IMG/VR virus record: IMGVR_UViG_3300050026_000188
Length of the DNA stretch: 47,912 bases
Source of the DNA: a virus
Strand: one strand, 5' to 3'
Shown here: in pieces, positions 1 to 47,912 of the stretch
Layout: the number at the start of each line of letters is the position of its first letter
Position numbering within the stretch: position 1 is the first letter of the stretch
Translations under genes and position numbers: made by a program
The notes under the pieces: generated by a model
What the model was told of the DNA's origin: nothing
The model's input: the letters and a program-made list of their open reading frames with translations, nothing else
The model's database searches: none

Positions 1-77
1 GAGATCGCCCCCGCCGTGTTGAGGATGCTTGTCCCATCCGGCTTCACGCCTCCGAGCACGGTCGAAGTCGCCGTGGG
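1..77. repeat. Terminal direct repeat: bases 1..77 are identical to 47836..47912
   Basis: Exact 77-nt identity by direct comparison of the first and last lines of the window; a large minus-strand ORF reads through the junction in frame. Confidence 0.9.
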
Positions 78-907
78 TAGAACATAGGCAGATGGCGTCC
101 CACTCACCTGCGAGTAGGGCAGACTTAGGCTGGGCAGTGACGTAATCGCATTGGTGATATACCCGGAGGGATTCGCGGCGCTGTATGGGGTGAATCCCAA
201 AGCCGTCGTCACCATCGAGCCGGTGATGCCGCTGATGTACCCACTCGGGTTGGTTGCGTTGTATGGAGTGAATCCGAGTGCATTCTGCTTCCCATTGAAT
301 GCGGCCCAGTCAATGTGCGATAGGTAGCCGTCCACCGATGAAGTAGCCTGAGCCATCGCGCAATCTACGCTCGATCCGCTCGTCGTGCAATCCACCGGGG
401 CCGTGCCCGTGACCGCACTCAGCCCTCCGCCAGTTGAAGCCCCCCGCGCAACCATCGCGTTAGGGCTGGCAGTGAGCGTAAGGCTTACGCTGGTTGCCGT
501 GAACGTTCCCGAAGTCACGAATTTGATATGAGTCAGGCCGGCGAGATTGACTTGATAAAGCCCGTTCGCGGTCGCTGTCACGGTTGCGGTTGGGGTTGCG
601 CCTGGCGTTACCGCAGTGATTGGAATCGAGTAGTAAGTCGCTCCGTTGTCGCTACTCCCCAACACGGCGAAGGTTGCAGTTGTCAGGGAAGTTCCGGTTA
701 CAGCGATTGTCCCCGACGCGAAAGAGCTTCCGACGGTTGAGGGCACTACCAGGCCGTTGAGTTGAAATGGGGTACTGGTTTGCCCCGTGGCGGTAAAGAT
801 CTTCGCAGGGAAAACCGAATTGCTGTAAGGGCTCGCCAACTGAGCGCGAGCGGCGGGAGCCCCTAAACCAAAGCACAACGCGAGTGCGAGTAAAATCTTA
901 GTTCTCA
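1..907 (-). CDS. N-terminal part of a giant secreted tail-fibre-like protein (continues at 47835..44232 across the junction; about 1500 aa in total)
   Basis: ATG at 907..905 preceded by GGAGGG; N-terminus MRTKILLALALCFGLGAPAARA-QL looks like a Sec signal peptide; Gly/Thr/Ser/Ala-rich; repeated ALGFTPY..NPSGYI and ..VLGGVKPDG.. fibre-like motifs; frame continues into ORF 44232..47894. Confidence 0.6.
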
Positions 908-961
908 TTATTTGAAGCCCTCCGTTATTATTTATACGTTGCGGACTGATATTATGCATCC

Positions 962-1639
962 ATGAAGTTTTACGTTTACGCCCACAAAACGATATCCCCG
1001 CGTAAGGCGGGCGAGGTCTTTTATATCGGCAAAGGGCAGCGACGGCGCGCTTGGCTCGCAACTGGGCGCAATCCTCACTGGCAACGGGTTGCATCCAAGT
1101 ATGGATTCTCCGTCATTATTCTCGCGGACGGACTAAGCGAAAAGGCGGCTTTTGACCTAGAGAAGTCGATCATTCTCATTTGCGGCCGGGCGGCTCTCTG
1201 TAACCTTACAGACGGCGGCGAAGGCATCTCGGGTGCTTCGGAAGAGATTTGCCGGAAGATCAGCGAGCGTCACAAGGGTAAACCCAAGAGTGCTCAGCAT
1301 AAACAGAAAATAGCGGCATCGCATAAGGGGATTCGGCCATCAGAAGAAACCCGAGTCAGACTCAGAGCACGCCGACCGTCCGAAGAAACTCGCGCAAAAC
1401 TCAGTGCTTCTCAAAAGGCTCGCAATATAACCGCTCCCTCAGATTTTGCCGAGCGTAGCGCTTCCATGCGAAAGGCCGTTACTTGCTCCAACGGCATGAT
1501 CTTTGATTCGGTTAGTGCTGCTGCCACATGGGCTCGGAAGAACGGCTTCCCGAAAGCGGCTACAAGCAATATCAGCAACGTCTGTAATGGCCATCGCCCA
1601 TCAGCTTGCGGTGGCCTGACCTGGGCATTCGTCAAATGA
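962..1639 (+). CDS. GIY-YIG homing endonuclease with NUMOD3-like repeats
   Basis: N-terminal FYVYAH...GEVFYIGKG...R motif (GIY-YIG); twice-repeated SEETR..L (NUMOD3-like); free-standing immediately upstream of the large terminase. Confidence 0.8.
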   Translation: MKFYVYAHKTISPRKAGEVFYIGKGQRRRAWLATGRNPHWQRVASKYGFSVIILADGLSEKAAFDLEKSIILICGRAALCNLTDGGEGISGASEEICRKISERHKGKPKSAQHKQKIAASHKGIRPSEETRVRLRARRPSEETRAKLSASQKARNITAPSDFAERSASMRKAVTCSNGMIFDSVSAAATWARKNGFPKAATSNISNVCNGHRPSACGGLTWAFVK

Positions 1640-3099
1640 TTTCCATTACTGAGGACGAAACCGAGGAAGCCGCTGCCGAAGAGATATTCGCCCGTCGCAA
1701 CGGGCAGAAGACGATGTACGGGTATATCAAATACACGATGCTTGGTTATAAAACATCGACATTTGCCGAACGAGTATGCGCGGCGATTGACAAATTTATA
1801 ACTGATGTGCAAGCGGGCAAGCGTCCGGTTTTGATTCTTCAAGCTCCCCCGCAGAGCGGAAAATCTGAAATAGCTTCTCGCAAACTACCGGCTTATTTAC
1901 TTGGCAGGTTCCCCGATTGGCGCATTGCGGCTTGCAGTTATGGTGATGAATTGGCTGGAGCAATGGCGCAAGATGTTCGCCGAAATATCAACTCGCTTGA
2001 GCACCAAAAGCTATTTCCAGCCCCGGAAGAAAAGAAGAAATACGACGTAAACCGAATGGGAGATTTTACTGCGCCAGGTGGCACTGGCAGTTATTTGGGG
2101 GTGGGTGTCGGGGGCGGTCTTACTGGCAAGAGCGCGACCATTGGAATCATCGATGATCCAATCAAAAACGAAAAGGAAGCGCTCAGCGTTACAACTAAAG
2201 AGGGGCTATGGTCTTGGTATCAAGCTACTTTTACAACGCGGCTTTCCCAAAATTCAGGTCAAGTCATAATGGCTACATCTTGGGCGGTCGATGATCTGGT
2301 TGGGCGCATCATCGATCACTTCGCCGGCGATCCCCGTCTTACTCATTTGCGATTCCCGGCGATCAACCTGCCCGATGAAGTCGGATATAACCCCAAATTA
2401 CCAGAAGGTGCTCTCGTTCCCGAGCTTCACAGTCTCGAAAAACTATATGAGACTAAAGCTCTTTTTTCCGATTATTGGTTTTCATGCTTGTATCAGCAGA
2501 GCCCGAAGGCTCTGGGCGGCAACGTCTTCAAGGATTTTTGTATTCAGTATTACAACCCGAACGATCTGCCGAAGAAATTTGACAAGGTAATAGCGTCTTG
2601 GGATTGCACTTTCAAAGACACGGACGGGACCGATTTCGTAGTCGGGCAGGTATGGGGCAAAAAGGGAGCCAACAGTTATCTACTTGATCAGATCCGCGCT
2701 CGCATGAGTTTCAGCGTTACATGCAAAGCCATCGTTACCCAGAAACTAAAATGGCCGCAGATTCGCGAGGTGCTGATTGAGGACAAGGCTAACGGACCGG
2801 CAGTTATTGACGTGCTCAAGGCTCAGGTGCCTGGCATCATCCCGATTGAGCCCGACGGCTCGAAGCTCGCCCGCGCCCATGCGGTTACATGCTACTGGGA
2901 AGCGCTCAACGTATGGCTTCCTAATGAAGCTCTTTGCCCGTGGATAAAGGCTTACGTCTCCGAGATGACTACCTTCCCGGCGGCCGCCCATGATGATCAA
3001 GTGGATAGTACGACTCAGGCGCTCCGCCGGCTCTATCCCTTATTCGGAAGGCTCAAAATAAATCGGAATGCCATAAACAAGGCACTTGGGATAAGGTAA
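1636..3099 (+). CDS. terL: Terminase large subunit
   Basis: Walker A-like PQSGKSE, Walker B-like IGIIDDP, C-terminal nuclease motifs (ASWDCTF, AAAHDDQVDS); the ATG at 1636 overlaps the endonuclease stop (ATGA); the ORF track starts at 1606 with an alternative codon. Confidence 0.85.
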   Translation: MISITEDETEEAAAEEIFARRNGQKTMYGYIKYTMLGYKTSTFAERVCAAIDKFITDVQAGKRPVLILQAPPQSGKSEIASRKLPAYLLGRFPDWRIAACSYGDELAGAMAQDVRRNINSLEHQKLFPAPEEKKKYDVNRMGDFTAPGGTGSYLGVGVGGGLTGKSATIGIIDDPIKNEKEALSVTTKEGLWSWYQATFTTRLSQNSGQVIMATSWAVDDLVGRIIDHFAGDPRLTHLRFPAINLPDEVGYNPKLPEGALVPELHSLEKLYETKALFSDYWFSCLYQQSPKALGGNVFKDFCIQYYNPNDLPKKFDKVIASWDCTFKDTDGTDFVVGQVWGKKGANSYLLDQIRARMSFSVTCKAIVTQKLKWPQIREVLIEDKANGPAVIDVLKAQVPGIIPIEPDGSKLARAHAVTCYWEALNVWLPNEALCPWIKAYVSEMTTFPAAAHDDQVDSTTQALRRLYPLFGRLKINRNAINKALGIR

Positions 3100-3105
3100 T
3101 AATCT

Positions 3106-4614
3106 ATGACCTGGCTCCGTAATTTGTGGGATCGCTTCCGTAAGACACCCGCGCCGTTCTCAGTGACACCCGCCCCCGAACGTGGGGAGGGCTTAGCGCG
3201 GGCTCTCGCGAAGGCGAAAGAGACGGGCGGCCGCAAGAGCTATTGCTATCCCGTCAAGGCTCCCGATCTGATGCCCGGAGTTGTGCCCGCCACTGCGAAA
3301 TCTGGGATCGCGATGGATGCGAATTTCTCCGCGATGAATGGGGTACCAGGCGCGGCCGGCTACGCTTATGGTGATTCCGCCGGCTTCCCGGGATACCCCT
3401 ATCTCGCTATGCTCGCGACTCGCGCCGAATATCGGGCGTTTGCGTCCACCCTGGCGACAGAACGCACGCGGGAATGGATCGTGCTCAATAGCACGGATAC
3501 CGCCGGCGATGAGACGAAGACGAGGATCACCGAACTTACTCAAGCGCTCAAAGATATCAAACTGCAAAAGGTTATTCGGCGAGCGGCAGAGCAGGATTGT
3601 CTTTACGGCCGCGGGCAGATCTTTATCAAGATCAAGGGCGCTGATGACTCCCTTCCGCTCATCCTCAGCAATAAGACAATCAAAAAGGGCAGTTTCGACA
3701 GCGTTACGAATGTTGAGCCCATTTGGACAACGCCCAGCGCTTACAACGCTCTTGATCCAACGGCCGCGGATTTCTACAAGCCTTCTAAGTGGTGGATGCT
3801 CGGGAAGGAAGTTCATGCGAGCCGGATGATGACGATGATCACGCGGGAACTTCCGGACATACTCAAGCCCGCCTTCAATTTCAGCGGCATGAGCTTGAGC
3901 CAACTTGCAGAGCCCTATGTTGACAATTGGCTTCGCACGCGCCAGAGCGTCTCAGATCTGATCAATAACTTCTCAATCACTGCTCTCAAAACCAGCATGG
4001 GGCAAGTATTACAGGGCGGAGATGGACCGGACGCCGATGGTACCGATCTCTTTGAACGCGCCGATTTATTTACGGCCGGCCGAAGCAACAAAGGGCTCAT
4101 GCTGCTCGATAAGGACAGCGAAGAGCTAGTGCAAGTAAACACGCCCCTGGGCGGCCTGCATGAGCTTCAAGCGCAAGCTCAAGAGCAGATGTGTTCCGTT
4201 AGCCGTACCCCGGCGATCATCCTTACTGGCATCTCTCCGAGCGGGCTAAACGCTTCGAGTGAGGGCGAGATCAGCACATTTGAGGATTGGAACGCCGCTC
4301 TGCAAGAAGCCTATGATCGCGAGCCGATAGAAACAGTGCTCAAGGTTCTACAACTTTCGATGTATGGCGAGATTGATCCCGATATTACTTTTGCGTTTGT
4401 CCCGTTGCGGCAGATGACAAAGAAAGAACTCGCGGAGATCCGGACGGCCGACAGCACCACGGCCGGAACTTACATTGACCGCGGCGTGATCTCTCCGGAG
4501 GAAGAGCGCGAACGCCTGGCGCGAGATCCGGATAGCGGGTACCAGGGGCTAGATATGAGCCTTGAAATTGCAACTCCAAATGAGGGGAATACAGACAATG
4601 AAGACGATGAATAA
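3106..4614 (+). CDS. Portal protein (DUF1073-like)
   Basis: About 500 aa ORF directly after the large terminase; by-eye resemblance to DUF1073-type portals; acidic C-terminus. Confidence 0.65.
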   Translation: MTWLRNLWDRFRKTPAPFSVTPAPERGEGLARALAKAKETGGRKSYCYPVKAPDLMPGVVPATAKSGIAMDANFSAMNGVPGAAGYAYGDSAGFPGYPYLAMLATRAEYRAFASTLATERTREWIVLNSTDTAGDETKTRITELTQALKDIKLQKVIRRAAEQDCLYGRGQIFIKIKGADDSLPLILSNKTIKKGSFDSVTNVEPIWTTPSAYNALDPTAADFYKPSKWWMLGKEVHASRMMTMITRELPDILKPAFNFSGMSLSQLAEPYVDNWLRTRQSVSDLINNFSITALKTSMGQVLQGGDGPDADGTDLFERADLFTAGRSNKGLMLLDKDSEELVQVNTPLGGLHELQAQAQEQMCSVSRTPAIILTGISPSGLNASSEGEISTFEDWNAALQEAYDREPIETVLKVLQLSMYGEIDPDITFAFVPLRQMTKKELAEIRTADSTTAGTYIDRGVISPEEERERLARDPDSGYQGLDMSLEIATPNEGNTDNEDDE

Positions 4615-5128
4615 GAAGGTTTTGTTGGGGCTCATGCTGCTAGTTTGCGTCACGGTTGCTTTTGCCGCGGTCAACGTAAAAGGTTTGATCGTTGACGCGC
4701 TTACGGGCTACACAGTGGCCGGCGCTGCCCCGAATAACTACACACTATGCGGTAACGGGACCGTGGGCACTTACCAGGCGTCATGCGGCGCGGCGGCTCC
4801 TGTTCGCACTTGCAACGCTAACGGCTGCTATATCCGATACTCAGACGGTACAATACACGCCTGGGGAACGATCACCACGGCGTCATCAGGCGGAACGCTT
4901 TCGAGCGGTACGATCACTTTCCCCACGGCATTTACAACTGTCGTGCAAAGTCTGTTGGTTTCTGGACAGAGTCAACCTGACAGCACAGACGACGCATACG
5001 TTACTTACACGAAGAGCGGAACGACTAGCGGCGCTACCGTAGTAATACGGTGCTCCATCAACATTAGCGGATCTGGTTGCTCTTCACTAAACGCCGTTCC
5101 CGTTGGCTGGATAGCCGATGGATACTAA
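4598..5128 (+). CDS. Small secreted protein with an H-type-lectin-like C-terminal domain
   Basis: ATG at 4598 with GAGGGG upstream; MKTMNKKVLLGLMLLVCVTVAFA-AV signal-peptide-like N-terminus; C-terminal ITFPTAFTTVVQSLLV...VTYTKSGTTSGATVV...VGWIADGY pattern. Confidence 0.45.
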   Translation: MKTMNKKVLLGLMLLVCVTVAFAAVNVKGLIVDALTGYTVAGAAPNNYTLCGNGTVGTYQASCGAAAPVRTCNANGCYIRYSDGTIHAWGTITTASSGGTLSSGTITFPTAFTTVVQSLLVSGQSQPDSTDDAYVTYTKSGTTSGATVVIRCSINISGSGCSSLNAVPVGWIADGY

Positions 5129-5915
5129 ACCCACAGTTGTGCGTGCGGTACACGCCAACCGCGGCATCGCCGCTCTCTACCATCGCCGCATGATGGCTTT
5201 GATAGATGAGATGGACGCGAGCATTCTGCATTGGATCTCTGCGACGTACCGCCAGGCTCCCCCGCTACTCGCCCAGGACGCGAGCCCCGACTGGGAATAC
5301 AGCTTCGACGATCTGGGGAAGCGTTGGATCAAGCGCTTCGAGGATGCCGCGCCGAAGATCGCCGAAGCCTACCTCAAAGGGCAATTCAAGGCTACAGATT
5401 CCGCGATGCGCCAGGCTCTAAAAGATGCCGGTTGGACGGTCAAATTTGAGATGACTCCCGTGATGCGGGAAGCGTATGAGGCTTCGCTCGCTGAGAATAT
5501 CGGCTTGATCCGTTCGATCCCTCAACAGTATTTGCAGCAAGTTGAGGGAATCGCGATGCGGTCCTATACCGCCGGCCGCGACTTACAGCAGATGGTGACT
5601 GCCCTCAAGCGGCTTTACCCGAGAGCCGCTAACCGCGCCGTACTCATCTCGCTTGATCAGAGCAACAAAGCCAACGCAGTAGTTACCCAGGCGCGCCAGA
5701 CTGAGTTAGGGATCGTGGAATCCGTATGGATGCACTCGCACGCCGGCAAGACGCCGCGCCCTACTCACGTTGCCATGAATGGCAAGACGTACAAGGTAGC
5801 TCAGGGAATGTGGGATAGCGACGAAAAGAAGTGGATCTTCCCTGGAGAGTTGATCAACTGCCGTTGTACCGGCCGCTCAGTGATCCCCGCTTTCGCTGCC
5901 AGATCCGCTAAGTAA
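5118..5915 (+). CDS. Head morphogenesis protein (Mu F / SPP1 gp7 family)
   Basis: C-terminal GELINCRCTG motif typical of the family; position after the portal. Confidence 0.75.
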   Translation: MDTKPTVVRAVHANRGIAALYHRRMMALIDEMDASILHWISATYRQAPPLLAQDASPDWEYSFDDLGKRWIKRFEDAAPKIAEAYLKGQFKATDSAMRQALKDAGWTVKFEMTPVMREAYEASLAENIGLIRSIPQQYLQQVEGIAMRSYTAGRDLQQMVTALKRLYPRAANRAVLISLDQSNKANAVVTQARQTELGIVESVWMHSHAGKTPRPTHVAMNGKTYKVAQGMWDSDEKKWIFPGELINCRCTGRSVIPAFAARSAK

Positions 5916-5987
5916 CAAAGCCGTCAATAATATACGATAAAAATAACATTTGCAACTTGAAAATAATTGTGCAATGCTTTCCGTAAT

Positions 5988-7214
5988 ATGCCTCAGGATC
6001 TCAATCCCGCCGTTTCCGTAGCGCTTGACGCTTCGGCGCGTTCGTATGACGCAAACGGCCGGCTGCATATCAGCAAAACTCACATTACGAAGGCGACGGT
6101 AAACCCCTATTTCGGTATGGAGATCCCGAATAGCGCGGCTCTGGGGCTTGATCCTCAGAGGATTTATTATATGCTCCGTTCGCCCGAAGAGCTTGCGAAA
6201 GCCGCTCCCACCTTCGAGCGTATTCAAATTCTGATCAAGCATAAGCCGATTCTCAATACCGATCCCCCGAAGATGATCACGGTAGGGACAACGGGATCGG
6301 ATATCAGTTTTGAGTCCCCCTATCTCGACGCCGATGTATGTCTCTGGGATGAGACGGCTATCGCCGGTATCGAGACGAAGACTCTGCACGAATGGAGTTG
6401 CGCGTATCGCTACGTTGCCGTGATGACTGCCGGCATCTTTGAGGGACAGCGGTACGACGGAATTATGACCGATATTCAAGCCGATCATCTTGCAATCGTT
6501 GAGGATGGCCGTGCGGGAAGTGACGTAATAGCTGCAGATCAGGAGATCAAAATAATGCCGAAACCTACCAAACTGGGCACTGCCCTTATCGCGACTCTCG
6601 GAGGTATGTCCGCAAAGTTGGCGCTCGATTCCGCGCTCCCCACTTTGGTAGGGCAGGCCGTCAAGAAAACCTTCAACAAGGCCGACGTAAGCGCGAAGCT
6701 GATCGCGATGGACGCCGATCTCAAGCCCGCGGCGATCACCGCCGTTTTCGATTCGTTGCTGGCATTGGACGAAGAGAAAAAGGAAGTTGCCGAAGACGCC
6801 GACGAACATCCGAAGGATTGCGACTGTAAGGAATGTAAGAAAGTCGCCCAGGATGCCGCCGACGAAGAGGAAGAGAAGAAAAAGAAGATCGCTGAGGACG
6901 CCGAAGAGAAGGCAGAGAAGAAACTCGAAGGCGCAATGGACAGCTTCCGCAAGGATCTCCGCGCCGCGAACGAAGCCCGCATTGCCGTTCGGCCGGTTGT
7001 CGGCGATGTGATCGCCCAGGACTCAGCCGAAGAGATTTACGGCTTTGCTCTGGATCATTTGAAGGTTGACCGCGCCGGCGTTACTGGCGTGCCGGCTCTC
7101 AAGTCGCTCTTCACTCTGGCCCAGTCGCGCTCTTCCGCCCCCGTCGCTATCGCTCAGGACTCCGCCGGCGCTGCCGCCAGGTTCCCGAACGCGAGCCGTT
7201 TCCGTCAGGGATAA
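5988..7214 (+). CDS. Scaffold / prohead-associated protein (DUF2213-like)
   Basis: Position between head-morphogenesis and capsid genes; charged Lys/Glu/Asp-rich coiled segment (EEKKEVAEDADE...EEEEKKKKIAEDAEEKAEKK); likely ATG at 5988 (ORF track starts at 5967). Confidence 0.45.
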   Translation: MPQDLNPAVSVALDASARSYDANGRLHISKTHITKATVNPYFGMEIPNSAALGLDPQRIYYMLRSPEELAKAAPTFERIQILIKHKPILNTDPPKMITVGTTGSDISFESPYLDADVCLWDETAIAGIETKTLHEWSCAYRYVAVMTAGIFEGQRYDGIMTDIQADHLAIVEDGRAGSDVIAADQEIKIMPKPTKLGTALIATLGGMSAKLALDSALPTLVGQAVKKTFNKADVSAKLIAMDADLKPAAITAVFDSLLALDEEKKEVAEDADEHPKDCDCKECKKVAQDAADEEEEKKKKIAEDAEEKAEKKLEGAMDSFRKDLRAANEARIAVRPVVGDVIAQDSAEEIYGFALDHLKVDRAGVTGVPALKSLFTLAQSRSSAPVAIAQDSAGAAARFPNASRFRQG

Positions 7215-7273
7215 ACCGCAGAACGCCGCGCCTTTTTGTAACCGAAGCAAAGCAGTAAACCGGAGGACCAAAA

Positions 7274-8179
7274 ATGTTTCAGAAGTCCGTCAATCTTTAC
7301 AACCCGCTCGCAGTTGAGGGAGATTTCGCCGACGCGAATCCTCGCGCAACTGTACCCGCTGGGGAAGGCGGCCTTGTGGCCGGTCCCCTTGGAGTGACAG
7401 TCGGCCGCTTTGCCTGGGTTTCGGCAGACGGTAAGACAGTCACGAATTACGGAGAAGGCGCGGCCGCGCCGGATGGTTTCGTTCACCGCCAGGAAGGTGC
7501 AGCGCTGATTACTGCATACTTGGGGGAAGCGTCCAACCTGATCCTGGCTGGCTTCCCCGTCACTCTCCATAACGCCGGCAGTTTCTTCGCGAAGGCGAAC
7601 GGGCAGGCTTCCACTCTCCGCGGCTCGGTTTACGCGAGCTACGCAGACGGCTCCGTTTACATGGGCGCGGCTCCCGCCGGCTCGACTGCAACCGGCGCAA
7701 TCGGCGCAACGTTCACGGCGACGGGCACGGGTACCAGCCTGGCGGTCACTGCAGTAACCGGGCTGATCTCCATCGGAGACGTGATCTTGGGTACTGGCGT
7801 ACCTGCCGGGACCGCAATTCTCGCCCAGGTGAGCGGTCCAACCGGCGGCGCGGGAACGTATACCACCAGCGTTGCGACAACGGCAGCGGGCGTAACCGTA
7901 ACCAGCTTCGGCAACGTGCTCAACGTCTCCGCAGTTGCAACCGGCGTGCTCGCAGTTGGCGACGGCATTACCGGGACCGACGTACCTGCAGGCGCAACCA
8001 TCGCATCGCAGGTTAGCGGCGCGGCGGGCGGCGTGGGCGTGTATACGCTCAACATCCCGGCAACTGCTTACGCGGCTTCTACGGCGCTCACGGTTGCCGG
8101 CGGCGTCCTCACGAAGTTCGTAGCCAAGTCCGCTGTCAACGTCGGCGAGCTTGTCAAAATCTCAACGTGGGGGAACTAA
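7274..8179 (+). CDS. Head-associated structural protein with two internal ~45-aa Gly/Thr-rich repeats
   Basis: GDVILGTGVPAGTAILAQVSGPTGGAGTYT and GDGITGTDVPAGATIASQVSGAAGGVGVYT repeats; lies between scaffold and capsid genes. Confidence 0.35.
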   Translation: MFQKSVNLYNPLAVEGDFADANPRATVPAGEGGLVAGPLGVTVGRFAWVSADGKTVTNYGEGAAAPDGFVHRQEGAALITAYLGEASNLILAGFPVTLHNAGSFFAKANGQASTLRGSVYASYADGSVYMGAAPAGSTATGAIGATFTATGTGTSLAVTAVTGLISIGDVILGTGVPAGTAILAQVSGPTGGAGTYTTSVATTAAGVTVTSFGNVLNVSAVATGVLAVGDGITGTDVPAGATIASQVSGAAGGVGVYTLNIPATAYAASTALTVAGGVLTKFVAKSAVNVGELVKISTWGN

Positions 8180-8186
8180 GCCAGTC

Positions 8187-9218
8187 ATGGACCCAATACT
8201 CGTAGCGCTCGCAATGGACGCCGGCATTCACTTCATGGGCACGGAAGCCATGTTGCAACTGCCGAACGTGGCTCACAGCATCCGTGTCGCAATGGACGCT
8301 CAGCCGGCACTAATCACAACCAGCAACGCCGGTATCCCCGCGTTTCTTTCGACGTACATCGATCCCAAGTTGATTGAGATCCTGGTTGCGCCGATGAAGG
8401 CCGCGGAGATCGTCGGAGAGGAAGTCAAAAAGGGCGATTGGACAACGGATACAGCGATGTTCCCCGTTGTGGAATCAACCGGCGAGACTTCGAGCTACGG
8501 CGATTACAGCAATAACGGCGTGGCCGGCGCGAATACCAACTTTCCCCAGCGTCAGAGCTATCACTACCAGGTGATTACTCAGTGGGGCGAGAAGGAACTC
8601 GCGAAGGCGGCTCTTGCGAAAATCGACTGGGCGAATCGCGTCAACATCGCGAGCGTTCTCACCCTCAACAAATTCCAGAACAAGACGTACTTCTACGGCG
8701 TGGCCGGCCTGCAGAATTACGGCTTGCTCAACGATCCCAACCTTTACGCCCCCATCGCCCCCACCAACGAGGGCGGAAACATTACCTGGGCGAACAAGGA
8801 TGCTCTCGGGATCTACGCCGATATCCTCGCGCTCTTCACTCAGTTGCAGGCGCAGACCGGAAATACATCTCTGGTTGAGATGGATGCAAAGATGACGCTC
8901 GCGCTGTCTTCTGGCGCGATCGTCAACCTCGGTAAAGTCACTCAGTTCAACGTCAACGTCAAGACGACGATCAAGGATAACTTCCCCAACCTGCGAATCA
9001 TGACGGCTCCGGAATACTCGACAGCGGCGGGCAACCTTGTGCAACTCATCGTTGACGAAGTTGAAGGGCAGCGTACCGTTGAAGTCGCTTTCACCGAGAA
9101 ACTGCGGGCTCACCCGATTGTTATCGAGATGAGCGCCTTCAAGCAGAAGAAATCGCAGGGAACTTTCGGAAGCATTGTTTATCGCCCAATGTTTATCGCG
9201 GCGATGCTCGGCGTATAG
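8187..9218 (+). CDS. Major capsid protein (DUF2184-like)
   Basis: About 345 aa ORF in the capsid position; GGGGGA before ATG at 8187; family assignment is by gene order and general resemblance only. Confidence 0.55.
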   Translation: MDPILVALAMDAGIHFMGTEAMLQLPNVAHSIRVAMDAQPALITTSNAGIPAFLSTYIDPKLIEILVAPMKAAEIVGEEVKKGDWTTDTAMFPVVESTGETSSYGDYSNNGVAGANTNFPQRQSYHYQVITQWGEKELAKAALAKIDWANRVNIASVLTLNKFQNKTYFYGVAGLQNYGLLNDPNLYAPIAPTNEGGNITWANKDALGIYADILALFTQLQAQTGNTSLVEMDAKMTLALSSGAIVNLGKVTQFNVNVKTTIKDNFPNLRIMTAPEYSTAAGNLVQLIVDEVEGQRTVEVAFTEKLRAHPIVIEMSAFKQKKSQGTFGSIVYRPMFIAAMLGV

Positions 9219-9301
9219 CTCGGTAACTGTTGACGGTGTACAGTAATAAGAGGGCTGGGGGAATATCCTCAGCCCTCAAATTACATAACGAAGGGAATTT
9301 T

Positions 9302-9640
9302 ATGGCAAAGATTGTTATTGGCTGCAGGCTTCCAAACGGGTTGGTTTTGACTCACCCGATCAGCGGAGAGAGCGTGACTCTCGCGGGCTTGCATAGCTCG
9401 AAGATCATCGGCTCAACCCACGTATCAACCGAAGTCGATGCCGATTTCTGGGAAGCGTGGAAAGCAAAGTACAAGGATTTTACGCCGCTCAAGACTGGCG
9501 CGATCTTTGAGGCTCGCAACGAGACGGAAGCAATCTCGAAGGCGAAAGAACTCCGCAAGGAAAAAACAGGCTTCGAGCCGATGGCGACAGACGGCAAAGA
9601 TCCCAGGGCGAGCGGCGTAAAGAAAGCCGACGCAAAGTAA
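9302..9640 (+). CDS. Hypothetical head-module protein
   Basis: ORF with ATG at 9302 (MAKIVIG...); no recognised motif. Confidence 0.3.
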   Translation: MAKIVIGCRLPNGLVLTHPISGESVTLAGLHSSKIIGSTHVSTEVDADFWEAWKAKYKDFTPLKTGAIFEARNETEAISKAKELRKEKTGFEPMATDGKDPRASGVKKADAK

Positions 9641-9746
9641 CAATGAGCGAGAAGCGGCCTACGAAACGGACTCTTCCCCCGCAAGTCGGAGGAGTGCGAA
9701 TCAAGGCTAAACCTAACTTGGATTATTACGACGGGAGAAAATAACA

Positions 9747-9980
9747 ATGAGCGTCCGCGGGAAGTTTATGGTAAGTTCCGTCACGAACCTGAGTGCGACA
9801 AGCACTTACGTCAATGTGAAGTTGAGAGCGGTATACAGCAATAGCCCCGAAGACAATAGCTATTCGGCGGCAACACCGAGCGGAAGTATTGAGATGACCA
9901 TCACCAACCCGGCGGCGGTTGAGCAGCTACCAATCGGCGCACAATTTTACGTTGACTTCACCGCCGTAACCGAAGGGTAA
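9747..9980 (+). CDS. Small hypothetical structural protein
   Basis: 77-aa ORF with GGGAGA upstream; position in the head-tail joining block. Confidence 0.3.
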   Translation: MSVRGKFMVSSVTNLSATSTYVNVKLRAVYSNSPEDNSYSAATPSGSIEMTITNPAAVEQLPIGAQFYVDFTAVTEG

Positions 9981-9982
9981 CG

Positions 9983-10411
9983 ATGGCCGTTGCAGTCTTC
10001 AACTTGGCGAACTTCCAAGCTCGATATCCGCAGTTCAATGCCGTGAGTCCAACCAGGCTTGCGGCATTGTTCGTGGAAGCGGGCTTGTATCTATCCAACA
10101 CGGACTGCAGCCCCATTCAGGACTTGGGGAGACGCGGGATGCTGCTCAACATGCTTGTGGCGCACATCTCTTCTCTCTCAGGCGATCTCAGCGCAGACGG
10201 ACAGGCTCAGCCAGTGGGGAGAGTAAGCCAGGCGGCAGAGGGGACCGTATCCGCGAGCTTTGAGGGCGTACCGCCCACGCCGGGCACGGGCGCATGGTTC
10301 CAACAAACCCAATACGGCGCGGCCTTCTGGCAAGCTACGGCGAGCCTACGGGGTATGCGTTATCGTTCCCGCCCAACCGATCCCAACCAGGGGCGGCGCT
10401 GGGGGTATTAG
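9983..10411 (+). CDS. Head-tail adaptor-like protein (DUF4054-like)
   Basis: Size and position; N-terminal MAVAVFNLANFQARYPQF resembles DUF4054 proteins. Confidence 0.35.
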   Translation: MAVAVFNLANFQARYPQFNAVSPTRLAALFVEAGLYLSNTDCSPIQDLGRRGMLLNMLVAHISSLSGDLSADGQAQPVGRVSQAAEGTVSASFEGVPPTPGTGAWFQQTQYGAAFWQATASLRGMRYRSRPTDPNQGRRWGY

Positions 10412-10948
10412 ATGCAACTCCCAATATCCCAAAACGTAGAGAGGAAGATCAAGGCCATCGCCGTGAAAATGAGCGCATCCCTTGAGGTTGGATTCCTTGA
10501 GGGGGCAATTTATTCGGACGGTACGCCCGTCGCATCCGTCGCCTTCTGGAATGAGTTCGGGCACGGGGGGAACTTTCCCGCACCTCCACGTCCGTTTTTT
10601 CGACCGATGATCGCAAAAGAGTCCCCCTCGTGGCCTGCAAAGATGGCAGCTTTGGTAAAGGCTACCGATGGGGACGGGCCAAAAATAATGGTCATGATGG
10701 GCGAGGATATTCAGGGAGCTTTGATCGACAGCATTAGAAGTGCGGACGTTGCCCCATTATCGGATACCACTCTTGCTCTCCGCGCTAAGTTTGGAAATAG
10801 CCCTGAAAAAATTACACTCAAGGACGTATTGGCTGCACAGCGAGCGGTTGCGGACGGCACCGCTACATTGGCGAGCGGGACTCAGGCAAAGCCGCTCGAT
10901 TGGACAGGCCATATGCTCAACAGCACGGGATATAGGGTGATCAAATGA
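10412..10948 (+). CDS. Head-tail joining protein, HK97 gp10-like
   Basis: PLDWTGHMLNSTGY motif near the C-terminus resembles the HK97 gp10 family signature; gene order. Confidence 0.5.
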   Translation: MQLPISQNVERKIKAIAVKMSASLEVGFLEGAIYSDGTPVASVAFWNEFGHGGNFPAPPRPFFRPMIAKESPSWPAKMAALVKATDGDGPKIMVMMGEDIQGALIDSIRSADVAPLSDTTLALRAKFGNSPEKITLKDVLAAQRAVADGTATLASGTQAKPLDWTGHMLNSTGYRVIK

Positions 10949-11172
10949 CAATCAAGCGCTTCGATTTGCTCAAAGTGGATTGCGGGTATCAGGGCAGCGA
11001 TCACGTTATGGAGGAAACTGACGACGGCGAATACGTGAGCTACGAACTTTACTCAGACGCAGTCTTCGCATTGACGGCGCTGGTTGAGGAATTCAATTGT
11101 CTCCCTGGCGTTCAAAAGACTTCGGTGCAAGAGTGCCTTGAGGCCGCTCGCGACTTTCGTGAGGCTCTCTAA
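10945..11172 (+). CDS. Hypothetical small protein
   Basis: 75-aa ORF, start overlaps the upstream stop. Confidence 0.3.
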   Translation: MTIKRFDLLKVDCGYQGSDHVMEETDDGEYVSYELYSDAVFALTALVEEFNCLPGVQKTSVQECLEAARDFREAL

Positions 11173-11564
11173 TGGATTTGAGATCAGTGGCAAATTCCGC
11201 CAGCAATGCGATCAACCCCAACATGATCGTGAGCGTCAAGCGATCAACGGGCTATACCGTGGGAGCGGGGCTCAAGCAAGTTCCCGCTTACGCCGCGCCC
11301 GTCTCGGGACCGGCTCAGCTTCAAGCGCTTGACGGCTCCGAGCTTCGGCAGATCGAAGGGCTCAACCTGCAGGGAGTTATCCGCGGGATCTATCTCCGCG
11401 GCAACCTGGCGGGAGTGATACGCCCGAACGGTACCGGCGGAGATCTCGTAATTATCGCGCCGCCCGCGCCGGCCGCCTTCGTTGGTACCTGGCTTTGCGT
11501 GAAGATTTTAGAGACGTGGCCGCTCTGGGCAAAAGCTGTCGTGGTATTGCAAGAGGGATCATAA
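11172..11564 (+). CDS. Hypothetical tail-completion-region protein
   Basis: 130-aa ORF in the pre-sheath position. Confidence 0.3.
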   Translation: MDLRSVANSASNAINPNMIVSVKRSTGYTVGAGLKQVPAYAAPVSGPAQLQALDGSELRQIEGLNLQGVIRGIYLRGNLAGVIRPNGTGGDLVIIAPPAPAAFVGTWLCVKILETWPLWAKAVVVLQEGS

Positions 11565-12079
11565 TGCCCGCGCCTATACCCTTTCTGGCTTCGATCAGCA
11601 TTGACGCCGTAATCGAAGCCCTGGGCGCATTCCTGCAGCCATTCGTAGGAGCCGCACAGATCATCCGCGCCCAGGTGAATCGCGTTGCTCCGCCGGCCGC
11701 GCCTTACGTGGAACTCACCGAAATTCTGCAGGTACCGCTAGAGACTCCGATTGACGTAGACAACGGAGCCAACGCGCAAACGGACATTACCGGACCAAAG
11801 CGGATCGATATTCAAATTGACTTCCGCGGTCCCGCTTCGGGCGACTGGTGTACAGCCGTAACAACTATTTACCGGAGTCCTTACGCGCCGGCTCAATTTC
11901 CCGATGGCATAAAACCGTTGTATTGTTCGGACGGTCATCAGATGCCGCTTACCACGGGTGAGCAACAATACGAAACCCGTTGGACGCTTACGGCGAGCTT
12001 GCAGTACAATCCGACTGTAAGTATTCCGCAACAGTCCGCTAATACTTTGGCGGTAAATATTATGGAGGCTTCGCAATAA
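11564..12079 (+). CDS. Hypothetical structural protein (possible tail terminator)
   Basis: ATG at 11564 (MPAPIPFLASI...); immediately upstream of the sheath gene. Confidence 0.3.
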   Translation: MPAPIPFLASISIDAVIEALGAFLQPFVGAAQIIRAQVNRVAPPAAPYVELTEILQVPLETPIDVDNGANAQTDITGPKRIDIQIDFRGPASGDWCTAVTTIYRSPYAPAQFPDGIKPLYCSDGHQMPLTTGEQQYETRWTLTASLQYNPTVSIPQQSANTLAVNIMEASQ

Positions 12080-13602
12080 TGACTATTCCCGCGTCTCGAA
12101 TTGCAAGAGTAAACCCCGGCGTTGTGAATAGCGGCGGAACGTCGCTGGTGATGAATGGGCTCTTCCTCACTCAAAATACCGCGATGCCCACGGCTTCGGC
12201 TTTCAACTTCGCGAGCCCCACGGCGGTAGCAAATTTCTTCGGTCCAGCATCCGCCGAAGCCGCCCTAGCAAAGATCTATTTCGCCGGCTACAGCAATTCC
12301 ACGATCAAGCCTGGCGGGATGATCTTCGCTCCCTTCAATCTTGCCGCTCGCTCCGCCTTCCTGCAGAGCGGATCGCTCGCCGGATTGAGCCTGGCACAGC
12401 TTGAAGTGCTGAGCGGTACGCTCATCCTCACCGTTGCCGGCGTGGTAGAGACTTCGGCCGCGATTGATCTGTCTACCGCCGGCAGTTTCAGCGGCGCGGC
12501 TACTCTCATTCAAGCCGGTTTCACAACTCCCCCCTTCACCGTTGCGTGGAATCCCGTTACCAGTGCGTTCGTGATCACCACCACGGCAACCGGCGCAACG
12601 GAGACGATCACTTTCGCAAGCGGGACGCTCGCCGCCGGGCTCAATCTGACTCAGGCAACCGGCGCGATTCTCTCGCAGGGAGCCGCGCTCGATACGCCGG
12701 CTACCGCAATGGCGAACGCCGTGCGCGTGACGCAGAACTTCGCGAGCGTTGTAACGCTATGGGAGCCGACTCTCAGCGATAAGGAAGGCTTCGCGGCCTG
12801 GTTCAATGCGGCCAACCTTGAATATCTGTATCTCGGTTGGGATTCCGATCCGAACGCATCGGTACTCGGAAATACAACCTGTTTCGGCGCGGTAACGAAG
12901 GCCGCTCAGTGGAACGGCGTTGCGTGCATCTCCGGAGATCCGGCGTTAGCTCTCGCGAGCGGCACCACTCTCGCCGCGCTCGCGCTCAACGTCGCTACGT
13001 TCGTGGCCGGCGCGATTGCTTCGATCAACTCCGGCGCAACCAACGGGCGCGTTACTCTCGCCTTCCTTGCTCAGTCGGGGATGGCTCCCACGGTTGCAGA
13101 CGATCAGATCTCTCAGAATTTGCTCGCGAACGGTTACAGCTTCTACGGATCGTATGCGACGGCGAATGATGGCTTCGTTTTCTTCTACAACGGGCAGATG
13201 CCGGGCGAGTTCGGTTTCATCGATTCCTTCGTCAATCAGATTTACCTCAACGCACAATTTCAGTTGGCGATGCTCACGTTGCTTACCAACATCGGAGACT
13301 TCCCCTATACCCCATCCGGTTACGGGTTGCTTCGTTCGGCGCTGATGGACCCTATCAATGCGGCGCTTGCTTTCGGAACGATTCGCACGGGAGTTACTCT
13401 TTCGGCCGCGCAGATCTCCGAAGTCAACCTGGCCGCCGGCGTTGACGCTGCAAGCGTGATTCAGACGGCCGGCTACTACCTGCAGATCCTTGACCCTGGC
13501 GCTCAGGTTCGCGGGCTCCGCGGCAGCCCTATCGTCAACTTCTGGTATAGCGACGGCGGCGCGGTCCAATTTATCAACATGGCAAGCATTGACATTCTGT
13601 AA
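12079..13602 (+). CDS. Tail sheath protein (DUF3383-like)
   Basis: 507-aa ORF followed by a tube-like gene, then chaperone with frameshift and tape measure: the contractile-tail order. Confidence 0.65.
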   Translation: MTIPASRIARVNPGVVNSGGTSLVMNGLFLTQNTAMPTASAFNFASPTAVANFFGPASAEAALAKIYFAGYSNSTIKPGGMIFAPFNLAARSAFLQSGSLAGLSLAQLEVLSGTLILTVAGVVETSAAIDLSTAGSFSGAATLIQAGFTTPPFTVAWNPVTSAFVITTTATGATETITFASGTLAAGLNLTQATGAILSQGAALDTPATAMANAVRVTQNFASVVTLWEPTLSDKEGFAAWFNAANLEYLYLGWDSDPNASVLGNTTCFGAVTKAAQWNGVACISGDPALALASGTTLAALALNVATFVAGAIASINSGATNGRVTLAFLAQSGMAPTVADDQISQNLLANGYSFYGSYATANDGFVFFYNGQMPGEFGFIDSFVNQIYLNAQFQLAMLTLLTNIGDFPYTPSGYGLLRSALMDPINAALAFGTIRTGVTLSAAQISEVNLAAGVDAASVIQTAGYYLQILDPGAQVRGLRGSPIVNFWYSDGGAVQFINMASIDIL

Positions 13603-13911
13603 CTGAAAGAGGGCAGCATTTTGGACACTTCGATCAATGCGGCGCTCGCCTTCGGAGCCATTCGCACGGGCGTTACGCTTTCGGATGAGCAGATCTCCGA
13701 AGTCAACCAGGCCGCCGGCGTAGACGCTGCAAGCGTGATTCAGACGGCCGGCAACTACCTGCAGATCCTTGACCCTGGCGCTCAGGTTCGCGGGCTCCGC
13801 GGCAGCCCTATCGTCAACCTCTGGTACGCCGATGGTGACGCGGTCCAAACCATAACGATGGCAAGCATCGACATTCTGTAACTGAAAGAGGGCAGCATTT
13901 TGGACACTTCG
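13354..13911 (+). repeat. Tandem duplication, two 279-bp units (13354..13632 and 13633..13911), about 90% identical
   Basis: Base-by-base alignment: about 25 substitutions in the 249 coding nt, none in the 30 nt of stop + AGAGGG + TTG start region. Confidence 0.85.
13621..13881 (+). CDS. Free-standing paralogue of the sheath C-terminal domain (86 aa)
   Basis: Begins with the same AGAGGG-TTG-GAC-ACT-TCG as the tube gene, then encodes a diverged copy of the last 83 aa of the sheath. Confidence 0.4.
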   Translation: MDTSINAALAFGAIRTGVTLSDEQISEVNQAAGVDAASVIQTAGNYLQILDPGAQVRGLRGSPIVNLWYADGDAVQTITMASIDIL

Positions 13912-14334
13912 ATAACCTCAGCAAATTCCGTATTCACGATCTCTGTCCCCGGCTTGTTTCCTATCCCTCAGCAGTTGAAGGGATACTCCGCAGAGAAGGC
14001 TTGGAGCAGCGATAACCTCGACCTGGCAGAGACTCAGATGGGCGTAGATGGCCGCTTGACCGCCGGCTATACCCCGATGGCTGTAAAGCAGACGATCAGC
14101 CTGCAGGCCGACTCCCCGAGTAAGCAGATCTTCAAAACCATTCAGGCCGCGACTCGGGCGGCGCGGGATGTGTATTACATAAACGGCACGATTGATCTGC
14201 CGTCCACGGGTGAATCCTTCATCGGTACCCGCGGCGTGCTGCAGGCAGTGAAGCCCCTTCCGGACGCCGGCAAGGTTTTGCAGCCGATGGAGTTTGCAAT
14301 TGTGTGGGAGAGTCTGGTGCCCACTCTCCTGTAA
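13900..14334 (+). CDS. Tail tube protein (DUF3277-like)
   Basis: About 145 aa directly after the sheath; TTG start with AGAGGG upstream; YINGTIDLP region. Confidence 0.65.
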   Translation: MDTSITSANSVFTISVPGLFPIPQQLKGYSAEKAWSSDNLDLAETQMGVDGRLTAGYTPMAVKQTISLQADSPSKQIFKTIQAATRAARDVYYINGTIDLPSTGESFIGTRGVLQAVKPLPDAGKVLQPMEFAIVWESLVPTLL

Positions 14335-14370
14335 ATATGACAGAAGAAACGATGGGGGTTTAGGTAACTA

Positions 14371-14832
14371 ATGAATTACAGCAAAAATGCGCCGGCCTTC
14401 GCAGCATCGTTTGAGGGGTACTCGCCCGTTTCGGTGCATCATCCGGAAGATCCCCCGGACGTATGGACAATGGGATTTGGCTCAACATATTGGAGCGGCG
14501 CGAAGGTAACTGAGGGTATGACGTGTACCCGCGATGAAGCGCTCTTGCAGTTGGCGGGCGGCCTTGAGAGTGCGGCGCGATGCGTCAATCTCTCGCTGCA
14601 TGTGACCGTAACCCAGGACGAGTTTGACGCTTGCACGGATCTTACTTACAACATCGGCTGCTCGCGCTGGCAGGAATCCACCGCGAGGGAGCGGCTCAAC
14701 GCTGGGGATTACGCTGGCGCAGCATCAGCCTTCGAGATGTGGGATCGTGCGGGCGGCGTAGTGATGGCAGGATTGCTCCGACGCCGGAAGGCTGAGGAAG
14801 TTCTATTTGATACGCAGGGAGTATCGGCATGA
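14371..14832 (+). CDS. Lysozyme, glycoside hydrolase family 24 (T4/P22-type muramidase)
   Basis: FEG...D...WTMGFGST catalytic block (Glu/Asp/Thr) and C-terminal NIG...LNAGDY...W...GG...GLLRRRKAEEVLF pattern. Confidence 0.8.
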   Translation: MNYSKNAPAFAASFEGYSPVSVHHPEDPPDVWTMGFGSTYWSGAKVTEGMTCTRDEALLQLAGGLESAARCVNLSLHVTVTQDEFDACTDLTYNIGCSRWQESTARERLNAGDYAGAASAFEMWDRAGGVVMAGLLRRRKAEEVLFDTQGVSA

Positions 14833-15296
14833 GAAAGACGGCGAGTTATACAGTCACGCAAGAGGGCCGCGATCTCGGCAAGCGCTTCCTCATAACTGAG
14901 ATGGGCGCAGCGCAGGGGGAGTCGTGGGCGGCGCGGGCTCTGCTCGCACTGATGGCGAATAACGCGGAGATCCCCGAAAACTTTGCAGAGCTCGGAATGG
15001 CCGGGCTTGCTGAGTTGGGACTCAGGGCGCTGAGTAGTCTTCGCTGGGAAGTCCTCTCCCCCTTGCTTGAGGAAATGATGGCCTGCGTTCAAATCATTCC
15101 CGATGCCAAAAAGACTCAGGTTGTGCGTTCACTCATTGAGGACGATATCGAAGAGATTGCAACGCGGCTCAGTCTGCGTTTGGAGTGGTGGGAGTTGCAT
15201 ATGGGTTTTTTGCAAGCCGTCGCCCCCTCAATCTTAGGACACGGGCCGGCGGCGAAGGACGCCCCCCGGCGAGCTACAGCAACGTCCCGAAGATAA
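14829..15296 (+). CDS. Tail assembly chaperone (gpG-like); -1 frameshift predicted to extend it to 15418
   Basis: Position between tube/lysozyme and tape measure; overlapping -1-frame ORF 15185..15418; slippery heptamer in the overlap. Confidence 0.45.
   Translation: MRKTASYTVTQEGRDLGKRFLITEMGAAQGESWAARALLALMANNAEIPENFAELGMAGLAELGLRALSSLRWEVLSPLLEEMMACVQIIPDAKKTQVVRSLIEDDIEEIATRLSLRLEWWELHMGFLQAVAPSILGHGPAAKDAPRRATATSRR
15203..15209 (+). other. Programmed -1 ribosomal frameshift site, heptamer G GGT TTT
   Basis: Zero-frame codons ATG GGT TTT TTG; the -1 frame reads GGG TTT TTT and stays open to 15418. Confidence 0.5.
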
Positions 15297-15493
15297 TTGG
15301 GATACTGATCTCCCGGCGCATGGCGACGCTGCATGAGTTACAGACTTGCTATGGAGTGGAAGACGCTCACAACATGTTGGAAGTGGTGATTGTAGACGAT
15401 GCCAACAGACAGACATAAACTCGATCTCCAACGCGAACGATACGCCAATATGACTTCTGAAGAAAAGGTAGCTTGGCGTGAGAGGGCGTCCGG

Positions 15494-17275
15494 ATGCCTA
15501 CAATCATAGATTCTTTAGTAGTCAGCCTAGGCCTCGACTCCAAAGACTTGGATGCGAAGAGCGGCTCTGCGGGCAAGAAGCTAAAAGAAGTTGAGGGGCA
15601 ATCTGCAAAGACTGAGGGCGGCGTAAGGAAGATCGGCGTCGCCAGCAAAGAGGCGGCGGTCGGAGTCGGCGGGCTAACCCGCACGCTGGGGAGCTTCCTC
15701 GCGCTCATCGCCGGAACGATGGCGATCAAGGCGTTTGCATCCGACTTCATCGATGCCAACGCCGCATTGCTACGACTCTCTCAGAATCTCGGTCTAGGCG
15801 TCTCAACTATCTCAGCGTGGGGGAAAGCCTCCGAAGAGCTCGGCGGGAGCGCGGCGGGGCTGCAGGGCACGCTAGACATGCTCTCAATGTCGCAGACGGA
15901 GCTTCGTCTAACCGGGCAATCCTCTCTGATCCCCTATTTCTCAGCGCTCGGGGTATCGCTCGCCGACGTGAACGGCAAGGCGCGGCCGGTTGACGCAATT
16001 CTTTTGGATCTCGCAGATCGCTTCTCTCGTATGGACCGGACAACCGCAAACAACATGGGCCGGATGATGGGGATCGATCAAGGGACCATGAACCTGCTTT
16101 TGCAGGGGCGCAAAGAGCTTGAGCTAACGATCAAGCGCCAGAAGGAAAGTACGGCGGTCACGCAGAAGCAGGCCGAAGCCGCCCAGAAGCTACAGACTCA
16201 GATTGTGGAGACGAAGCAAAAGTTTACGGCGCTTGGGAATGCGCTGATGCTTGAGGCAGCGCCGGCGCTTGAGAGACTCGCTGATCTCTTCCTTCGCCTG
16301 GGCAACTGGGTACTCGACAATGAGGAACTCGTAACGGACTTCCTGAAGGTGATGGCGGTCGGGCTGGGAGCAATCGCGCTCATAACTGCCCCGATCAATC
16401 TCGCAGTGGTTGCCGTACTCGCGCTCGCCGCTGGCATCGCGCTGCTCTGGCAGGACTATCAGGTATGGAAGCGCGGCGGTACATCCTTTATCGACTGGGC
16501 GAAGTGGGAGCCTGAGATTAGGATGGCTACGAAGGCCATCACTCTTCTAGGCGACGCCATAGCGCGAGTGATCGGGCTCAAGAGCCAGCCTGCAAACAAT
16601 CACGCCCCAGGCTCGGGGTACACCCAACTCAAGGACAACGCCCCCGCGGGCTGGGCGAGTCCGGGCGGCGGTGAGCCCGGGGGCGCGGCCACTGGTGAGC
16701 AGATCAAAAAGTATTTCGAGGGGCAAGGATGGAGTTCCGCTCAGGCCGCCGGCATTGCTGCAAACTTTATGCGCGAGAGTGTCGGCCGAACTAAGGCACC
16801 GGGGGACGGCGGTCACGCATACGGTTTAGGGCAGTGGCACTCAGACCGGCAAGCCAACTTTGCGAAATTTGCCGGGCACAGTATCAAGTCATCTACTCTC
16901 CCTGAGCAATTGGCTTTTGCTCAGTACGAACTTACTCACGGTGAGAAGAGGGCGGGAGATGCGCTCCGCGGGGCGACTAACGCAGGGCAGGCCGGCGCGA
17001 TTGTGTCACGGATGTATGAGCGGCCGGCAGACGCAGACGGCGAAGCGAGACTGCGCTCATCTCTCGCTCTGGCGCTCGCGGGCGTCGGCGGGGCAACCGG
17101 CGCAATCGCGGCGGCGAGCCCCACGCCGGCGGGCTCTGGCGTGTCTTCGAGCGATAGCAGCGTTACAAACCATATCGGAGAGATCAAGGTTTACACGGCT
17201 GCCACTGATGCGAACGGCATCGCTCGGGGCATGAACTTCCTCTTCACCAGCCAGGCTAATGCGGGGCTCAACTAA
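15494..17275 (+). CDS. Tape measure protein with C-terminal lysozyme-like domain
   Basis: Long helical, Ala/Leu/Gln-rich protein with a hydrophobic segment (VMAVGLGAIALITAPINLAVVAVLALAAGIALLW); C-terminal GIAANFMRESVGRT...HAYGLGQW...R block resembling phage tail lysozyme domains. Confidence 0.8.
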   Translation: MPTIIDSLVVSLGLDSKDLDAKSGSAGKKLKEVEGQSAKTEGGVRKIGVASKEAAVGVGGLTRTLGSFLALIAGTMAIKAFASDFIDANAALLRLSQNLGLGVSTISAWGKASEELGGSAAGLQGTLDMLSMSQTELRLTGQSSLIPYFSALGVSLADVNGKARPVDAILLDLADRFSRMDRTTANNMGRMMGIDQGTMNLLLQGRKELELTIKRQKESTAVTQKQAEAAQKLQTQIVETKQKFTALGNALMLEAAPALERLADLFLRLGNWVLDNEELVTDFLKVMAVGLGAIALITAPINLAVVAVLALAAGIALLWQDYQVWKRGGTSFIDWAKWEPEIRMATKAITLLGDAIARVIGLKSQPANNHAPGSGYTQLKDNAPAGWASPGGGEPGGAATGEQIKKYFEGQGWSSAQAAGIAANFMRESVGRTKAPGDGGHAYGLGQWHSDRQANFAKFAGHSIKSSTLPEQLAFAQYELTHGEKRAGDALRGATNAGQAGAIVSRMYERPADADGEARLRSSLALALAGVGGATGAIAAASPTPAGSGVSSSDSSVTNHIGEIKVYTAATDANGIARGMNFLFTSQANAGLN

Positions 17276-18027
17276 TGCCGCCGGCAACAAACATTCCGTA
17301 CCCCAACGTTCCCGCGGTCCCGGGCGTGCCCCAGCTATTGCGTCAGGTGGGCGCGGTTGCGCCGATACCCGTTGTGACAATCGGGATCGGCGCTCTCGAA
17401 AACATCCTGGGCGCGGCGCTGCAACAGGCTCCGCAGTGGGGCATCTTCGACGCAGCCGGCAACCAGGTTGGCATCAGCCCCAACAGTTCTGCAACGCTCC
17501 TGGCAGCCATCGGTAACGCTGCACTGAGCCTGCTCTCGGGCGCGAGTGCGGTCCTCTCCACTTTTGGATTCGATTATATGAAAGAGATGGTAGTGAGCGA
17601 TTTCCCCGTTGAAGGGGGATCGTTCGCCAGCTACAACAAAGTAGAGAAGCCGGGCAACCCCGTGGTGACTCTAGCGCTCGCCGGTAGCGTGAGTGACCGG
17701 ACAACGTTTCTCAACGCTATCGATGCTGCTACCAAATCAATCAACGCCTATAGCGTCGTGACGCCCGAGATCACCTATTCCAATTACACTCTTGAGCGCT
17801 ATCGCTATCAGCGGCGAGCGGAGCGGGGCGCGACGCTGCTTATGGTCGAAGTGTCGCTCAAGCAAGTTCGGGGCGTGGTAGCTGCATTTACTACCGTGAC
17901 TGTCACTCCTATCGTCAATCCCCAAGATCCCGGCGCTACGTCTCAAGTGAGTAACGGACCTACGCAACCGATAGCGCCGCCGACTTCTACGTTTAAGTCA
18001 CTTGCAAATAAACTGGGGCTCCACTGA
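17275..18027 (+). CDS. Tail/baseplate protein, unassigned
   Basis: First ORF after the tape measure; start overlaps its stop. Confidence 0.35.
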   Translation: MPPATNIPYPNVPAVPGVPQLLRQVGAVAPIPVVTIGIGALENILGAALQQAPQWGIFDAAGNQVGISPNSSATLLAAIGNAALSLLSGASAVLSTFGFDYMKEMVVSDFPVEGGSFASYNKVEKPGNPVVTLALAGSVSDRTTFLNAIDAATKSINAYSVVTPEITYSNYTLERYRYQRRAERGATLLMVEVSLKQVRGVVAAFTTVTVTPIVNPQDPGATSQVSNGPTQPIAPPTSTFKSLANKLGLH

Positions 18028-18350
18028 TGCCCCAACAAATATCTACTCAACCCGTTCCCTCTCAGATATTGCAAGTGACACTTGCTGGGCAAAGTTGCCA
18101 GATCGCCATCTATCAGAAGACGCAAGGGCTCTTCGTGGATCTCAACGTAAACGGCATTGATATCTCTATAGCCGTGATCGCGCATGATGTTGTACCACTG
18201 GTTCCTACCGGTTATCTTGGATTTGTGGGGCAACTGATATTTACGGACACTCAGGGGGGTAACGATCCGACTTATGACGGGCTCGGGAGCCGCTATCAAC
18301 TCGTCTACCTGACACCGGCGGAGGTTGCGAGTGTTCAACTTCAATTCTGA
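18027..18350 (+). CDS. Small tail/baseplate protein
   Basis: 107-aa ORF, start overlaps upstream stop. Confidence 0.3.
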   Translation: MPQQISTQPVPSQILQVTLAGQSCQIAIYQKTQGLFVDLNVNGIDISIAVIAHDVVPLVPTGYLGFVGQLIFTDTQGGNDPTYDGLGSRYQLVYLTPAEVASVQLQF

Positions 18351-18488
18351 CGCCGGTTAGCAGCCCGATAATCCTAAATGCTATTCTGGTAAAGAAGAAC
18401 CGCTTAGAGCTTTCATCGGGCGCGGGCACGAGGGTAATCATGGTTTTTATTATGGAGAATTGTTGACTGTACTGTCAATAGCTAAATT

Positions 18489-19406
18489 ATGATCGGTTCC
18501 TTCCAAAATAAAAAAGAGCTTCGCTTCGTCATCACGCTCGCGACGGGGAGCTTCGGCTCAAGCTCTGCTAACCAGGTAACTCTTGAGGGGCTTCGTGCCA
18601 CTGCCGAAATTGACAAAGGCGGCGGCCAGATGAACGCCACTCTTTGCGCTCAAATTTACGGCGTGGCTCAAAGTGACATGAATGCGGTAACAACCCCGTG
18701 GGGACCACGCTATATCAATCGTAATACGATTTTGGTTTATGCCATCGACGGAGCGCAGGAGACGCTAGTATTTGCGGGAGAGATTGTAAACGCCTGGGGC
18801 AACTATCAGCAGATGCCTGATGTCTTCCTACAAATACAGGCTCAAGCTGGCGTGATCAATCAGCTTCAACCTATCCCTCCCACTAGCTACAAAGGCACCG
18901 TGGATGTTGCCACTCTGATGGCTCAACTCGCGGCAACGATGGGATACAAGTTTGAGAATAACGGCGTAAGCGTCCCGCTCGTAAATCCCTACGTGGCAAA
19001 CACCGGAATCGAGCAAGTAAAGTCTCTAGCGAAGCAGGCGGGAATAGGATGGGGACTTGATAACGGTGTACTCTTCATAGCGCCAGCAGATACGCCACGC
19101 GGGAGCTTGATCCCCCTGATCTCCTCTCAAACTGGGATGATCGGATACCCGACGTATGACAATCATGGGATCAATATCAGAACTCTTTTCAATCCGGCTA
19201 TCGTCTACCACGGGGCGTTCAAGGTAATCAGTTCGGTGCCGCGCCCGATGGGATCTCTCGATACTCAAGGCGCTGCTCTCGCGCCCAGTCTAATCGGACA
19301 ATGGGTAGCATTTTCAATCGCTCACAGTCTTTCGAGCGAGAAGCCGGGCGGCCCCTGGTGGAGCACAGTGAGAGGAAACCCCAGTGGCTTCGCAATCTCC
19401 AATTAG
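18489..19406 (+). CDS. Baseplate hub-like protein
   Basis: About 305 aa ORF just upstream of the spike-like gene. Confidence 0.4.
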   Translation: MIGSFQNKKELRFVITLATGSFGSSSANQVTLEGLRATAEIDKGGGQMNATLCAQIYGVAQSDMNAVTTPWGPRYINRNTILVYAIDGAQETLVFAGEIVNAWGNYQQMPDVFLQIQAQAGVINQLQPIPPTSYKGTVDVATLMAQLAATMGYKFENNGVSVPLVNPYVANTGIEQVKSLAKQAGIGWGLDNGVLFIAPADTPRGSLIPLISSQTGMIGYPTYDNHGINIRTLFNPAIVYHGAFKVISSVPRPMGSLDTQGAALAPSLIGQWVAFSIAHSLSSEKPGGPWWSTVRGNPSGFAISN

Positions 19407-20163
19407 TCTCGGTACTCTTTGGCCCTCTAGCACCTGGGGAGAGTACAACAACATCGTTTTTGCTATCCAAGCTGCCCTCGCCAAAATGCAAACCGGGACG
19501 CTGGTACGAATAGAGGCTTGCACAAACGCGGGTGATCTCTCGCCGGTTGGCTTCGTGGATGTAACGCCGCTGGTGAATCAAATTGACGGCTCAGTGCCCG
19601 CCAACCCGACGCCGCACGTTACGATTTACGGACTCCCCTATCTGCGAATGCAGGGCGGAACTAACGCCGTGATCTTGGACCCTCAGCCCGGCGATATCGG
19701 CGTGGCCGTCTTCGCCAGTCGCGATATAAGCAAGGTGAAGAGCACGAAGGCTCAGGCCAACCCAGGCAGCTACCGGCAGTATGATTTCTCGGACGGCATG
19801 TATCTGGGCGGAATGCTCAACGCCGTGCCCGTGCAATACGTTCGCTTTGGAACTGACGGGATAACCATCGTTTCCCCGACTGCGATCACGCTCACGGCTC
19901 CCACAATCACGCTAGGCGGCGCTGTAACTGTTGAGGGGGCGCTTACTCAGAGCGGCGGCGACGTGAGCATTACCGCCCCCGACACAATTACTCTGGCAGC
20001 CCCCGAGATCAACCTAGATGGCGCGTTGGCGTCAACCGGCGGCAATGCTACGATGAGCGGGGAGCTTACAACTACCGGCGATGTAATTGCCGGCGGCAAG
20101 AGCCTCAAAACTCACGTCCACACTAGCGAAGCCGTGGGGACGCAAACGAGCCCGCCTCTATGA
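19384..20163 (+). CDS. Baseplate central spike (gpV-like)
   Basis: C-terminal beta-helix-like repeats (ITIVSPTAITLTAPTITLGG, ITLAAPEINLDGA) and terminal GKSLKTHVHT. Confidence 0.55.
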   Translation: MASQSPISLGTLWPSSTWGEYNNIVFAIQAALAKMQTGTLVRIEACTNAGDLSPVGFVDVTPLVNQIDGSVPANPTPHVTIYGLPYLRMQGGTNAVILDPQPGDIGVAVFASRDISKVKSTKAQANPGSYRQYDFSDGMYLGGMLNAVPVQYVRFGTDGITIVSPTAITLTAPTITLGGAVTVEGALTQSGGDVSITAPDTITLAAPEINLDGALASTGGNATMSGELTTTGDVIAGGKSLKTHVHTSEAVGTQTSPPL

Positions 20164-20510
20164 ATACGCTTTTGCTTGACACCGAGCAGTGGGATTTAGT
20201 TTTGGACGCATCGGGGAATATCGCGATGGCGACGCCCCCGTATGCTCTGGCTCAGGACGTAGCAAGCGCGGTCAAAACGTTTCTCGGAGAGCTTTGGTAT
20301 GACACGACTCAGGGCATTCCCTATTTCTCTGAAGTCCTGGGGAAGCTGCCGCCGGCGGCGCTGCTCACTCAGCTTATAAGCGATCAGGCTCTAACCGTGC
20401 CGGGCGTTGTTACCGCAGAGTGCTCGATTACTTCCTTCAATGCTCGGGGCGTCTCGGGGCAAATCAACTTTACAGATGACACGGGGGAAACAACCATTGT
20501 CAATTTCTAA
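20160..20510 (+). CDS. Small baseplate protein (Mu gp46 / gpW-like)
   Basis: About 116 aa; position between spike and the J-like gene. Confidence 0.45.
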   Translation: MNTLLLDTEQWDLVLDASGNIAMATPPYALAQDVASAVKTFLGELWYDTTQGIPYFSEVLGKLPPAALLTQLISDQALTVPGVVTAECSITSFNARGVSGQINFTDDTGETTIVNF

Positions 20511-20522
20511 GGGAGCAATCTA

Positions 20523-21767
20523 ATGGGACTTCCCCCCGGCATTCCGAGCACGCAGGTACCTCAGATCCAATTTACGCCGCAAGGCCCGATCATCCCCGAG
20601 GATGGGGACATTCTCGCAGGTGTGCAGATCGATATGAATTACGCTTTCGGGGGCGGGCTCAATCCCGGCCTGACTACTCCGCAAGGGCAGCTTGCGTCGA
20701 GTACGGCGGCGATCATCTCCGACAAGGATGCGGAGATCGCTCTCATCTGCAATCAGGTTGATCCTCAGTACGCAACGGGGCGCTTTCAGGATGCCATCGG
20801 ACGTTTGACAGTTGGAATGGCTCCGCGCTTCCAAGCGGCAGGTACTGCGGTTGCTTGTATCCTCACCGGCCCAGGGGGAGTAGTACCAGCCGGAACTCTC
20901 GCGCGAGATACATCGGGCAACACTTATGCTTTGCTCGGGGCGGTCACAATACCCGGTACGGGCTCGGTTATGAGTTCATGGCAGAATCTTGCGACTGGTC
21001 CGATCCCTTGCCCTGCCGGAAGTCTCACGCAGGTATATCAGGCCGTCCCCGGTTGGGATGCAATTTCCAATCCAGCAGATGGCGTATTGGGCCGCGACGT
21101 TGAGACGCCTCAAGAGTTTGAGCTACGCCGCCAGAACTCAGTTGCAGGTAACGCCCGCGGCTCTGTGCAGGCGATTCAGGCCGGCGTCTTCGACAACGCG
21201 CCGAACGTGCTGGATTGCTACGTGATCGACAACCCCACTGGGCTGACGGTCAATAAGGGATCTACCAACTATCCGATGCTCCCCCACTCGCTTTACGTGG
21301 CAGTGGTTGGCGGGGTTGATGCCGATATCGCTAATGCTATCTGGCCCAAGAAAGACACGGGTTGCGACTACAACGGAAATACCTCAGTGACGGTTTTCGA
21401 TATGAGCCCTCAGTATGCCCCCGGTCCATATCCCTCTTACGCAGTGAAGTTCAACCGTCCTACGAGTACCCCCGTGCTCTTCGCAGTGTCAATCGTCAAC
21501 TCCCCGACGCTGCCGGCCGATATCGTAACCCTGATTCAAAACGCTATCATTGCTCAATTCAACGGGGGCAACGGGCAGATCCCCGCTCGCATCGGCGCTG
21601 CGATCACCGGCTCTAGCTATTACGGCGCGGTCATCGGCGTAGCGCCTGGCATCACGGTGCTGAGCGTCCTTGTTGGAGTCGCCACGCCAACTCTGCCTCA
21701 GGTCGTCATGGGTATCGATCAGTCCCCCGTGATCAGCGCGGGCGACATTACGGTTAGCCTCATATGA
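20523..21767 (+). CDS. Baseplate wedge protein (Baseplate J-like)
   Basis: About 414 aa in the conserved position after the gpW-like gene. Confidence 0.65.
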   Translation: MGLPPGIPSTQVPQIQFTPQGPIIPEDGDILAGVQIDMNYAFGGGLNPGLTTPQGQLASSTAAIISDKDAEIALICNQVDPQYATGRFQDAIGRLTVGMAPRFQAAGTAVACILTGPGGVVPAGTLARDTSGNTYALLGAVTIPGTGSVMSSWQNLATGPIPCPAGSLTQVYQAVPGWDAISNPADGVLGRDVETPQEFELRRQNSVAGNARGSVQAIQAGVFDNAPNVLDCYVIDNPTGLTVNKGSTNYPMLPHSLYVAVVGGVDADIANAIWPKKDTGCDYNGNTSVTVFDMSPQYAPGPYPSYAVKFNRPTSTPVLFAVSIVNSPTLPADIVTLIQNAIIAQFNGGNGQIPARIGAAITGSSYYGAVIGVAPGITVLSVLVGVATPTLPQVVMGIDQSPVISAGDITVSLI

Positions 21768-22336
21768 AAAATATAGAGCAAACCATCATTTCGCAGTACG
21801 GCAATAGCCCAGCTCTCACCGCGCTCATTCGTAACATGAACGAGTACATCCGGGTGGATGCTGATATCGACGGATTCTTCGACACGATTTGGAATGTGGA
21901 AACCGCCGTGGGCTTAGGGCTAGATATCTGGGGCAGCATCGTCGGCCTTCCGACCGGCCGCTATATCTACACCGAGCCAGTCACGGTGTTGAATGACGAT
22001 CAGTTTCGCACCCTCATTCTCATCAAAGCTCTGAGCAACATCTCGATTACAAGTTCCCCCAGCTTCAATCAAATGCTGAATATCTTCTTTGCTGGGCGCG
22101 GGCGCTGCTACGTGAGTGATCAGGGCTCCATGCAGATGCGGTATACCTTCGAGTTCCCACTGGAGCCTTGGGAGATTCAAGTTATTTCGGAGCCTGACAT
22201 CTTACTTAGGCCGGCTGGAGTGGGTGTTACACTCGCCATAATCGATTACCCGGTGTTTGGATTCTCCGAAGCAAATAGCCCCAAGTTTACGGGATTCAAT
22301 CAGGCACCCTTTGTTTCGGAGGCGATAGTAATCTAA
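21764..22336 (+). CDS. Baseplate/tail protein (gpI-like)
   Basis: About 190 aa following the J-like gene, start overlaps its stop. Confidence 0.45.
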   Translation: MKNIEQTIISQYGNSPALTALIRNMNEYIRVDADIDGFFDTIWNVETAVGLGLDIWGSIVGLPTGRYIYTEPVTVLNDDQFRTLILIKALSNISITSSPSFNQMLNIFFAGRGRCYVSDQGSMQMRYTFEFPLEPWEIQVISEPDILLRPAGVGVTLAIIDYPVFGFSEANSPKFTGFNQAPFVSEAIVI

Positions 22337-23148
22337 TGCTCTTAGCCAGCGCACCATCAAAAGTAGTTGAAGCTTTCGCAGCCGGGGGCGGCAAGAATGT
22401 AATCCCAGTGCCTTCGCAGATTGGCATTACTCCCGGCGCGGCATCATGGACTGACGGATTCCCACCACTCACTCGTACTGATCCGATTGCTGGTGGTGTA
22501 GGCCCGAGCGGTCTGGATATGAATGGGGCACTCAATGCCATCTCAGCTCTGTCCATCTGGTACAACGCTGGTGCTGGCTTCCCCTACGATGCCGTATTCT
22601 CTGCGACCGTTGGCGGCTACCCAGCGGGGGCGCGAGTCCTGCAGGCGAGCGGCGCGGGCTACTGGCGGAGTACGGTCGATAACAACGTGACCGATCCGGA
22701 CACCGGCGGCGCGGGCTGGGTACCGGAGGGCGCGAGCGTGCTATCAAGCGTCTACGCTTCTGCTCAGCAAACGCTCGCCCTGGGAACCTCGAAGATCCTC
22801 TTCGATACCGTCGAGTTCGATGACGGACTCTGGGATGTGACCGATCATCGCTTCGTTGCCCCCTACGCCGGCCGGTATCGAGTGGCCGGCTCTGTGATGC
22901 TCGCCGCCCCTGACGGGCAGCTTCTAGCGACTCAGATCTTCAAGAATGGAGCTATCGCAAAACAATGCTTTCAGGCTCCCCAGGTGAGCGACGGAAATAT
23001 GAGCTTGCCCTTTGATGCCGTGCTCAACCTGGCGGCCGGCGATTACCTCGAAGCATTCCTTGTAGCGCCAGGCGCGGCCGTGCTCGCCGGGCAGGTTGGG
23101 AGCAATCAGGCATATGTATTTGCTCAGGCTGAATATCTCGGCACATAA
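22336..23148 (+). CDS. Tail fibre protein with C1q/TNF-like C-terminal domain
   Basis: N-terminal PSQIGITPGAASWTDGFPPL fibre-type motif; C-terminal FDTVEFDDGLWDV...YAGRYRVAGSVML...LAAGDYLEAFL jelly-roll-like pattern. Confidence 0.6.
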   Translation: MLLASAPSKVVEAFAAGGGKNVIPVPSQIGITPGAASWTDGFPPLTRTDPIAGGVGPSGLDMNGALNAISALSIWYNAGAGFPYDAVFSATVGGYPAGARVLQASGAGYWRSTVDNNVTDPDTGGAGWVPEGASVLSSVYASAQQTLALGTSKILFDTVEFDDGLWDVTDHRFVAPYAGRYRVAGSVMLAAPDGQLLATQIFKNGAIAKQCFQAPQVSDGNMSLPFDAVLNLAAGDYLEAFLVAPGAAVLAGQVGSNQAYVFAQAEYLGT

Positions 23149-23156
23149 TTAGAGGT

Positions 23157-23420
23157 ATGGCTCAGGCCCCTGGGGAAATAATGACTCATAGTAGCGAAGT
23201 AGTCGATGCGGCCGATCTCGCCGTAAAGAAGGTTTTCTATTTGCTTGGGGTAGACGTTGACAACGCCGCTAGTATCGAAAGTTTCCGCGAAGATCTCCGC
23301 TTTGGCCGTAGGCTTCGTAAGCTCGCTAATAGTGGCGTGGCGGGGATCGTGGGACTACTGGCGTTGGGTTTAGTAACCGCGCTCTATAGCGGCATCCTCA
23401 ATTCGCTCAAAGGAAGGTAG
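23157..23420 (+). CDS. Small membrane protein (holin/antiholin candidate)
   Basis: One C-terminal hydrophobic helix (GVAGIVGLLALGLVTALYSGIL). Confidence 0.3.
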   Translation: MAQAPGEIMTHSSEVVDAADLAVKKVFYLLGVDVDNAASIESFREDLRFGRRLRKLANSGVAGIVGLLALGLVTALYSGILNSLKGR

Positions 23421-23425
23421 CCCCA

Positions 23426-23671
23426 ATGCTCGACAAACTTCCTTCGCCGTTCTGGGCGGTAATACTGGCAGGCATGGGAGCCGGGCTCGCGCTCGCATCT
23501 CTCTTTCATCCGACTCCCGAGAATATCGCGCTCGCAGTCCTGGGCGTTGGCTCCAACCTGGTGAGCGGAGCCCTGGGCGCGTTCGCCGGCCACGCTCAGG
23601 CGTCGGCGCAAAAAGCCGATGTGACAACTCCTGACGCCCGCGTTACTATCGGCTCAGACGACCAAAAATAA
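23426..23671 (+). CDS. Two-helix membrane protein (holin candidate)
   Basis: Two hydrophobic segments (FWAVILAGMGAGLALASLF; IALAVLGVGSNLVSGALGAFAG) and a charged C-terminus. Confidence 0.35.
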   Translation: MLDKLPSPFWAVILAGMGAGLALASLFHPTPENIALAVLGVGSNLVSGALGAFAGHAQASAQKADVTTPDARVTIGSDDQK

Positions 23672-23697
23672 CGGTTGCCACTCGGAGAATAATAATT

Positions 23698-24090
23698 ATG
23701 ACTGTTACCTCAGTGCTTGACGATGTAAAAGGCTGGTTCGCGAAGGTTTTCAAGAATGCACCTTCCGCCGAAGTTACGGCCCTCTCTGCCCTCAATACCG
23801 TTGCCCCCGAAGCGGAGATCTTGCTTGATCTGATCGATCCGGCCGCTGGCGCAATCGCAACCCCGATCATTACCGAAGTGCAGGCTGATCTCGGTACCGT
23901 CGCGAACCTGCTCAAGTCGGGCAATACCGTCAATCTCGGTACCTTCCTGGCTGCGATCAAGAGCAATTTGAGCCTACTGCTCACCGAGGGCCATATCACG
24001 GACCCGGCAAGCGTCACGAAGGCGACGGGGATCGTTGGCGCGATCTCTGGCGTTATTACCAGCCTGCAGAATCAGTACGCAACGGCGTAA
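23698..24090 (+). CDS. Hypothetical protein
   Basis: 130-aa ORF with AGGAGA-type RBS region. Confidence 0.25.
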   Translation: MTVTSVLDDVKGWFAKVFKNAPSAEVTALSALNTVAPEAEILLDLIDPAAGAIATPIITEVQADLGTVANLLKSGNTVNLGTFLAAIKSNLSLLLTEGHITDPASVTKATGIVGAISGVITSLQNQYATA

Positions 24091-24791
24091 TGAGCTATCA
24101 GTCTGAGTTTCGAGCAACGGCCGTCGCTCTCGCGGCGGTCTTTTGCTTGGGCTCTATCGGTTATCGCGTCCTGACCGCCCCCGAGATCCCCGATCTCGCG
24201 CCCACGGTTACAAAGCTCAACGCAACCATTACCGCGGCGTCTACGGCGCTGCAGGGGCTTCCGGCCGTTCTGACGCACGTTCAAACTACCAGCGACGCGG
24301 CTACGGGCGTCCTACGCTCAGCATCGCCCGTTGTGGCGAGCTTTGCGGGGACCGCCGGCAAGCTCAACGATACAATCGATCTCACATCCCATCGGCTAAA
24401 CGATCTCTGCCCGCTCCCCCCCGACGTAAGGCCGTGCGGAACGCTCGCCGACACTAACCGCACCCTGGCGACGTTGCGGGGCACATCAGGGCAGGTAGAG
24501 CGTTCGCTCATCCTCTTCAACCAGCATGAGGGGGATCTCTTCACTCAGGAGAGCGCCGCTTACGCTGGGATGAATAAATCAGTCTTGGATTTTGACGCGC
24601 TGGTATCCGATCCGGATCTCAAGGCGAACATCCACAACTCAGCGATTATTACCGGGAATTTTGCGGCCATATCGACCGAAGGAAAAGACTGGCTCCATCT
24701 GAGGCTCTATCCGACAAAGAAAAAGGGGTTTGTGTCGGGCTTTGAGGCAACTGGGGACGCAGCGAAACATTGGATGCCGCCCCTCTTTTAG
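24090..24791 (+). CDS. Membrane-anchored hypothetical protein
   Basis: N-terminal hydrophobic anchor (AVALAAVFCLGSIGY) followed by a soluble domain; no recognised motif. Confidence 0.3.
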   Translation: MSYQSEFRATAVALAAVFCLGSIGYRVLTAPEIPDLAPTVTKLNATITAASTALQGLPAVLTHVQTTSDAATGVLRSASPVVASFAGTAGKLNDTIDLTSHRLNDLCPLPPDVRPCGTLADTNRTLATLRGTSGQVERSLILFNQHEGDLFTQESAAYAGMNKSVLDFDALVSDPDLKANIHNSAIITGNFAAISTEGKDWLHLRLYPTKKKGFVSGFEATGDAAKHWMPPLF

Positions 24792-25041
24792 GGCACTCGG
24801 GGCGCTCTTCGTCGGCATCCCATATCAGGCCGCAAGTATCACAAACGATCTGATCAAGTTGCCGGCGAGCTTTACAGTTTGGCAGGTTCAAAGCTGGTAT
24901 CCCCCTCACGTTCTAAATAACTAGGCTCAAAACTCTCATCTTCCCATTCCGCATACGTCTGCCCAGTCACATCTAAGAACGCTCGCCAGGCAGCCTCTTC
25001 GCGTGCGTATTTTTGCTTGAGGTACCAATATTGGCGATTGC

Positions 25042-25290
25042 TCACTGTTTGAACGAACTACCCGTCTCACTGCCGTCAACCGTGGCGTCGGCGACAACCC
25101 ATACAACAACGCCGCCCGGCTTAGTCACCCGGTATAACTCGCGGGCGAGAGCTTCAAAATTCCAAGAAAATCCCTTGTATTCGCGGAGGTTGTCATACGG
25201 AGGGGACGTAACTGTTAGCTGTACACTCTCGCTCGCTACAAGGCAACTGAGAGCCATCACGTTATCGCAGTTATATAGTTGCATAGCCAA
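25042..25290 (-). pseudogene. Truncated beta-class N6/N4 DNA methyltransferase (N-terminal fragment only)
   Basis: 82 aa carrying motif IV (TSPPY) and the following YRVTKPGGVVVWV block, then a stop; no downstream FxGxG motif; start overlaps the polymerase stop. Confidence 0.5.
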
Positions 25291-27265
25291 TGTCCCTCAA
25301 TATCGCGTGGCAATTGTCGAGATACCAGGCGTAGTCAATGTCATCCGGCAGTGAGTCCGGCAGAGTCAGGCAGGGCTTAGCGCCGTAGCTGAGGCTTACG
25401 GTGTTGCCGTTAGTGTTGTAGATGATTGAGCCGGGCGCGGATGTCGAGTAGTAGAATCTGATCACTTTGCCCATATACTCGGGCCGTTGCGGGGTGAAGC
25501 AAGATGCGTAAGCGCTCCCCGCATCCGCCAGCACGCCCGCCCGCTGCCATTTACGGCCGCTCTTCACCCATCCGTTAGCCTGCAGAGTGGCCGTCATATC
25601 GCGTATCTTTGTGCCCTTGAGCGGTCCCTCGCCCCAGAGCTTCACAGCGCCGCCGGCAACCTTGCGGACTGTCACAAATTTGCGGATATCCCGGCTCGCG
25701 GCGAGCGTATAAAGGATCGGCGTCCCCTTGCTGAGATATTCGGCCACGGCATCTGAGCAGATCTCCACATCGGGATTCTTCTTTTCGACCAGGCCGGCCT
25801 TTGAGTATTCCCCTTTGCGCTTTACCTTCCCGTCGATCTTCACTGCAAAGTAATTATTTACGTCTTTGGAATAAATGGCCTTGTAAGTATTGCTTTCCAT
25901 CTCCAAACCCGTGCTCCGCTCCCACTCTTCGATGAGCCGATCGCTCGAAGCGAGCAGATGGCGCGGGCAAAATGCCACAAACCCGTCAGTATTCGCAGAC
26001 ACAACAGGGATGCCGTTCGATTCATGCCACTCAATCAGCATCATGAGCGCAAGTTGCCCGGTGATGGTGGTTTGAATGAGCATCTCAGGGGCGAAAAGGA
26101 TGGAGAACGGGCTCCCAGTCTTCCCGAAAACGCCGTTGATCATAATCTTGCCGCCCTCGTTCTCTACCTCAGCCTTCGTGTATTCGGGAGTTCCTTTAGT
26201 AAGTGTTTTCTGTAGAGCCTTCGCCTTCAGACGCTCATCTTTGATCGCTGCATACTCATGCAGGAACGCGGGGCCGAGAGCCTTCGGATATTTTCCGGAG
26301 TTCAAGATCAGACTGGGATAGTAGCTGGCAACATCCGAATCCCTGAGTACAGCGTTTTCGTCGCTTCGGTACGCCACGCGCTTCTCGGAGGAGTGCAGGC
26401 CGCCGATCCCGAGCCGGTAGCGCGACGAGCCGATTTGGATCTCAAGTCCGTCTAGCTGGGCGGGCATGACGACGGAGCCACTCGGGCCAAGCCGGAATAC
26501 GGCCTCTCTGACCAGGGAGAACGCCTGCATGAGAGGTGCCGTCTGAAATTTGAGGAAGGATGGCGGCTCGTATTTGAAGACCAGATTCCAGTCAATCTCA
26601 GGCTTATAAATCTTCTGACCTAGAGCCTGCTCACAGCGGCGCTTTAGAACGGCTTCGGCAAGCTGAGCATCTGACTTACTTCGCAGATCAATCCCGTAGC
26701 GCTTGCTCAACTCCTGGCGCTGGTGGAGTTGGGGCGCGAGTGCATCGAATAGCCCCTCTAGGACTGAGAGATCATTTCCGCAATAGTCGTCTACTTCGGC
26801 GATCTCCGCAGGCGTGAGGTATTGATCCGGCGAGTAGGGAAGATCTCGCATCGTCTTGCAGTGGATTCGACCTGCGTACTGCTTTTGGCTGCCCGCGCCT
26901 GGCGCTACTTCCATCACATCGATGTGATCAGCCGGCCGCCACTCGGGGAGCCCTAACTCCCAGGGCTTTAGCTTCTGGACAATGATTTGATCATTGAGCC
27001 ATTTGAGTTGATCTGGGGTATAGCCCGAGAGCGCCGCGGCGATCATCGGTACATCGTAGTAATTGCCGTTGAAGCTCACGGTTGTAAAGATCTGGAATAG
27101 CGTGGTGATGCTCGCAACCGCCGCGGGCTCTAACCTCTCGCCCGCCCTCAGCGCGAACGTAAAGCATTCGCCGCCCTGAGGACGGAACTTGAGAAGCCAA
27201 AAGTTAGGAAAACATTCTGTGTCGTAAAATGCTACCGGCTTACCTGATGGTGGAGTGGGGATCAT
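25271..27265 (-). CDS. DNA polymerase, family B, with 3'-5' exonuclease
   Basis: Exo motifs FYDTE, NGNYYD, YCGND; Pol motif A DVASYYPSLI, motif B KIMINGVFGKTG, motif C variant SANTDG. Confidence 0.75.
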   Translation of the reverse strand: MIPTPPSGKPVAFYDTECFPNFWLLKFRPQGGECFTFALRAGERLEPAAVASITTLFQIFTTVSFNGNYYDVPMIAAALSGYTPDQLKWLNDQIIVQKLKPWELGLPEWRPADHIDVMEVAPGAGSQKQYAGRIHCKTMRDLPYSPDQYLTPAEIAEVDDYCGNDLSVLEGLFDALAPQLHQRQELSKRYGIDLRSKSDAQLAEAVLKRRCEQALGQKIYKPEIDWNLVFKYEPPSFLKFQTAPLMQAFSLVREAVFRLGPSGSVVMPAQLDGLEIQIGSSRYRLGIGGLHSSEKRVAYRSDENAVLRDSDVASYYPSLILNSGKYPKALGPAFLHEYAAIKDERLKAKALQKTLTKGTPEYTKAEVENEGGKIMINGVFGKTGSPFSILFAPEMLIQTTITGQLALMMLIEWHESNGIPVVSANTDGFVAFCPRHLLASSDRLIEEWERSTGLEMESNTYKAIYSKDVNNYFAVKIDGKVKRKGEYSKAGLVEKKNPDVEICSDAVAEYLSKGTPILYTLAASRDIRKFVTVRKVAGGAVKLWGEGPLKGTKIRDMTATLQANGWVKSGRKWQRAGVLADAGSAYASCFTPQRPEYMGKVIRFYYSTSAPGSIIYNTNGNTVSLSYGAKPCLTLPDSLPDDIDYAWYLDNCHAILRDIGYATI

Positions 27266-28104
27266 TACGCAGCGGCCGCGGCCTTCGGTTTGATCTCTTC
27301 AACGTAGAGATAAAGATCTAGCAAGAGCTTGCGATCAACTTCGATAAACTCCCCGTACTCTTCATCAGCGAGCATCCCGGCCACGTCTTCGAGGGCGGCA
27401 GTAACGCGCCGGATGAGTTCGGGATCGCGAGCAACCGGCTTCGGAACTTTGACCGCGCCCGGTTTCTTTACGTCGCTCCGCTCGATAGTGCCCTCTTTTT
27501 TCAAAACCTCATGCTGCTGAGCTTTGCTGAGCTTCGCGATTGCAACGGCCGCCGACTCTTTGACCCGGCCGGATTTCACCGCTTCGGCGGCTTCCTCTGA
27601 CAGAGAGATAAGCGCGATGCGGTCCTTTACGAACTTGTGGGCGGCCTTGAGTTCGCCCTCAGTCTTCGCGGTCGGGAAGTAGACGCCGGCGATCTGCTCA
27701 TCCGTCATCGCGTAGACGTTGAGAAGCCGCTTGATGTTGTGAGCGTCGTCAAGGGGAGTTGCGGGATTGCGAAAGCGATTCTCTGAGATGTTGATCAGAA
27801 ACGCTTCGCCTTCGCTGCATTGCACGTAGGTACAACGAACCTGCAGTTTGACCGGCGCGAGCCCGCGCTTGTTGATCTCGCTGATCGCACGCCAGCGAGA
27901 GAAGCCGGCAACCAGGACGGCCGCGCCGCCATCGTTGCGGATGACAACCGGCGTATGCTGCCCGCGCGCCAGGATATCGGTAATGAGCCATTCAATCTCA
28001 GGCTTTTCGTGACGACCGTTGAGATCGGGCTTGATCGTAATGTCTTCAGGGTAGAAGCGATACTCGGAGGTTCGCTTATGCTCAACTGCAAACTGTACTG
28101 CCAT
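27265..28104 (-). CDS. ParB-like nuclease-domain protein
   Basis: N-terminal TPVVIRNDGGAAVLVAGFSRWRAI block resembling the ParB N-terminal domain. Confidence 0.6.
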   Translation of the reverse strand: MAVQFAVEHKRTSEYRFYPEDITIKPDLNGRHEKPEIEWLITDILARGQHTPVVIRNDGGAAVLVAGFSRWRAISEINKRGLAPVKLQVRCTYVQCSEGEAFLINISENRFRNPATPLDDAHNIKRLLNVYAMTDEQIAGVYFPTAKTEGELKAAHKFVKDRIALISLSEEAAEAVKSGRVKESAAVAIAKLSKAQQHEVLKKEGTIERSDVKKPGAVKVPKPVARDPELIRRVTAALEDVAGMLADEEYGEFIEVDRKLLLDLYLYVEEIKPKAAAAA

Positions 28105-28106
28105 TT

Positions 28107-28304
28107 CTAAGCCTCTTTCTCATATTCCAAAATTCGCCCGCACTCTTTGCAAAATGGTGCAGATTTCTCTACAACGCCACGGATGCGGGTAAGGATTGAG
28201 AGAAGGCCGAAACGCCGCGGCTCGCGCCAGTAGCGCTCCCCAGGACTGATGACGGCTTTACACTCTTTGCACTCCCGAACGATCTTGCTACGCTTCCAAC
28301 TCAT
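28107..28304 (-). CDS. Small zinc-ribbon protein
   Basis: Two CxxC pairs (CKEC ... CKEC) in a 65-aa ORF. Confidence 0.35.
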   Translation of the reverse strand: MSWKRSKIVRECKECKAVISPGERYWREPRRFGLLSILTRIRGVVEKSAPFCKECGRILEYEKEA

Positions 28305-28364
28305 CGCACGCGCCCCAGTGAAAAACGAAAGCGGCTCCCGATGATCTGAGAGCCGCGCTCGGGT

Positions 28365-29318
28365 TTAGCCCATCGTCATATAACCTTCGGCGATCAAGTT
28401 GGCTTGCGTCCAACCGGCCGATATAAACGCCTGGTACGAAGCGCCGGCAGCCTTCGCGGTCATCTGGGGACCGCTAGAAGGGGATGCAGGAGCAGGCGGT
28501 GGAGGCGTCGGGGGAGCCGCAGCAACCGCAGGGGACGGCGGGATAGCCGGGATCGCGGCGGGCGAGGAAGGGTTTGCCGGTACCTGCAGGAATTGGGGGT
28601 TAGGTTGTACCGGGATTGGGGGCGGCGGCGCGGCAGCGACAGTAGCGGAAGGCACAGGCACAGGCATAGGGACCGTAGAAGCTGCCGGCGTCATGCTTGC
28701 GCCGGCAGGCAACGCCGATTGACCAAAGCCCGCTTCGTTTACATCGGGACCGAAGACGATCTCGGGACCGTATCCGCGGAGGCAAATCATCGAATGGTTG
28801 AGATAGATGCCCGGCTGAGACTGCGAGCCGTTCCCGTCAACCGTGCCGGCCACTTCAATAAAGTAACCAGGCTTGACGTAATCAACTTCCATCACTTGCA
28901 CCATTCCGCTCGCGTCGGGGCGGTAAACCTTCGGAGCGAAGCCGCCAGAGAACTTGAGAATCCAGTGACCCTTCCAACCTTCGTTATCGCAGGGCTTCCG
29001 GCCGCGCTTGTTCGGGACTGCAGAATCACCGTTTTCGATTTTCCAAGCAAAGCTCGGGCTCTGGGCGGCTTGTGGAAACGCCTTGTGGCCAACTGCCCAG
29101 ATGATTGCGCCCCATGATGTCTCTGCCCAGTGCTGCTCAGCGCCCTTTGGAATCGCGAGCGCGAAAAAGAAGTTGGTGCGAGATTGGCCGGCGTTTGGTC
29201 CGTTTTTGATGACTAGGGGTTTACCCTCAGCATCAGTGGTACTCCCTTTGTATAGGCTTCCCATCACCATACGACCAACGGGAAGTTGCGGTGGATTGAT
29301 ATTTACGCGATCTGCCAA
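28365..29318 (-). CDS. ssDNA-binding-like protein (DUF2815 / gp2.5-like) with Pro/Ala-rich linker
   Basis: TTG start with AGGAGA 6 nt upstream; sits beside a DUF2800-like gene; about 70-aa Pro/Ala-rich low-complexity segment before the C-terminal tail. Confidence 0.45.
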   Translation of the reverse strand: MADRVNINPPQLPVGRMVMGSLYKGSTTDAEGKPLVIKNGPNAGQSRTNFFFALAIPKGAEQHWAETSWGAIIWAVGHKAFPQAAQSPSFAWKIENGDSAVPNKRGRKPCDNEGWKGHWILKFSGGFAPKVYRPDASGMVQVMEVDYVKPGYFIEVAGTVDGNGSQSQPGIYLNHSMICLRGYGPEIVFGPDVNEAGFGQSALPAGASMTPAASTVPMPVPVPSATVAAAPPPPIPVQPNPQFLQVPANPSSPAAIPAIPPSPAVAAAPPTPPPPAPASPSSGPQMTAKAAGASYQAFISAGWTQANLIAEGYMTMG

Positions 29319-29413
29319 GTTATTTCTCCTTAGTTAGATAATTGATTGCATTTTGAAGGGTTTCGAGGTTGTCTTTGAGAAGTCCTAAAGCAACATTGCA
29401 GGGATGGCAGTAA

Positions 29414-30544
29414 TCAACCCTTCCCAAATACTCTGCGTGCAGCAGTATTATTCTGTGGCACCAGTTTTACAGCGCCAGGAATAATTGAAGAGTAATTATT
29501 ACTGACGGCTTCGTCAAGTCCTAATCGATCCGCCTGAGCTGGCGAGACAACACCGGGTTTGCTAAGGTTTTTTCCCAGCATTTGACCGATAGTTATGAGT
29601 TGATCAATGGGAATATTCCACTGGCGGCGGCCCTTGCCCGGCTCTGCGACGTAATAGGGCACTGACGCGCCCGCTCTCAGGTTGGCGAGCGTCAACGCCC
29701 TAAGTCCTTCAACGCGAGCCCCTAGCCTCTCGTATGCCCTTTCGAGCATCCTGAGTTCAAGGCCGGCAGCCTGGGGCGTGAGGTTATGAGGTTGGCGAGC
29801 CGTTGCAAATTCCGCGTCACTGTATGCGGCTCTCTGCAGAGCTTCGCACGCATGGCGGCCGGGACAATGGCAGCACTCGGGATTTGTGGAAGCCATCGGC
29901 TTAGGGCTATACGCCTGGGTTGCCGCGGCCTGCATCGCGATCATATGGGCGCGGGCAGTGACTTCGCCCCATATGTAATTGTGCGTTCGGACGGGCTCGC
30001 CGCGGTGATAGCAGCGGGGTTGGATTACGGTAAAGCTCACTGAGATGTTGGCAGGATCTCCCAGTAGAGCAGGCTTCAACGTCTCGATAATTCCGGACGC
30101 ATAGAGCAAACCTTGCTTGTTGAAATACTCATCTACAAACCCGTGACCATACTTGTAGTCGAATACCTCAAGGTGCATTCGAGCGAGATCGAACGTCCAA
30201 ACGTCAGGAGTGCCGCCGCATTCCTCATGGATCTCGGGAATGCTAACCCACTCTTCGATATGAAGCATCCCCGGCGTGATTGGATTGATCCGGCGTGCAA
30301 CCGTCTCCGCGATGAGTTCCGCGCCGTCGAGCATCTCGCCGGTGATGATTACACCGTTGGGGGCGCTTGAGCCCTCAGAGTACAACCGGCCTGCCAACAT
30401 CTCAGTACCAACCCAATGGGCCGCGGTCCCTTCAACGCTCTCGGGGGTATCGTCTTGGGAAAACTCCTTATTCATTTTCGGCCATTGGGCACACTTAGAC
30501 CAGGCCGCCGCGCCAGAAGGGGGAAGAAACGCATGTACAGTCAT
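29414..30544 (-). CDS. PD-(D/E)xK nuclease, DUF2800-like (Cas4/RecB-like, Cys cluster)
   Basis: N-terminal FLPPSGAAAWSKC, internal ECCHCPGRHAC cysteine cluster; adjacency to the SSB-like gene. Confidence 0.55.
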   Translation of the reverse strand: MTVHAFLPPSGAAAWSKCAQWPKMNKEFSQDDTPESVEGTAAHWVGTEMLAGRLYSEGSSAPNGVIITGEMLDGAELIAETVARRINPITPGMLHIEEWVSIPEIHEECGGTPDVWTFDLARMHLEVFDYKYGHGFVDEYFNKQGLLYASGIIETLKPALLGDPANISVSFTVIQPRCYHRGEPVRTHNYIWGEVTARAHMIAMQAAATQAYSPKPMASTNPECCHCPGRHACEALQRAAYSDAEFATARQPHNLTPQAAGLELRMLERAYERLGARVEGLRALTLANLRAGASVPYYVAEPGKGRRQWNIPIDQLITIGQMLGKNLSKPGVVSPAQADRLGLDEAVSNNYSSIIPGAVKLVPQNNTAARRVFGKG

Positions 30545-31242
30545 CCGATTATCGCTTTCACGGCTGCCATAACTTGAGGTACCAGATCAAGCCGGTTTGC
30601 GAGCAATGGCAGAGAGGGCACGCCGACAGCGACAACGGCCGCGGAAAGCTGCTCATTCGTGAGCGTCTTCGCATTGATCGCCGCCGACGCAACCGAGAGA
30701 AGCGTTACATATGACTGGCGATCTTCTACAACGGCCGCCGGCACTGGGGGAGCGGGGATCGCGGGAGCGGCAGCGGCGGGCAACATCATCAGCGCTTTGA
30801 GTTCGGCTTCAACCAGCGCAACGGTACCCTCATCGATCCCGCGCTTCTTGCGCCAGGTAGAATCAGCGTTTTTCGCCCGGCTGCTCGCATGAATACGCTC
30901 ATCCCAGGGCAGGCCCGTTCTATCGAGACGATCATTCTCAGCGACGGCGGCCACTACCGGCGGGTTGGGAACCAGGGCGATACCTGCAGCCGGCGCAGTT
31001 ACGCCGAAGATTGCGGCAGCTTCAAGCTCGCTAACGGGCTCTTCGTCTACGTTTACGGCTTCGGGGATCGGATGGGCAGCAAAGACGGCCGCGGCTTCGA
31101 GATCCTCAGGCTCATCACCAGTTGTAAAGGCCGGAATCTCTGCCGCAGCTTCCTCTGAATAGGGAAAATCGAGAATGAATCCGCTAAGTGACTCACGTTG
31201 GGCTTTGCTCAGTAAAGATAGATCCACAGTAATTTGCAGCAT
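30541..31242 (-). CDS. Hypothetical replication-module protein
   Basis: ATG at 31242 with GGAGGGG upstream; conserved-looking LPWDERIHASSRAKNADSTWRKKRG block; Pro/Ala-rich segments. Confidence 0.35.
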   Translation of the reverse strand: MLQITVDLSLLSKAQRESLSGFILDFPYSEEAAAEIPAFTTGDEPEDLEAAAVFAAHPIPEAVNVDEEPVSELEAAAIFGVTAPAAGIALVPNPPVVAAVAENDRLDRTGLPWDERIHASSRAKNADSTWRKKRGIDEGTVALVEAELKALMMLPAAAAPAIPAPPVPAAVVEDRQSYVTLLSVASAAINAKTLTNEQLSAAVVAVGVPSLPLLANRLDLVPQVMAAVKAIIG

Positions 31243-31381
31243 ATAGATAATTTCCCCTCCCAAGGGTTTATATGAGAAATTTAGCTCATTACTAACGCCC
31301 GCGTCAACATGTAATTTACAAATACCGAGATACACGATACAAATAACGAAGCGGTCAACATAACGTCAGGTAGCTTACATA

Positions 31382-33124
31382 ATGCCCCCCGTCCTACGCC
31401 CCTTCCAAGTCGATTTAGAGCGCGATTGCTACGCAGCATGGGACGCCGGCGCGGTCAACGTTATGCCAGTGGCGGCCACGGGCAGCGGTAAGACGGTCCT
31501 GCTCTCCAAAATTGCTTATGACGAACCAGGGGCATCTATCGCGGTTGCCCATCGTCAAGAGCTTGTGAGTCAGATCGCCGTAGCGCTTGCCCGTAATGGC
31601 GTCAGGCATCGCGTAGTTGGCGCGAAAAAAGGCTCCGCCCTGGTGCGAGTGATTACGGCGCTGCAGGTTGCCGAACTCGGTTACAGCTTCCTCGATCCGA
31701 ACGCTAAAACCGGCGTGGGCGGCGTTGATACCGTAATCCGGATGGCTAATGAGCCCTGGTTTCTGCAGGTGCGATTACAGATCCAAGACGAAGGGCACCA
31801 CGTACTAAAAACTAACAAGTGGGGGAAGGTTGTTGAGATGTTCCCCAACGCCCGCGGGCTCTTCCCTACCGCTACGCCGTCGCGAGCGGATGGTAAGGGG
31901 CTGGGGCGGCACGCCGACGGCATCACAGACGCGTTAGTGCTCGCGCCATCCATGCGGGGCATTATCAACATGGGGTATCTGACGGATTACCGTCTTCTCT
32001 GCCCGAAGTCTACTTTGGATCTCACAAACGTAGCGATAAGCTCAGCAACCGGCGATTTCAATATTGATCAGGTACGGAAGGCCGTTCACGATTCGAGCAT
32101 CACGGGCGACGTTGTAAAACACTATCTGCAATTCGCCGCCGGCAAACTGGGGATCACATTCGCGGTAGACGTTGAGGAAGCCGGCAAGATCGCGAACGCC
32201 TTCAAAGCCCAGGGCGTACCGGCCGAAGTGGTGAGCGCGAAGACTCCCGATGCACTCCGCGCCGCGATCCTTCGGCGCTTCAAGCGGCGCGAGATCCTTC
32301 AACTCGTAAACGTCGATCTCTTCGGCGAAGGCTTCGATCTGCCGGCGATAGAGGTTGTGAGCTTCGCCAGGCCGACTCAATCCTTTGCGCTCTACTCTCA
32401 GCAATTCGGCCGCGCCCTACGGCTGATGATCGCCGATGAGCTTCAATCTCGCTGGGGAACCTTCACCGATGAGCAGCGCCGCGAGTTGATCGCTCGAAGC
32501 GTCAAGCCGAAGGCGATCATCTTGGATCACGTAAACAACATCGTTCGGCACAATGGACCGCCGGATAGGGCTCGCGATTGGACGCTTGACCGGCGAGAGA
32601 AACGGGCGAAGGATTCCGATGCGATCCCTATCCGCGTCTGTATTGCGTGCCTACAGCCTTACGAAGCGTTCTATAAGAAATGCCCATATTGCGGGTATTA
32701 CATGGCTCCCGATGCCATCGGCCGAAGTAAGCCCAAGTTTGTAGACGGGGATCTCACCGAATTGGATGCGGAGACGCTCGCAGCGCTCCGCGGGGATATT
32801 GCTCGGATCGATGGTGATTTCTACGCGCCCCAGGGCTTAGACCATTACGCCGCAATGGGGGCAAGGAAGCGCCACGCGGAACGGCAAGAGGGACAGAGAG
32901 CTTTGCGTAACGCGGTCGCGTGGTGGGCAGGTACAGAGCACGCCCGCGGGTACTCAGAGAGCGAGAGTTACCGGCGGTTTTTCTTCCGCTTCGGCATCGA
33001 TGTTGCAAACGCCCAAACTCTCGGGACACGGGAAGCCAGCGAGTTAGCCCTCAAAGTAAATTTGGAATTGCAGAAATACGGCGTTGACGGTACCGTTATT
33101 TCTACAGCGTTAGAGATAATGTGA
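31382..33124 (+). CDS. Superfamily-2 DEAH-type helicase with C-terminal zinc ribbon
   Basis: RPFQ, Walker A ATGSGKT, DEGHH box, CIACLQPYEAFYKKCPYC. Confidence 0.75.
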   Translation: MPPVLRPFQVDLERDCYAAWDAGAVNVMPVAATGSGKTVLLSKIAYDEPGASIAVAHRQELVSQIAVALARNGVRHRVVGAKKGSALVRVITALQVAELGYSFLDPNAKTGVGGVDTVIRMANEPWFLQVRLQIQDEGHHVLKTNKWGKVVEMFPNARGLFPTATPSRADGKGLGRHADGITDALVLAPSMRGIINMGYLTDYRLLCPKSTLDLTNVAISSATGDFNIDQVRKAVHDSSITGDVVKHYLQFAAGKLGITFAVDVEEAGKIANAFKAQGVPAEVVSAKTPDALRAAILRRFKRREILQLVNVDLFGEGFDLPAIEVVSFARPTQSFALYSQQFGRALRLMIADELQSRWGTFTDEQRRELIARSVKPKAIILDHVNNIVRHNGPPDRARDWTLDRREKRAKDSDAIPIRVCIACLQPYEAFYKKCPYCGYYMAPDAIGRSKPKFVDGDLTELDAETLAALRGDIARIDGDFYAPQGLDHYAAMGARKRHAERQEGQRALRNAVAWWAGTEHARGYSESESYRRFFFRFGIDVANAQTLGTREASELALKVNLELQKYGVDGTVISTALEIM

Positions 33125-33429
33125 GTGAGAGGCATTACCGAGCCGTGATGATCTATATTGCAGGACCGATGACCGGAACCCCAGAGTTCAATTTCCCAGC
33201 TTTTCATGCGGCGGCTAAAACTCTCAGGCACGAAGGCTTTGATGCTGTAAGCCCGGCTGAGATTTGCCCCGAACTCGGTAGAACCTGGGATTACTACATG
33301 CGAAAAGATCTCGCAGAGATGCTCAAGTGCGACACGATCTATCTGCTCAAGGGCTGGGAGAAATCAAAAGGCGCTTCGCTTGAGCATTGCGTTGCTGAAG
33401 CTCTGGGAATGACGGTGATCTTTGAATAG
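33121..33429 (+). CDS. DUF4406-like protein (nucleoside 2-deoxyribosyltransferase-like fold)
   Basis: IYIAGPMTG ... DTIYLLKGWEKSKGASLE pattern. Confidence 0.6.
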   Translation: MSERHYRAVMIYIAGPMTGTPEFNFPAFHAAAKTLRHEGFDAVSPAEICPELGRTWDYYMRKDLAEMLKCDTIYLLKGWEKSKGASLEHCVAEALGMTVIFE

Positions 33430-33904
33430 ATCGGTCATCCAATGGGCCATTCGCAACCGAGTGAATGAGATCGCGCTCAGGGAACTCCGCGCAATTTTCA
33501 ATCTCGAAGGCGCTCACGCAATTCCGACAATGCTGGCGACCAGTGAGGCAGCCGTGCAAGCCAAAGTGAGACTCGAAGCCGCTCACAAGGGGCTCAAGCT
33601 CTGGAGAAATAACGTTGGGGCGCTCTTAGATAGCAGGGGCGTGCCGGTACGCTACGGGCTCGCGAATGATAGCGCCATTCTCAATAAGAGCATCAAGTCG
33701 GGGGATTTGATCGGATGGCGGCCGGTGCTGATTGGACCTGAGCACGTCGGGAGCATGATCGCCCAGTTTGTAAGCCGTGAGTGCAAGCGTCCCGACTGGC
33801 AATACACCGGCGACGATCACGAAAAGGCCCAGTTACGCTGGGCGGAAGCGGTGGTAGCGGACGGCGGCGATGCGGCTTTCTGTAACTCAGAAGGTAGCTT
33901 ATAA
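33422..33904 (+). CDS. VRR-NUC-like nuclease
   Basis: LWRNNVGA...SGDLIGW...AQFVSRECKRP...Q pattern resembling the VRR-NUC PD-(D/E)xK core. Confidence 0.5.
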   Translation: MNRSVIQWAIRNRVNEIALRELRAIFNLEGAHAIPTMLATSEAAVQAKVRLEAAHKGLKLWRNNVGALLDSRGVPVRYGLANDSAILNKSIKSGDLIGWRPVLIGPEHVGSMIAQFVSRECKRPDWQYTGDDHEKAQLRWAEAVVADGGDAAFCNSEGSL

Positions 33905-34609
33905 ATGGTCTACGTCGGAGGTAAATCTAAAGTCGCGAAAGATCTGGCTGCCATTATCTCGCTCTTCAGTCCCCGCGTTTATTGGGAGCCCTTCGTGGGA
34001 GCCGGGACCGTCATCCAATACGTCAAAGCTCCCGTAAAAATTGGAAGCGATTTAGACATTCATATCGCTTCGTTTTTGGAGTGCGTTCGAGACGGATGGC
34101 TTCCGCCGGCTGAGGTTTCCGAGAGTGACTATCAGTTTCTCAAGAGTTATGTACCTCTCACTCGCGAGTGCTACGCGACAAAGGCGGCCATCGGTTATGG
34201 ATGCTCTTTCGGAGGTAAATGGTTTGGCGGATTTGCGCGAAACACCCGGCATAGTTCCTATGCCGGGTATGTCTATAACTCATCCCGCAAACAAAGCCCT
34301 TTGTTGCAAGGTATTCAATTCAAAAATCAGAGTTACCTTGACGGTCTGCCCGAAGGTGTTGATCTCATCTATTGCGATCCCCCTTACGCAAATACCACCA
34401 GTTGCGGGAGCGGCCGACAGTTCGATTCAAAGCTATTTTGGGACTGGTGTAGAGCCGTAGCTCTTCGAGGTATCACCGTCCTGGTTACAGAGTTCACCGC
34501 GCCGGATTTCGCAATGGAGATTTGGCGCAAAGAGAAGCCGGCCGATTTGCGGCGCGGAGATAACAAAGGTATGACAGAGAAATTGTTTCTAGTTAGGGGA
34601 GCAGCATGA
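33905..34609 (+). CDS. DNA adenine methyltransferase, Dam family
   Basis: Motif I YWEPFVGAGTV and motif IV LIYCDPPY in alpha-class order. Confidence 0.85.
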   Translation: MVYVGGKSKVAKDLAAIISLFSPRVYWEPFVGAGTVIQYVKAPVKIGSDLDIHIASFLECVRDGWLPPAEVSESDYQFLKSYVPLTRECYATKAAIGYGCSFGGKWFGGFARNTRHSSYAGYVYNSSRKQSPLLQGIQFKNQSYLDGLPEGVDLIYCDPPYANTTSCGSGRQFDSKLFWDWCRAVALRGITVLVTEFTAPDFAMEIWRKEKPADLRRGDNKGMTEKLFLVRGAA

Positions 34610-34926
34610 GCAACAAGCGATTCAAACCAACCATCAGACGCGAGCTTATTTTGAGAGCAGCAATCGAGAGCGCCAGGCAGCCCGGCGGCTGGTCACTGAT
34701 TACGCGCCAGGTAATCGCCAACGCTGCCGGCTGCTCTGAGGGATTAGTATCCCGCTACCTGGGCGATATGAAGGATGCGCGGCGTGTCATTATGAAAGCC
34801 GCGATTCGGGACGAAATTACGGAAATAATTTACCAAAGTCTTGTCGCACACGACGGTTACGCCGTAAAGAAGTGGCTTCCCGAACCCCTCAAGCAAAAGG
34901 CCCTTCGCAGCGTAATGGATCTGTAA
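34606..34926 (+). CDS. Small helix-turn-helix DNA-binding protein
   Basis: ITRQVIANAAGCSEGLVSRYLGD resembles a TetR-type HTH. Confidence 0.4.
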   Translation: MSNKRFKPTIRRELILRAAIESARQPGGWSLITRQVIANAAGCSEGLVSRYLGDMKDARRVIMKAAIRDEITEIIYQSLVAHDGYAVKKWLPEPLKQKALRSVMDL

Positions 34927-34932
34927 CCGAAA

Positions 34933-35022
34933 ATGTTCTACATCTACATTCATTGCAGACCAGACGGCACCCCCTTCTACGTCGGTAAGGGGCATGGCGC
35001 TCGGGCTAGAAACTTGGAATAA
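34933..35022 (+). pseudogene. Remnant of a GIY-YIG homing endonuclease (29 codons)
   Basis: MFYIYIHCRPDGTPFYVGKGHGARARNLE-stop: a GIY-YIG N-terminal motif cut short; below the ORF-track size cutoff. Confidence 0.55.
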
Positions 35023-35037
35023 GGGGCTCAAGCAAGC

Positions 35038-37401
35038 GTGAATCAATTCATCGTTTACCGAAGGTCCGACAAGGCTCCCGTTGACTACCGCACGGGCAAG
35101 CCCGCGAACGCTCACGATTCCTCAAATTGGACAGACGTAGCAACAGCATCCAGTGTTGCTCAGGCATGGGGCGCTGAGTGGGGCATCGGTTTTGTTCTTA
35201 CGGAGCAATCGCAGATCGCTGTGATCGATGTGGACGGTTGCCGCAATCCGCAGACTGGGGAAATAAGCCTCATCGCTCAAACATTGATCACCATGCTTGC
35301 TGGTGCTTATGTTGAGATCAGCATCGGTGGGAAGGGCATCCACATCTGGTTTCGTTATAGCGGGGCGATGCCCCCGCACGCGAGCAGGGCGGCCGGAATT
35401 GGCGAGTTTTATCACAAGGATAGATACATCGCGATTGGCGCTCCTTATGCGGCTCCCAGCTTCACAAACGGAAGTCTGGGGACGGACCATACTGTATCTC
35501 TTCCATCTCTGATTGCTACGTTCTTTCCCCCTGACGCTTCGAGCGTCGGTGAGAGCGAATGGACTACCGAGCCCCGCGAAGATTGGAACGGGCCGCTAGA
35601 GGATAGCGAGTTGTTGCGCCGCGCCATGCAGAGCCGCTCGACGGCAAGCGCCTTCGGCGGTAAGGCGTCCTTTGCGGACTTGTGGCTCGCTAACGAGTCT
35701 GTACTCGCTGTGAGCTACCCTGACGCCAACGGGAGAGCCTACGACGCGAGCGCCGCCGATGCTGCCCTGGCTCAGCACTTGAGCTTTTGGACGGGTGGAG
35801 ATTGCGCTCGTATCGAGCGATTGATGAGGGGCTCAAAGCTAGTCAGGGAGAAGTGGGAACGTAACGCAGACGTGTACTCCGGTCCGGGTATGGGATATAT
35901 CCCCCGCACCATCCTGGGCGCTTGTGGTCGGCAGCTTGAGGTACTCTCTGATGCCGCCAGCGCCCCCGTACCGCCCCCGCCGGGCACGGTGAGCCATGCG
36001 CCCACCCCCAGGGGCGGCGATGGCTTCCTGGACTCTGAGAAGCAACAGGCTCACTTTGGGCAGTGCGTCTATGTGAGCGGCCAAAACAGAGCCTTAGTGC
36101 CTGACGGCTCGCTAATGAAGCCCGACGCCTTCCGCGTGCGATACGGCGGTTTCAATTTCAATCTCGATACTCAGAATATGAAGACAACCCGGGACGCCTG
36201 GGAAGCGTGGACGCAAAACCAGGTTTACAAATGCACTGAGGTAGACGGGATATGCTTCAAGCCCAATCTACCGGCGCGGAGCATCGTACACGCCAACGGT
36301 CAGACCTTTATCAACACCTTTATCCCCGTCGACATTCGGCGCGTTGTGGGCGACGCCAGTCCCTTCCTCAACCATCTCGCGAAGGTACTGCCCGATGAGC
36401 GCGACCGTACGATTTTGCTCTCGTATATGGCGGCGTGCGTCCAACATCAGGGAATCAAATTCCAATGGGCTCCCTTGCTGCAGGGCGTTGAGGGGAACGG
36501 CAAGACGCTCTTTGCGCGATGCGTAGAGCAGGCCGTTGGTACTCGATACACCTATTGGCCGAAGGCAGCGAAGATCTCCGCAACCTTCAATGCATGGATG
36601 GCTAACAAAGTCTTCTATGCGGTCGAAGATATTTATGTTCCCGACTCGAAGCGCGAGATCCTCGAAGACTTGAAGCCGATGATCACGGGGGACAAAATCG
36701 AGATCGAAGCGAAGGGCATCGATCAATTCATCTCGGATATTTGCGGTAACTTTATGTTCAATTCCAACCATCTTGACGCGATCCGGAAGACTGAGAATGA
36801 TCGCCGCTTTTGCGTGCTCTTTAGCGCTCAGCAACAGTCAAGCGACCTGAGACGGGACGGACTAACGGAGAGTTACTTTGTAGCCTTGTACAACTGGCTT
36901 AGAGAAGAGGGCTACGCGATAGTCAACGAGCTTCTATTTACCTACGCGATCCCCGCGGAGTTGAATCCCGCCGGCGACTGCCAGCGAGCGCCGGTCACCA
37001 CCAGCACCTCTAAGGCCATCAAAGACGGCCTGGGCAGCCTTGAGCAAGAGATCGCGGAAGCCGTCGCCCAGGGCTTGCCGGGCTTCTCTGGTGATTGGAT
37101 ATCTACAACCTGGCTTGAGCGCCTTCTAGAGCGGATGCGGCTAAACAAGATATCACACTCGAAGCGTAAACAGATCCTTGAGCAGATGGGTTATATCTAC
37201 CATCCCGCGCTCACTGACGGCCGCCCCAACAATCCCGTGCTGCCCGACAACACAAAGCCGCGGCTCTTCGTACTCGCCGGATCCCTGACTTCGCAGATCC
37301 CGACGGCCGCGGCAGCCACGAAGCATTATGAAGCCGCCAACGCAAATAAGAGCCCCGTAGGGCTCCCGTTCGCTGCTCATCAGTTTGGGCGCTCTAACTA
37401 G
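35038..37401 (+). CDS. DNA primase-helicase (PrimPol-like N-terminus + SF3 helicase)
   Basis: IAVIDVDG primase-type DxD motif; Walker A GVEGNGKTLF and Walker B FYAVEDI; GTG start with AAGGGG upstream. Confidence 0.75.
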   Translation: MNQFIVYRRSDKAPVDYRTGKPANAHDSSNWTDVATASSVAQAWGAEWGIGFVLTEQSQIAVIDVDGCRNPQTGEISLIAQTLITMLAGAYVEISIGGKGIHIWFRYSGAMPPHASRAAGIGEFYHKDRYIAIGAPYAAPSFTNGSLGTDHTVSLPSLIATFFPPDASSVGESEWTTEPREDWNGPLEDSELLRRAMQSRSTASAFGGKASFADLWLANESVLAVSYPDANGRAYDASAADAALAQHLSFWTGGDCARIERLMRGSKLVREKWERNADVYSGPGMGYIPRTILGACGRQLEVLSDAASAPVPPPPGTVSHAPTPRGGDGFLDSEKQQAHFGQCVYVSGQNRALVPDGSLMKPDAFRVRYGGFNFNLDTQNMKTTRDAWEAWTQNQVYKCTEVDGICFKPNLPARSIVHANGQTFINTFIPVDIRRVVGDASPFLNHLAKVLPDERDRTILLSYMAACVQHQGIKFQWAPLLQGVEGNGKTLFARCVEQAVGTRYTYWPKAAKISATFNAWMANKVFYAVEDIYVPDSKREILEDLKPMITGDKIEIEAKGIDQFISDICGNFMFNSNHLDAIRKTENDRRFCVLFSAQQQSSDLRRDGLTESYFVALYNWLREEGYAIVNELLFTYAIPAELNPAGDCQRAPVTTSTSKAIKDGLGSLEQEIAEAVAQGLPGFSGDWISTTWLERLLERMRLNKISHSKRKQILEQMGYIYHPALTDGRPNNPVLPDNTKPRLFVLAGSLTSQIPTAAAATKHYEAANANKSPVGLPFAAHQFGRSN

Positions 37402-37603
37402 CCGCCTTTCTCGGATGCACGTAGCCGCACTTAGAGCACGGCTTGCGGCGTTGGGTTGCTGTGAGTGGCGTCCCGCACTTAGCGCACGGCTTGAGCTTGA
37501 CGTTGGTAGCCTTCGGCGCTTTGGCGCGGTTGCGCCGCCCGTGCTCGCTGCGAAACTCAGAGTCGGGAATCGTGGTGAGATCCCAATGCGGCGTGTACTT
37601 CAA
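37394..37603 (-). CDS. Small zinc-ribbon-like protein (uncertain)
   Basis: CAKCG ... CSKCG pairs in a 69-aa ORF; overlaps the primase 3' end. Confidence 0.25.
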   Translation of the reverse strand: MKYTPHWDLTTIPDSEFRSEHGRRNRAKAPKATNVKLKPCAKCGTPLTATQRRKPCSKCGYVHPRKAAS

Positions 37604-37824
37604 TTTGAGCCCCCTTATTCAGACAGGTTACTAGTGGGATGATACTATGCGGTGAAGCGCAAGCGGGGCAGGAAATCGCAGAGTCTATAACACTCTGGCA
37701 ATTCTCGCACCAGTAAGCGCCGCTAAGGGAGATGTGAGCCATTAGGCCATCCTCTTGATGAAGAGCGAAACTGCGAGCCCTACGGCGATGCCGGCCACTA
37801 CTCCGACGGTGAAAGCGATTGAGA

Positions 37825-38457
37825 TCATTTGCTCACCCGCTTTAGAAATAATGCCTTCTGACGTTCAATAGCCGCCGAGTACGCCGCCCAGTACGCCGAG
37901 TCCGCCGCCGAGTCCGCCGCCGAGCGCGCCGCCGAGCGCGCCGCCAAGCGCGCCGAGTACGCCGCCGAGTCCACCGCCGAGTCCACCGAGTCCACCGAGT
38001 CCACCGCCGAGTTCGCCGAGTCCGCCGCCCAGTACGCCGAGTCCGCCGCCGAGTCCGCCGCCGAGTACGCCGCCGAGTACGCCGCCGAGCGCGCCGCCGA
38101 GCGCGCCGCCGACTTTTTATCTTCTAACTGAGCAAGCGTAATTTTTCCGTCCATAAAATCGCTCGCGGCTTGCAGCGCTTCGCGAGGGCGCTTGTCGTCA
38201 GGAAACGCCTTCTCAAAATTACCCAGAACTTCCATTGCAAAATCAACAGAGAGTAAAACGATGGCTCGCTTACAGGGCTCCGTAGTCGCTCGCATTGCCC
38301 AGATCGCATGATCTAAGCCGTTGGATTTGAGGATGCGTTTTAGACTGATTTCTTTATCGTCAGTCCACTTGGAGCCGAGTGAAGCTGTCAGAGTTTGTAA
38401 TCCAGCAGAGCAGGCGTTTGCCTTGTGAAGTAGAGCGAGCGTGGTTTTGAGCATCAT
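37825..38457 (-). CDS. Protein with a C-terminal SAA(R/Y/D) tetrapeptide repeat array
   Basis: ATG ATG at 38457 with AGGAGG upstream; non-repetitive N-terminal domain of about 110 aa, then SAARSAARSAAYSAAYSAADSAADSAYW... repeats. Confidence 0.45.
   Translation of the reverse strand: MMLKTTLALLHKANACSAGLQTLTASLGSKWTDDKEISLKRILKSNGLDHAIWAMRATTEPCKRAIVLLSVDFAMEVLGNFEKAFPDDKRPREALQAASDFMDGKITLAQLEDKKSAARSAARSAAYSAAYSAADSAADSAYWAADSANSAVDSVDSVDSAVDSAAYSARLAARSAARSAADSAADSAYWAAYSAAIERQKALFLKRVSK
37871..38112. repeat. GC-rich 12/9-bp tandem repeat array (GCCGCCGAG + 3 nt) inside a coding region
   Basis: About 20 consecutive units readable directly in the sequence. Confidence 0.85.
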
Positions 38458-38483
38458 TGTGAGCGCCTCCTGAGCGCTGATAC

Positions 38484-38512
38484 AGAGTATCAATTTACTA
38501 GTAAGCTGTCAA
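38484..38512 (-). promoter_or_regulatory. Promoter-operator cassette copy 1
   Basis: Minus strand: TTGACA - 17 nt containing TTACTAGTAA - TACTCT, then leader with AGGAGG. Confidence 0.4.
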
Positions 38513-39237
38513 ACATCAGGCTCTACCAGTGGAGCCAGACATTTCGCGGTAATACTGCCGATCCGTTCGGGCGTGAGCTTGGCGGCCTTCTGGCGAGCGT
38601 CTAAGAGCGCTTGCTTGGGGGTATCGCCAGCGCCGCCGCGTTGCCCGGTGTTGATCTCGGTTATGGTGAAACGGACGTTATCATCAGCGACGGTCCCGAA
38701 GCGGATGAGCGCAAAGCTCAGGAGAGGAAACTCGTGGATGCTTACGGGTACGCCCATCCGCTCCGTCTTCGGATCTGTTACCAGTTTGCCGGCAACCATT
38801 ACGGGGATCATTCCCTCTCCGTCTTCATCAAACTTCGCCCGCTTGAGCGCCTTCCTTTGATCCGTCGTCAACGCGCCGGTAAGCGATCTCTTTTGAAGCC
38901 GCTCGCTCTCTTTGTCACTCCAAGCGCTGAGAGTCTTGATCGCAGCGCCGCGGGCAATGATCAGGAAACGCGCCCGCGTCTTTACGTGGCCGGCCTGCCC
39001 CACCACTTCAAGCAGACGGGTACCAACCGGCAGCTTTACGCCGAAGGGCGGATGCCCCTCCTCTAAACCCATTCCTTCGATTTCGTGCTCACTCTCAACG
39101 ATCCTCACCGATTGGATGGTTACGCCCTTCGCCCAGGCTCGCAGGCGCTTACCGTCAATGCAGGCCGGCGCGTGCCCTTCTACGGGGATCGCTACGATGG
39201 GGGCTTTGGCTTTGAGCAGGCTCTTGATATTCATCAT
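38509..39237 (-). CDS. Hypothetical early protein
   Basis: 242-aa ORF downstream of a promoter-like cassette; no recognised motif. Confidence 0.35.
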   Translation of the reverse strand: MMNIKSLLKAKAPIVAIPVEGHAPACIDGKRLRAWAKGVTIQSVRIVESEHEIEGMGLEEGHPPFGVKLPVGTRLLEVVGQAGHVKTRARFLIIARGAAIKTLSAWSDKESERLQKRSLTGALTTDQRKALKRAKFDEDGEGMIPVMVAGKLVTDPKTERMGVPVSIHEFPLLSFALIRFGTVADDNVRFTITEINTGQRGGAGDTPKQALLDARQKAAKLTPERIGSITAKCLAPLVEPDV

Positions 39238-39243
39238 TCCTCT

Positions 39244-39272
39244 AATCTACCAGGTTACTAGTTATCTGTCAA
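39244..39272 (-). promoter_or_regulatory. Promoter-operator cassette copy 2 (variant palindrome, leaderless layout)
   Basis: TTGACA - 17 nt with TAACTAGTAA - TAGATT, then 6 nt to ATG. Confidence 0.4.
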
Positions 39273-39459
39273 TCCAATTCTTTGCCATTATCTCAGCGTC
39301 CCGGCGAAGGATCGTTAGCTCAACGTCGCCCCCGAGTGCCTGACGTTTGAAGCCCAGGGCGACGGCGTATTTATACGGGCTCTGATCTACGGGACCGGCG
39401 ATCTGGCTCACCTTCGCCCAGCGCCGGCCGCGGCGATAGTATTTGACGGGCGGGATCAC
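39262..39459 (-). CDS. Hypothetical small protein
   Basis: 65-aa ORF. Confidence 0.25.
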   Translation of the reverse strand: MIPPVKYYRRGRRWAKVSQIAGPVDQSPYKYAVALGFKRQALGGDVELTILRRDAEIMAKNWIDR

Positions 39460-39502
39460 CAGCGGTCAGCTTTCGCGAAGCAAACGATGATGACTAGCCT
39501 GA

Positions 39503-40180
39503 TCATGCGTCCAACCTCTCGGGGCGGCCGTTGTCGTCTTCGTCGAGATGCCGAGCGGTTTCGGCTTCCTCAGCGCGTATGCGAGCTTGCACCGAGAGAA
39601 AGTGTAGATCGTCGGCGTCAGTCCCCGTGGCATCGCGATCACGCCCAAGAGAGTTTTGCAGATCAAATAGTTCGGGGTGATTAGCCTTGAACGTTTTGAA
39701 GAAATAAGCATCCCGCTCAAGGCCGCGAGTCACTGGTAATTTATTGGTCAGAAGATCCGGCATTTGAATCGAAGGGTCTATTTCCATTGCTAGAGCGAGC
39801 ATCCTGGCCTTGAAATACTCACGGTCGTCCCAGTGGAGAACGATGCATATGGGGGCCAGATCTTGACGCTTAGGCTTCGGGCGGAGAGCTAGTTTACGCT
39901 CTTGCAGTTCAGCGTGAGCTTTGGCGAGTTCGATGCGCTGTCGCCGCTGATCACTCTTTTCGCGCTCGATAGCTAACCGCTCTTCCTGTAACTCAAGCCG
40001 CCGCGCTCGGTTAGCGTCACTCTCAGAAGATGAGTATGCTACGGCTGATCCCCGGATGCACATCTCACAAGTGCTGCTCTGCAAATAACGCTCAGCGATG
40101 TGTCCATTTTTACAGGGCTCACCTGTAAAATACTTTTTGAGCCCCAACGTTATTGCTTGCTGCCGCGTAATTATTTCCAT
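39503..40180 (-). CDS. Zinc-finger plus coiled-coil protein (regulator candidate)
   Basis: N-terminal KKYFTGEPCKNGHIAERY...CEMC; Arg/Glu/Gln-rich coiled segment; first gene leftward of the AT-rich control region. Confidence 0.4.
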   Translation of the reverse strand: MEIITRQQAITLGLKKYFTGEPCKNGHIAERYLQSSTCEMCIRGSAVAYSSSESDANRARRLELQEERLAIEREKSDQRRQRIELAKAHAELQERKLALRPKPKRQDLAPICIVLHWDDREYFKARMLALAMEIDPSIQMPDLLTNKLPVTRGLERDAYFFKTFKANHPELFDLQNSLGRDRDATGTDADDLHFLSVQARIRAEEAETARHLDEDDNGRPERLDA

Positions 40181-40435
40181 GAGTCAAACATTACGCTGGG
40201 AATTATTATCTGTCAAATACCGTATGTAGGATTACCCCGTCGCCCTCACCCCGAAGGCACTTCCGTAGCGCTCTAGGAACGAAGTTTGTCGAAATCAAAT
40301 GTCGTCATATCTATGTATGTAATGATTCCTACCTATTAGTATGTACTATTTCTATTTCTCCTTATTTCTCTCTATGTGTTGATTTGATATATATAAGGGT
40401 AATAGAGAAAAGAGGGTGTAACTCCAATAGAATCA
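40181..40435. promoter_or_regulatory. AT-rich divergent control region with short direct repeats
   Basis: AT-rich island in a GC-rich genome between divergent genes; repeated TATGTA and ATTTCT motifs. Confidence 0.4.
40188..40216 (-). promoter_or_regulatory. Promoter-like element without the palindrome (leaderless layout)
   Basis: TTGACA - 17 nt - TAATGT, then 7 nt to ATG of gene 39503..40180. Confidence 0.35.
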
Positions 40436-41335
40436 ATGACACCCAATAACTACCCCGTAATTACACCGCTAGCCATTCGGGGTAATTCTAAGCGCCCGTT
40501 TGCATTGTGGATGCCCGGCGCGGTAATGTGGGAAGCCAGGGATATGCTCAGTGATCGTCAAAAACGTTTCGTCTTCCATCAGGCTCGCATTACTGATGGT
40601 GCAAAGGCTTACGTATTGGCAGGTTACAGCGAGCAGGGAGCGGCTCAAGGCGCTTCGCGTCTGTTACAGAACGTTGAGATACAGGAAGCTATAGAGGTTG
40701 AGCGGGCGGACCTGGCCCGTGTCGCGAGCCTGAGCCCCGAATGGGTTTTGAATCGATGGATGTTGATCGCCAGCGCGGACCCGAGAGATCTGATCCATAC
40801 CCGCATCGGCTGCTGTCGGCATTGCTGGGGCATTGATAACAAACGGGAATGGATGGAACACGAATACGCTACCGCGCTCAACGAAGCTCTGACTTGCATG
40901 TTGCTGCCGCCGGCCTTCGAGGGTGGCCTAGGGTACTCGCCGACTCGCGAGCCTAACCCTGACTGCCCTAAGTGCAAGGGCGAAGGCTTGCCGCGGACCT
41001 GGCTCGCCGACTCCCGCAAGCTGAGCCGTTCGGCCGCGGCTCTCTTCGCTGGCGTAAAGCAGACGAAGGATGGGATTGAGATCAAGATGCACGATCAGCC
41101 CGAAGCGCTCAAGTCGCTCGCCGATTACCTGGGGATGCAGAACAAGAGCAGCGCCGATGTAAAGCTGGCTGCGGCTCTGGTGGTGGGCGGGAGCGCTAAG
41201 GATCTCTCAGACGATGAGCTTGCCGGCATCATTGAGCGGGGGCGGTTGCGGAGGGCTCGAGCTGCGACTTTGGGGGTATCTGCGGGGGTATTATCGCCGG
41301 CGGCGTTGCCAAGTAAGACAATCGAGGGCACTTAG
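40436..41335 (+). CDS. terS: Terminase small subunit-like protein (SPP1 G1P / Terminase_2-like) with Cys-rich insert
   Basis: LSDRQKRFVFHQARITDGAKAYVLAGYSEQGAAQGASRLLQNVEIQEAI...RVASLSPEWVLNRWMLIASADPRDL matches the small-terminase N-terminal pattern; CCRHC / CPKC cysteines. Confidence 0.65.
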   Translation: MTPNNYPVITPLAIRGNSKRPFALWMPGAVMWEARDMLSDRQKRFVFHQARITDGAKAYVLAGYSEQGAAQGASRLLQNVEIQEAIEVERADLARVASLSPEWVLNRWMLIASADPRDLIHTRIGCCRHCWGIDNKREWMEHEYATALNEALTCMLLPPAFEGGLGYSPTREPNPDCPKCKGEGLPRTWLADSRKLSRSAAALFAGVKQTKDGIEIKMHDQPEALKSLADYLGMQNKSSADVKLAAALVVGGSAKDLSDDELAGIIERGRLRRARAATLGVSAGVLSPAALPSKTIEGT

Positions 41336-41467
41336 TGCCGGCTTCGAGTCCCTAAGTAGGAGCGATGCACTAAAAAGCCCCCTCAGTTGAGGGGGCTGGC
41401 GGCACTCGGGGAGCCGGTTAGATGTGCATAAGAGCGCGATTGGATGCGAGCGAACGGGGGAAGCGTC

Positions 41468-41641
41468 TCAGCGTCGCATTCTTCCGGCGAAGGGATCAGG
41501 GCGGCCCAGGGCTGCTGTGACGCGCGCCAGCTCGATCTGATCAAGCATCGGCAGATCGGGTTTGGAGCCGATCTGATCTTTGATCGTCAGGGCTAAGATG
41601 GTGAGCAAGCTGAGTGCGGCAGGGATAAACAAAATGTACAT
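41468..41641 (-). CDS. Small membrane protein
   Basis: ATG with GGAGGA upstream; hydrophobic helix ILFIPAALSLLTILALTI. Confidence 0.3.
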   Translation of the reverse strand: MYILFIPAALSLLTILALTIKDQIGSKPDLPMLDQIELARVTAALGRPDPFAGRMRR

Positions 41642-41659
41642 GGAATCCTCCAAGTTGAG

Positions 41660-41688
41660 ATATTACCAAGTTACTAGTAAGCTGTCAA
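41660..41688 (-). promoter_or_regulatory. Promoter-operator cassette copy 3
   Basis: TTGACA - 17 nt with TTACTAGTAA - TAATAT, then leader with GGAGGA. Confidence 0.45.
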
Positions 41689-41858
41689 GAGTTATTTTCA
41701 TTTATTTCGAGCGTTTCCGCGTCGCATTCTTCCGGCGAAGGGATTGGGGCGGCCTTTACAACCTGGGCGCATACCAGGTGCATCGCGGCGCGGCGGGCTT
41801 TGCTACTGGGGGACGCGAGCAGGATCGCCAAGCTATCAGAGAGGATCTTCGCGGTCAT
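41685..41858 (-). CDS. Hypothetical small protein
   Basis: Short ORF; 3' end carries the same ~35-bp element as the neighbouring gene. Confidence 0.25.
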   Translation of the reverse strand: MTAKILSDSLAILLASPSSKARRAAMHLVCAQVVKAAPIPSPEECDAETLEINENNS

Positions 41859-42103
41859 GCTGCTACCTCCCACGCCCACGCGCCAGGCTTGTAAGTGCTC
41901 TGCGAGAGCTTCGAGCCGCGGAGAGTGATCACGCGAAGGCTACCGTCTGCCCGCAACACCAGAGCGCCCCCGCGCCGGCGAGCCCAGGCGTTGACGGCCG
42001 CCTTCCATGATGCCGCTTTCGTGGCGTTCGCGAGATTGCGCCATTCGGCAACGGTGAGAAGGTTGGTAGGCTGAGCGTTCGGGTTGAAGTTCGTAACTGT
42101 CAT
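41855..42103 (-). CDS. Small protein, paralogue B (MTVTNFNPNAQPT... N-terminus)
   Basis: Shares N-terminus and 5' leader with the upstream gene. Confidence 0.3.
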   Translation of the reverse strand: MTVTNFNPNAQPTNLLTVAEWRNLANATKAASWKAAVNAWARRRGGALVLRADGSLRVITLRGSKLSQSTYKPGAWAWEVAA

Positions 42104-42406
42104 TTTTGGGGTATCCTCTCGACTGCAGATACAAGAGCCTCAGCGATCCGCCGCAACGTTGCAGCATCGAAGGCGTAGTTATTCGCGGCGTTGATCCTGG
42201 CGGCCATCTCTTCGCAGGTGAGTTCCGGCGTGTTGAGGTAACGAGTGATCTCTTGAAAGAGATCCCCAGTAACTTGGTAATCTATATATGCAGTCGAGAG
42301 GATACAGCAAAATGCTTTCGTGGCGTTCGCGAGCTTGGTAGGCTGAGCGTTCGGGTTGAAGTTCGTAACTGTCATTTTTGGGGTATCTTCTCGACTGCAG
42401 ATACAG
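42015..42406. repeat. Direct repeat of about 95 bp (42015..42133 and 42314..42406) carrying leader + N-terminal coding sequence of two adjacent small genes
   Basis: Near-identical copies differing by one 28-bp indel and one substitution. Confidence 0.8.
42100..42375 (-). CDS. Small protein, paralogue A (MTVTNFNPNAQPT... N-terminus)
   Basis: ATG at 42375; the ORF track starts at 42414 with an alternative codon. Confidence 0.3.
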   Translation of the reverse strand: MTVTNFNPNAQPTKLANATKAFCCILSTAYIDYQVTGDLFQEITRYLNTPELTCEEMAARINAANNYAFDAATLRRIAEALVSAVERIPQK

Positions 42407-42433
42407 ATTAGCAAGTTACTAGTAAGCTGTCAA
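42405..42433 (-). promoter_or_regulatory. Promoter-operator cassette copy 4
   Basis: TTGACA - 17 nt with TTACTAGTAA - TAATCT. Confidence 0.4.
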
Positions 42434-42825
42434 CATAATAATGAATCTAATTTATATTCGGCCTGCAGGCGAACGCGAACGGCGTCAAGCGCCAGACATT
42501 CGGCCTTTACGAATTCGTAAGCCTTCGGGAAGCCCATCGCCGGCAGTGCGTTGCGCTGAGCAAACTTCGCTTCCTGGGCGCGGTACTCTGGGGACTGGCG
42601 AAGGATTGCTTGAGCCGCCCTGGTGCGTTCGGCGCGGTACTCATCAGCCGCCGTCTTCGGGTGAGCGATGCCAGTGTTGCGGGTAACGCATACCGAGCCG
42701 TAATGAAGGATCTCACCAGATGAGAGAAGCTCAACGGCGAAGGTTCCCTTGAGCCCAGTCTTACCGCAACAATCGCAGTTTGTAACCTCATCAGTGAAGC
42801 CGAAGATCTTGAATTTGTTTTCCAT
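42430..42825 (-). CDS. Cys-rich hypothetical protein
   Basis: NCDCCGKTG ... C motif; ATG 6 nt downstream of a -10-like hexamer. Confidence 0.35.
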   Translation of the reverse strand: MENKFKIFGFTDEVTNCDCCGKTGLKGTFAVELLSSGEILHYGSVCVTRNTGIAHPKTAADEYRAERTRAAQAILRQSPEYRAQEAKFAQRNALPAMGFPKAYEFVKAECLALDAVRVRLQAEYKLDSLLC

Positions 42826-42831
42826 AAAGAG

Positions 42832-42860
42832 ATATTACCAAGTTACTAGTAAGATGTCAA
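42832..42860 (-). promoter_or_regulatory. Promoter-operator cassette copy 5 (leaderless layout)
   Basis: TTGACA - 17 nt with TTACTAGTAA - TAATAT, then 6 nt to ATG; the 44-bp surround is nearly identical to copy 3. Confidence 0.45.
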
Positions 42861-42869
42861 GAGTTATTT

Positions 42870-43026
42870 TCAAATTCTTTTAGAAGCAATCGTTCCCTTG
42901 CTTCGCGGTATCCTGAGCTTGCGATAGAGGGTTCCCCTTCCAATCTGGATCAGCTTGGCTGCTTGGCGCTTATCGCCGTCGCATCGACGTACGGCCTCAT
43001 GGATCAGTCGCATCTCAAGCTCTGCC
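42870..43026 (-). CDS. Fis-type helix-turn-helix DNA-binding protein
   Basis: MAELEMRLIHEAVRRCDGDKRQAAKLIQIGRGTLYRKLR matches the Fis/NtrC C-terminal HTH pattern; ATG at 43026 (ORF track starts further upstream). Confidence 0.5.
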
Positions 43027-43153
43027 ATCGTTGGCAGTGTGTCGCCAAGTTCAAGGATCGGCTTCGGGAGTGGCCGCCGGCATCGTACACAGAAGGCTCG
43101 AACAAACTGATTTAGACCGCATGAGCAGCGCACTGATGGCCGCACATCGCACG

Positions 43154-43354
43154 TCACTCCGCGCCCCCGATCTCAGCGATCAGCGCCCGTATGCTCTCAA
43201 CGCTCCAAACCCGAATACGCGGGCTGAGCAGCCGGCCGGCCGGGAAGCGGCCACTTTTGACGCCCGCCCACCAGGTTGCACGGCAGACGGGGATGACGGC
43301 GAGTATTTGGGGCAATCTCACAAAACCAACTTCAGGAAGGTTCATACACTCCAT
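43154..43354 (-). CDS. AlpA-family regulator / excisionase-like HTH protein
   Basis: FVRLPQILAVIPVCRATWWAGVKSGRFPAGRLLSPRIRVWSVESIRALI matches the AlpA pattern. Confidence 0.6.
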   Translation of the reverse strand: MECMNLPEVGFVRLPQILAVIPVCRATWWAGVKSGRFPAGRLLSPRIRVWSVESIRALIAEIGGAE

Positions 43355-43442
43355 TGTAGTCCATTACCCTCTATCGTTGGGCATAACACGCAAGCGCCAG
43401 TTACCTTGACGTGACTTTGGTTACCGGGGTACTGTTGGCGAT

Positions 43443-43703
43443 ATGGCAACCCCCAACCCGCTAGACGAGATGAATTGGGAAGATCGCTTTATGTATGCGT
43501 TCCGCAGCGTGCTAGTGCTTGAGAACAGGCTCGAAGATGCGCTCGCACTACTCAAAGAGCAACGCCCTGAGATTGTGATTTTGCACAACGGCGATCAGGT
43601 TCAAAAGCTACGCGAGCGCCATCAGATCAGACAGCTACGCAAAGAAGGTGTGAGTTATCGGAACATCGCGAAGCGCATTCAACAGTTGCGGAAAGTAATT
43701 TGA
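43443..43703 (+). CDS. Hypothetical small protein with basic C-terminus
   Basis: 86-aa ORF; C-terminal RQLRKEGVSYRNIAKRIQQLRK could be a DNA-binding helix. Confidence 0.3.
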   Translation: MATPNPLDEMNWEDRFMYAFRSVLVLENRLEDALALLKEQRPEIVILHNGDQVQKLRERHQIRQLRKEGVSYRNIAKRIQQLRKVI

Positions 43704-44133
43704 CAGCGGCAATTACTGCGGGTACTGTGTTGGCTTACGGAGAGCGGCGAGACTCAACTCGTAGGGGCCATCTCTCGCCGCTTCCCCGGCAACTAACTGC
43801 GACCAAACGTCACAGCGAGCAAAAGAGCAATGTGTTGGCTTTCCGCCCCCGCACTGCTCCGATGCAAATGGCAGCCTAAAAACTGTCGGGGTACGCCGGA
43901 TGCTCTACCTGGCAACAGAAAAGGCCGGCACTATTTTAGGAGACAATCAGTGACCGTCGCAGAGCAAGTCAACCAGATCCAAAAGAAACTGCGCGAGCGG
44001 ACGATGGGCTCGCAGTTGCCGGTTGATCGCGTAGATGCTCCGTGCTGGTTGGACCTGCCGCGGGAGCGGGTGACGCTTAGATGGGGGTATTTGACGGAGA
44101 GACAGGGACACTAAGCGAGTTTGTAACCTTCAC

Positions 44134-44165
44134 AAACTAGAAGGGATACGGGCAATTGATCGCGC
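44134..44165 (-). terminator. Stem-loop between convergent genes (candidate intrinsic terminator)
   Basis: 11-bp perfect stem GGGATACGGGC / GCCCGTATCCC with a 10-nt loop; on the minus strand it is followed by UUCUAGUUUGUG. Confidence 0.4.
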
Positions 44166-44231
44166 CCGTATCCCCAAAAATACCCCTCTCGGCTTGCGCT
44201 TTACCCGCCCAGAGGGTGGTGCTAGTTACTC

Positions 44232-47200
44232 CTAGTTACCAATGCAAATATAGCGAATTGCGTCACTACCTAAACCGCCATCATCTGAAAATGTCACCGA
44301 CGATCCACTTGTGTAAGTAACTCCCAGTGCGTTAAGATTGATGGTGCTGACTGTTGCGCTCGTCATACAGGCATAAGAGGATGAACTGGTAAATATGGCT
44401 GACCCGCTAAATGTCACCGTTGCAGCACCACCAGAAAGCGTCGTCAAGCCCATCACTGTGTGCGCAGATGTCAGTTGCGTCCCGGCGGCGTTGTAGAGCG
44501 TTCCACCAGGGCACCCCGTCCCATCCGCAAGGCAGTGGGCTTCTGGTACTCCGCTACCATTCAAGTCTGTGCTGCCCGCTCCTGCTGAAGATACACCTGT
44601 GCTACTTACTTGAAACTGGCTACTTGAACCAACGGATAGCAACGCCGCTGGCGAAGTCGTCCCGATGCCGACGTTGCCTTGGAAAATACCTCCACCTGTT
44701 CCAACCCACAGACTCTTCCAACGTTGGCCCGTAACCCCAAGGTTAATCGTATTATCGAAGGCGGGGGCCGGATTAAGACCAGTTGCGGTTAATTGCATTA
44801 CATCCTCATAAGCTGGGGAACCCGGCAGCTCAAAAGCGAGCGTGGTATACGTGCTCTGCGCACCAATCCTTAAAACATTATAGGTGCTGTCCAAATATAT
44901 AAAGGCTGGCGGCGTCTGCCCATTTATTACGATTGGGTTGGCAAAGACTGTAGGATTTCCGGCGATAGTCAGGCCGCCCGTGCGCAATGCGCCAGTGCCA
45001 AGATCAAGAGCCTGTACAGGGCTCGTCGTCCCGATACCGACGTTGCCGTTATTATCTATCCTGACCTTTTCCGTTGGTCCACTAAGACCATCATTTTGCG
45101 TGAGAAAACGAATCTGCGATAGTGTATTTTGCGAACCAGATACGATGTCAAGTATTCGTGCATAGATGCCTGCCGTTGGGAAATTTTGAGCTTGGTAAAA
45201 ATTGAAAACACCTTGGTCACTAATACCATATGTTCTTAAATTAGTATCAGTAGACGGATTTCCCAAAGACAACTGCCCACTCGGCCCCGTCGTCCCGATG
45301 CCGAGTCTATGATTCGTCGCATCCCAGAAGAAATTGGAATTGTCTTGTGCGATGGTTGAGCCATTTGAGAACAACACGGAGCCAGAGGTTAGCGAAGGCA
45401 AAGTGAATGTCCCGTAAGTATTTGTGTCCAGCGCAAACGTCCCTGCTGCCGTCATCTTTACGAATGGTGTGCCCGTAGTCCATGTCGGATAATTCAACGC
45501 GCCCCATGTGCCTACGGAAGGCAGAGCCGTGCATCCCCCGCTGGACATCAATGCGCCAGAGCAAGAGCCGGAACCAAACAGCGCCGTTATATCGCTGTAT
45601 AGCGGAGTGCGCCACGCCGTGTTCCCACTATTCGCCACGCCAATCGTGTTTGCTCCGGGGTAGGTCATGGTACTGCCCGGAGTCTGCCATCCCTGAGCTG
45701 TTGCCCCAGAGTTCATCCCCCAGACTTGGTTTGCCGTGCCGTTGGTGCTGAGGTTTGTGGCTGTGGATGAGTTGCCAGTAAAAGCGGCTCCATGAAGTGT
45801 CGCTAATCCGGCTGCACTACCGAAGTATTCATCAGTTACCGCAGCATTGCCAATTACTGCTGTGTTGGAACCTGCTCCAACTGCCGTCGATCCTACTACA
45901 ATTTCGTTTGTGTTACCATTCGCACTTGCCTGTGTGTTCTGCCCCAGGAAAGTCCCGTAGCTACCCGTTATATTATGATACCCAGTAGGAAGTAAAGTTC
46001 CTGCTAAATAGCCCGCTGCTGTATTACCATTGCCCGTAGTAGTGAACTGAAGCGCCCCACTTCCAATTCCGGTACTGTAACTCCCAGAAGAGTTTGTAGC
46101 TAGGGTATTATTTCCGATTCCTATGTTATTGCCCCCACTTGTAAGATTGTAGAGGGCAGAGTCCCCTAAGCCTATATTGTTACTACCTGTCTCTATGCCA
46201 CCGTAACCTATTGCCTCAGCACCTATCGCGATATTGAATGATCCAGAGGCACCAAGTAGGTTTGATGTACCTATGGCAATGTTCACTGTGCCGGTAGAAC
46301 TTGCTAAAGTGCTACTATTACCGATGGCAATCGAACTAGCTCCTCCATACGTCAAGGGCAAACCGCCCCCTAAATTCAGATTAGAAGATGGGATGGTATA
46401 AATTGCGACCCCACTATCCTGAACCTGGTCCCCTGTTCCGGTAAAGGTTACGGCATCATTGGCGGTTGCGCTGCCGGGTCCGGTGACTGGGTTGGTAAGC
46501 GCGAGTTGGAAGTCCGTAGCCGCATGAGTCGCCGCCGTCCCTACCGTTGTAGAACAGCCGCTCGCTCCGTTGCTCAGATCGCCACATGCTGCTTGACTGA
46601 ATGTTGCGCTGCCGTTCGACTTGACCGCGCCTGTCACGGCCCCCGCGTTGTCCGCCTTCGTGCCTTGTGCCGCCGTGGCATAAGCCGTGGACGCGGTGTA
46701 AGCCGCCGACCCAACCGCACCGCTGCCAAGCAGCACCGAGCCACTTCCATAGGTACTTAGCTCGCCCAGCACGCCGCTGTTGTTGTACTCGATGTGGCCA
46801 GTCGTGCCACCCGCAATCGTCGTGGTGCCTACGGTGATCGTTCCAGCAGATGCGGATATGGTACAGGTTCCACCCAGGGCGCAGTTCTGGCCGTTGACCG
46901 TAGTCACCGAGTTTGCTAAGGCTGCGTTCGGTACCGCCTCATACGTCACCGTGTTCGTACCGGTCACTACCGGTACGGTGTTGGTTGAAGGGCTGGAACC
47001 GTAGCTAACTCCATTCACCACTGCAACCGTGGGAGTTGCGGTCGTCACTGCTGTCAACTGCCCCGCTGCGTTGTAGGTGATAACTGGTATCGCTGTCGCG
47101 CTTCCCGTCGGCCCTGCCGCCGTAATGACCCCACCCGAGGGGACGTGGCTTGCCGATGTGCCGATAGGGAGGTAGGAATAGCCCACAGTCCCAGACGAGA

Positions 47201-47912
47201 TGTTGCTGGCGTTGGAGGCGTAAGTTTCAGCATTCGATTGAGCCGTGGAAGCTGCGCCAGAAGCATCATAGGCCGTTGATGCGGTAAACGCCGCAGTACC
47301 AAATACGCCCCCAGCCGCAGTCGTCAGATAGGAAAGCGTCGTTACGGTTGGCGCAACCGGAGTGTAGGTCAACGCGGTAGTCACCTGGCCAGAGGTCATG
47401 CCGGTTAGGTTCGCCATACTGAAGGTCGGTGCCGCCGTGAAAGTCGGAGCCGCGCTGCTGCCGGTGAAGTTGCCAAAAACGGTGTTCGCCGCCTGATTCT
47501 TGAGTGTTGCCGTGACCGTTCCGCTGGTTGTTACCGCTGTACTCGGAGTCGAACTGTCCACCGTGCCATCGCCCGTGAAGGTCACGCTGCTTACGCTTCC
47601 CGTAGATGTTCCGCACGTTGGGCAAGAGATCGCTCCCGTTGCCGCGACTACAATTGGGAGTGTTCCGCTCAGTCCAGCCGAACCAACCGAGCCGATGGGA
47701 ATGCCAGTCGGCAGATAACTCACTCCAATGGTTCCAGTGTTGATGTGGCTGGCATTCTGCGCGTAAGTCTCGGCATTGCTCTGAGCCGTTGCCGCCGCAC
47801 CGGAAGCATCCGCTCCCACACTTGCCGCTGTTGCCGAGATCGCCCCCGCCGTGTTGAGGATGCTTGTCCCATCCGGCTTCACGCCTCCGAGCACGGTCGA
47901 AGTCGCCGTGGG
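44232..47912 (-). CDS. C-terminal part of the giant secreted tail-fibre-like protein (N-terminal part at 907..1)
   Basis: ORF is open to the window edge and matches 1..77; A..S..A..S fibre-type repeats (TAQSNAETYA.NAS twice); several N.GIGTTSP motifs. Confidence 0.6.
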   Translation of the reverse strand, partial: PTATSTVLGGVKPDGTSILNTAGAISATAASVGADASGAAATAQSNAETYAQNASHINTGTIGVSYLPTGIPIGSVGSAGLSGTLPIVVAATGAISCPTCGTSTGSVSSVTFTGDGTVDSSTPSTAVTTSGTVTATLKNQAANTVFGNFTGSSAAPTFTAAPTFSMANLTGMTSGQVTTALTYTPVAPTVTTLSYLTTAAGGVFGTAAFTASTAYDASGAASTAQSNAETYASNASNISSGTVGYSYLPIGTSASHVPSGGVITAAGPTGSATAIPVITYNAAGQLTAVTTATPTVAVVNGVSYGSSPSTNTVPVVTGTNTVTYEAVPNAALANSVTTVNGQNCALGGTCTISASAGTITVGTTTIAGGTTGHIEYNNSGVLGELSTYGSGSVLLGSGAVGSAAYTASTAYATAAQGTKADNAGAVTGAVKSNGSATFSQAACGDLSNGASGCSTTVGTAATHAATDFQLALTNPVTGPGSATANDAVTFTGTGDQVQDSGVAIYTIPSSNLNLGGGLPLTYGGASSIAIGNSSTLASSTGTVNIAIGTSNLLGASGSFNIAIGAEAIGYGGIETGSNNIGLGDSALYNLTSGGNNIGIGNNTLATNSSGSYSTGIGSGALQFTTTGNGNTAAGYLAGTLLPTGYHNITGSYGTFLGQNTQASANGNTNEIVVGSTAVGAGSNTAVIGNAAVTDEYFGSAAGLATLHGAAFTGNSSTATNLSTNGTANQVWGMNSGATAQGWQTPGSTMTYPGANTIGVANSGNTAWRTPLYSDITALFGSGSCSGALMSSGGCTALPSVGTWGALNYPTWTTGTPFVKMTAAGTFALDTNTYGTFTLPSLTSGSVLFSNGSTIAQDNSNFFWDATNHRLGIGTTGPSGQLSLGNPSTDTNLRTYGISDQGVFNFYQAQNFPTAGIYARILDIVSGSQNTLSQIRFLTQNDGLSGPTEKVRIDNNGNVGIGTTSPVQALDLGTGALRTGGLTIAGNPTVFANPIVINGQTPPAFIYLDSTYNVLRIGAQSTYTTLAFELPGSPAYEDVMQLTATGLNPAPAFDNTINLGVTGQRWKSLWVGTGGGIFQGNVGIGTTSPAALLSVGSSSQFQVSSTGVSSAGAGSTDLNGSGVPEAHCLADGTGCPGGTLYNAAGTQLTSAHTVMGLTTLSGGAATVTFSGSAIFTSSSSYACMTSATVSTINLNALGVTYTSGSSVTFSDDGGLGSDAIRYICIGN

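Follow-up and report, generated by a model that had tools for sequence, protein, structure and literature searches.

According to the illegitimate-recombination model of Hendrix, Hatfull, and colleagues, novel joints in phage genomes reportedly form at sites of short or no homology, beyond gene boundaries as well as at them, and the survivors are said to be those that keep a viable arrangement, which yields chimeric small genes in nonstructural regions. A more specific arrangement is known from T4-like phages, in which PeSLs (promoter-early stem-loops) are σ70 early promoters that occur repeatedly and combine a stem-loop with an A/T-rich stretch on the upstream side (Arbiol et al. 2010, PMC2839356; Comeau et al. 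2014, PMC4122927). PeSLs precede ORFans in hyperplastic regions, and recombination there leads to modular shuffling (PMC2839356, PMC4122927). By analogy, PeSL-mediated shuffling appears to be the closest counterpart of the locus described here, which itself is not a member of the PeSL family. The locus lies in a 47,912-nucleotide stretch of viral DNA (IMG/VR record IMGVR_UViG_3300050026_000188; hereafter the window). Like the PeSLs, it contains near-identical σ70-type early promoter cassettes repeated in one orientation, with an A/T-rich stretch upstream of the −35 element and a Shine–Dalgarno sequence and start codon at the 3′ edge. These cassettes also precede small genes in a region whose gene content varies among close relatives, and the repeats give homology by which flanked genes can be moved, duplicated, or deleted, while supplying expression signals. 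By contrast, this phage is ~48 kb and is not a T4-type myovirus, as indicated by its TerL and NrS-1-type primase-polymerase. Its cassette also differs in having no G+C-rich stem-loop or terminator but a 10-bp A/T-rich, operator-like palindrome in the spacer, and a consensus/terminator scan detected no terminator-like site at any cassette in the window. Furthermore, the breakpoints are mostly illegitimate joins inside coding sequence, and the outcome is a chimeric ORF, not a clean swap. Compared with the illegitimate-recombination model, the joints in this locus can be mapped to the nucleotide since the parental forms survive in relatives, and a single set of events combines a direct duplication, an inverted fragment, and two deletions. 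The locus represents ordinary phage mosaic evolution, with no new element, mechanism, or function. We consider it highly probable that it arose by a recent multi-junction rearrangement in a variable small-gene region carrying near-identical σ70 promoter/operator cassettes.

By appearance, the window represents most of an uncultured tailed phage and encodes TerL, a portal protein, an NrS-1-type primase-polymerase, a DUF2800 nuclease, a helicase, and a ParB-like protein. TerL shares ~51 to 53% identity with its counterparts in the podophage-type records of Proteus phage RS51pmB and Stenotrophomonas phage B2, and 43% with those in Bcep781-type phages. A megablast search of the 5 kb around the locus against INPHARED gave no match. 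The locus is part of a minus-strand cluster of small genes (41383–43354) that extends from an AlpA-like gene to an intrinsic terminator (41397–41376, minus strand), which closes the cluster and is convergent with terS. Within this cluster, we focused on gene 1 (42100–42375, minus strand; ATG at 42375, stop at 42100), which is an ORF of 91 amino acids, and on gene 2 (41855–42103, minus strand), which encodes 82 amino acids. Gene 2 shares an ATGA overlap with a gene of 57 amino acids (41685–41858, minus strand), the last before the next cassette, which is also present in the gene calls of L007 to L011. The gene content between cassettes varies among the window and the related contigs L002, L003, L006, and L012, and the flanking AlpA-like gene and terS are common to them. 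L012 encodes a protein (P0007) that is a reciprocal chimera, in which the first 31 residues of a 62-amino acid family, described below, are joined to an unrelated C-terminus of 62 residues. The region, with its repeated cassettes and other chimeras, appears to be generally prone to shuffling. In L012, one cassette is followed by a GAGCCC..GGGCTC-TTTATTT hairpin, which is not a general feature.

The cassette repeated through the cluster has the sequence AAAATAACTC-TTGACA-GCTTACTAGTAACTTGG-TAATAT. Three copies with two or fewer mismatches were found (chance expectation, 0), at 42860–42832 (P3, upstream of a gene of 131 amino acids), 42433–42405 (P2), and 41688–41660 (P1, TTGACAGCTTACTAGTAACTTGGTAATAT); with the weaker copies at 39272 and 38512, the total is five, all on the minus strand. 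Their TTGACA and TAATAT or TAATCT elements, separated by 17 nt and with a TGn extension, match the σ70 consensus, and the cassettes are predicted promoters. P1 and P3 were detected by both the cassette and the consensus scans. P2 is composed of TTGACA, a 17-nt spacer that includes the palindrome TTACTAGTAA, and TGcTAATCT; it was not called by a simple consensus scan, and its −10 element matches the consensus at three of six positions. The same TAATCT element also precedes gene 2 in L002, L003, and L005. The perfect palindrome TTACTAGTAA occurs exactly four times in the window, each time inside a cassette. It is 10 bp long with no loop and only two G·C pairs, and it is the sole symmetric element of the cassette. 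In L004, one promoter has a perfect palindrome, CCTACATGTAGG, at the same position, and the other has an imperfect one, CTACGTGTAG; the spacer element reads TTAC-TA-GTAA in the window and CTACATGTAG in L004. Because the change in L004 is symmetric in both half-sites, as expected with a dimer, we infer that the palindrome is a putative operator bound by a dimer. Candidate repressors for it include an HTH-like protein of 86 amino acids (43443–43703, plus strand) and a Fis-type HTH protein (42870–43157). Stoperators of mycobacteriophage L5-type phages are asymmetric sites located within transcribed regions. The palindrome resembles them as a short conserved site at several transcription units, with its symmetry kept though the sequence changes in L004; it differs from them in being palindromic and in lying inside the promoter spacer.

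Genes 1 and 2 share the start MTVTNFNPNAQPT, and a repeat search detected two direct pairs spanning this region, namely, 42060–42133/42332–42405 (74 nt, 97% identity) and 42015–42038/42314–42337 (24 nt, 96% identity). The copies were compared by an explicit single-gap test and BLASTP; MAFFT misplaced the gap. This pairwise comparison confirmed the repeat with one exact gap: on the minus strand, 42405 to 42314 (copy A, 92 nt) matches 42133 to 42015 (copy B, 119 nt) apart from two mismatches and exactly 27 nt that copy A lacks. Copy A consists of the leader, gene 2 codons 1 to 13, and codons 23 to 30 (K-LANATKA), whereas copy B has the second leader followed by the 5′ part of gene 2 intact, in the same form as in relatives. 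The 27-nt indel amounts to nine codons and is in frame, and its endpoints are ambiguous because an imperfect CAAcCT/CAAtCT repeat permits any placement inside it. The first-pass annotation was therefore right that two adjacent minus-strand genes have a common start and leaders, whereas the 28-bp insertion that it described in one copy is actually an in-frame loss of 27 nt from the upstream copy, as these codons are carried by L002, L003, L005, and L004.

Beyond this deletion, what separates the two direct copies is one fixed substitution and one polymorphic site. The leader in copy A (L1, GTATCTGCAGTCGAGAAGATACCCCAAAA, 42376–42404, minus strand) holds the Shine–Dalgarno-like GAGAAGA of gene 1. 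The leader in copy B (L2, 42104–42133, minus strand) has the corresponding GAGAGGA of gene 2, and it contains neither a −35 nor a −10 element. Site 42388 in L1 is the sole polymorphism in the locus; L001 and L011 carry GAGAGGA there, matching L2, and both leaders become identical in some contigs. A 29-nt piece of the repeat matched nowhere else in the genome collection; among viral contigs, its sole match was another contig of this phage.

To the closest relatives, gene 2 is ~89% identical, and its homologues P0001, P0002, and P0003 show 90, 87, and 73% identity. L002, L003, and L005 have a TTGACA..TAATCT cassette and the leader GTATTTGCAGTCGAGAGGATACCAACCC immediately 5′ of an intact gene 2 in which the 27 nt are present. 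L004 (73% identity) has other promoter and leader sequences, yet it has the same 27-nt codons. Because relatives carry the cassette, leader, and gene 2 with the 27 nt, the cassette, leader GCAGTCGAGAGGATAC, and gene 2 constitute the ancestral unit, with gene 2 as the original owner of the leader and N-terminus, and the gap is a deletion in the upstream copy. The upstream copy retains AAG, the ancestral Lys codon (WRKLA in relatives), which in this phage's gene 2 has become AAT (WRNLA). Gene 2 is a member of a conserved family whose proteins have roughly 80 to 100 amino acids. A profile search with gene 2 gave 54 clusters, and most of the matches of ~80 to 125 amino acids spanned nearly the full profile (roughly positions 2–81). 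This result indicates that the N-terminus of gene 2 belongs to a folded domain and is not a portable tag. The dN/dS values for gene 2 among close relatives were 0.09 to 0.57, and those for the 62-amino acid body within gene 1 against its relatives were 0.13 to 0.40; both parental families thus have dN/dS below 1. Scans guided by protein sequence yielded nothing but distant relatives of gene 2 that lack the cassette (L014 in a Thalassospiraceae MAG, L015, and L016). These contigs are uninformative on the rearrangement, and the MAG containing L014 is a weak hint of the host.

BLASTP between the gene 1 and gene 2 products aligned only residues 1 to 21 with residues 1 to 30, with a 9-residue gap, and the remainder was unrelated. 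We assigned residues 1 to 21 of gene 1 to gene 2, 22 to 36 to antisense regulatory DNA, 37 to 82 to a 62-amino acid family, and 83 to 91 to the leader L2. Residues 37 to 82 (GDLFQEITRYLNTPELTCEEMAARINAANNYAFDAATLRRIAEALV) match the 62-amino acid proteins P0005 (90%) and P0006 (73%). The corresponding segment (42130–42267, minus strand) comprises codons 17 to 62 of that family (GDLFQ...AEALV) without the native start and stop, and a 139-nt match to L003 positions 505 to 643 shows 90.6% identity. The 62-amino acid proteins of L003 and L006 begin with MREARALL(T/A)RAK directly after the AlpA-like gene, and the native N-terminal 16 residues of the family are missing from gene 1. The final nine residues, SAVERIPQK, and the TGA stop codon are encoded by L2, and this TGA overlaps the ATG of gene 2 (ATGA).

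Four junctions connect these parts. The first, J1, is the 27-nt deletion at CAA microhomology. J2 joins gene 2 at codon 30/31 to an inverted ATG, with 1 nt shared at most, and J3 joins an inverted spacer to codon 17 of the 62-amino acid gene, with no obvious homology. At J4, L2 is joined to the last codons of the 62-amino acid gene at (T)GTAT, a microhomology of 4 to 5 nt; the sequence at this 3′ junction is gaggctctcGTATGA in L003 and gaggctcttGTATctgcag / gaggctcttGTATctgcagtcgag in the window. Gene 1 is thus a chimera of four parts and not a paralogue of gene 2 in any useful sense. The first-pass annotation had proposed two paralogous genes, but the gene 1 body (residues 37–82) belongs to a separate family, and only 21 residues derive from gene 2; true paralogues formed by tandem duplication were rejected, as the products are not homologous over most of their length. 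Homology searches with both proteins led to the family of P0001 to P0003 for gene 2 and to P0005/P0006 for the gene 1 body, which agrees with the earlier statement that the downstream parts are unrelated. The statement that the C-terminus of the upstream gene is read from the second leader is likewise correct. The proposal of duplication with recent shuffling also holds; a simple duplication does not, given the inverted 45-nt fragment and the loss of gene 2's own promoter. No significant match was obtained in Pfam, PHROGs, or PADLOC for gene 1, gene 2, P0005, or the distant gene 2 relatives. AF2 models of the proteins had a mean pLDDT of ~66, and Foldseek searches against the PDB gave no match with an E value below 0.001; the top matches (the β-phosphoglucomutase cap and SH2 domains) were treated as noise.

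The inverted fragment, L′ (AGTAACTTGGTAATCTATATATGCAGTCGAGAGGATACAGCAAAA, 42268–42312, plus strand), includes part of the promoter spacer, the extended −10 element, and the leader. This third, inverted leader copy inside gene 1 had escaped the first reading of the sequence. Its extended −10 element, TGgTAATCT, is located at 42275–42283 and its leader portion, GCAGTCGAGAGGATAC, at 42290–42305, and an ATG on the plus strand follows at 42312–42314. Read in the antisense direction, L′ encodes the 15 residues FCCILSTAYIDYQVT of gene 1. It is 87% complementary to 42376–42420 over 45 nt and 89% complementary to 42104–42131 over 28 nt. L′ was absent in all the relatives examined (L002, L003, L004, and L005); it matched no leader variant at any locus compared and is more diverged than the direct copies. 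Its complementarity to the leaders (87 to 89%) falls short of the 97 to 100% identity between the direct copies, and judging from this divergence L′ must have a source or age different from theirs. A cassette carrying the leader variant GGATACAGCAAAATG would point to the donor of L′.

An ancestral and a present arrangement can be read from these features. As relatives show, the cassette and leader GCAGTCGAGAGGATAC ancestrally drove the 82-amino acid gene 2 directly, and a separate 62-amino acid gene with its own start was located farther upstream, just after the AlpA-like gene. In the present sequence, a second promoter and leader with the first 30 codons of gene 2 stand before a 5′-truncated 62-amino acid gene, and this upstream copy has lost the 27 nt between the CAA microhomologies. 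The 45-nt inverted promoter/leader fragment connects the gene 2 part with the 62-amino acid body. The (T)GTAT join removed the stop codon of the 62-amino acid gene and the following promoter, resulting in read-through of leader 2 up to a stop that overlaps the ATG of gene 2. For J4, loss of a short segment between two GTAT motifs would suffice because, in L006, a cassette follows the stop codon of the 62-amino acid gene immediately. The duplication itself may have occurred by unequal or homologous exchange between the repeated cassettes, and the other junctions may have formed by microhomology-mediated illegitimate joins or template switching; that two of the four junctions have a microhomology of 1 nt at most counts against the microhomology account.

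The duplication appears to be recent, or else homogenized, because the copies differ by one or two substitutions, compared with the ~89% identity of gene 2 to its nearest relatives. We searched for intermediates and found no genome with a full-length 62-amino acid gene followed by a cassette and gene 2, nor a donor of L′. Exact-pattern scans for the leader and cassette gave only the second contig of the same phage in IMG/VR and nothing in genome_contigs or metagenome_contigs. With no intermediate genome to go by, we infer both the order of events and the template-switch mechanism. A transposon with a target-site duplication was rejected, as the flanking repeats are 92 and 119 nt, far beyond 2 to 14 bp, and the 180 nt between them consist of a gene fragment and a promoter fragment. 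The rearrangement provides a cleanly resolved, nucleotide-level case of a new small phage ORF in which four junctions are readable and both parents survive in relatives, with one stretch of the new protein read from the antisense strand of regulatory DNA and a second from a 5′ leader. It further suggests that shuffling at repeated early-promoter cassettes may extend beyond the T4-like phages in which it was described.

Gene 2 has no −35 or −10 element of its own, and P2 is the only cassette upstream of genes 1 and 2. P2 would therefore drive one polycistronic unit composed of gene 1, gene 2, and the 57-amino acid gene. In each of genes 1 and 2, the GAGA(A/G)GA element starts 18 nt before the ATG, with ~11 nt between the element and the ATG. 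The 62-amino acid body would thus borrow the ribosome-binding site and start of gene 2 to give a 91-residue fusion protein, and gene 2 may be translated independently via its own Shine–Dalgarno sequence, by coupling to gene 1, or both. It is possible, although somewhat doubtful, that gene 1 is a dead remnant and that the sole functional outcome was to move the promoter of gene 2 ~270 nt further upstream. The loss of the native N-terminal 16 residues of the 62-amino acid family and the origin of 15 residues from antisense regulatory DNA are consistent with such a remnant, as is the AF2 model, which is confident only for residues ~40 to 88, has a pLDDT below 60 across the new N-terminal 40 residues, and drops again at the last few residues; the event would also be too recent for decay to be visible. 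However, the frame is kept across three junctions into the native frame of the 62-amino acid body, and gene 1 has a canonical Shine–Dalgarno sequence and ATG, taken from gene 2. Moreover, at least 23 contigs of this phage carry this allele and no other was seen, and P0007 in the same phage group shows that half-fusions of the 62-amino acid family persist. The intact frame is no evidence of selection in itself: an in-frame outcome has a ~1-in-3 chance, and the event is too recent for the frame to be informative.

P22 sar and P1/P7 c4 are cis-antisense regulators of phage early or immunity genes, and the three leader copies could similarly constitute a selected RNA-level control device, although we consider this improbable. 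In one version, L′ would pair with L1 or L2 and hide the ribosome-binding site of gene 1 or gene 2, setting their ratio or coupling. Folding in silico is consistent with such pairing: the 5′ 139 nt of the mRNA fold as an L1:L′ hairpin (−39.1 kcal/mol, z = −4.5), and in the full transcript the L′:L2 duplex (−39.2 kcal/mol) wins over L1:L′ (−28.8 kcal/mol), with a predicted L′:L2 pairing probability of 0.84 at equilibrium and an unpaired probability of ~0 for the gene 2 Shine–Dalgarno sequence. In some contigs, the polymorphism at 42388 (A to G on the mRNA strand) turns an A·C mismatch in L1:L′ into a G–C pair. On the other hand, L′ is missing from L002, L003, L005, and L004, so that neither conservation nor covariation is shown, and any inverted copy of a repeated cassette is automatically complementary to it. 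The most elaborate form of this version seems very improbable; in it, L′ would be no passive scar but a newborn riboregulator between two identical translation-initiation regions, which pairs with leader 1 while transcription proceeds, blocks gene 1, and then switches to the more stable pairing with leader 2 once that leader has been made.

In the other version, the inverted −10 element would fire an antisense RNA over the gene 1 start, as with P22 sar or P1 c4. L′ retains the extended −10 element (TGn) common to all cassettes, facing P2, and the antisense RNA could pair with the gene 2 start as well, being complementary at 72 of the 74 repeat positions. In common with sar and c4, an opposite-strand promoter-like element faces the 5′ end of an early gene and a repeated target is present, and any transcript from L′ would cover the ribosome-binding site; this resemblance is purely formal. 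Unlike those regulators, L′ has a weak −35 element, no terminator, no conservation in relatives, and no Rfam match. Specifically, the −35 element is the poor TTGAAA with a 19-nt spacer, and the consensus scan called no promoter; no plus-strand terminator was found between 42290 and 42500; the only plus-strand ORF behind the inverted −10 element has nine codons; and no Rfam family was detected in 41300–43500. If the riboregulator were real, gene 2 would rely on ribosomes arriving from gene 1, or else on an antisense transcript of the inverted −10 element able to hit both starts, and a regulatory circuit would have been caught arising from recombining promoter cassettes. Most likely, the inverted leader is a by-product of the rearrangement whose complementarity to both leaders is incidental.

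The chimeric gene is recurrent. The protein collection lists a product identical over all 91 residues in 35 blocks, and we read 23 contigs with the exact product, from several JGI samples, one ENA sample, and IMG/VR; at least 23 contigs therefore carry the chimera. The source samples include JGI 3300048821, 3300048772, 3300046698, and 3300037171 and ENA ERZ28657404. The DNA of six further contigs (L001 and L007–L011), each from a different sample, was 99.8 to 100% identical over the locus, with both copies kept. That the duplication is an assembly artefact, which the first-pass annotation had named as grounds for refutation, has a negligible probability: it was raised only because repeats may mislead assemblers and no support for it was found, whereas the arrangement and the exact product recur in these many independent assemblies from different JGI, ENA, and IMG/VR sources, the longest ungapped repeat segment (74 nt) is shorter than a typical read, and the 27-nt gap tells the copies apart.

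A second partial duplication was also observed in the window, where 41462–41506 repeats 41710–41754 at 91% identity. This repeat forms the 3′ end of the 57-amino acid gene (…PSPEECDAETL) and, in another frame, encodes the C-terminus of a small membrane protein at 41641–41468 (…GRPDPFAGRMRR).

The window contains five promoter cassettes, all on the minus strand (38484-38512, 39244-39272, 41660-41688, 42405-42433, and 42832-42860), which have in common the form TTGACA-N17-TAAT(A/C)T. The spacer in four of the five holds a perfect palindrome, TTACTAGTAA, which does not occur outside the cassettes anywhere in the window. Two promoters in L004, a locus from a relative, differ at this spacer site (590-620 and 1049-1077); at the equivalent place, the window palindrome is replaced by CCTACATGTAGG in one promoter, and the other has an imperfect palindrome, CTACGTGTAG. 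Because both half-sites are altered symmetrically between the window and L004, this comparison suggests that the spacer palindrome is a putative operator for a dimeric, phage-specific repressor. In L012, also a locus from a relative, a cassette promoter precedes the first part of the leader (GTATCGCAGTCGAGAG), which runs directly into a terminator-like hairpin, GAGCCCACCCCGGGCTC-TTTATTT; a second cassette comes after the hairpin (1230-1335). This arrangement could produce a very short noncoding transcript or form an insulated promoter pair.

L012 also encodes P0007 (274-555), a reciprocal chimera of the 62-aa family, the proteins that supply residues 37-82 of gene 1. Residues 1-31 of P0007 correspond to the N-terminus of this family, MNEARALLARAKSYVPGDLFRDIDAYLRVPQ, and its C-terminal 62 residues are unrelated to the family. 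The P0007 gene directly follows an AlpA-like gene, which is the usual position of the 62-aa gene in the relatives. In the window phage, the slot after the AlpA-like gene (43154-43354, minus strand) is occupied by a gene for a Fis-type helix-turn-helix protein (42870-43157, minus strand; PF02954, E = 1.3e-10), which begins at the same overlapping junction as the 62-aa gene does in the relatives. Within gene 1, the codons for DLFQEI of the 62-aa body contain an inverted repeat of 8 bp with a 2-nt spacer (42247-42264; GATCTCTTTCAAGAGATC on the minus strand). Compared with L003, another related locus, the window phage has a synonymous change from CAG to CAA that renders this repeat perfect and also yields TTGAAA on the plus strand; the inverted -10 (TGgTAATCT, 42275-42283) lies 19 nt downstream of this hexamer.

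The window has a second partial duplication, in which 45 nt are repeated with 91% identity (41462-41506 and 41710-41754). The duplicated segment forms the 3'-terminal part of the 57-aa gene, where it encodes …PSPEECDAETL, and recurs at the 3' end of a small membrane-protein gene (41641-41468), where it is read in another frame as …GRPDPFAGRMRR before the stop codon. The membrane-protein homologue in the related locus L006 lacks the repeat-derived tail and stops earlier.

If the window is taken as a permuted whole genome, the small (40436-41335) and large (1606-3099) terminase genes are not adjacent but are separated by a convergent small-gene cluster, a divergent plus-strand gene, and a 1220-aa ORF. 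The longest contig carrying gene 1 is 49,110 nt. The 1220-aa ORF (44232-47894, minus strand) extends nearly to the window end and had no match in Pfam or PHROG at E values up to 0.1. L001, a contig of the same phage, is 99.9% identical to the window outside 44209-44344, where 21 of 136 positions differ. These positions fall in the 3'-terminal region of the 1220-aa ORF, and the divergence would represent either an abrupt mosaic boundary or variability of the C-terminus.

Follow-up and report, generated by a model that had tools for sequence, protein, structure and literature searches.

An AlpA/Xis-type gene without an integrase in a complete myovirus genome from a lineage with integrase-bearing members

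The AlpA locus in a complete phage genome

The DNA analysed here (the window, 47,912 nucleotides of viral sequence) begins and ends with an exact 77-bp direct repeat, bases 1-77 being the same as bases 47836-47912. This terminal overlap indicates a circular assembly and therefore a complete genome with 47,835 bp of unique sequence. The genome codes for the structural set of a myovirus, including TerL, portal, a Mu-F-like protein, DUF2213, cement and capsid proteins, and its tail genes include a DUF3383 sheath and an E217/Pam3-type baseplate. On its polymerase side the replication module encodes a family-A DNA polymerase (phrog_1252), a ParB-like protein, a gp2.5-like SSB and a DUF5906/NrS-1-type primase-polymerase; its other genes code for a DUF2800 nuclease, an SNF2-type helicase, DUF4406, an endonuclease and a Dam methylase. 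Several small HTH proteins are also encoded in the window, and neither Rfam nor ARAGORN found tRNA or tmRNA genes in it. When half of the genome was compared by megablast against 50,697 phage records, no close phage relatives emerged. The nearest isolates by DNA polymerase are only ~42% identical, and the sole match in a scan of bacterial genomes was a 37%-identical polymerase encoded by a prophage in a Caulobacteraceae MAG.

The gene that the initial annotation had read as an AlpA-type regulator (Table 1) has the translation MECMNLPEVGFVRLPQILAVIPVCRATWWAGVKSGRFPAGRLLSPRIRVWSVESIRALIAEIGGAE. In a direct Pfam scan this protein matches PF05930 (Phage_AlpA) at 15.9 bits (E=0.012), which is below the gathering score of 21, and it has no match in PHROGs or NCBIfam. 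Despite the sub-threshold Pfam score the assignment is firm, because the homologues, the profile match to a solved structure and the predicted fold all agree. A database search returned 192 homologues, with E-values down to 1e-14 or below, and 36 of 50 sampled homologues match PF05930 (best E-value 1.4e-9). The family profile derived from the AlpA alignment matches PDB entry 8c3t, deposited as 'AlpA family phage regulatory protein' (E 2.9e-4). The AlphaFold model (mean pLDDT 83.6) has the order strand-helix-helix-strand-strand-helix with a two-stranded wing and a C-terminal helix, i.e. the small winged-helix fold of the Xis/MerR N-domain type, typically of ~60-80 aa. Its best superposition is again 8c3t, the GIsul2 excisionase (TM 0.76/0.87, rmsd 1.6 Å), and the next fold matches are BldC, mycobacteriophage Pukovnik Xis, RdfS, TorI and MerR N-terminal domains. 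The ORF thus codes for a genuine AlpA/Xis-type winged-helix DNA-binding protein, as had been proposed. An identical protein was found on 25 contigs.

AlpA, which is an intact gene, is followed by a Fis-type HTH gene. Read as 95 aa, the product of the latter is Cys-rich at its N-terminus, and its GTG start codon overlaps with the stop codon of AlpA; gene callers favour a 52-aa version starting at 43028. The product also has NCBIfam matches to the Fis/NtrC C-terminal HTH. Together, AlpA and the Fis-type protein make up a small regulatory unit with which the leftward early region begins; several strong early promoters follow downstream of it. These promoters have the form TTGACA-GCTTACTAGTAACTTGG-TAATAT and are present in five copies, all on the AlpA strand. 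A 10-bp palindrome in the spacer, TTACTAGTAA, has four exact occurrences, compared with zero expected. The motif was also found in L036 (7 copies), L015 (2 copies), L190 and L191, so that, judged by this conservation, it is a lineage-wide regulatory element. The last two are short contigs, on which the closest homologues of AlpA are encoded. Scanning the region upstream of AlpA itself revealed no consensus sigma-70 promoter for this gene, which would also fit AlpA as a decaying gene.

Table 1. Features of the window discussed in the text, in order of position
Feature	Coordinates	Strand	Remarks
Fibre-like gene, 5' part	1..908	-	start ~908; signal-peptide-like N-terminus MRTKILLALALCFGLGAPAARAQ
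ParB/Noc/Spo0J-like protein	27265..28104	-	279 aa; inside replication module
Early promoter copy	38484..38512	-	same TTACTAGTAA palindromic spacer; upstream of Imm5-like gene
Terminase_2 small subunit (TerS)	40436..41335	+	convergent with AlpA-led leftward operon
Early promoter copy	41660..41688	-	same TTACTAGTAA palindromic spacer
Early promoter copy	42405..42433	-	same TTACTAGTAA palindromic spacer
Early promoter copy	42832..42860	-	TTGACA, 17-nt spacer with TTACTAGTAA palindrome, TAATAT
Fis-type HTH_8 gene	42870..43157	-	95-aa reading; PF02954 at 1.3e-10
AlpA/Xis-type winged-helix gene	43154..43354	-	66 aa; ATG start; integrase partner absent from genome
Divergent intergenic region, AlpA / 86-aa HTH gene	43355..43442		88 bp
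86-aa HTH protein	43443..43703	+	HTH_38 weak (1.1e-4); divergent from AlpA
3' remnant of permuted tmRNA (tag-coding stretch and downstream helix)	43786..43930	+	145 nt
94-aa ORF	43830..44114	+	54.8% identical to orthologous 80-aa ORF of L010, convergent with integrase 3' end
Junction at relatives' integrase position	44115..44231		117 bp; terminator hairpin 44142..44175
Fibre-like protein, distal and central part	44232..47912	-	1504 aa; gene crosses circular junction
Circular-assembly overlap	47836..47912		exact repeat of bases 1-77

The integrase position in the window and in related phages

An AlpA-type recombination directionality factor is expected to have a cognate tyrosine integrase, encoded by the same element and in most cases next to it, and such a gene is present nowhere in the complete genome. 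Pfam searches of 69 ORFs (59 chosen ones plus 10 large shadow ORFs) detected no tyrosine or serine recombinase, DDE transposase, protelomerase or ParA. The integrases of three relatives, compared by tblastn with the circularised genome, gave a best E-value of 1.7. We also built a custom HMM iteratively from 43 tyrosine integrases adjoining AlpA homologues and ran it with all filters off on all stop-to-stop frames of at least 50 aa; here the best E-value was 0.66. Since the genome is complete and circular, the lack of an integrase, originally remarked upon from the reading frames alone, applies to the whole genome.

In four related species a P4-type tyrosine integrase gene lies a short way upstream of the orthologue of AlpA. 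TerL identity to the window is 66-87% in those relatives whose fetched DNA includes TerL. In L015, a 42-kb contig with helicase, primase-polymerase, endonuclease and AlpA that are 76, 60, 66 and 68% identical to those of the window, the integrase is a protein of 394 aa (Arm-DNA-bind_3, Phage_int_M and Phage_integrase) encoded ~1 kb upstream of AlpA. L017/L018 (TerL 66%, portal 57%) have the layout TerL(-), 82-aa ORF, integrase(+), AlpA(+) and TerS(-). The order in L036 (TerL 74%) is TerL(-), a 990-aa fibre-like gene whose product bears a signal peptide, an HNH-like ORF, a full integrase, a 79-aa ORF and AlpA. The closest relative is L010 (TerL 87%, portal 89%, AlpA 71%), a species found again in two other samples (L192 and L193); it has TerL(-), a 1041-aa fibre-like gene, integrase, three small ORFs and AlpA. 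The gene order of the window (TerL, fibre-like gene, AlpA, convergent TerS) matches that of the relatives, in which the linkage of AlpA and TerS is also kept.

The integrase of L010 is itself incomplete. Its reading frame opens at integrase residue ~32, immediately behind the stop codon of the fibre-like gene and in phase with it, and the first start codon is located at residue ~50, which leaves the gene without its first 31-50 codons. Most of the arm-binding domain is therefore missing. With this 5'-truncated integrase, L010 shows an intermediate state. Stages are documented with the integrase intact in one species, 5'-truncated in one and absent from one.

At the position occupied by the integrase in the relatives, a stretch of 117 bp alone separates the stop codon of the fibre-like gene of the window (44232) from that of the convergent 94-aa ORF. 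The DNA of L010 and that of the window are too divergent at this junction for their alignment to place the deletion breakpoints. The junction recurs in other members of the species. We compared 14 loci over 43300..44400; they come from JGI, Logan and IMG/VR (at least 10 samples), show 97.7-100% identity, and in 14/14 the integrase is missing. AlpA is 100% identical in these loci, which lie on at least 14 independent metagenome contigs. When we used the identical 86-aa HTH protein to look for an integrase-bearing variant of the same species, none was found.

The gene on the other side of the junction is variable. The three fibre-like proteins have only their first 155-160 residues in common (68-77% identity) and are unrelated beyond, and population variation within the species of the window is concentrated in the 3' part of the fibre gene. 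We infer that the integrase was probably removed when the distal fibre module was exchanged, one of the breakpoints falling downstream of the fibre gene.

tmRNA genes of the relatives and a remnant in the window

Between integrase and AlpA, both L015 and L010 have full-length permuted (two-piece) tmRNA genes detected with Rfam. Model RF04321 (gathering score 47) is matched at 105.9 bits by L015 and at 75.3 bits by L010, over positions 1-213 of 213, and the L015 tmRNA also matches alpha_tmRNA. The two copies have a T-arm, a CCA end and a tag frame ending AA-stop. In L015 the 3' end of the tmRNA faces the 3' end of the integrase. L016, which is integrated beside host genes, has the same topology with tRNA-Val, and similar arrangements of tRNA and integrase are seen in L011 (tRNA-Pro) and L008 (tRNA-Asn).

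The classical target of P4-type integrases is the T-arm region of a tRNA or tmRNA gene; mobile DNA uses ssrA as a target and also carries it as a passenger (PMC5148205). The full-length tmRNA of L015 and L010 is probably their attP, oriented as would be expected for restoring the host ssrA. In a permuted tmRNA gene the T-arm is near the 5' end, and an attP that restores the gene must therefore carry nearly all of it. The presence of full permuted tmRNA genes in the relatives suggests that phages using a two-piece ssrA must indeed carry almost the whole gene in attP. Phage tmRNA genes are known as cargo too (PMC9004378), and the tmRNA of the relatives could be cargo rather than attP.

The window retains a part of such a gene. 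A 145-nt stretch is 81.8% identical over 148 nt to positions 9494..9349 of L010 (E 4e-35), and its translation ends in ...KSNVLAFRPRTAPMQMAA, like the L010 tag. According to the alignment, the acceptor piece of the relatives' tmRNA is replaced by the unrelated 86-aa HTH gene, which has no homologue in L010, L015 or L017. The T-arm/acceptor core is absent genome-wide, even at 10 mismatches in 32. An intact tmRNA in the window was rejected on the grounds that there is neither a Rfam or ARAGORN tmRNA nor a T-arm core. The remnant is probably a relic of attP. An attP with a core matching a host tRNA or tmRNA gene, which characterises an integrating temperate phage, is absent from the window. With both the integrase and the T-arm core gone, the two halves of the integration apparatus are lost.

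The AlpA-IntA modules of ssrA-integrated P4-like cryptic prophages (E. coli CP4-57 and Shewanella CP4So) combine the same three components as the relatives, namely AlpA, a P4-type integrase and tmRNA sequence (PMC5148205), and their AlpA is small, as it is in the window. Unlike these prophages, the window has no integrase and no usable attP. Moreover, CP4-57 and CP4So are cryptic islands, whereas the relatives of the window are full myoviruses with a DNA polymerase of their own, and their tmRNA is of the permuted two-piece form and full length.

Unpaired AlpA and the lifestyle of the phage

The expectation that AlpA proteins usually accompany integrases turned out to be only about half true for the subfamily to which the window AlpA belongs. 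Of 80 viral loci that encode a member of it, 37 include a tyrosine integrase gene within the flanking DNA fetched, at a median distance of 1.1 kb, and in 29 of the 37 it is upstream of AlpA on the same strand. When the count is restricted to loci flanked by 3 kb or more on each side, 19/34 have an integrase and 44% have none nearby. The pairing is therefore frequent but far from obligatory; an orphan AlpA is not unusual and does not by itself imply recent loss.

Characterised AlpA proteins differ in their partners and roles. They serve as excisionases for P4-like elements that reside in ssrA (PMC5148205), and the GIsul2 excisionase is an AlpA protein as well (PMC9376610). The GIsul2 protein (8c3t) is the best match of the window AlpA by both sequence profile and fold, at only 21% identity. 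In GIsul2, alpA comes after the integrase (PMC9376610), as in the 29 viral loci mentioned above; there it works with the adjacent integrase, which the window AlpA does not have. In PICIs, AlpA is the master transcription activator, and AlpA paralogues cross-talk between elements as excisionases (PMC11773190). The AlpA of Gram-negative PICIs is likewise a small protein encoded beside a primase and a small-terminase gene, and L016, with integrase, AlpA, primase and TerS at tRNA-Val, has a PICI-like layout. PICIs, however, are satellites, whereas the window represents a complete phage that encodes the full structural set; PICI AlpA is a transcription activator and not only an excisionase (PMC11773190), and for the window AlpA an activator role is only putative. 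The Pseudomonas aeruginosa AlpA antiterminator shares the name and acts without an integrase. Its binding element is situated between the -35 and -10 boxes (PMC9371919), resembling the position of the spacer palindrome in the window. This 21Q-like protein is much larger, has eight helices and inserts its N-terminal ring into the RNA exit channel (PMC9371919). We rejected such a Q-like model for the window, since the architecture is large and unrelated and a 66-aa winged helix cannot work in this way; P. aeruginosa AlpA appears neither in the PDB profile search nor in the top 50 fold matches.

Taken together, the data are best explained if the phage descends from a temperate lineage, lost its integrase and attP but kept AlpA, and is now non-integrating and most likely obligately lytic. 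We put the probability of this reading at roughly 0.7. A non-integrating lifestyle had been raised as a possibility in the initial annotation, and it gains from the finding that the integrase and attP of the relatives are missing from the window. The ancestor would have been a temperate phage that integrated at tmRNA or tRNA genes, with the integrase adjoining AlpA. Exchange of the distal fibre module would then have deleted the integrase together with the T-arm/acceptor part of the tmRNA, the usual crossover site, leaving behind the 117-bp terminator junction and the 145-nt tmRNA 3' remnant. The resulting phage would be unable to integrate on its own, and its AlpA would be left without a recombinase partner; the protein may persist because members of the AlpA family also act as transcription regulators. 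Loss of an integrase in a temperate lineage is an ordinary evolutionary outcome and a known phenomenon, of which this would be a clean case. For lifestyle prediction from metagenomic genomes, AlpA or excisionase annotation is accordingly an unreliable marker of lysogeny.

The evolution of the AlpA gene itself is compatible with more than one history. Pairwise dN/dS is 0.17-0.47 for the window AlpA and 0.14-0.39 for the integrase-bearing relatives among themselves, both ranges being based on 65 codons with little power, and within-species variation at alpA is very low. These values reflect purifying selection over the whole history of the gene, not specifically since the loss of the integrase. 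Every syntenic integrase-bearing relative has an 8-aa loop in AlpA that is missing from the window protein, which may therefore be a different allele acquired by recombination. The dN/dS and loop data are compatible with a retained function as well as with a recent loss.

It might be argued that the orphan AlpA is retained for a job of its own, either as an early regulator at the promoters with the TTACTAGTAA spacer or by acting in trans on tmRNA- or tRNA-integrated islands and satellites of the host, the excision of which it would force or block. We regard this proposal as tentative and rather unlikely. If true, AlpA would be an excisionase-family protein repurposed by a lytic phage.

The more specific proposal that AlpA works in trans on the integrase of another element, either as its recombination directionality factor or as its regulator, for example by triggering the excision of a resident prophage, satellite or island, is in our view less probable still. 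Experiments have demonstrated that AlpA-type excisionases can cross-talk between co-resident elements (PMC11773190), an excisionase is the closest solved structure, and the same module is present in the satellite-like L016 (tRNA-Val, integrase, an AlpA 66% identical to that of the window, primase-polymerase and TerS). Against this, the argument is purely inferential and the AlpA gene has no strong promoter.

A similarly small chance may be given to an extrachromosomal, plasmid-like prophage, in which lysogeny would proceed without integration and the ParB-like protein would serve partition. The ParB-like gene pointed out initially is real. Its product matches HTH_ParB (1.1e-5), phrog_1033 and PDB ParB 7o0n (1e-8 over residues 35-173); TIGR00180 is matched at 2e-12 with 47.3 bits, under the cut-off of 58.45. 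The bona fide ParB-type N-terminal domain (ParB/Srx) and HTH would suit partition, the conserved early-promoter palindrome could be a repressor operator, and several of the encoded proteins are small HTH proteins. Some integrase-less temperate mycobacteriophages lysogenise in this way and carry parABS at the integrase locus, and the window likewise combines a temperate lineage, no integrase and a ParB-type protein. Unlike those phages, however, it has neither ParA nor canonical parS, and its ParB is encoded in the replication module. No ParA, CbiA or AAA_31 match was obtained for any scanned ORF, nor was a protelomerase or a Pfam family of plasmid replication initiators found among them. The chromosomal parS consensus has no match at three or fewer mismatches, although parS of phages and plasmids can differ from it. 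Away from the integrase locus, the gene is flanked by those for SSB and DNA polymerase, and this SSB-ParB-DNA polymerase order is conserved in six related viral contigs (L026-L032), in which ParB is 49-61% and DNA polymerase 62-68% identical. Orphan ParB-like genes are, furthermore, common PHROG families of phage nucleotide metabolism. The gene belongs to the replication module, in which it is conserved; it does not constitute a partition cassette. Being in a conserved replication block without ParA, it therefore adds no weight to a plasmid lifestyle, of which it had been taken as a sign; more generally, a lone ParB-like gene is no marker of a plasmid prophage.

Returning to integrase loss as the preferred reading, the suggestion in the initial annotation that a novel integrase or integration function is hidden among the early ORFs (242, 225 and 264 aa, among others) is highly improbable. 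Several early proteins do lack a family match, and these three have no useful PDB sequence matches. Yet the syntenic site of the relatives is occupied by a P4-type integrase of the ordinary kind, homologues of the 225-aa and 242-aa proteins occur in the integrase-bearing L015 and L036, the 264-aa protein is a conserved replication-module gene, and the attP core is gone.

Hardly any likelihood is left for an assembly artefact or a minority deletion variant, with the integrase of the real phage collapsed out of the contig: the longest contig with identical AlpA does reach 49,110 bp, ~1.2 kb more than the window genome, and contigs tend to stop close to the hypervariable 3' end of the fibre gene (as in L009), but an artefact is ruled out by the repetition of the integrase-less junction in 14 loci, and no locus with the identical 86-aa protein shows an integrase. 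No contig longer than 50 kb carries the window AlpA or the 86-aa protein (41 and 59 collection blocks, respectively). This is consistent with a free, non-integrating phage, a weak indication given that most metagenome contigs are short. Among the sites listed, the identical AlpA or 86-aa protein always lies in the same phage context.

tmRNA genes and the AlpA region

Relatives L015 and L010, which carry an integrase, have a full-length permuted (two-piece) tmRNA gene (Rfam RF04321: 106 and 75 bits, respectively) in the interval between that integrase and alpA. In the window, only the tag-coding 3' part of this gene is present. The relatives' tmRNA copy is probably attP; in permuted ssrA the T-arm is situated close to the 5' end, so such a site has to include nearly all of the gene. 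The permuted tmRNA genes of the relatives also point to a host that itself has a two-piece tmRNA, for example, an alphaproteobacterium.

In every syntenic integrase-bearing relative compared (L010, L015, L017, L036 and L016), AlpA has eight additional residues (consensus GDxKRGIP) between helices 1 and 2, an insertion missing from the window protein. The nearest homologs of the window AlpA, P0002 and P0003, are also without it, and recombination may have brought in the window's allele. The adjacent gene codes for a Fis-type HTH protein. Automatic gene callers choose a 52-aa form; translation from the GTG start would extend the protein by 43 N-terminal residues, five of them cysteines (CxxxxxxxCxC...CxxC) that may form a zinc ribbon.

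Coordinates of features in the window and in related phages (L010, L015, L192 and L193)
Feature	Genome	Coordinates	Strand	Remark
AlpA	window	43154..43354	-	
Fis-type HTH protein	window	42870..43157	-	GTG start overlaps AlpA stop codon
tmRNA, 3' part	window	43786..43930		tag-coding
tmRNA, full-length permuted	L015	1951..2243	-	Rfam RF04321
tmRNA, full-length permuted	L010	9398..9705	-	Rfam RF04321
Fibre-like protein, 1504 aa	window	44232..47912 joined to 1..908	-	spans assembly junction
5'-truncated integrase	L010	7222..8343		closest relative species
5'-truncated integrase	L192/L193	7300..8346		closest relative species
Promoter copies	window	42832..42860, 42405..42433, 41660..41688, 39244..39272, 38484..38512	-	
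TerS (Terminase_2 small subunit)	window	40436..41335	+	
TerL	window	1606..3099	+	
Homing-endonuclease-like protein, 225 aa	window	962..1639	+	phrog_314 3.4e-20; weak NUMOD3 match

The fibre-like gene and the truncated integrase

The fibre-like protein has a signal-peptide-like N-terminus (MRTKILLALALCFGLGAPAARAQ) and gave no match to Pfam. Only its first ~160 residues are common to relatives, the remainder being swapped. Within the window's population no region varies more than its gene, and one variant (L001) is missing ~2 kb of it.

In the closest relative species, the fibre stop codon is followed directly by the integrase frame, which opens at integrase residue ~32 and has its first ATG at residue ~50. 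The same 5'-truncated state recurs in three independent samples (L010, L192 and L193). It looks like an intermediate step toward integrase loss.

Early promoters and terminase genes

The window has five copies, all on the minus strand, of a sigma-70 promoter that is close to consensus and has an extended -10 box. Its spacer is conserved and contains a perfect palindrome, TTACTAGTAA, present in four exact copies versus none expected. The same promoter is found in relatives L036 (seven copies) and L015 (two copies), and represents a candidate operator for a lineage-wide regulator.

The TerS gene is separated from that of TerL by ~8 kb and adjoins the AlpA region, with which it is convergent. The AlpA-TerS linkage is kept in the relatives compared (L015, L017, L190 and L192). 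It recurs in the satellite-like element L016 (tRNA-Val, integrase, AlpA, primase-polymerase, TerS), which sits integrated within a MAG contig. Immediately 5' of TerL, and overlapping it, lies the homing-endonuclease-like gene, divergent from the fibre-like gene.

Internal repeats

Two small early genes that lie side by side share a duplicated ribosome-binding site and first codons (MTVTNFNPNAQPT...) through a 74-nt direct repeat (42060..42133 and 42332..42405, 97% identical), a segment of which is repeated in inverted orientation (45 nt) at 42268..42312. The gene of an Imm5-like protein (37825..38493, minus strand) contains a long imperfect run of 12-nt (and 9-nt) repeats of the GCCGCCGAGTMC type at 37861..38132. 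Population variants differ little, and several of their differences fall within this gene. Finally, a 279-nt tandem duplication (13354..13632 and 13633..13911, 91% identical) is located at the 3' end of the sheath gene, ahead of the tube gene.

Follow-up and report, generated by a model that had tools for sequence, protein, structure and literature searches.

The circular genome of a soil myovirus encodes a 1503-residue fibre-like protein that appears to be made for export. The protein starts with a predicted signal peptide, continues as a mosaic shaft, and ends in a lectin-like knob. The genome is 47,835 bp long and was analysed as a stretch of 47,912 nucleotides, referred to here as the window; the host of the phage is probably an Acidobacteriaceae-like bacterium. 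Judged from their sequences, this giant protein and the other members of its family resemble receptor-binding fibres throughout, except that they are made to be exported and to fold oxidatively. The particles of tailed phages are regarded as forming wholly in the cytoplasm, and predictors of fibres and receptor-binding proteins assume that there is no signal peptide. To our knowledge, no tailed-phage virion protein is Sec-exported, and we found no Sec-exported virion protein or fibre of a tailed phage in the published literature. If the family is carried on virions, it would reveal a new assembly route, explain disulfide-stabilised adhesins for phages in acidic soils, and form a class of receptor-binding proteins that host-range predictors miss. 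If it is not, phages would carry surface or decoy fibres, similar to the MAT fibres discussed below, whose reshuffling keeps pace with that of true receptor-binding proteins and which constitute a new kind of phage-encoded host-surface modifier. Either way, the family would be a source of stable modular glycan binders and gives a way into the function of the puzzling XepA/YomS fold.

The giant gene lies across the ends of the window. The first 77 bases of the window are identical to its last 77 (47836-47912 repeats 1-77), and the joined minus-strand reading frame, running from 908 to 1 and then from 47835 to 44232, is 4512 nt long and unbroken, encoding 1503 aa and a TAG stop at 44234-44232. 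Its 5' part (1-908, minus strand) encodes residues 1 to about 303, and its 3' part (44232-47835, minus strand) includes the stop. The two halves seem out of frame when the 77-bp overlap is kept, and as a result the list of open reading frames gives only a 1220-aa piece of the gene. One could argue that the contig ends were wrongly joined and that these are two separate or paralogous genes, given that the gene touches both window ends and that its halves are out of frame with the overlap retained. The probability of such an artefact is close to nil. Besides the exact terminal overlap and the stop-free joined frame, independent IMG/VR contigs support the junction at an identity of at least 99.9%: L007, from another sample, aligns across it unbroken at 99.93% (window 4356 to 1, then 47835 to 46401), and L008 matches window positions 60-10651 at 99.97%. 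The single minus-strand gene of about 1500 codons that the preliminary description had placed over a circular junction, ending at 44232, is thereby confirmed. Its start, put there at 907, needs correction: the ATG is at 908-906, with a Shine-Dalgarno sequence, GGAGGG (918-923, minus strand), 9 nt upstream.

Upstream of the gene, a TATAAA box at 936-931 gives a -10-like match only and is not repeated elsewhere, and no full sigma-70 promoter match was found on the gene's strand. Downstream, 57 nt past the stop, is a terminator-like hairpin (44142-44175, minus strand) with a 13-bp stem, 8 G-C pairs, and a T-rich tail, which suggests that the window copy is transcribed as a unit by itself. We also considered an invertible fibre cassette of the Mu Gin or P1 Cin type; it was rejected because there are no inverted repeats of at least 11 bp between the two flanks of the gene and no recombinase among the ORFs scanned in the window genome.

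The N-terminal 22 residues (MRTKILLALALCFGLGAPAARA; 843-908, minus strand) look like a genuine Sec/signal peptidase I signal peptide on the basis of hydrophobicity, charge, family pattern, and an AF2 model. The criteria were a positive n-region, an h-region of 7-15 residues, and small residues at -3/-1. In MRTKILLALALCFGLGAPAARA, which is followed by QLASPY, the n-region has a charge of +2, the hydrophobic core is 12 residues long, and A-x-A occupies -3/-1; a heuristic hydrophobicity and charge test divides the segment into MRTK, ILLALALCFGLG, and APAARA, with predicted cleavage between ARA and Q. This layout recurs with differing sequence in all 27 of 27 aligned relatives. Signal features, not sequence, are kept in about 94% of the best 150 family representatives, which answers the question raised earlier of whether relatives are encoded with or without the signal. 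A strict hydrophobicity test is passed by 135 of these 150, and the other 15 mostly have weaker signal peptides or are truncated. The mature N-terminus, ASPYSNSVF, is conserved across the family while the signal sequence is variable, and the rare relatives without a signal have their first residues precisely where the mature protein is predicted to begin (MPSPYSN.., MVQFSNFVFP..) and contain 0-1 Cys.

Cysteine content follows the signal peptide. The sample consisted of the giant protein and 120 listed homologues, 43 proteins with a signal and 78 without. The signal-bearing set has 14.05 Cys per 1000 aa, with an even count in 39 of 43 proteins and 57% of the cysteines in close pairs, whereas the signal-less set has 2.64 per 1000 aa and random parity (27 even, 36 odd). 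Even-numbered, close-paired cysteines are thus five-fold enriched in signal-bearing proteins over their signal-less relatives. The mature part of the giant protein has 14 cysteines, which form seven neighbouring pairs. The signal peptide and the paired cysteines together indicate that the protein would be exported and folded outside the cytoplasm. It should be mentioned that disulfides can arise after release too, as in Pam3 fibres (PMC10329688).

An alternative is that the protein is an ordinary tail fibre assembled in the cytoplasm, whose hydrophobic N-terminus is, for example, a buried anchor helix. The fibre modules and the receptor-binding knob would suit such a protein, and the signal-peptide call is heuristic. 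Nevertheless, we regard this as very improbable: the segment is free in sequence yet keeps its n, h, and c regions, signal-less relatives are without precisely that segment, and its presence correlates strongly with cysteine density and even cysteine parity. The AF2 model, in which residues 2-14 form a helix, residues 20-28 are disordered, and the beta-sandwich follows, leaves the helix unpacked against the domain. The textbook signal peptide with an AXA-like site that had been recognized at the outset is thus upheld by the conservation pattern, the cysteine statistics, and the signal-less relatives that start at the mature end.

Past the signal peptide, the protein is a series of modules, all encoded on the minus strand. 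A conserved N-domain (ND; residues 23-155, 444-842) has a beta-sandwich with a conserved free N-terminal peptide, (Q)LASPYSNSVF, and then a Gly-rich linker. Motif counts and comparison with homologues define the next part (residues 156-276, 81-443), which comprises a Cys-loop module (C174/C183) and two ALGFTPY..NPSGYI repeats (ALGFTPY at 210 and 236, NPSGYI at 220 and 246). These repeats are common to many canonical signal-less tail fibres, including Peptidase_S74 fibres; the Peptidase_S74 domain itself is absent from the giant protein and occurs only in distant signal-less homologues with ALGFTPY repeats. A VLGGVKPDG..AQSNAETYA module follows (residues 277-344, 47712-47835 and continuing into 1-80 over the junction; homologue comparison). 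The poorly conserved Thr/Gly/Ala/Ser-rich shaft (residues 345-745, 46509-47711) contains Cys pairs 374/377, 621/627, and 720/730. Translation and homologue comparison then show a region of NIAIG/NIGIG repeats (residues 746-985, 45789-46508) that by eye resembles a YadA-head-type beta-roll and is without a Pfam match. The distal shaft modules between GIGTT motifs (residues 986-1348, 44700-45788, Cys pair 1061/1071) were delimited by homologue comparison and recur in fibres with signal peptides from other phage types (P0001, P0002, P0007, P0009). A widely shared neck module, NVGIGTTSP...EAHCLADGTGC (residues 1349-1412, 44508-44699, Cys pair 1404/1411), leads to the C-terminal tip (residues 1413-1503, 44235-44507), a small knob with a lectin-like beta-sandwich and the conserved cysteines 1459/1500.

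The repeated fibre motifs reported earlier hold for ALGFTPY and NPSGYI, with two copies each, and for GIGTT, with three (1148, 1236, 1359); VLGGVKPDG is present in one copy and is not repeated, and AQSNAETYA occurs twice. The shaft appears to change quickly. In L007, which comes from a phage 99.9% identical to this one, the shaft has been exchanged and enlarged, with extra copies of the VLGGVKPDG..AQSNAETYA module and a divergent version in place of the NIAIG/NIGIG region. The protein was first described as of fibre type, and this is borne out by the modules in common with canonical tail fibres and by the tip, whose fold matches that of lectins and of receptor-binding knobs from phages and pyocins. 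With canonical fibres (cyanophage Pam1 tailspike RBD, R2 pyocin fibre, AP22 gp53, and Peptidase_S74 fibres) it shares ALGFTPY..NPSGYI modules, the knob fold, and mosaic evolution; in contrast, canonical fibres in our sample (n=78) are without a signal peptide, are Cys-poor with random parity, and have their genes in tail modules.

About 229 clusters at 50% identity share the design of a signal peptide and paired cysteines, and proteins with other types of N-domain follow it in both respects. Among the family members are proteins with SGNH/GDSL, Laminin_G_3, or Vgb_lyase/NHL-type domains. Mini-fibres consist of a signal peptide, the ND, a Gly-X-Y run, and the same tip as the giant protein. Stand-alone ND-only proteins of about 130-190 aa, predicted to be exported, also exist, as do Cys-free ND fibres without a signal peptide. 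The ND has the beta-sandwich fold of XepA and YomS, and XepA is its best structural neighbour, although a profile search of the ND against PDB sequences found neither. XepA (of PBSX) and YomS (of SPbeta) are phage-encoded proteins of Bacillus subtilis (PDB 6i56, 6i5o), and XepA reportedly passes beyond the membrane and is missing from mature PBSX particles (PMC6834076). ND-only proteins are close to YomS in size. XepA and YomS differ from the giant protein in that they are pentameric discs without a fibre, belong to lysis cassettes of a Gram-positive host, and have no detected sequence similarity to the ND.

Based on these features, we propose the following pathway. Very probably, the 22-residue signal peptide drives Sec export and is cut by signal peptidase I, exposing Q-L-A-S-P-Y. 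It is quite likely that the mature protein of about 1480 aa then folds in the periplasm, an oxidising compartment of its diderm host, where its 14 cysteines form seven local disulfides, and that it becomes a long fibre. Collagen-like Gly-X-Y runs in short family members make a trimer probable; both the trimer and the glycan ligand are what we infer. Judged by its folds, the fibre likely has the ND as its conserved beta-sandwich base, then a modular shaft that recombines, and at the end a lectin-like knob whose target would be a surface glycan. The window genome shows no outer-membrane translocator or anchor, and the fibre is therefore expected to stay periplasmic until lysis; there is a somewhat better than even chance that it waits there and is freed once holin and endolysin break the envelope. 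More speculatively, and with a chance a little short of even, the ND and its free N-terminal peptide would dock the fibre onto the cytoplasm-built particle as an accessory side or head fibre beside a conventional one. Such docking would make virion completion a two-compartment process and the host-recognition part disulfide-stabilised. We tentatively favour an exported fibre that joins the virion as the last step, over a non-virion adhesin or exclusion role, while giving it somewhat less than an even chance.

The genome position of the family argues both for and against a virion role, as far as gene order can indicate. As the preliminary description had noticed, the giant gene is encoded apart from the tail module: it has the regulatory/TerS region on one side and HNH-TerL on the other, a long way from the baseplate genes and the conventional fibre at 17.3-23.1 kb. 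The latter is a complete signal-less fibre of 270 aa with a BclA_C/C1q-like knob, and its existence counts against a virion role of the giant protein. In the window the gene is transcribed divergently from the late operon and ends in a terminator of its own. Among relatives, the stop of the giant gene abuts the TerL start in L003; in L001 the giant gene, a 73-aa gene, and TerL stand in a row with overlapping ends. ND-only genes are packed inside head operons, and the orientation of the giant gene flips among relatives. In temperate relatives the gene adjoins an integrase or lies at a prophage edge, a moron-like position. Podovirus-like contigs (L002, L005, L015, L019/L020) have 1-4 Cys-rich signal-peptide proteins after Cys-free large proteins, in a slot that by size and order we take to resemble that of T7 gp17; no identification of its neighbours by homology was obtained in these contigs. 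In L019 the Cys-rich signal-peptide proteins precede lysis-like small genes. The gene's place against TerL in the late operon of relatives, the podovirus-like tail-fibre slot, and the enzyme tips of some members point to a late or structural role. The separate terminator, the integrase neighbourhood in temperate relatives, and the absence of XepA from particles point to a non-virion one.

The giant protein could instead be a non-virion surface or envelope adhesin of the moron type, in which the ND anchors to the host envelope and the lectin tip projects from the lysogen or infected cell, altering adhesion or aggregation. The closest analogues are the MAT fibres of Bdellovibrio bacteriovorus, whose signal peptide precedes a conserved N-domain rich in beta structure (about 130 aa) and a long trimeric shaft like that of phage tail fibres, with adhesin tips that can be swapped (Caulton et al. 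2024, PMC10769870). The architecture of the giant protein fits this description, a likeness of design only. MATs are encoded by chromosomal genes of a predatory bacterium and displayed on its own surface, whereas the giant protein is phage-encoded; 13 of 21 MATs end in Peptidase_S74, which it lacks, and their N-domain is reported to be without a PDB homologue, unlike the ND (PMC10769870). The moron-type positions, the window copy's terminator and divergence from late genes, and the exported, non-particle fold neighbour XepA would all fit an adhesin. So would the spread of the ND over myovirus-like and podovirus-like contexts and stand-alone proteins, with which a shared host-envelope partner fits more easily than a virion-specific docking site. 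We nevertheless consider this role possible but unlikely. The window phage has no integrase and thus no obvious lysogen to convert, several relatives have the gene or an ND-only gene inside late structural operons, Cys-free signal-less ND fibres exist, and long shafts tipped with enzymes are a usual feature of virion depolymerases. The protein is also without an outer-membrane translocator or anchor, and Pfam at E<=1 gave no YadA_head, stalk, or anchor match to it, nor any other. A trimeric autotransporter adhesin was rejected for this reason: the giant protein has in common with the YadA type the signal peptide, a long, probably trimeric fibre, and NxAIG-type repeats (residues 800-980, by eye), but it ends in a soluble lectin-like knob and not in a C-terminal beta-barrel anchor. 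PblA and PblB of Streptococcus mitis phage SM1 are likewise large tail-fibre-like phage proteins that become bacterial surface adhesins after release; unlike the giant protein, they are not known to carry a signal peptide, and they come to the surface of their Gram-positive host via holin/lysin permeabilisation.

The window encodes a second protein with a predicted signal peptide (MNKKVLLGLMLLVCVTVAFA; 4598-5128, plus strand), which has 6 Cys in its mature part and a tail-fibre-tip domain. It matches Pfam Gp53-like_C (29.3 bits, cut-off 24.9) and the C-terminal ends of tail-fibre PHROGs. Its gene lies in the head module between portal and MuF, a slot that is the same in relatives, and the protein is possibly related to the giant one. 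Two predicted exported proteins with receptor-binding-type tips could also be free factors for decoy, exclusion, or receptor masking that attach to or alter the glycan receptor of the phage itself on the dying cell and its debris, or else act as a soluble long-lived glycan binder or depolymerase. This would follow the logic of T5 Llp, by which superinfection is blocked and progeny are not lost on debris. Stand-alone exported ND proteins exist, and phage periplasmic exclusion proteins are well known. We consider a free factor improbable, since a soluble blocker would not need a shaft of 1500 aa on a conserved basal domain and the quick remodelling of the shaft suggests that reach and geometry matter; moreover, we know of no exclusion factor of such length.

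To return to the favoured virion fibre, it may be part of a wider scheme, which we put forward tentatively and with clearly less than even confidence: this group of soil phages with Acidobacteriaceae-like hosts would build virions in two compartments. Heads and tails would form in the cytoplasm, and Sec-exported, cleaved, disulfide-bonded fibres and tips would dock after holin and endolysin merge the compartments. The giant fibre, the 4598-5128 protein, and the signal-peptide blocks of contigs such as L019/L020 would be parts of this pathway, and signal peptidase would expose a Gln, perhaps capped as pyroglutamate.

Exported phage accessory proteins that use the host Sec pathway include T5 Llp, lambda Lom and Bor, and T4 Spackle. 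These proteins, like those of Porphyromonas phages, are small and non-fibrous, whereas the giant protein, at 1500 aa, is a mosaic fibre that ends in a receptor-binding knob. T4 Spackle is an example of a phage periplasmic exclusion protein (PMC7677548). Signal peptides of Porphyromonas phage proteins obey a Q-rule (PMC10367356). The giant protein's family resembles the P. gingivalis phage proteins in this respect, as its signal peptides are nearly always followed by a Gln, which lies within 16 aa past the hydrophobic core in 79 of 84 N-termini.

The first 77 nt of the window (1-77) are repeated exactly at its end (47836-47912) as a terminal direct repeat, as found by sequence comparison. The window is therefore a circular assembly of a true genome of 47,835 bp, and it is because this 77-bp overlap was left in that the two halves of the gene for the giant fibre-like protein seem to be out of frame. 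Once the duplicate is removed, the minus-strand join of 908 to 1 with 47835 to 44232 gives a single ORF of 1503 codons followed by TAG. Two independent IMG/VR contigs, of which L007 comes from another sample, confirm the join: L007 reads across the junction with 99.93% identity, and window 60-10651 is matched by L008 with 99.97%. The proposal of one gene across a circular junction, made in the preliminary description, is thus borne out, and an assembly artefact that falsely joined the gene is to all intents ruled out. The same description placed the start of this minus-strand ORF at 907; the strand is right, and the position moves to an ATG at 908-906 (-), with GGAGGG nine nt upstream. Neither a full sigma-70 match for the gene nor a promoter motif repeated elsewhere was found. 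A strong terminator-like hairpin (44175-44142) lies 57 nt past the gene end.

By gene content, the window is a complete contractile-tailed phage. The plus strand encodes TerL (1606-3099), portal (3106-4614), a MuF-like protein (5118-5915), a Pa193 gp24-like protein (5967-7214), a cement or minor capsid protein (7274-8179), the major capsid protein (8151-9218), sheath (12079-13602), tape measure (15494-17275), a gp41-like baseplate hub (18489-19406), a baseplate wedge (20523-21767), and a conventional 270-aa tail fibre with a BclA_C/C1q-like knob and no signal peptide (22336-23148). DNA polymerase (25271-27265), a gp2.5-like SSB (28365-29318), and an exonuclease (29414-30544) are on the minus strand, and helicase (31382-33124) and primase (35038-37401) on the plus strand. 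The giant gene is indeed encoded apart from the tail module, on the strand opposite to the baseplate and conventional fibre genes (18489-23148, +). It is divergent from the HNH-TerL pair at a distance of 53 nt. No integrase was found in the window; relatives have one at the giant-gene locus.

Several neighbouring genes deserve mention. The HNH homing endonuclease gene (962-1639, +), directly upstream of TerL and overlapping it, is missing in the related contigs L001 and L003; TerL there borders on either the giant gene or a small ORF. A TerS-like gene (40436-41335, +) is set apart from TerL by regulators and the giant gene, a distance of about 8 kb on the circular map. A probable lysis cassette (23157-25354, +), 3' of the tail fibre, encodes membrane proteins of 87 and 81 aa, an unannotated protein of 130 aa, a protein of 233 aa whose N-terminus holds a transmembrane segment, and an ORF of 113 aa; its proteins gave no match to known endolysin or spanin families. 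The replication and early region contains genes for an Imm5-like putative immunity protein (37825-38493, -) and a ParB-like protein (27265-28104, -).

The giant protein begins with MRTK, continues with ILLALALCFGLG, and reaches predicted cleavage after APAARA, before Q. This had been described as a textbook Sec signal peptide. The present call is heuristic and draws on four independent lines: N-terminal form, conservation pattern, natural deletions, and cysteines. The AlphaFold model has a helix at residues 2-14, disorder at 20-28, and then a separate beta-sandwich, the conserved N-terminal domain (ND). An alignment of 27 relatives shows free variation over the first 20-30 residues, in which the n-region is nonetheless always basic, the core hydrophobic, and the c-region made of small residues, and conservation begins exactly at (Q)(L)ASPYSNSVF. 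An exhaustive ND profile search yielded 229 representative clusters (191 at E<=1e-10); ND is N-terminal in the best 150 of the 229, and 135 of these 150 pass a strict hydrophobicity test, the other 15 being mostly weaker signal peptides or truncated proteins. In the few genuine members without a signal peptide, the sequence sets in where the mature protein is predicted to start (MPSPYSN..., MVQFSNFVFP...), and there is at most one Cys (0-1). They include a fibre of 948 aa that has zero Cys and is encoded on contig L017 (3099-6340) next to a 128-aa ND-only protein that also lacks the signal peptide; the two are naturally occurring cytoplasmic versions of the exported proteins.

When the giant protein and 120 listed homologues are split by signal-peptide presence, the proteins that have one (n = 43) contain 14.05 Cys per 1000 aa, with even counts in 39 and odd in 4, and 57% of cysteines in close pairs. 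The canonical fibres without one (n = 78) contain 2.64 Cys per 1000 aa, with even and odd counts in 27 and 36, none in 15, and 19% in close pairs. The 14 mature cysteines of the giant protein fall into seven neighbouring pairs (174/183, 374/377, 621/627, 720/730, 1061/1071, 1404/1411, and 1459/1500). As read from sequence, this pattern is the signature expected of disulfide-bonded proteins folding outside the cytoplasm. That the giant protein is a cytoplasmic fibre misread as exported is very improbable, given the N-terminal form, the conservation pattern, the mature-end starts of relatives, and the cysteine statistics.

A Gln lies at most 16 residues past the hydrophobic core in 79 of 84 non-redundant signal-peptide N-termini, against a composition expectation of ~44%; this is an enrichment after the core, a simple cleavage-site rule being unreliable. 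Nearly all predicted cleavage sites across the family expose Gln, after ARA, LCA, VLA, LHA and so on. The enrichment is like the Q-rule, which PMC5837995 describes for Bacteroidetes and PMC10367356 notes for Porphyromonas phage proteins, and which has so far been described as Bacteroidetes-specific. The sole host clue is an Acidobacteriaceae MAG contig, CAVQEO010000030.1 (L006), the only contig from the single genome scan. Either the rule extends further than Bacteroidetes or the host assignment is wrong. Phage GC (about 56%) agrees with that of the flanking host DNA, and cluster look-ups of flanking host genes gave no taxonomy. On L006, at about 9900-10020, the signal-peptide region of the ND gene seems to run through three frames, broken by one stop and by two apparent frameshifts, and the contig ends in the gene; this reflects either an assembly error or a pseudogene.

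Whole-protein Pfam and PHROG scans of the giant protein gave no match, and PDB sequence searches with it and with both its domain profiles gave no significant match. The closest fold to its ND base is that of the Bacillus subtilis prophage proteins XepA/YomS, and its C-terminal tip is closest in fold to receptor-binding knobs of phages and pyocins. Together, Thr, Gly, Ala, and Ser account for 54% of the protein. Past a Gly-rich linker the family diverges completely, and the giant shaft is a mosaic. It starts with a Cys-loop module and includes two ALGFTPY..NPSGYI repeats common to many canonical fibres, S74 fibres included, a VLGGVKPDG..AQSNAETYA module, a NIAIG-repeat region, GIGTT-bounded modules common to signal-peptide fibres of other phage types, and a widely shared neck module. 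The fibre-type assignment and its motifs hold up, except that VLGGVKPDG, described as repeated, occurs once. Protein self-BLAST found no long internal repeats, and no direct repeats were found at the DNA level in 44232-47912. A trimeric autotransporter and an S74 fibre were both rejected, since the Pfam scan did not find the defining feature or domain; an invertible fibre cassette was rejected because inverted repeats flanking the gene were not found.

Elsewhere in the family, the C-terminus is an SGNH/GDSL, Laminin_G_3, or Vgb_lyase/NHL-type domain. The smallest (~250 aa) consist of signal peptide, ND, a collagen-like Gly-X-Y run, and the window-type tip, which argues for trimers. When L007 5792-7423 is compared with window 45779-46401, the NIAIG region of the same gene is seen to be replaced, between flanks that are 99.9% identical, and a 354-aa insertion duplicates shaft modules. 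Thus the shaft recombines on very short time scales, and the difference is very recent cassette shuffling.

In the E217/XM1-like group, to which the window belongs, the ND fibre always adjoins TerL. It is divergent in the window and in L004, L009, L010, and L012. It is co-directional in L003, where it ends directly at the start of TerL, in L001, where giant, a 73-aa gene, and TerL follow in order and overlap, and in L011 (6323-12236), where two signal-peptide-bearing ND fibres (1244 and 750 aa) lie in tandem directly upstream of TerL. Temperate members have an integrase adjacent to the ND-fibre gene, and in L001 that gene lies at the edge of the prophage, with host efflux genes next to it. Distant relatives encode ND-only proteins of 154-187 aa, also with signal peptides, either in the head operon, flanked by MuF and the gp24-like gene (L021, L024-26, L028, L029, L032), or 3' of the baseplate hub (L030, a prophage integrated in a 335-kb contig). 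Unrelated podovirus-like contigs (L002, L005, L015, L019/L020) have 1-4 consecutive Cys-rich signal-peptide proteins after large Cys-free proteins. For example, L019 (6050-16464) and L020 (7014-16577) encode four in a row, of 1281/960 aa, 370/317 aa with ND, 268/262 aa with a lipobox (LATSC), and 1565/1629 aa, each with 4-38 Cys, the two large ones with 20-38, and none with a Pfam match. By size and order the block recalls the position of T7 gp17, and in L019 it precedes lysis-like small genes, in a phage that could not otherwise be annotated. PHROG and Pfam scans of homologue neighbours in L002, L005, L033, L017, L019, L020, and L015 were essentially empty, so the tail-fibre position is argued from gene order, size, and signal-peptide and Cys patterns only. 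A second type of N-domain matched only its own contig in IMG/VR.

Sec export, cleavage, disulfide bonding, and a long, modular fibre whose knob is of a glycan-binding type are well supported as predictions, and the protein is regarded as a variant of known phage fibres that has been diverted into the secretory pathway. No outer-membrane translocator or anchor was found in the window genome; accumulation in the periplasm and release at lysis are therefore probable. The freed fibre may then dock onto the particle as an accessory fibre, the reading we favour tentatively, short of an even chance. It is favoured because a conserved base, a recombining shaft, and swappable, sometimes enzymatic tips are the design of a virion receptor-binding protein, because family genes lie within late operons, because ND fibres without signal peptide or cysteines exist, and because some contigs show no fibre candidates other than signal-peptide proteins. 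Against it, no precedent, a Sec-exported virion protein of a tailed phage, was found in the literature, XepA is reported to be absent from particles, and the window copy is an autonomous unit at a moron-like location in a phage with its own normal fibre. ND also occurs with different virion types and alone, as is easier to reconcile with a partner in the host envelope. Among described designs the nearest is that of the Bdellovibrio mosaic adhesive trimer (MAT) fibres (PMC10769870), in which a signal peptide precedes a beta-rich N-domain of about 130 aa and a trimeric mosaic fibre carries tips that can be swapped; MATs are cellular, and the likeness is one of design. A MAT-like surface adhesin is less likely than docking, and a free decoy or exclusion factor is less likely still. 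Virion association of the giant fibre, if shown, would be a more fundamental finding than a re-routed fibre variant.

A second predicted exported protein is encoded in the head module (4598-5128, +), between portal and MuF. Its predicted signal peptide is MNKKVLLGLMLLVCVTVAFA, its six Cys lie in close pairs, and it carries a tail-fibre-tip domain, Gp53-like_C; homologues of 42-99% identity occupy the same slot in L001 and L008-L012. In distant relatives the equivalent stretch, after MuF, encodes an ND-only protein with a signal peptide. In the NCBI contig L032 (GCA_030841365.1), from a related phage, a gene resembling ADP-ribosylating toxins (ADPrib_exo_Tox) and an InPase-domain gene occupy the portal-MuF interval (6092-7860), the same variable head-module region as window 4598-5128.
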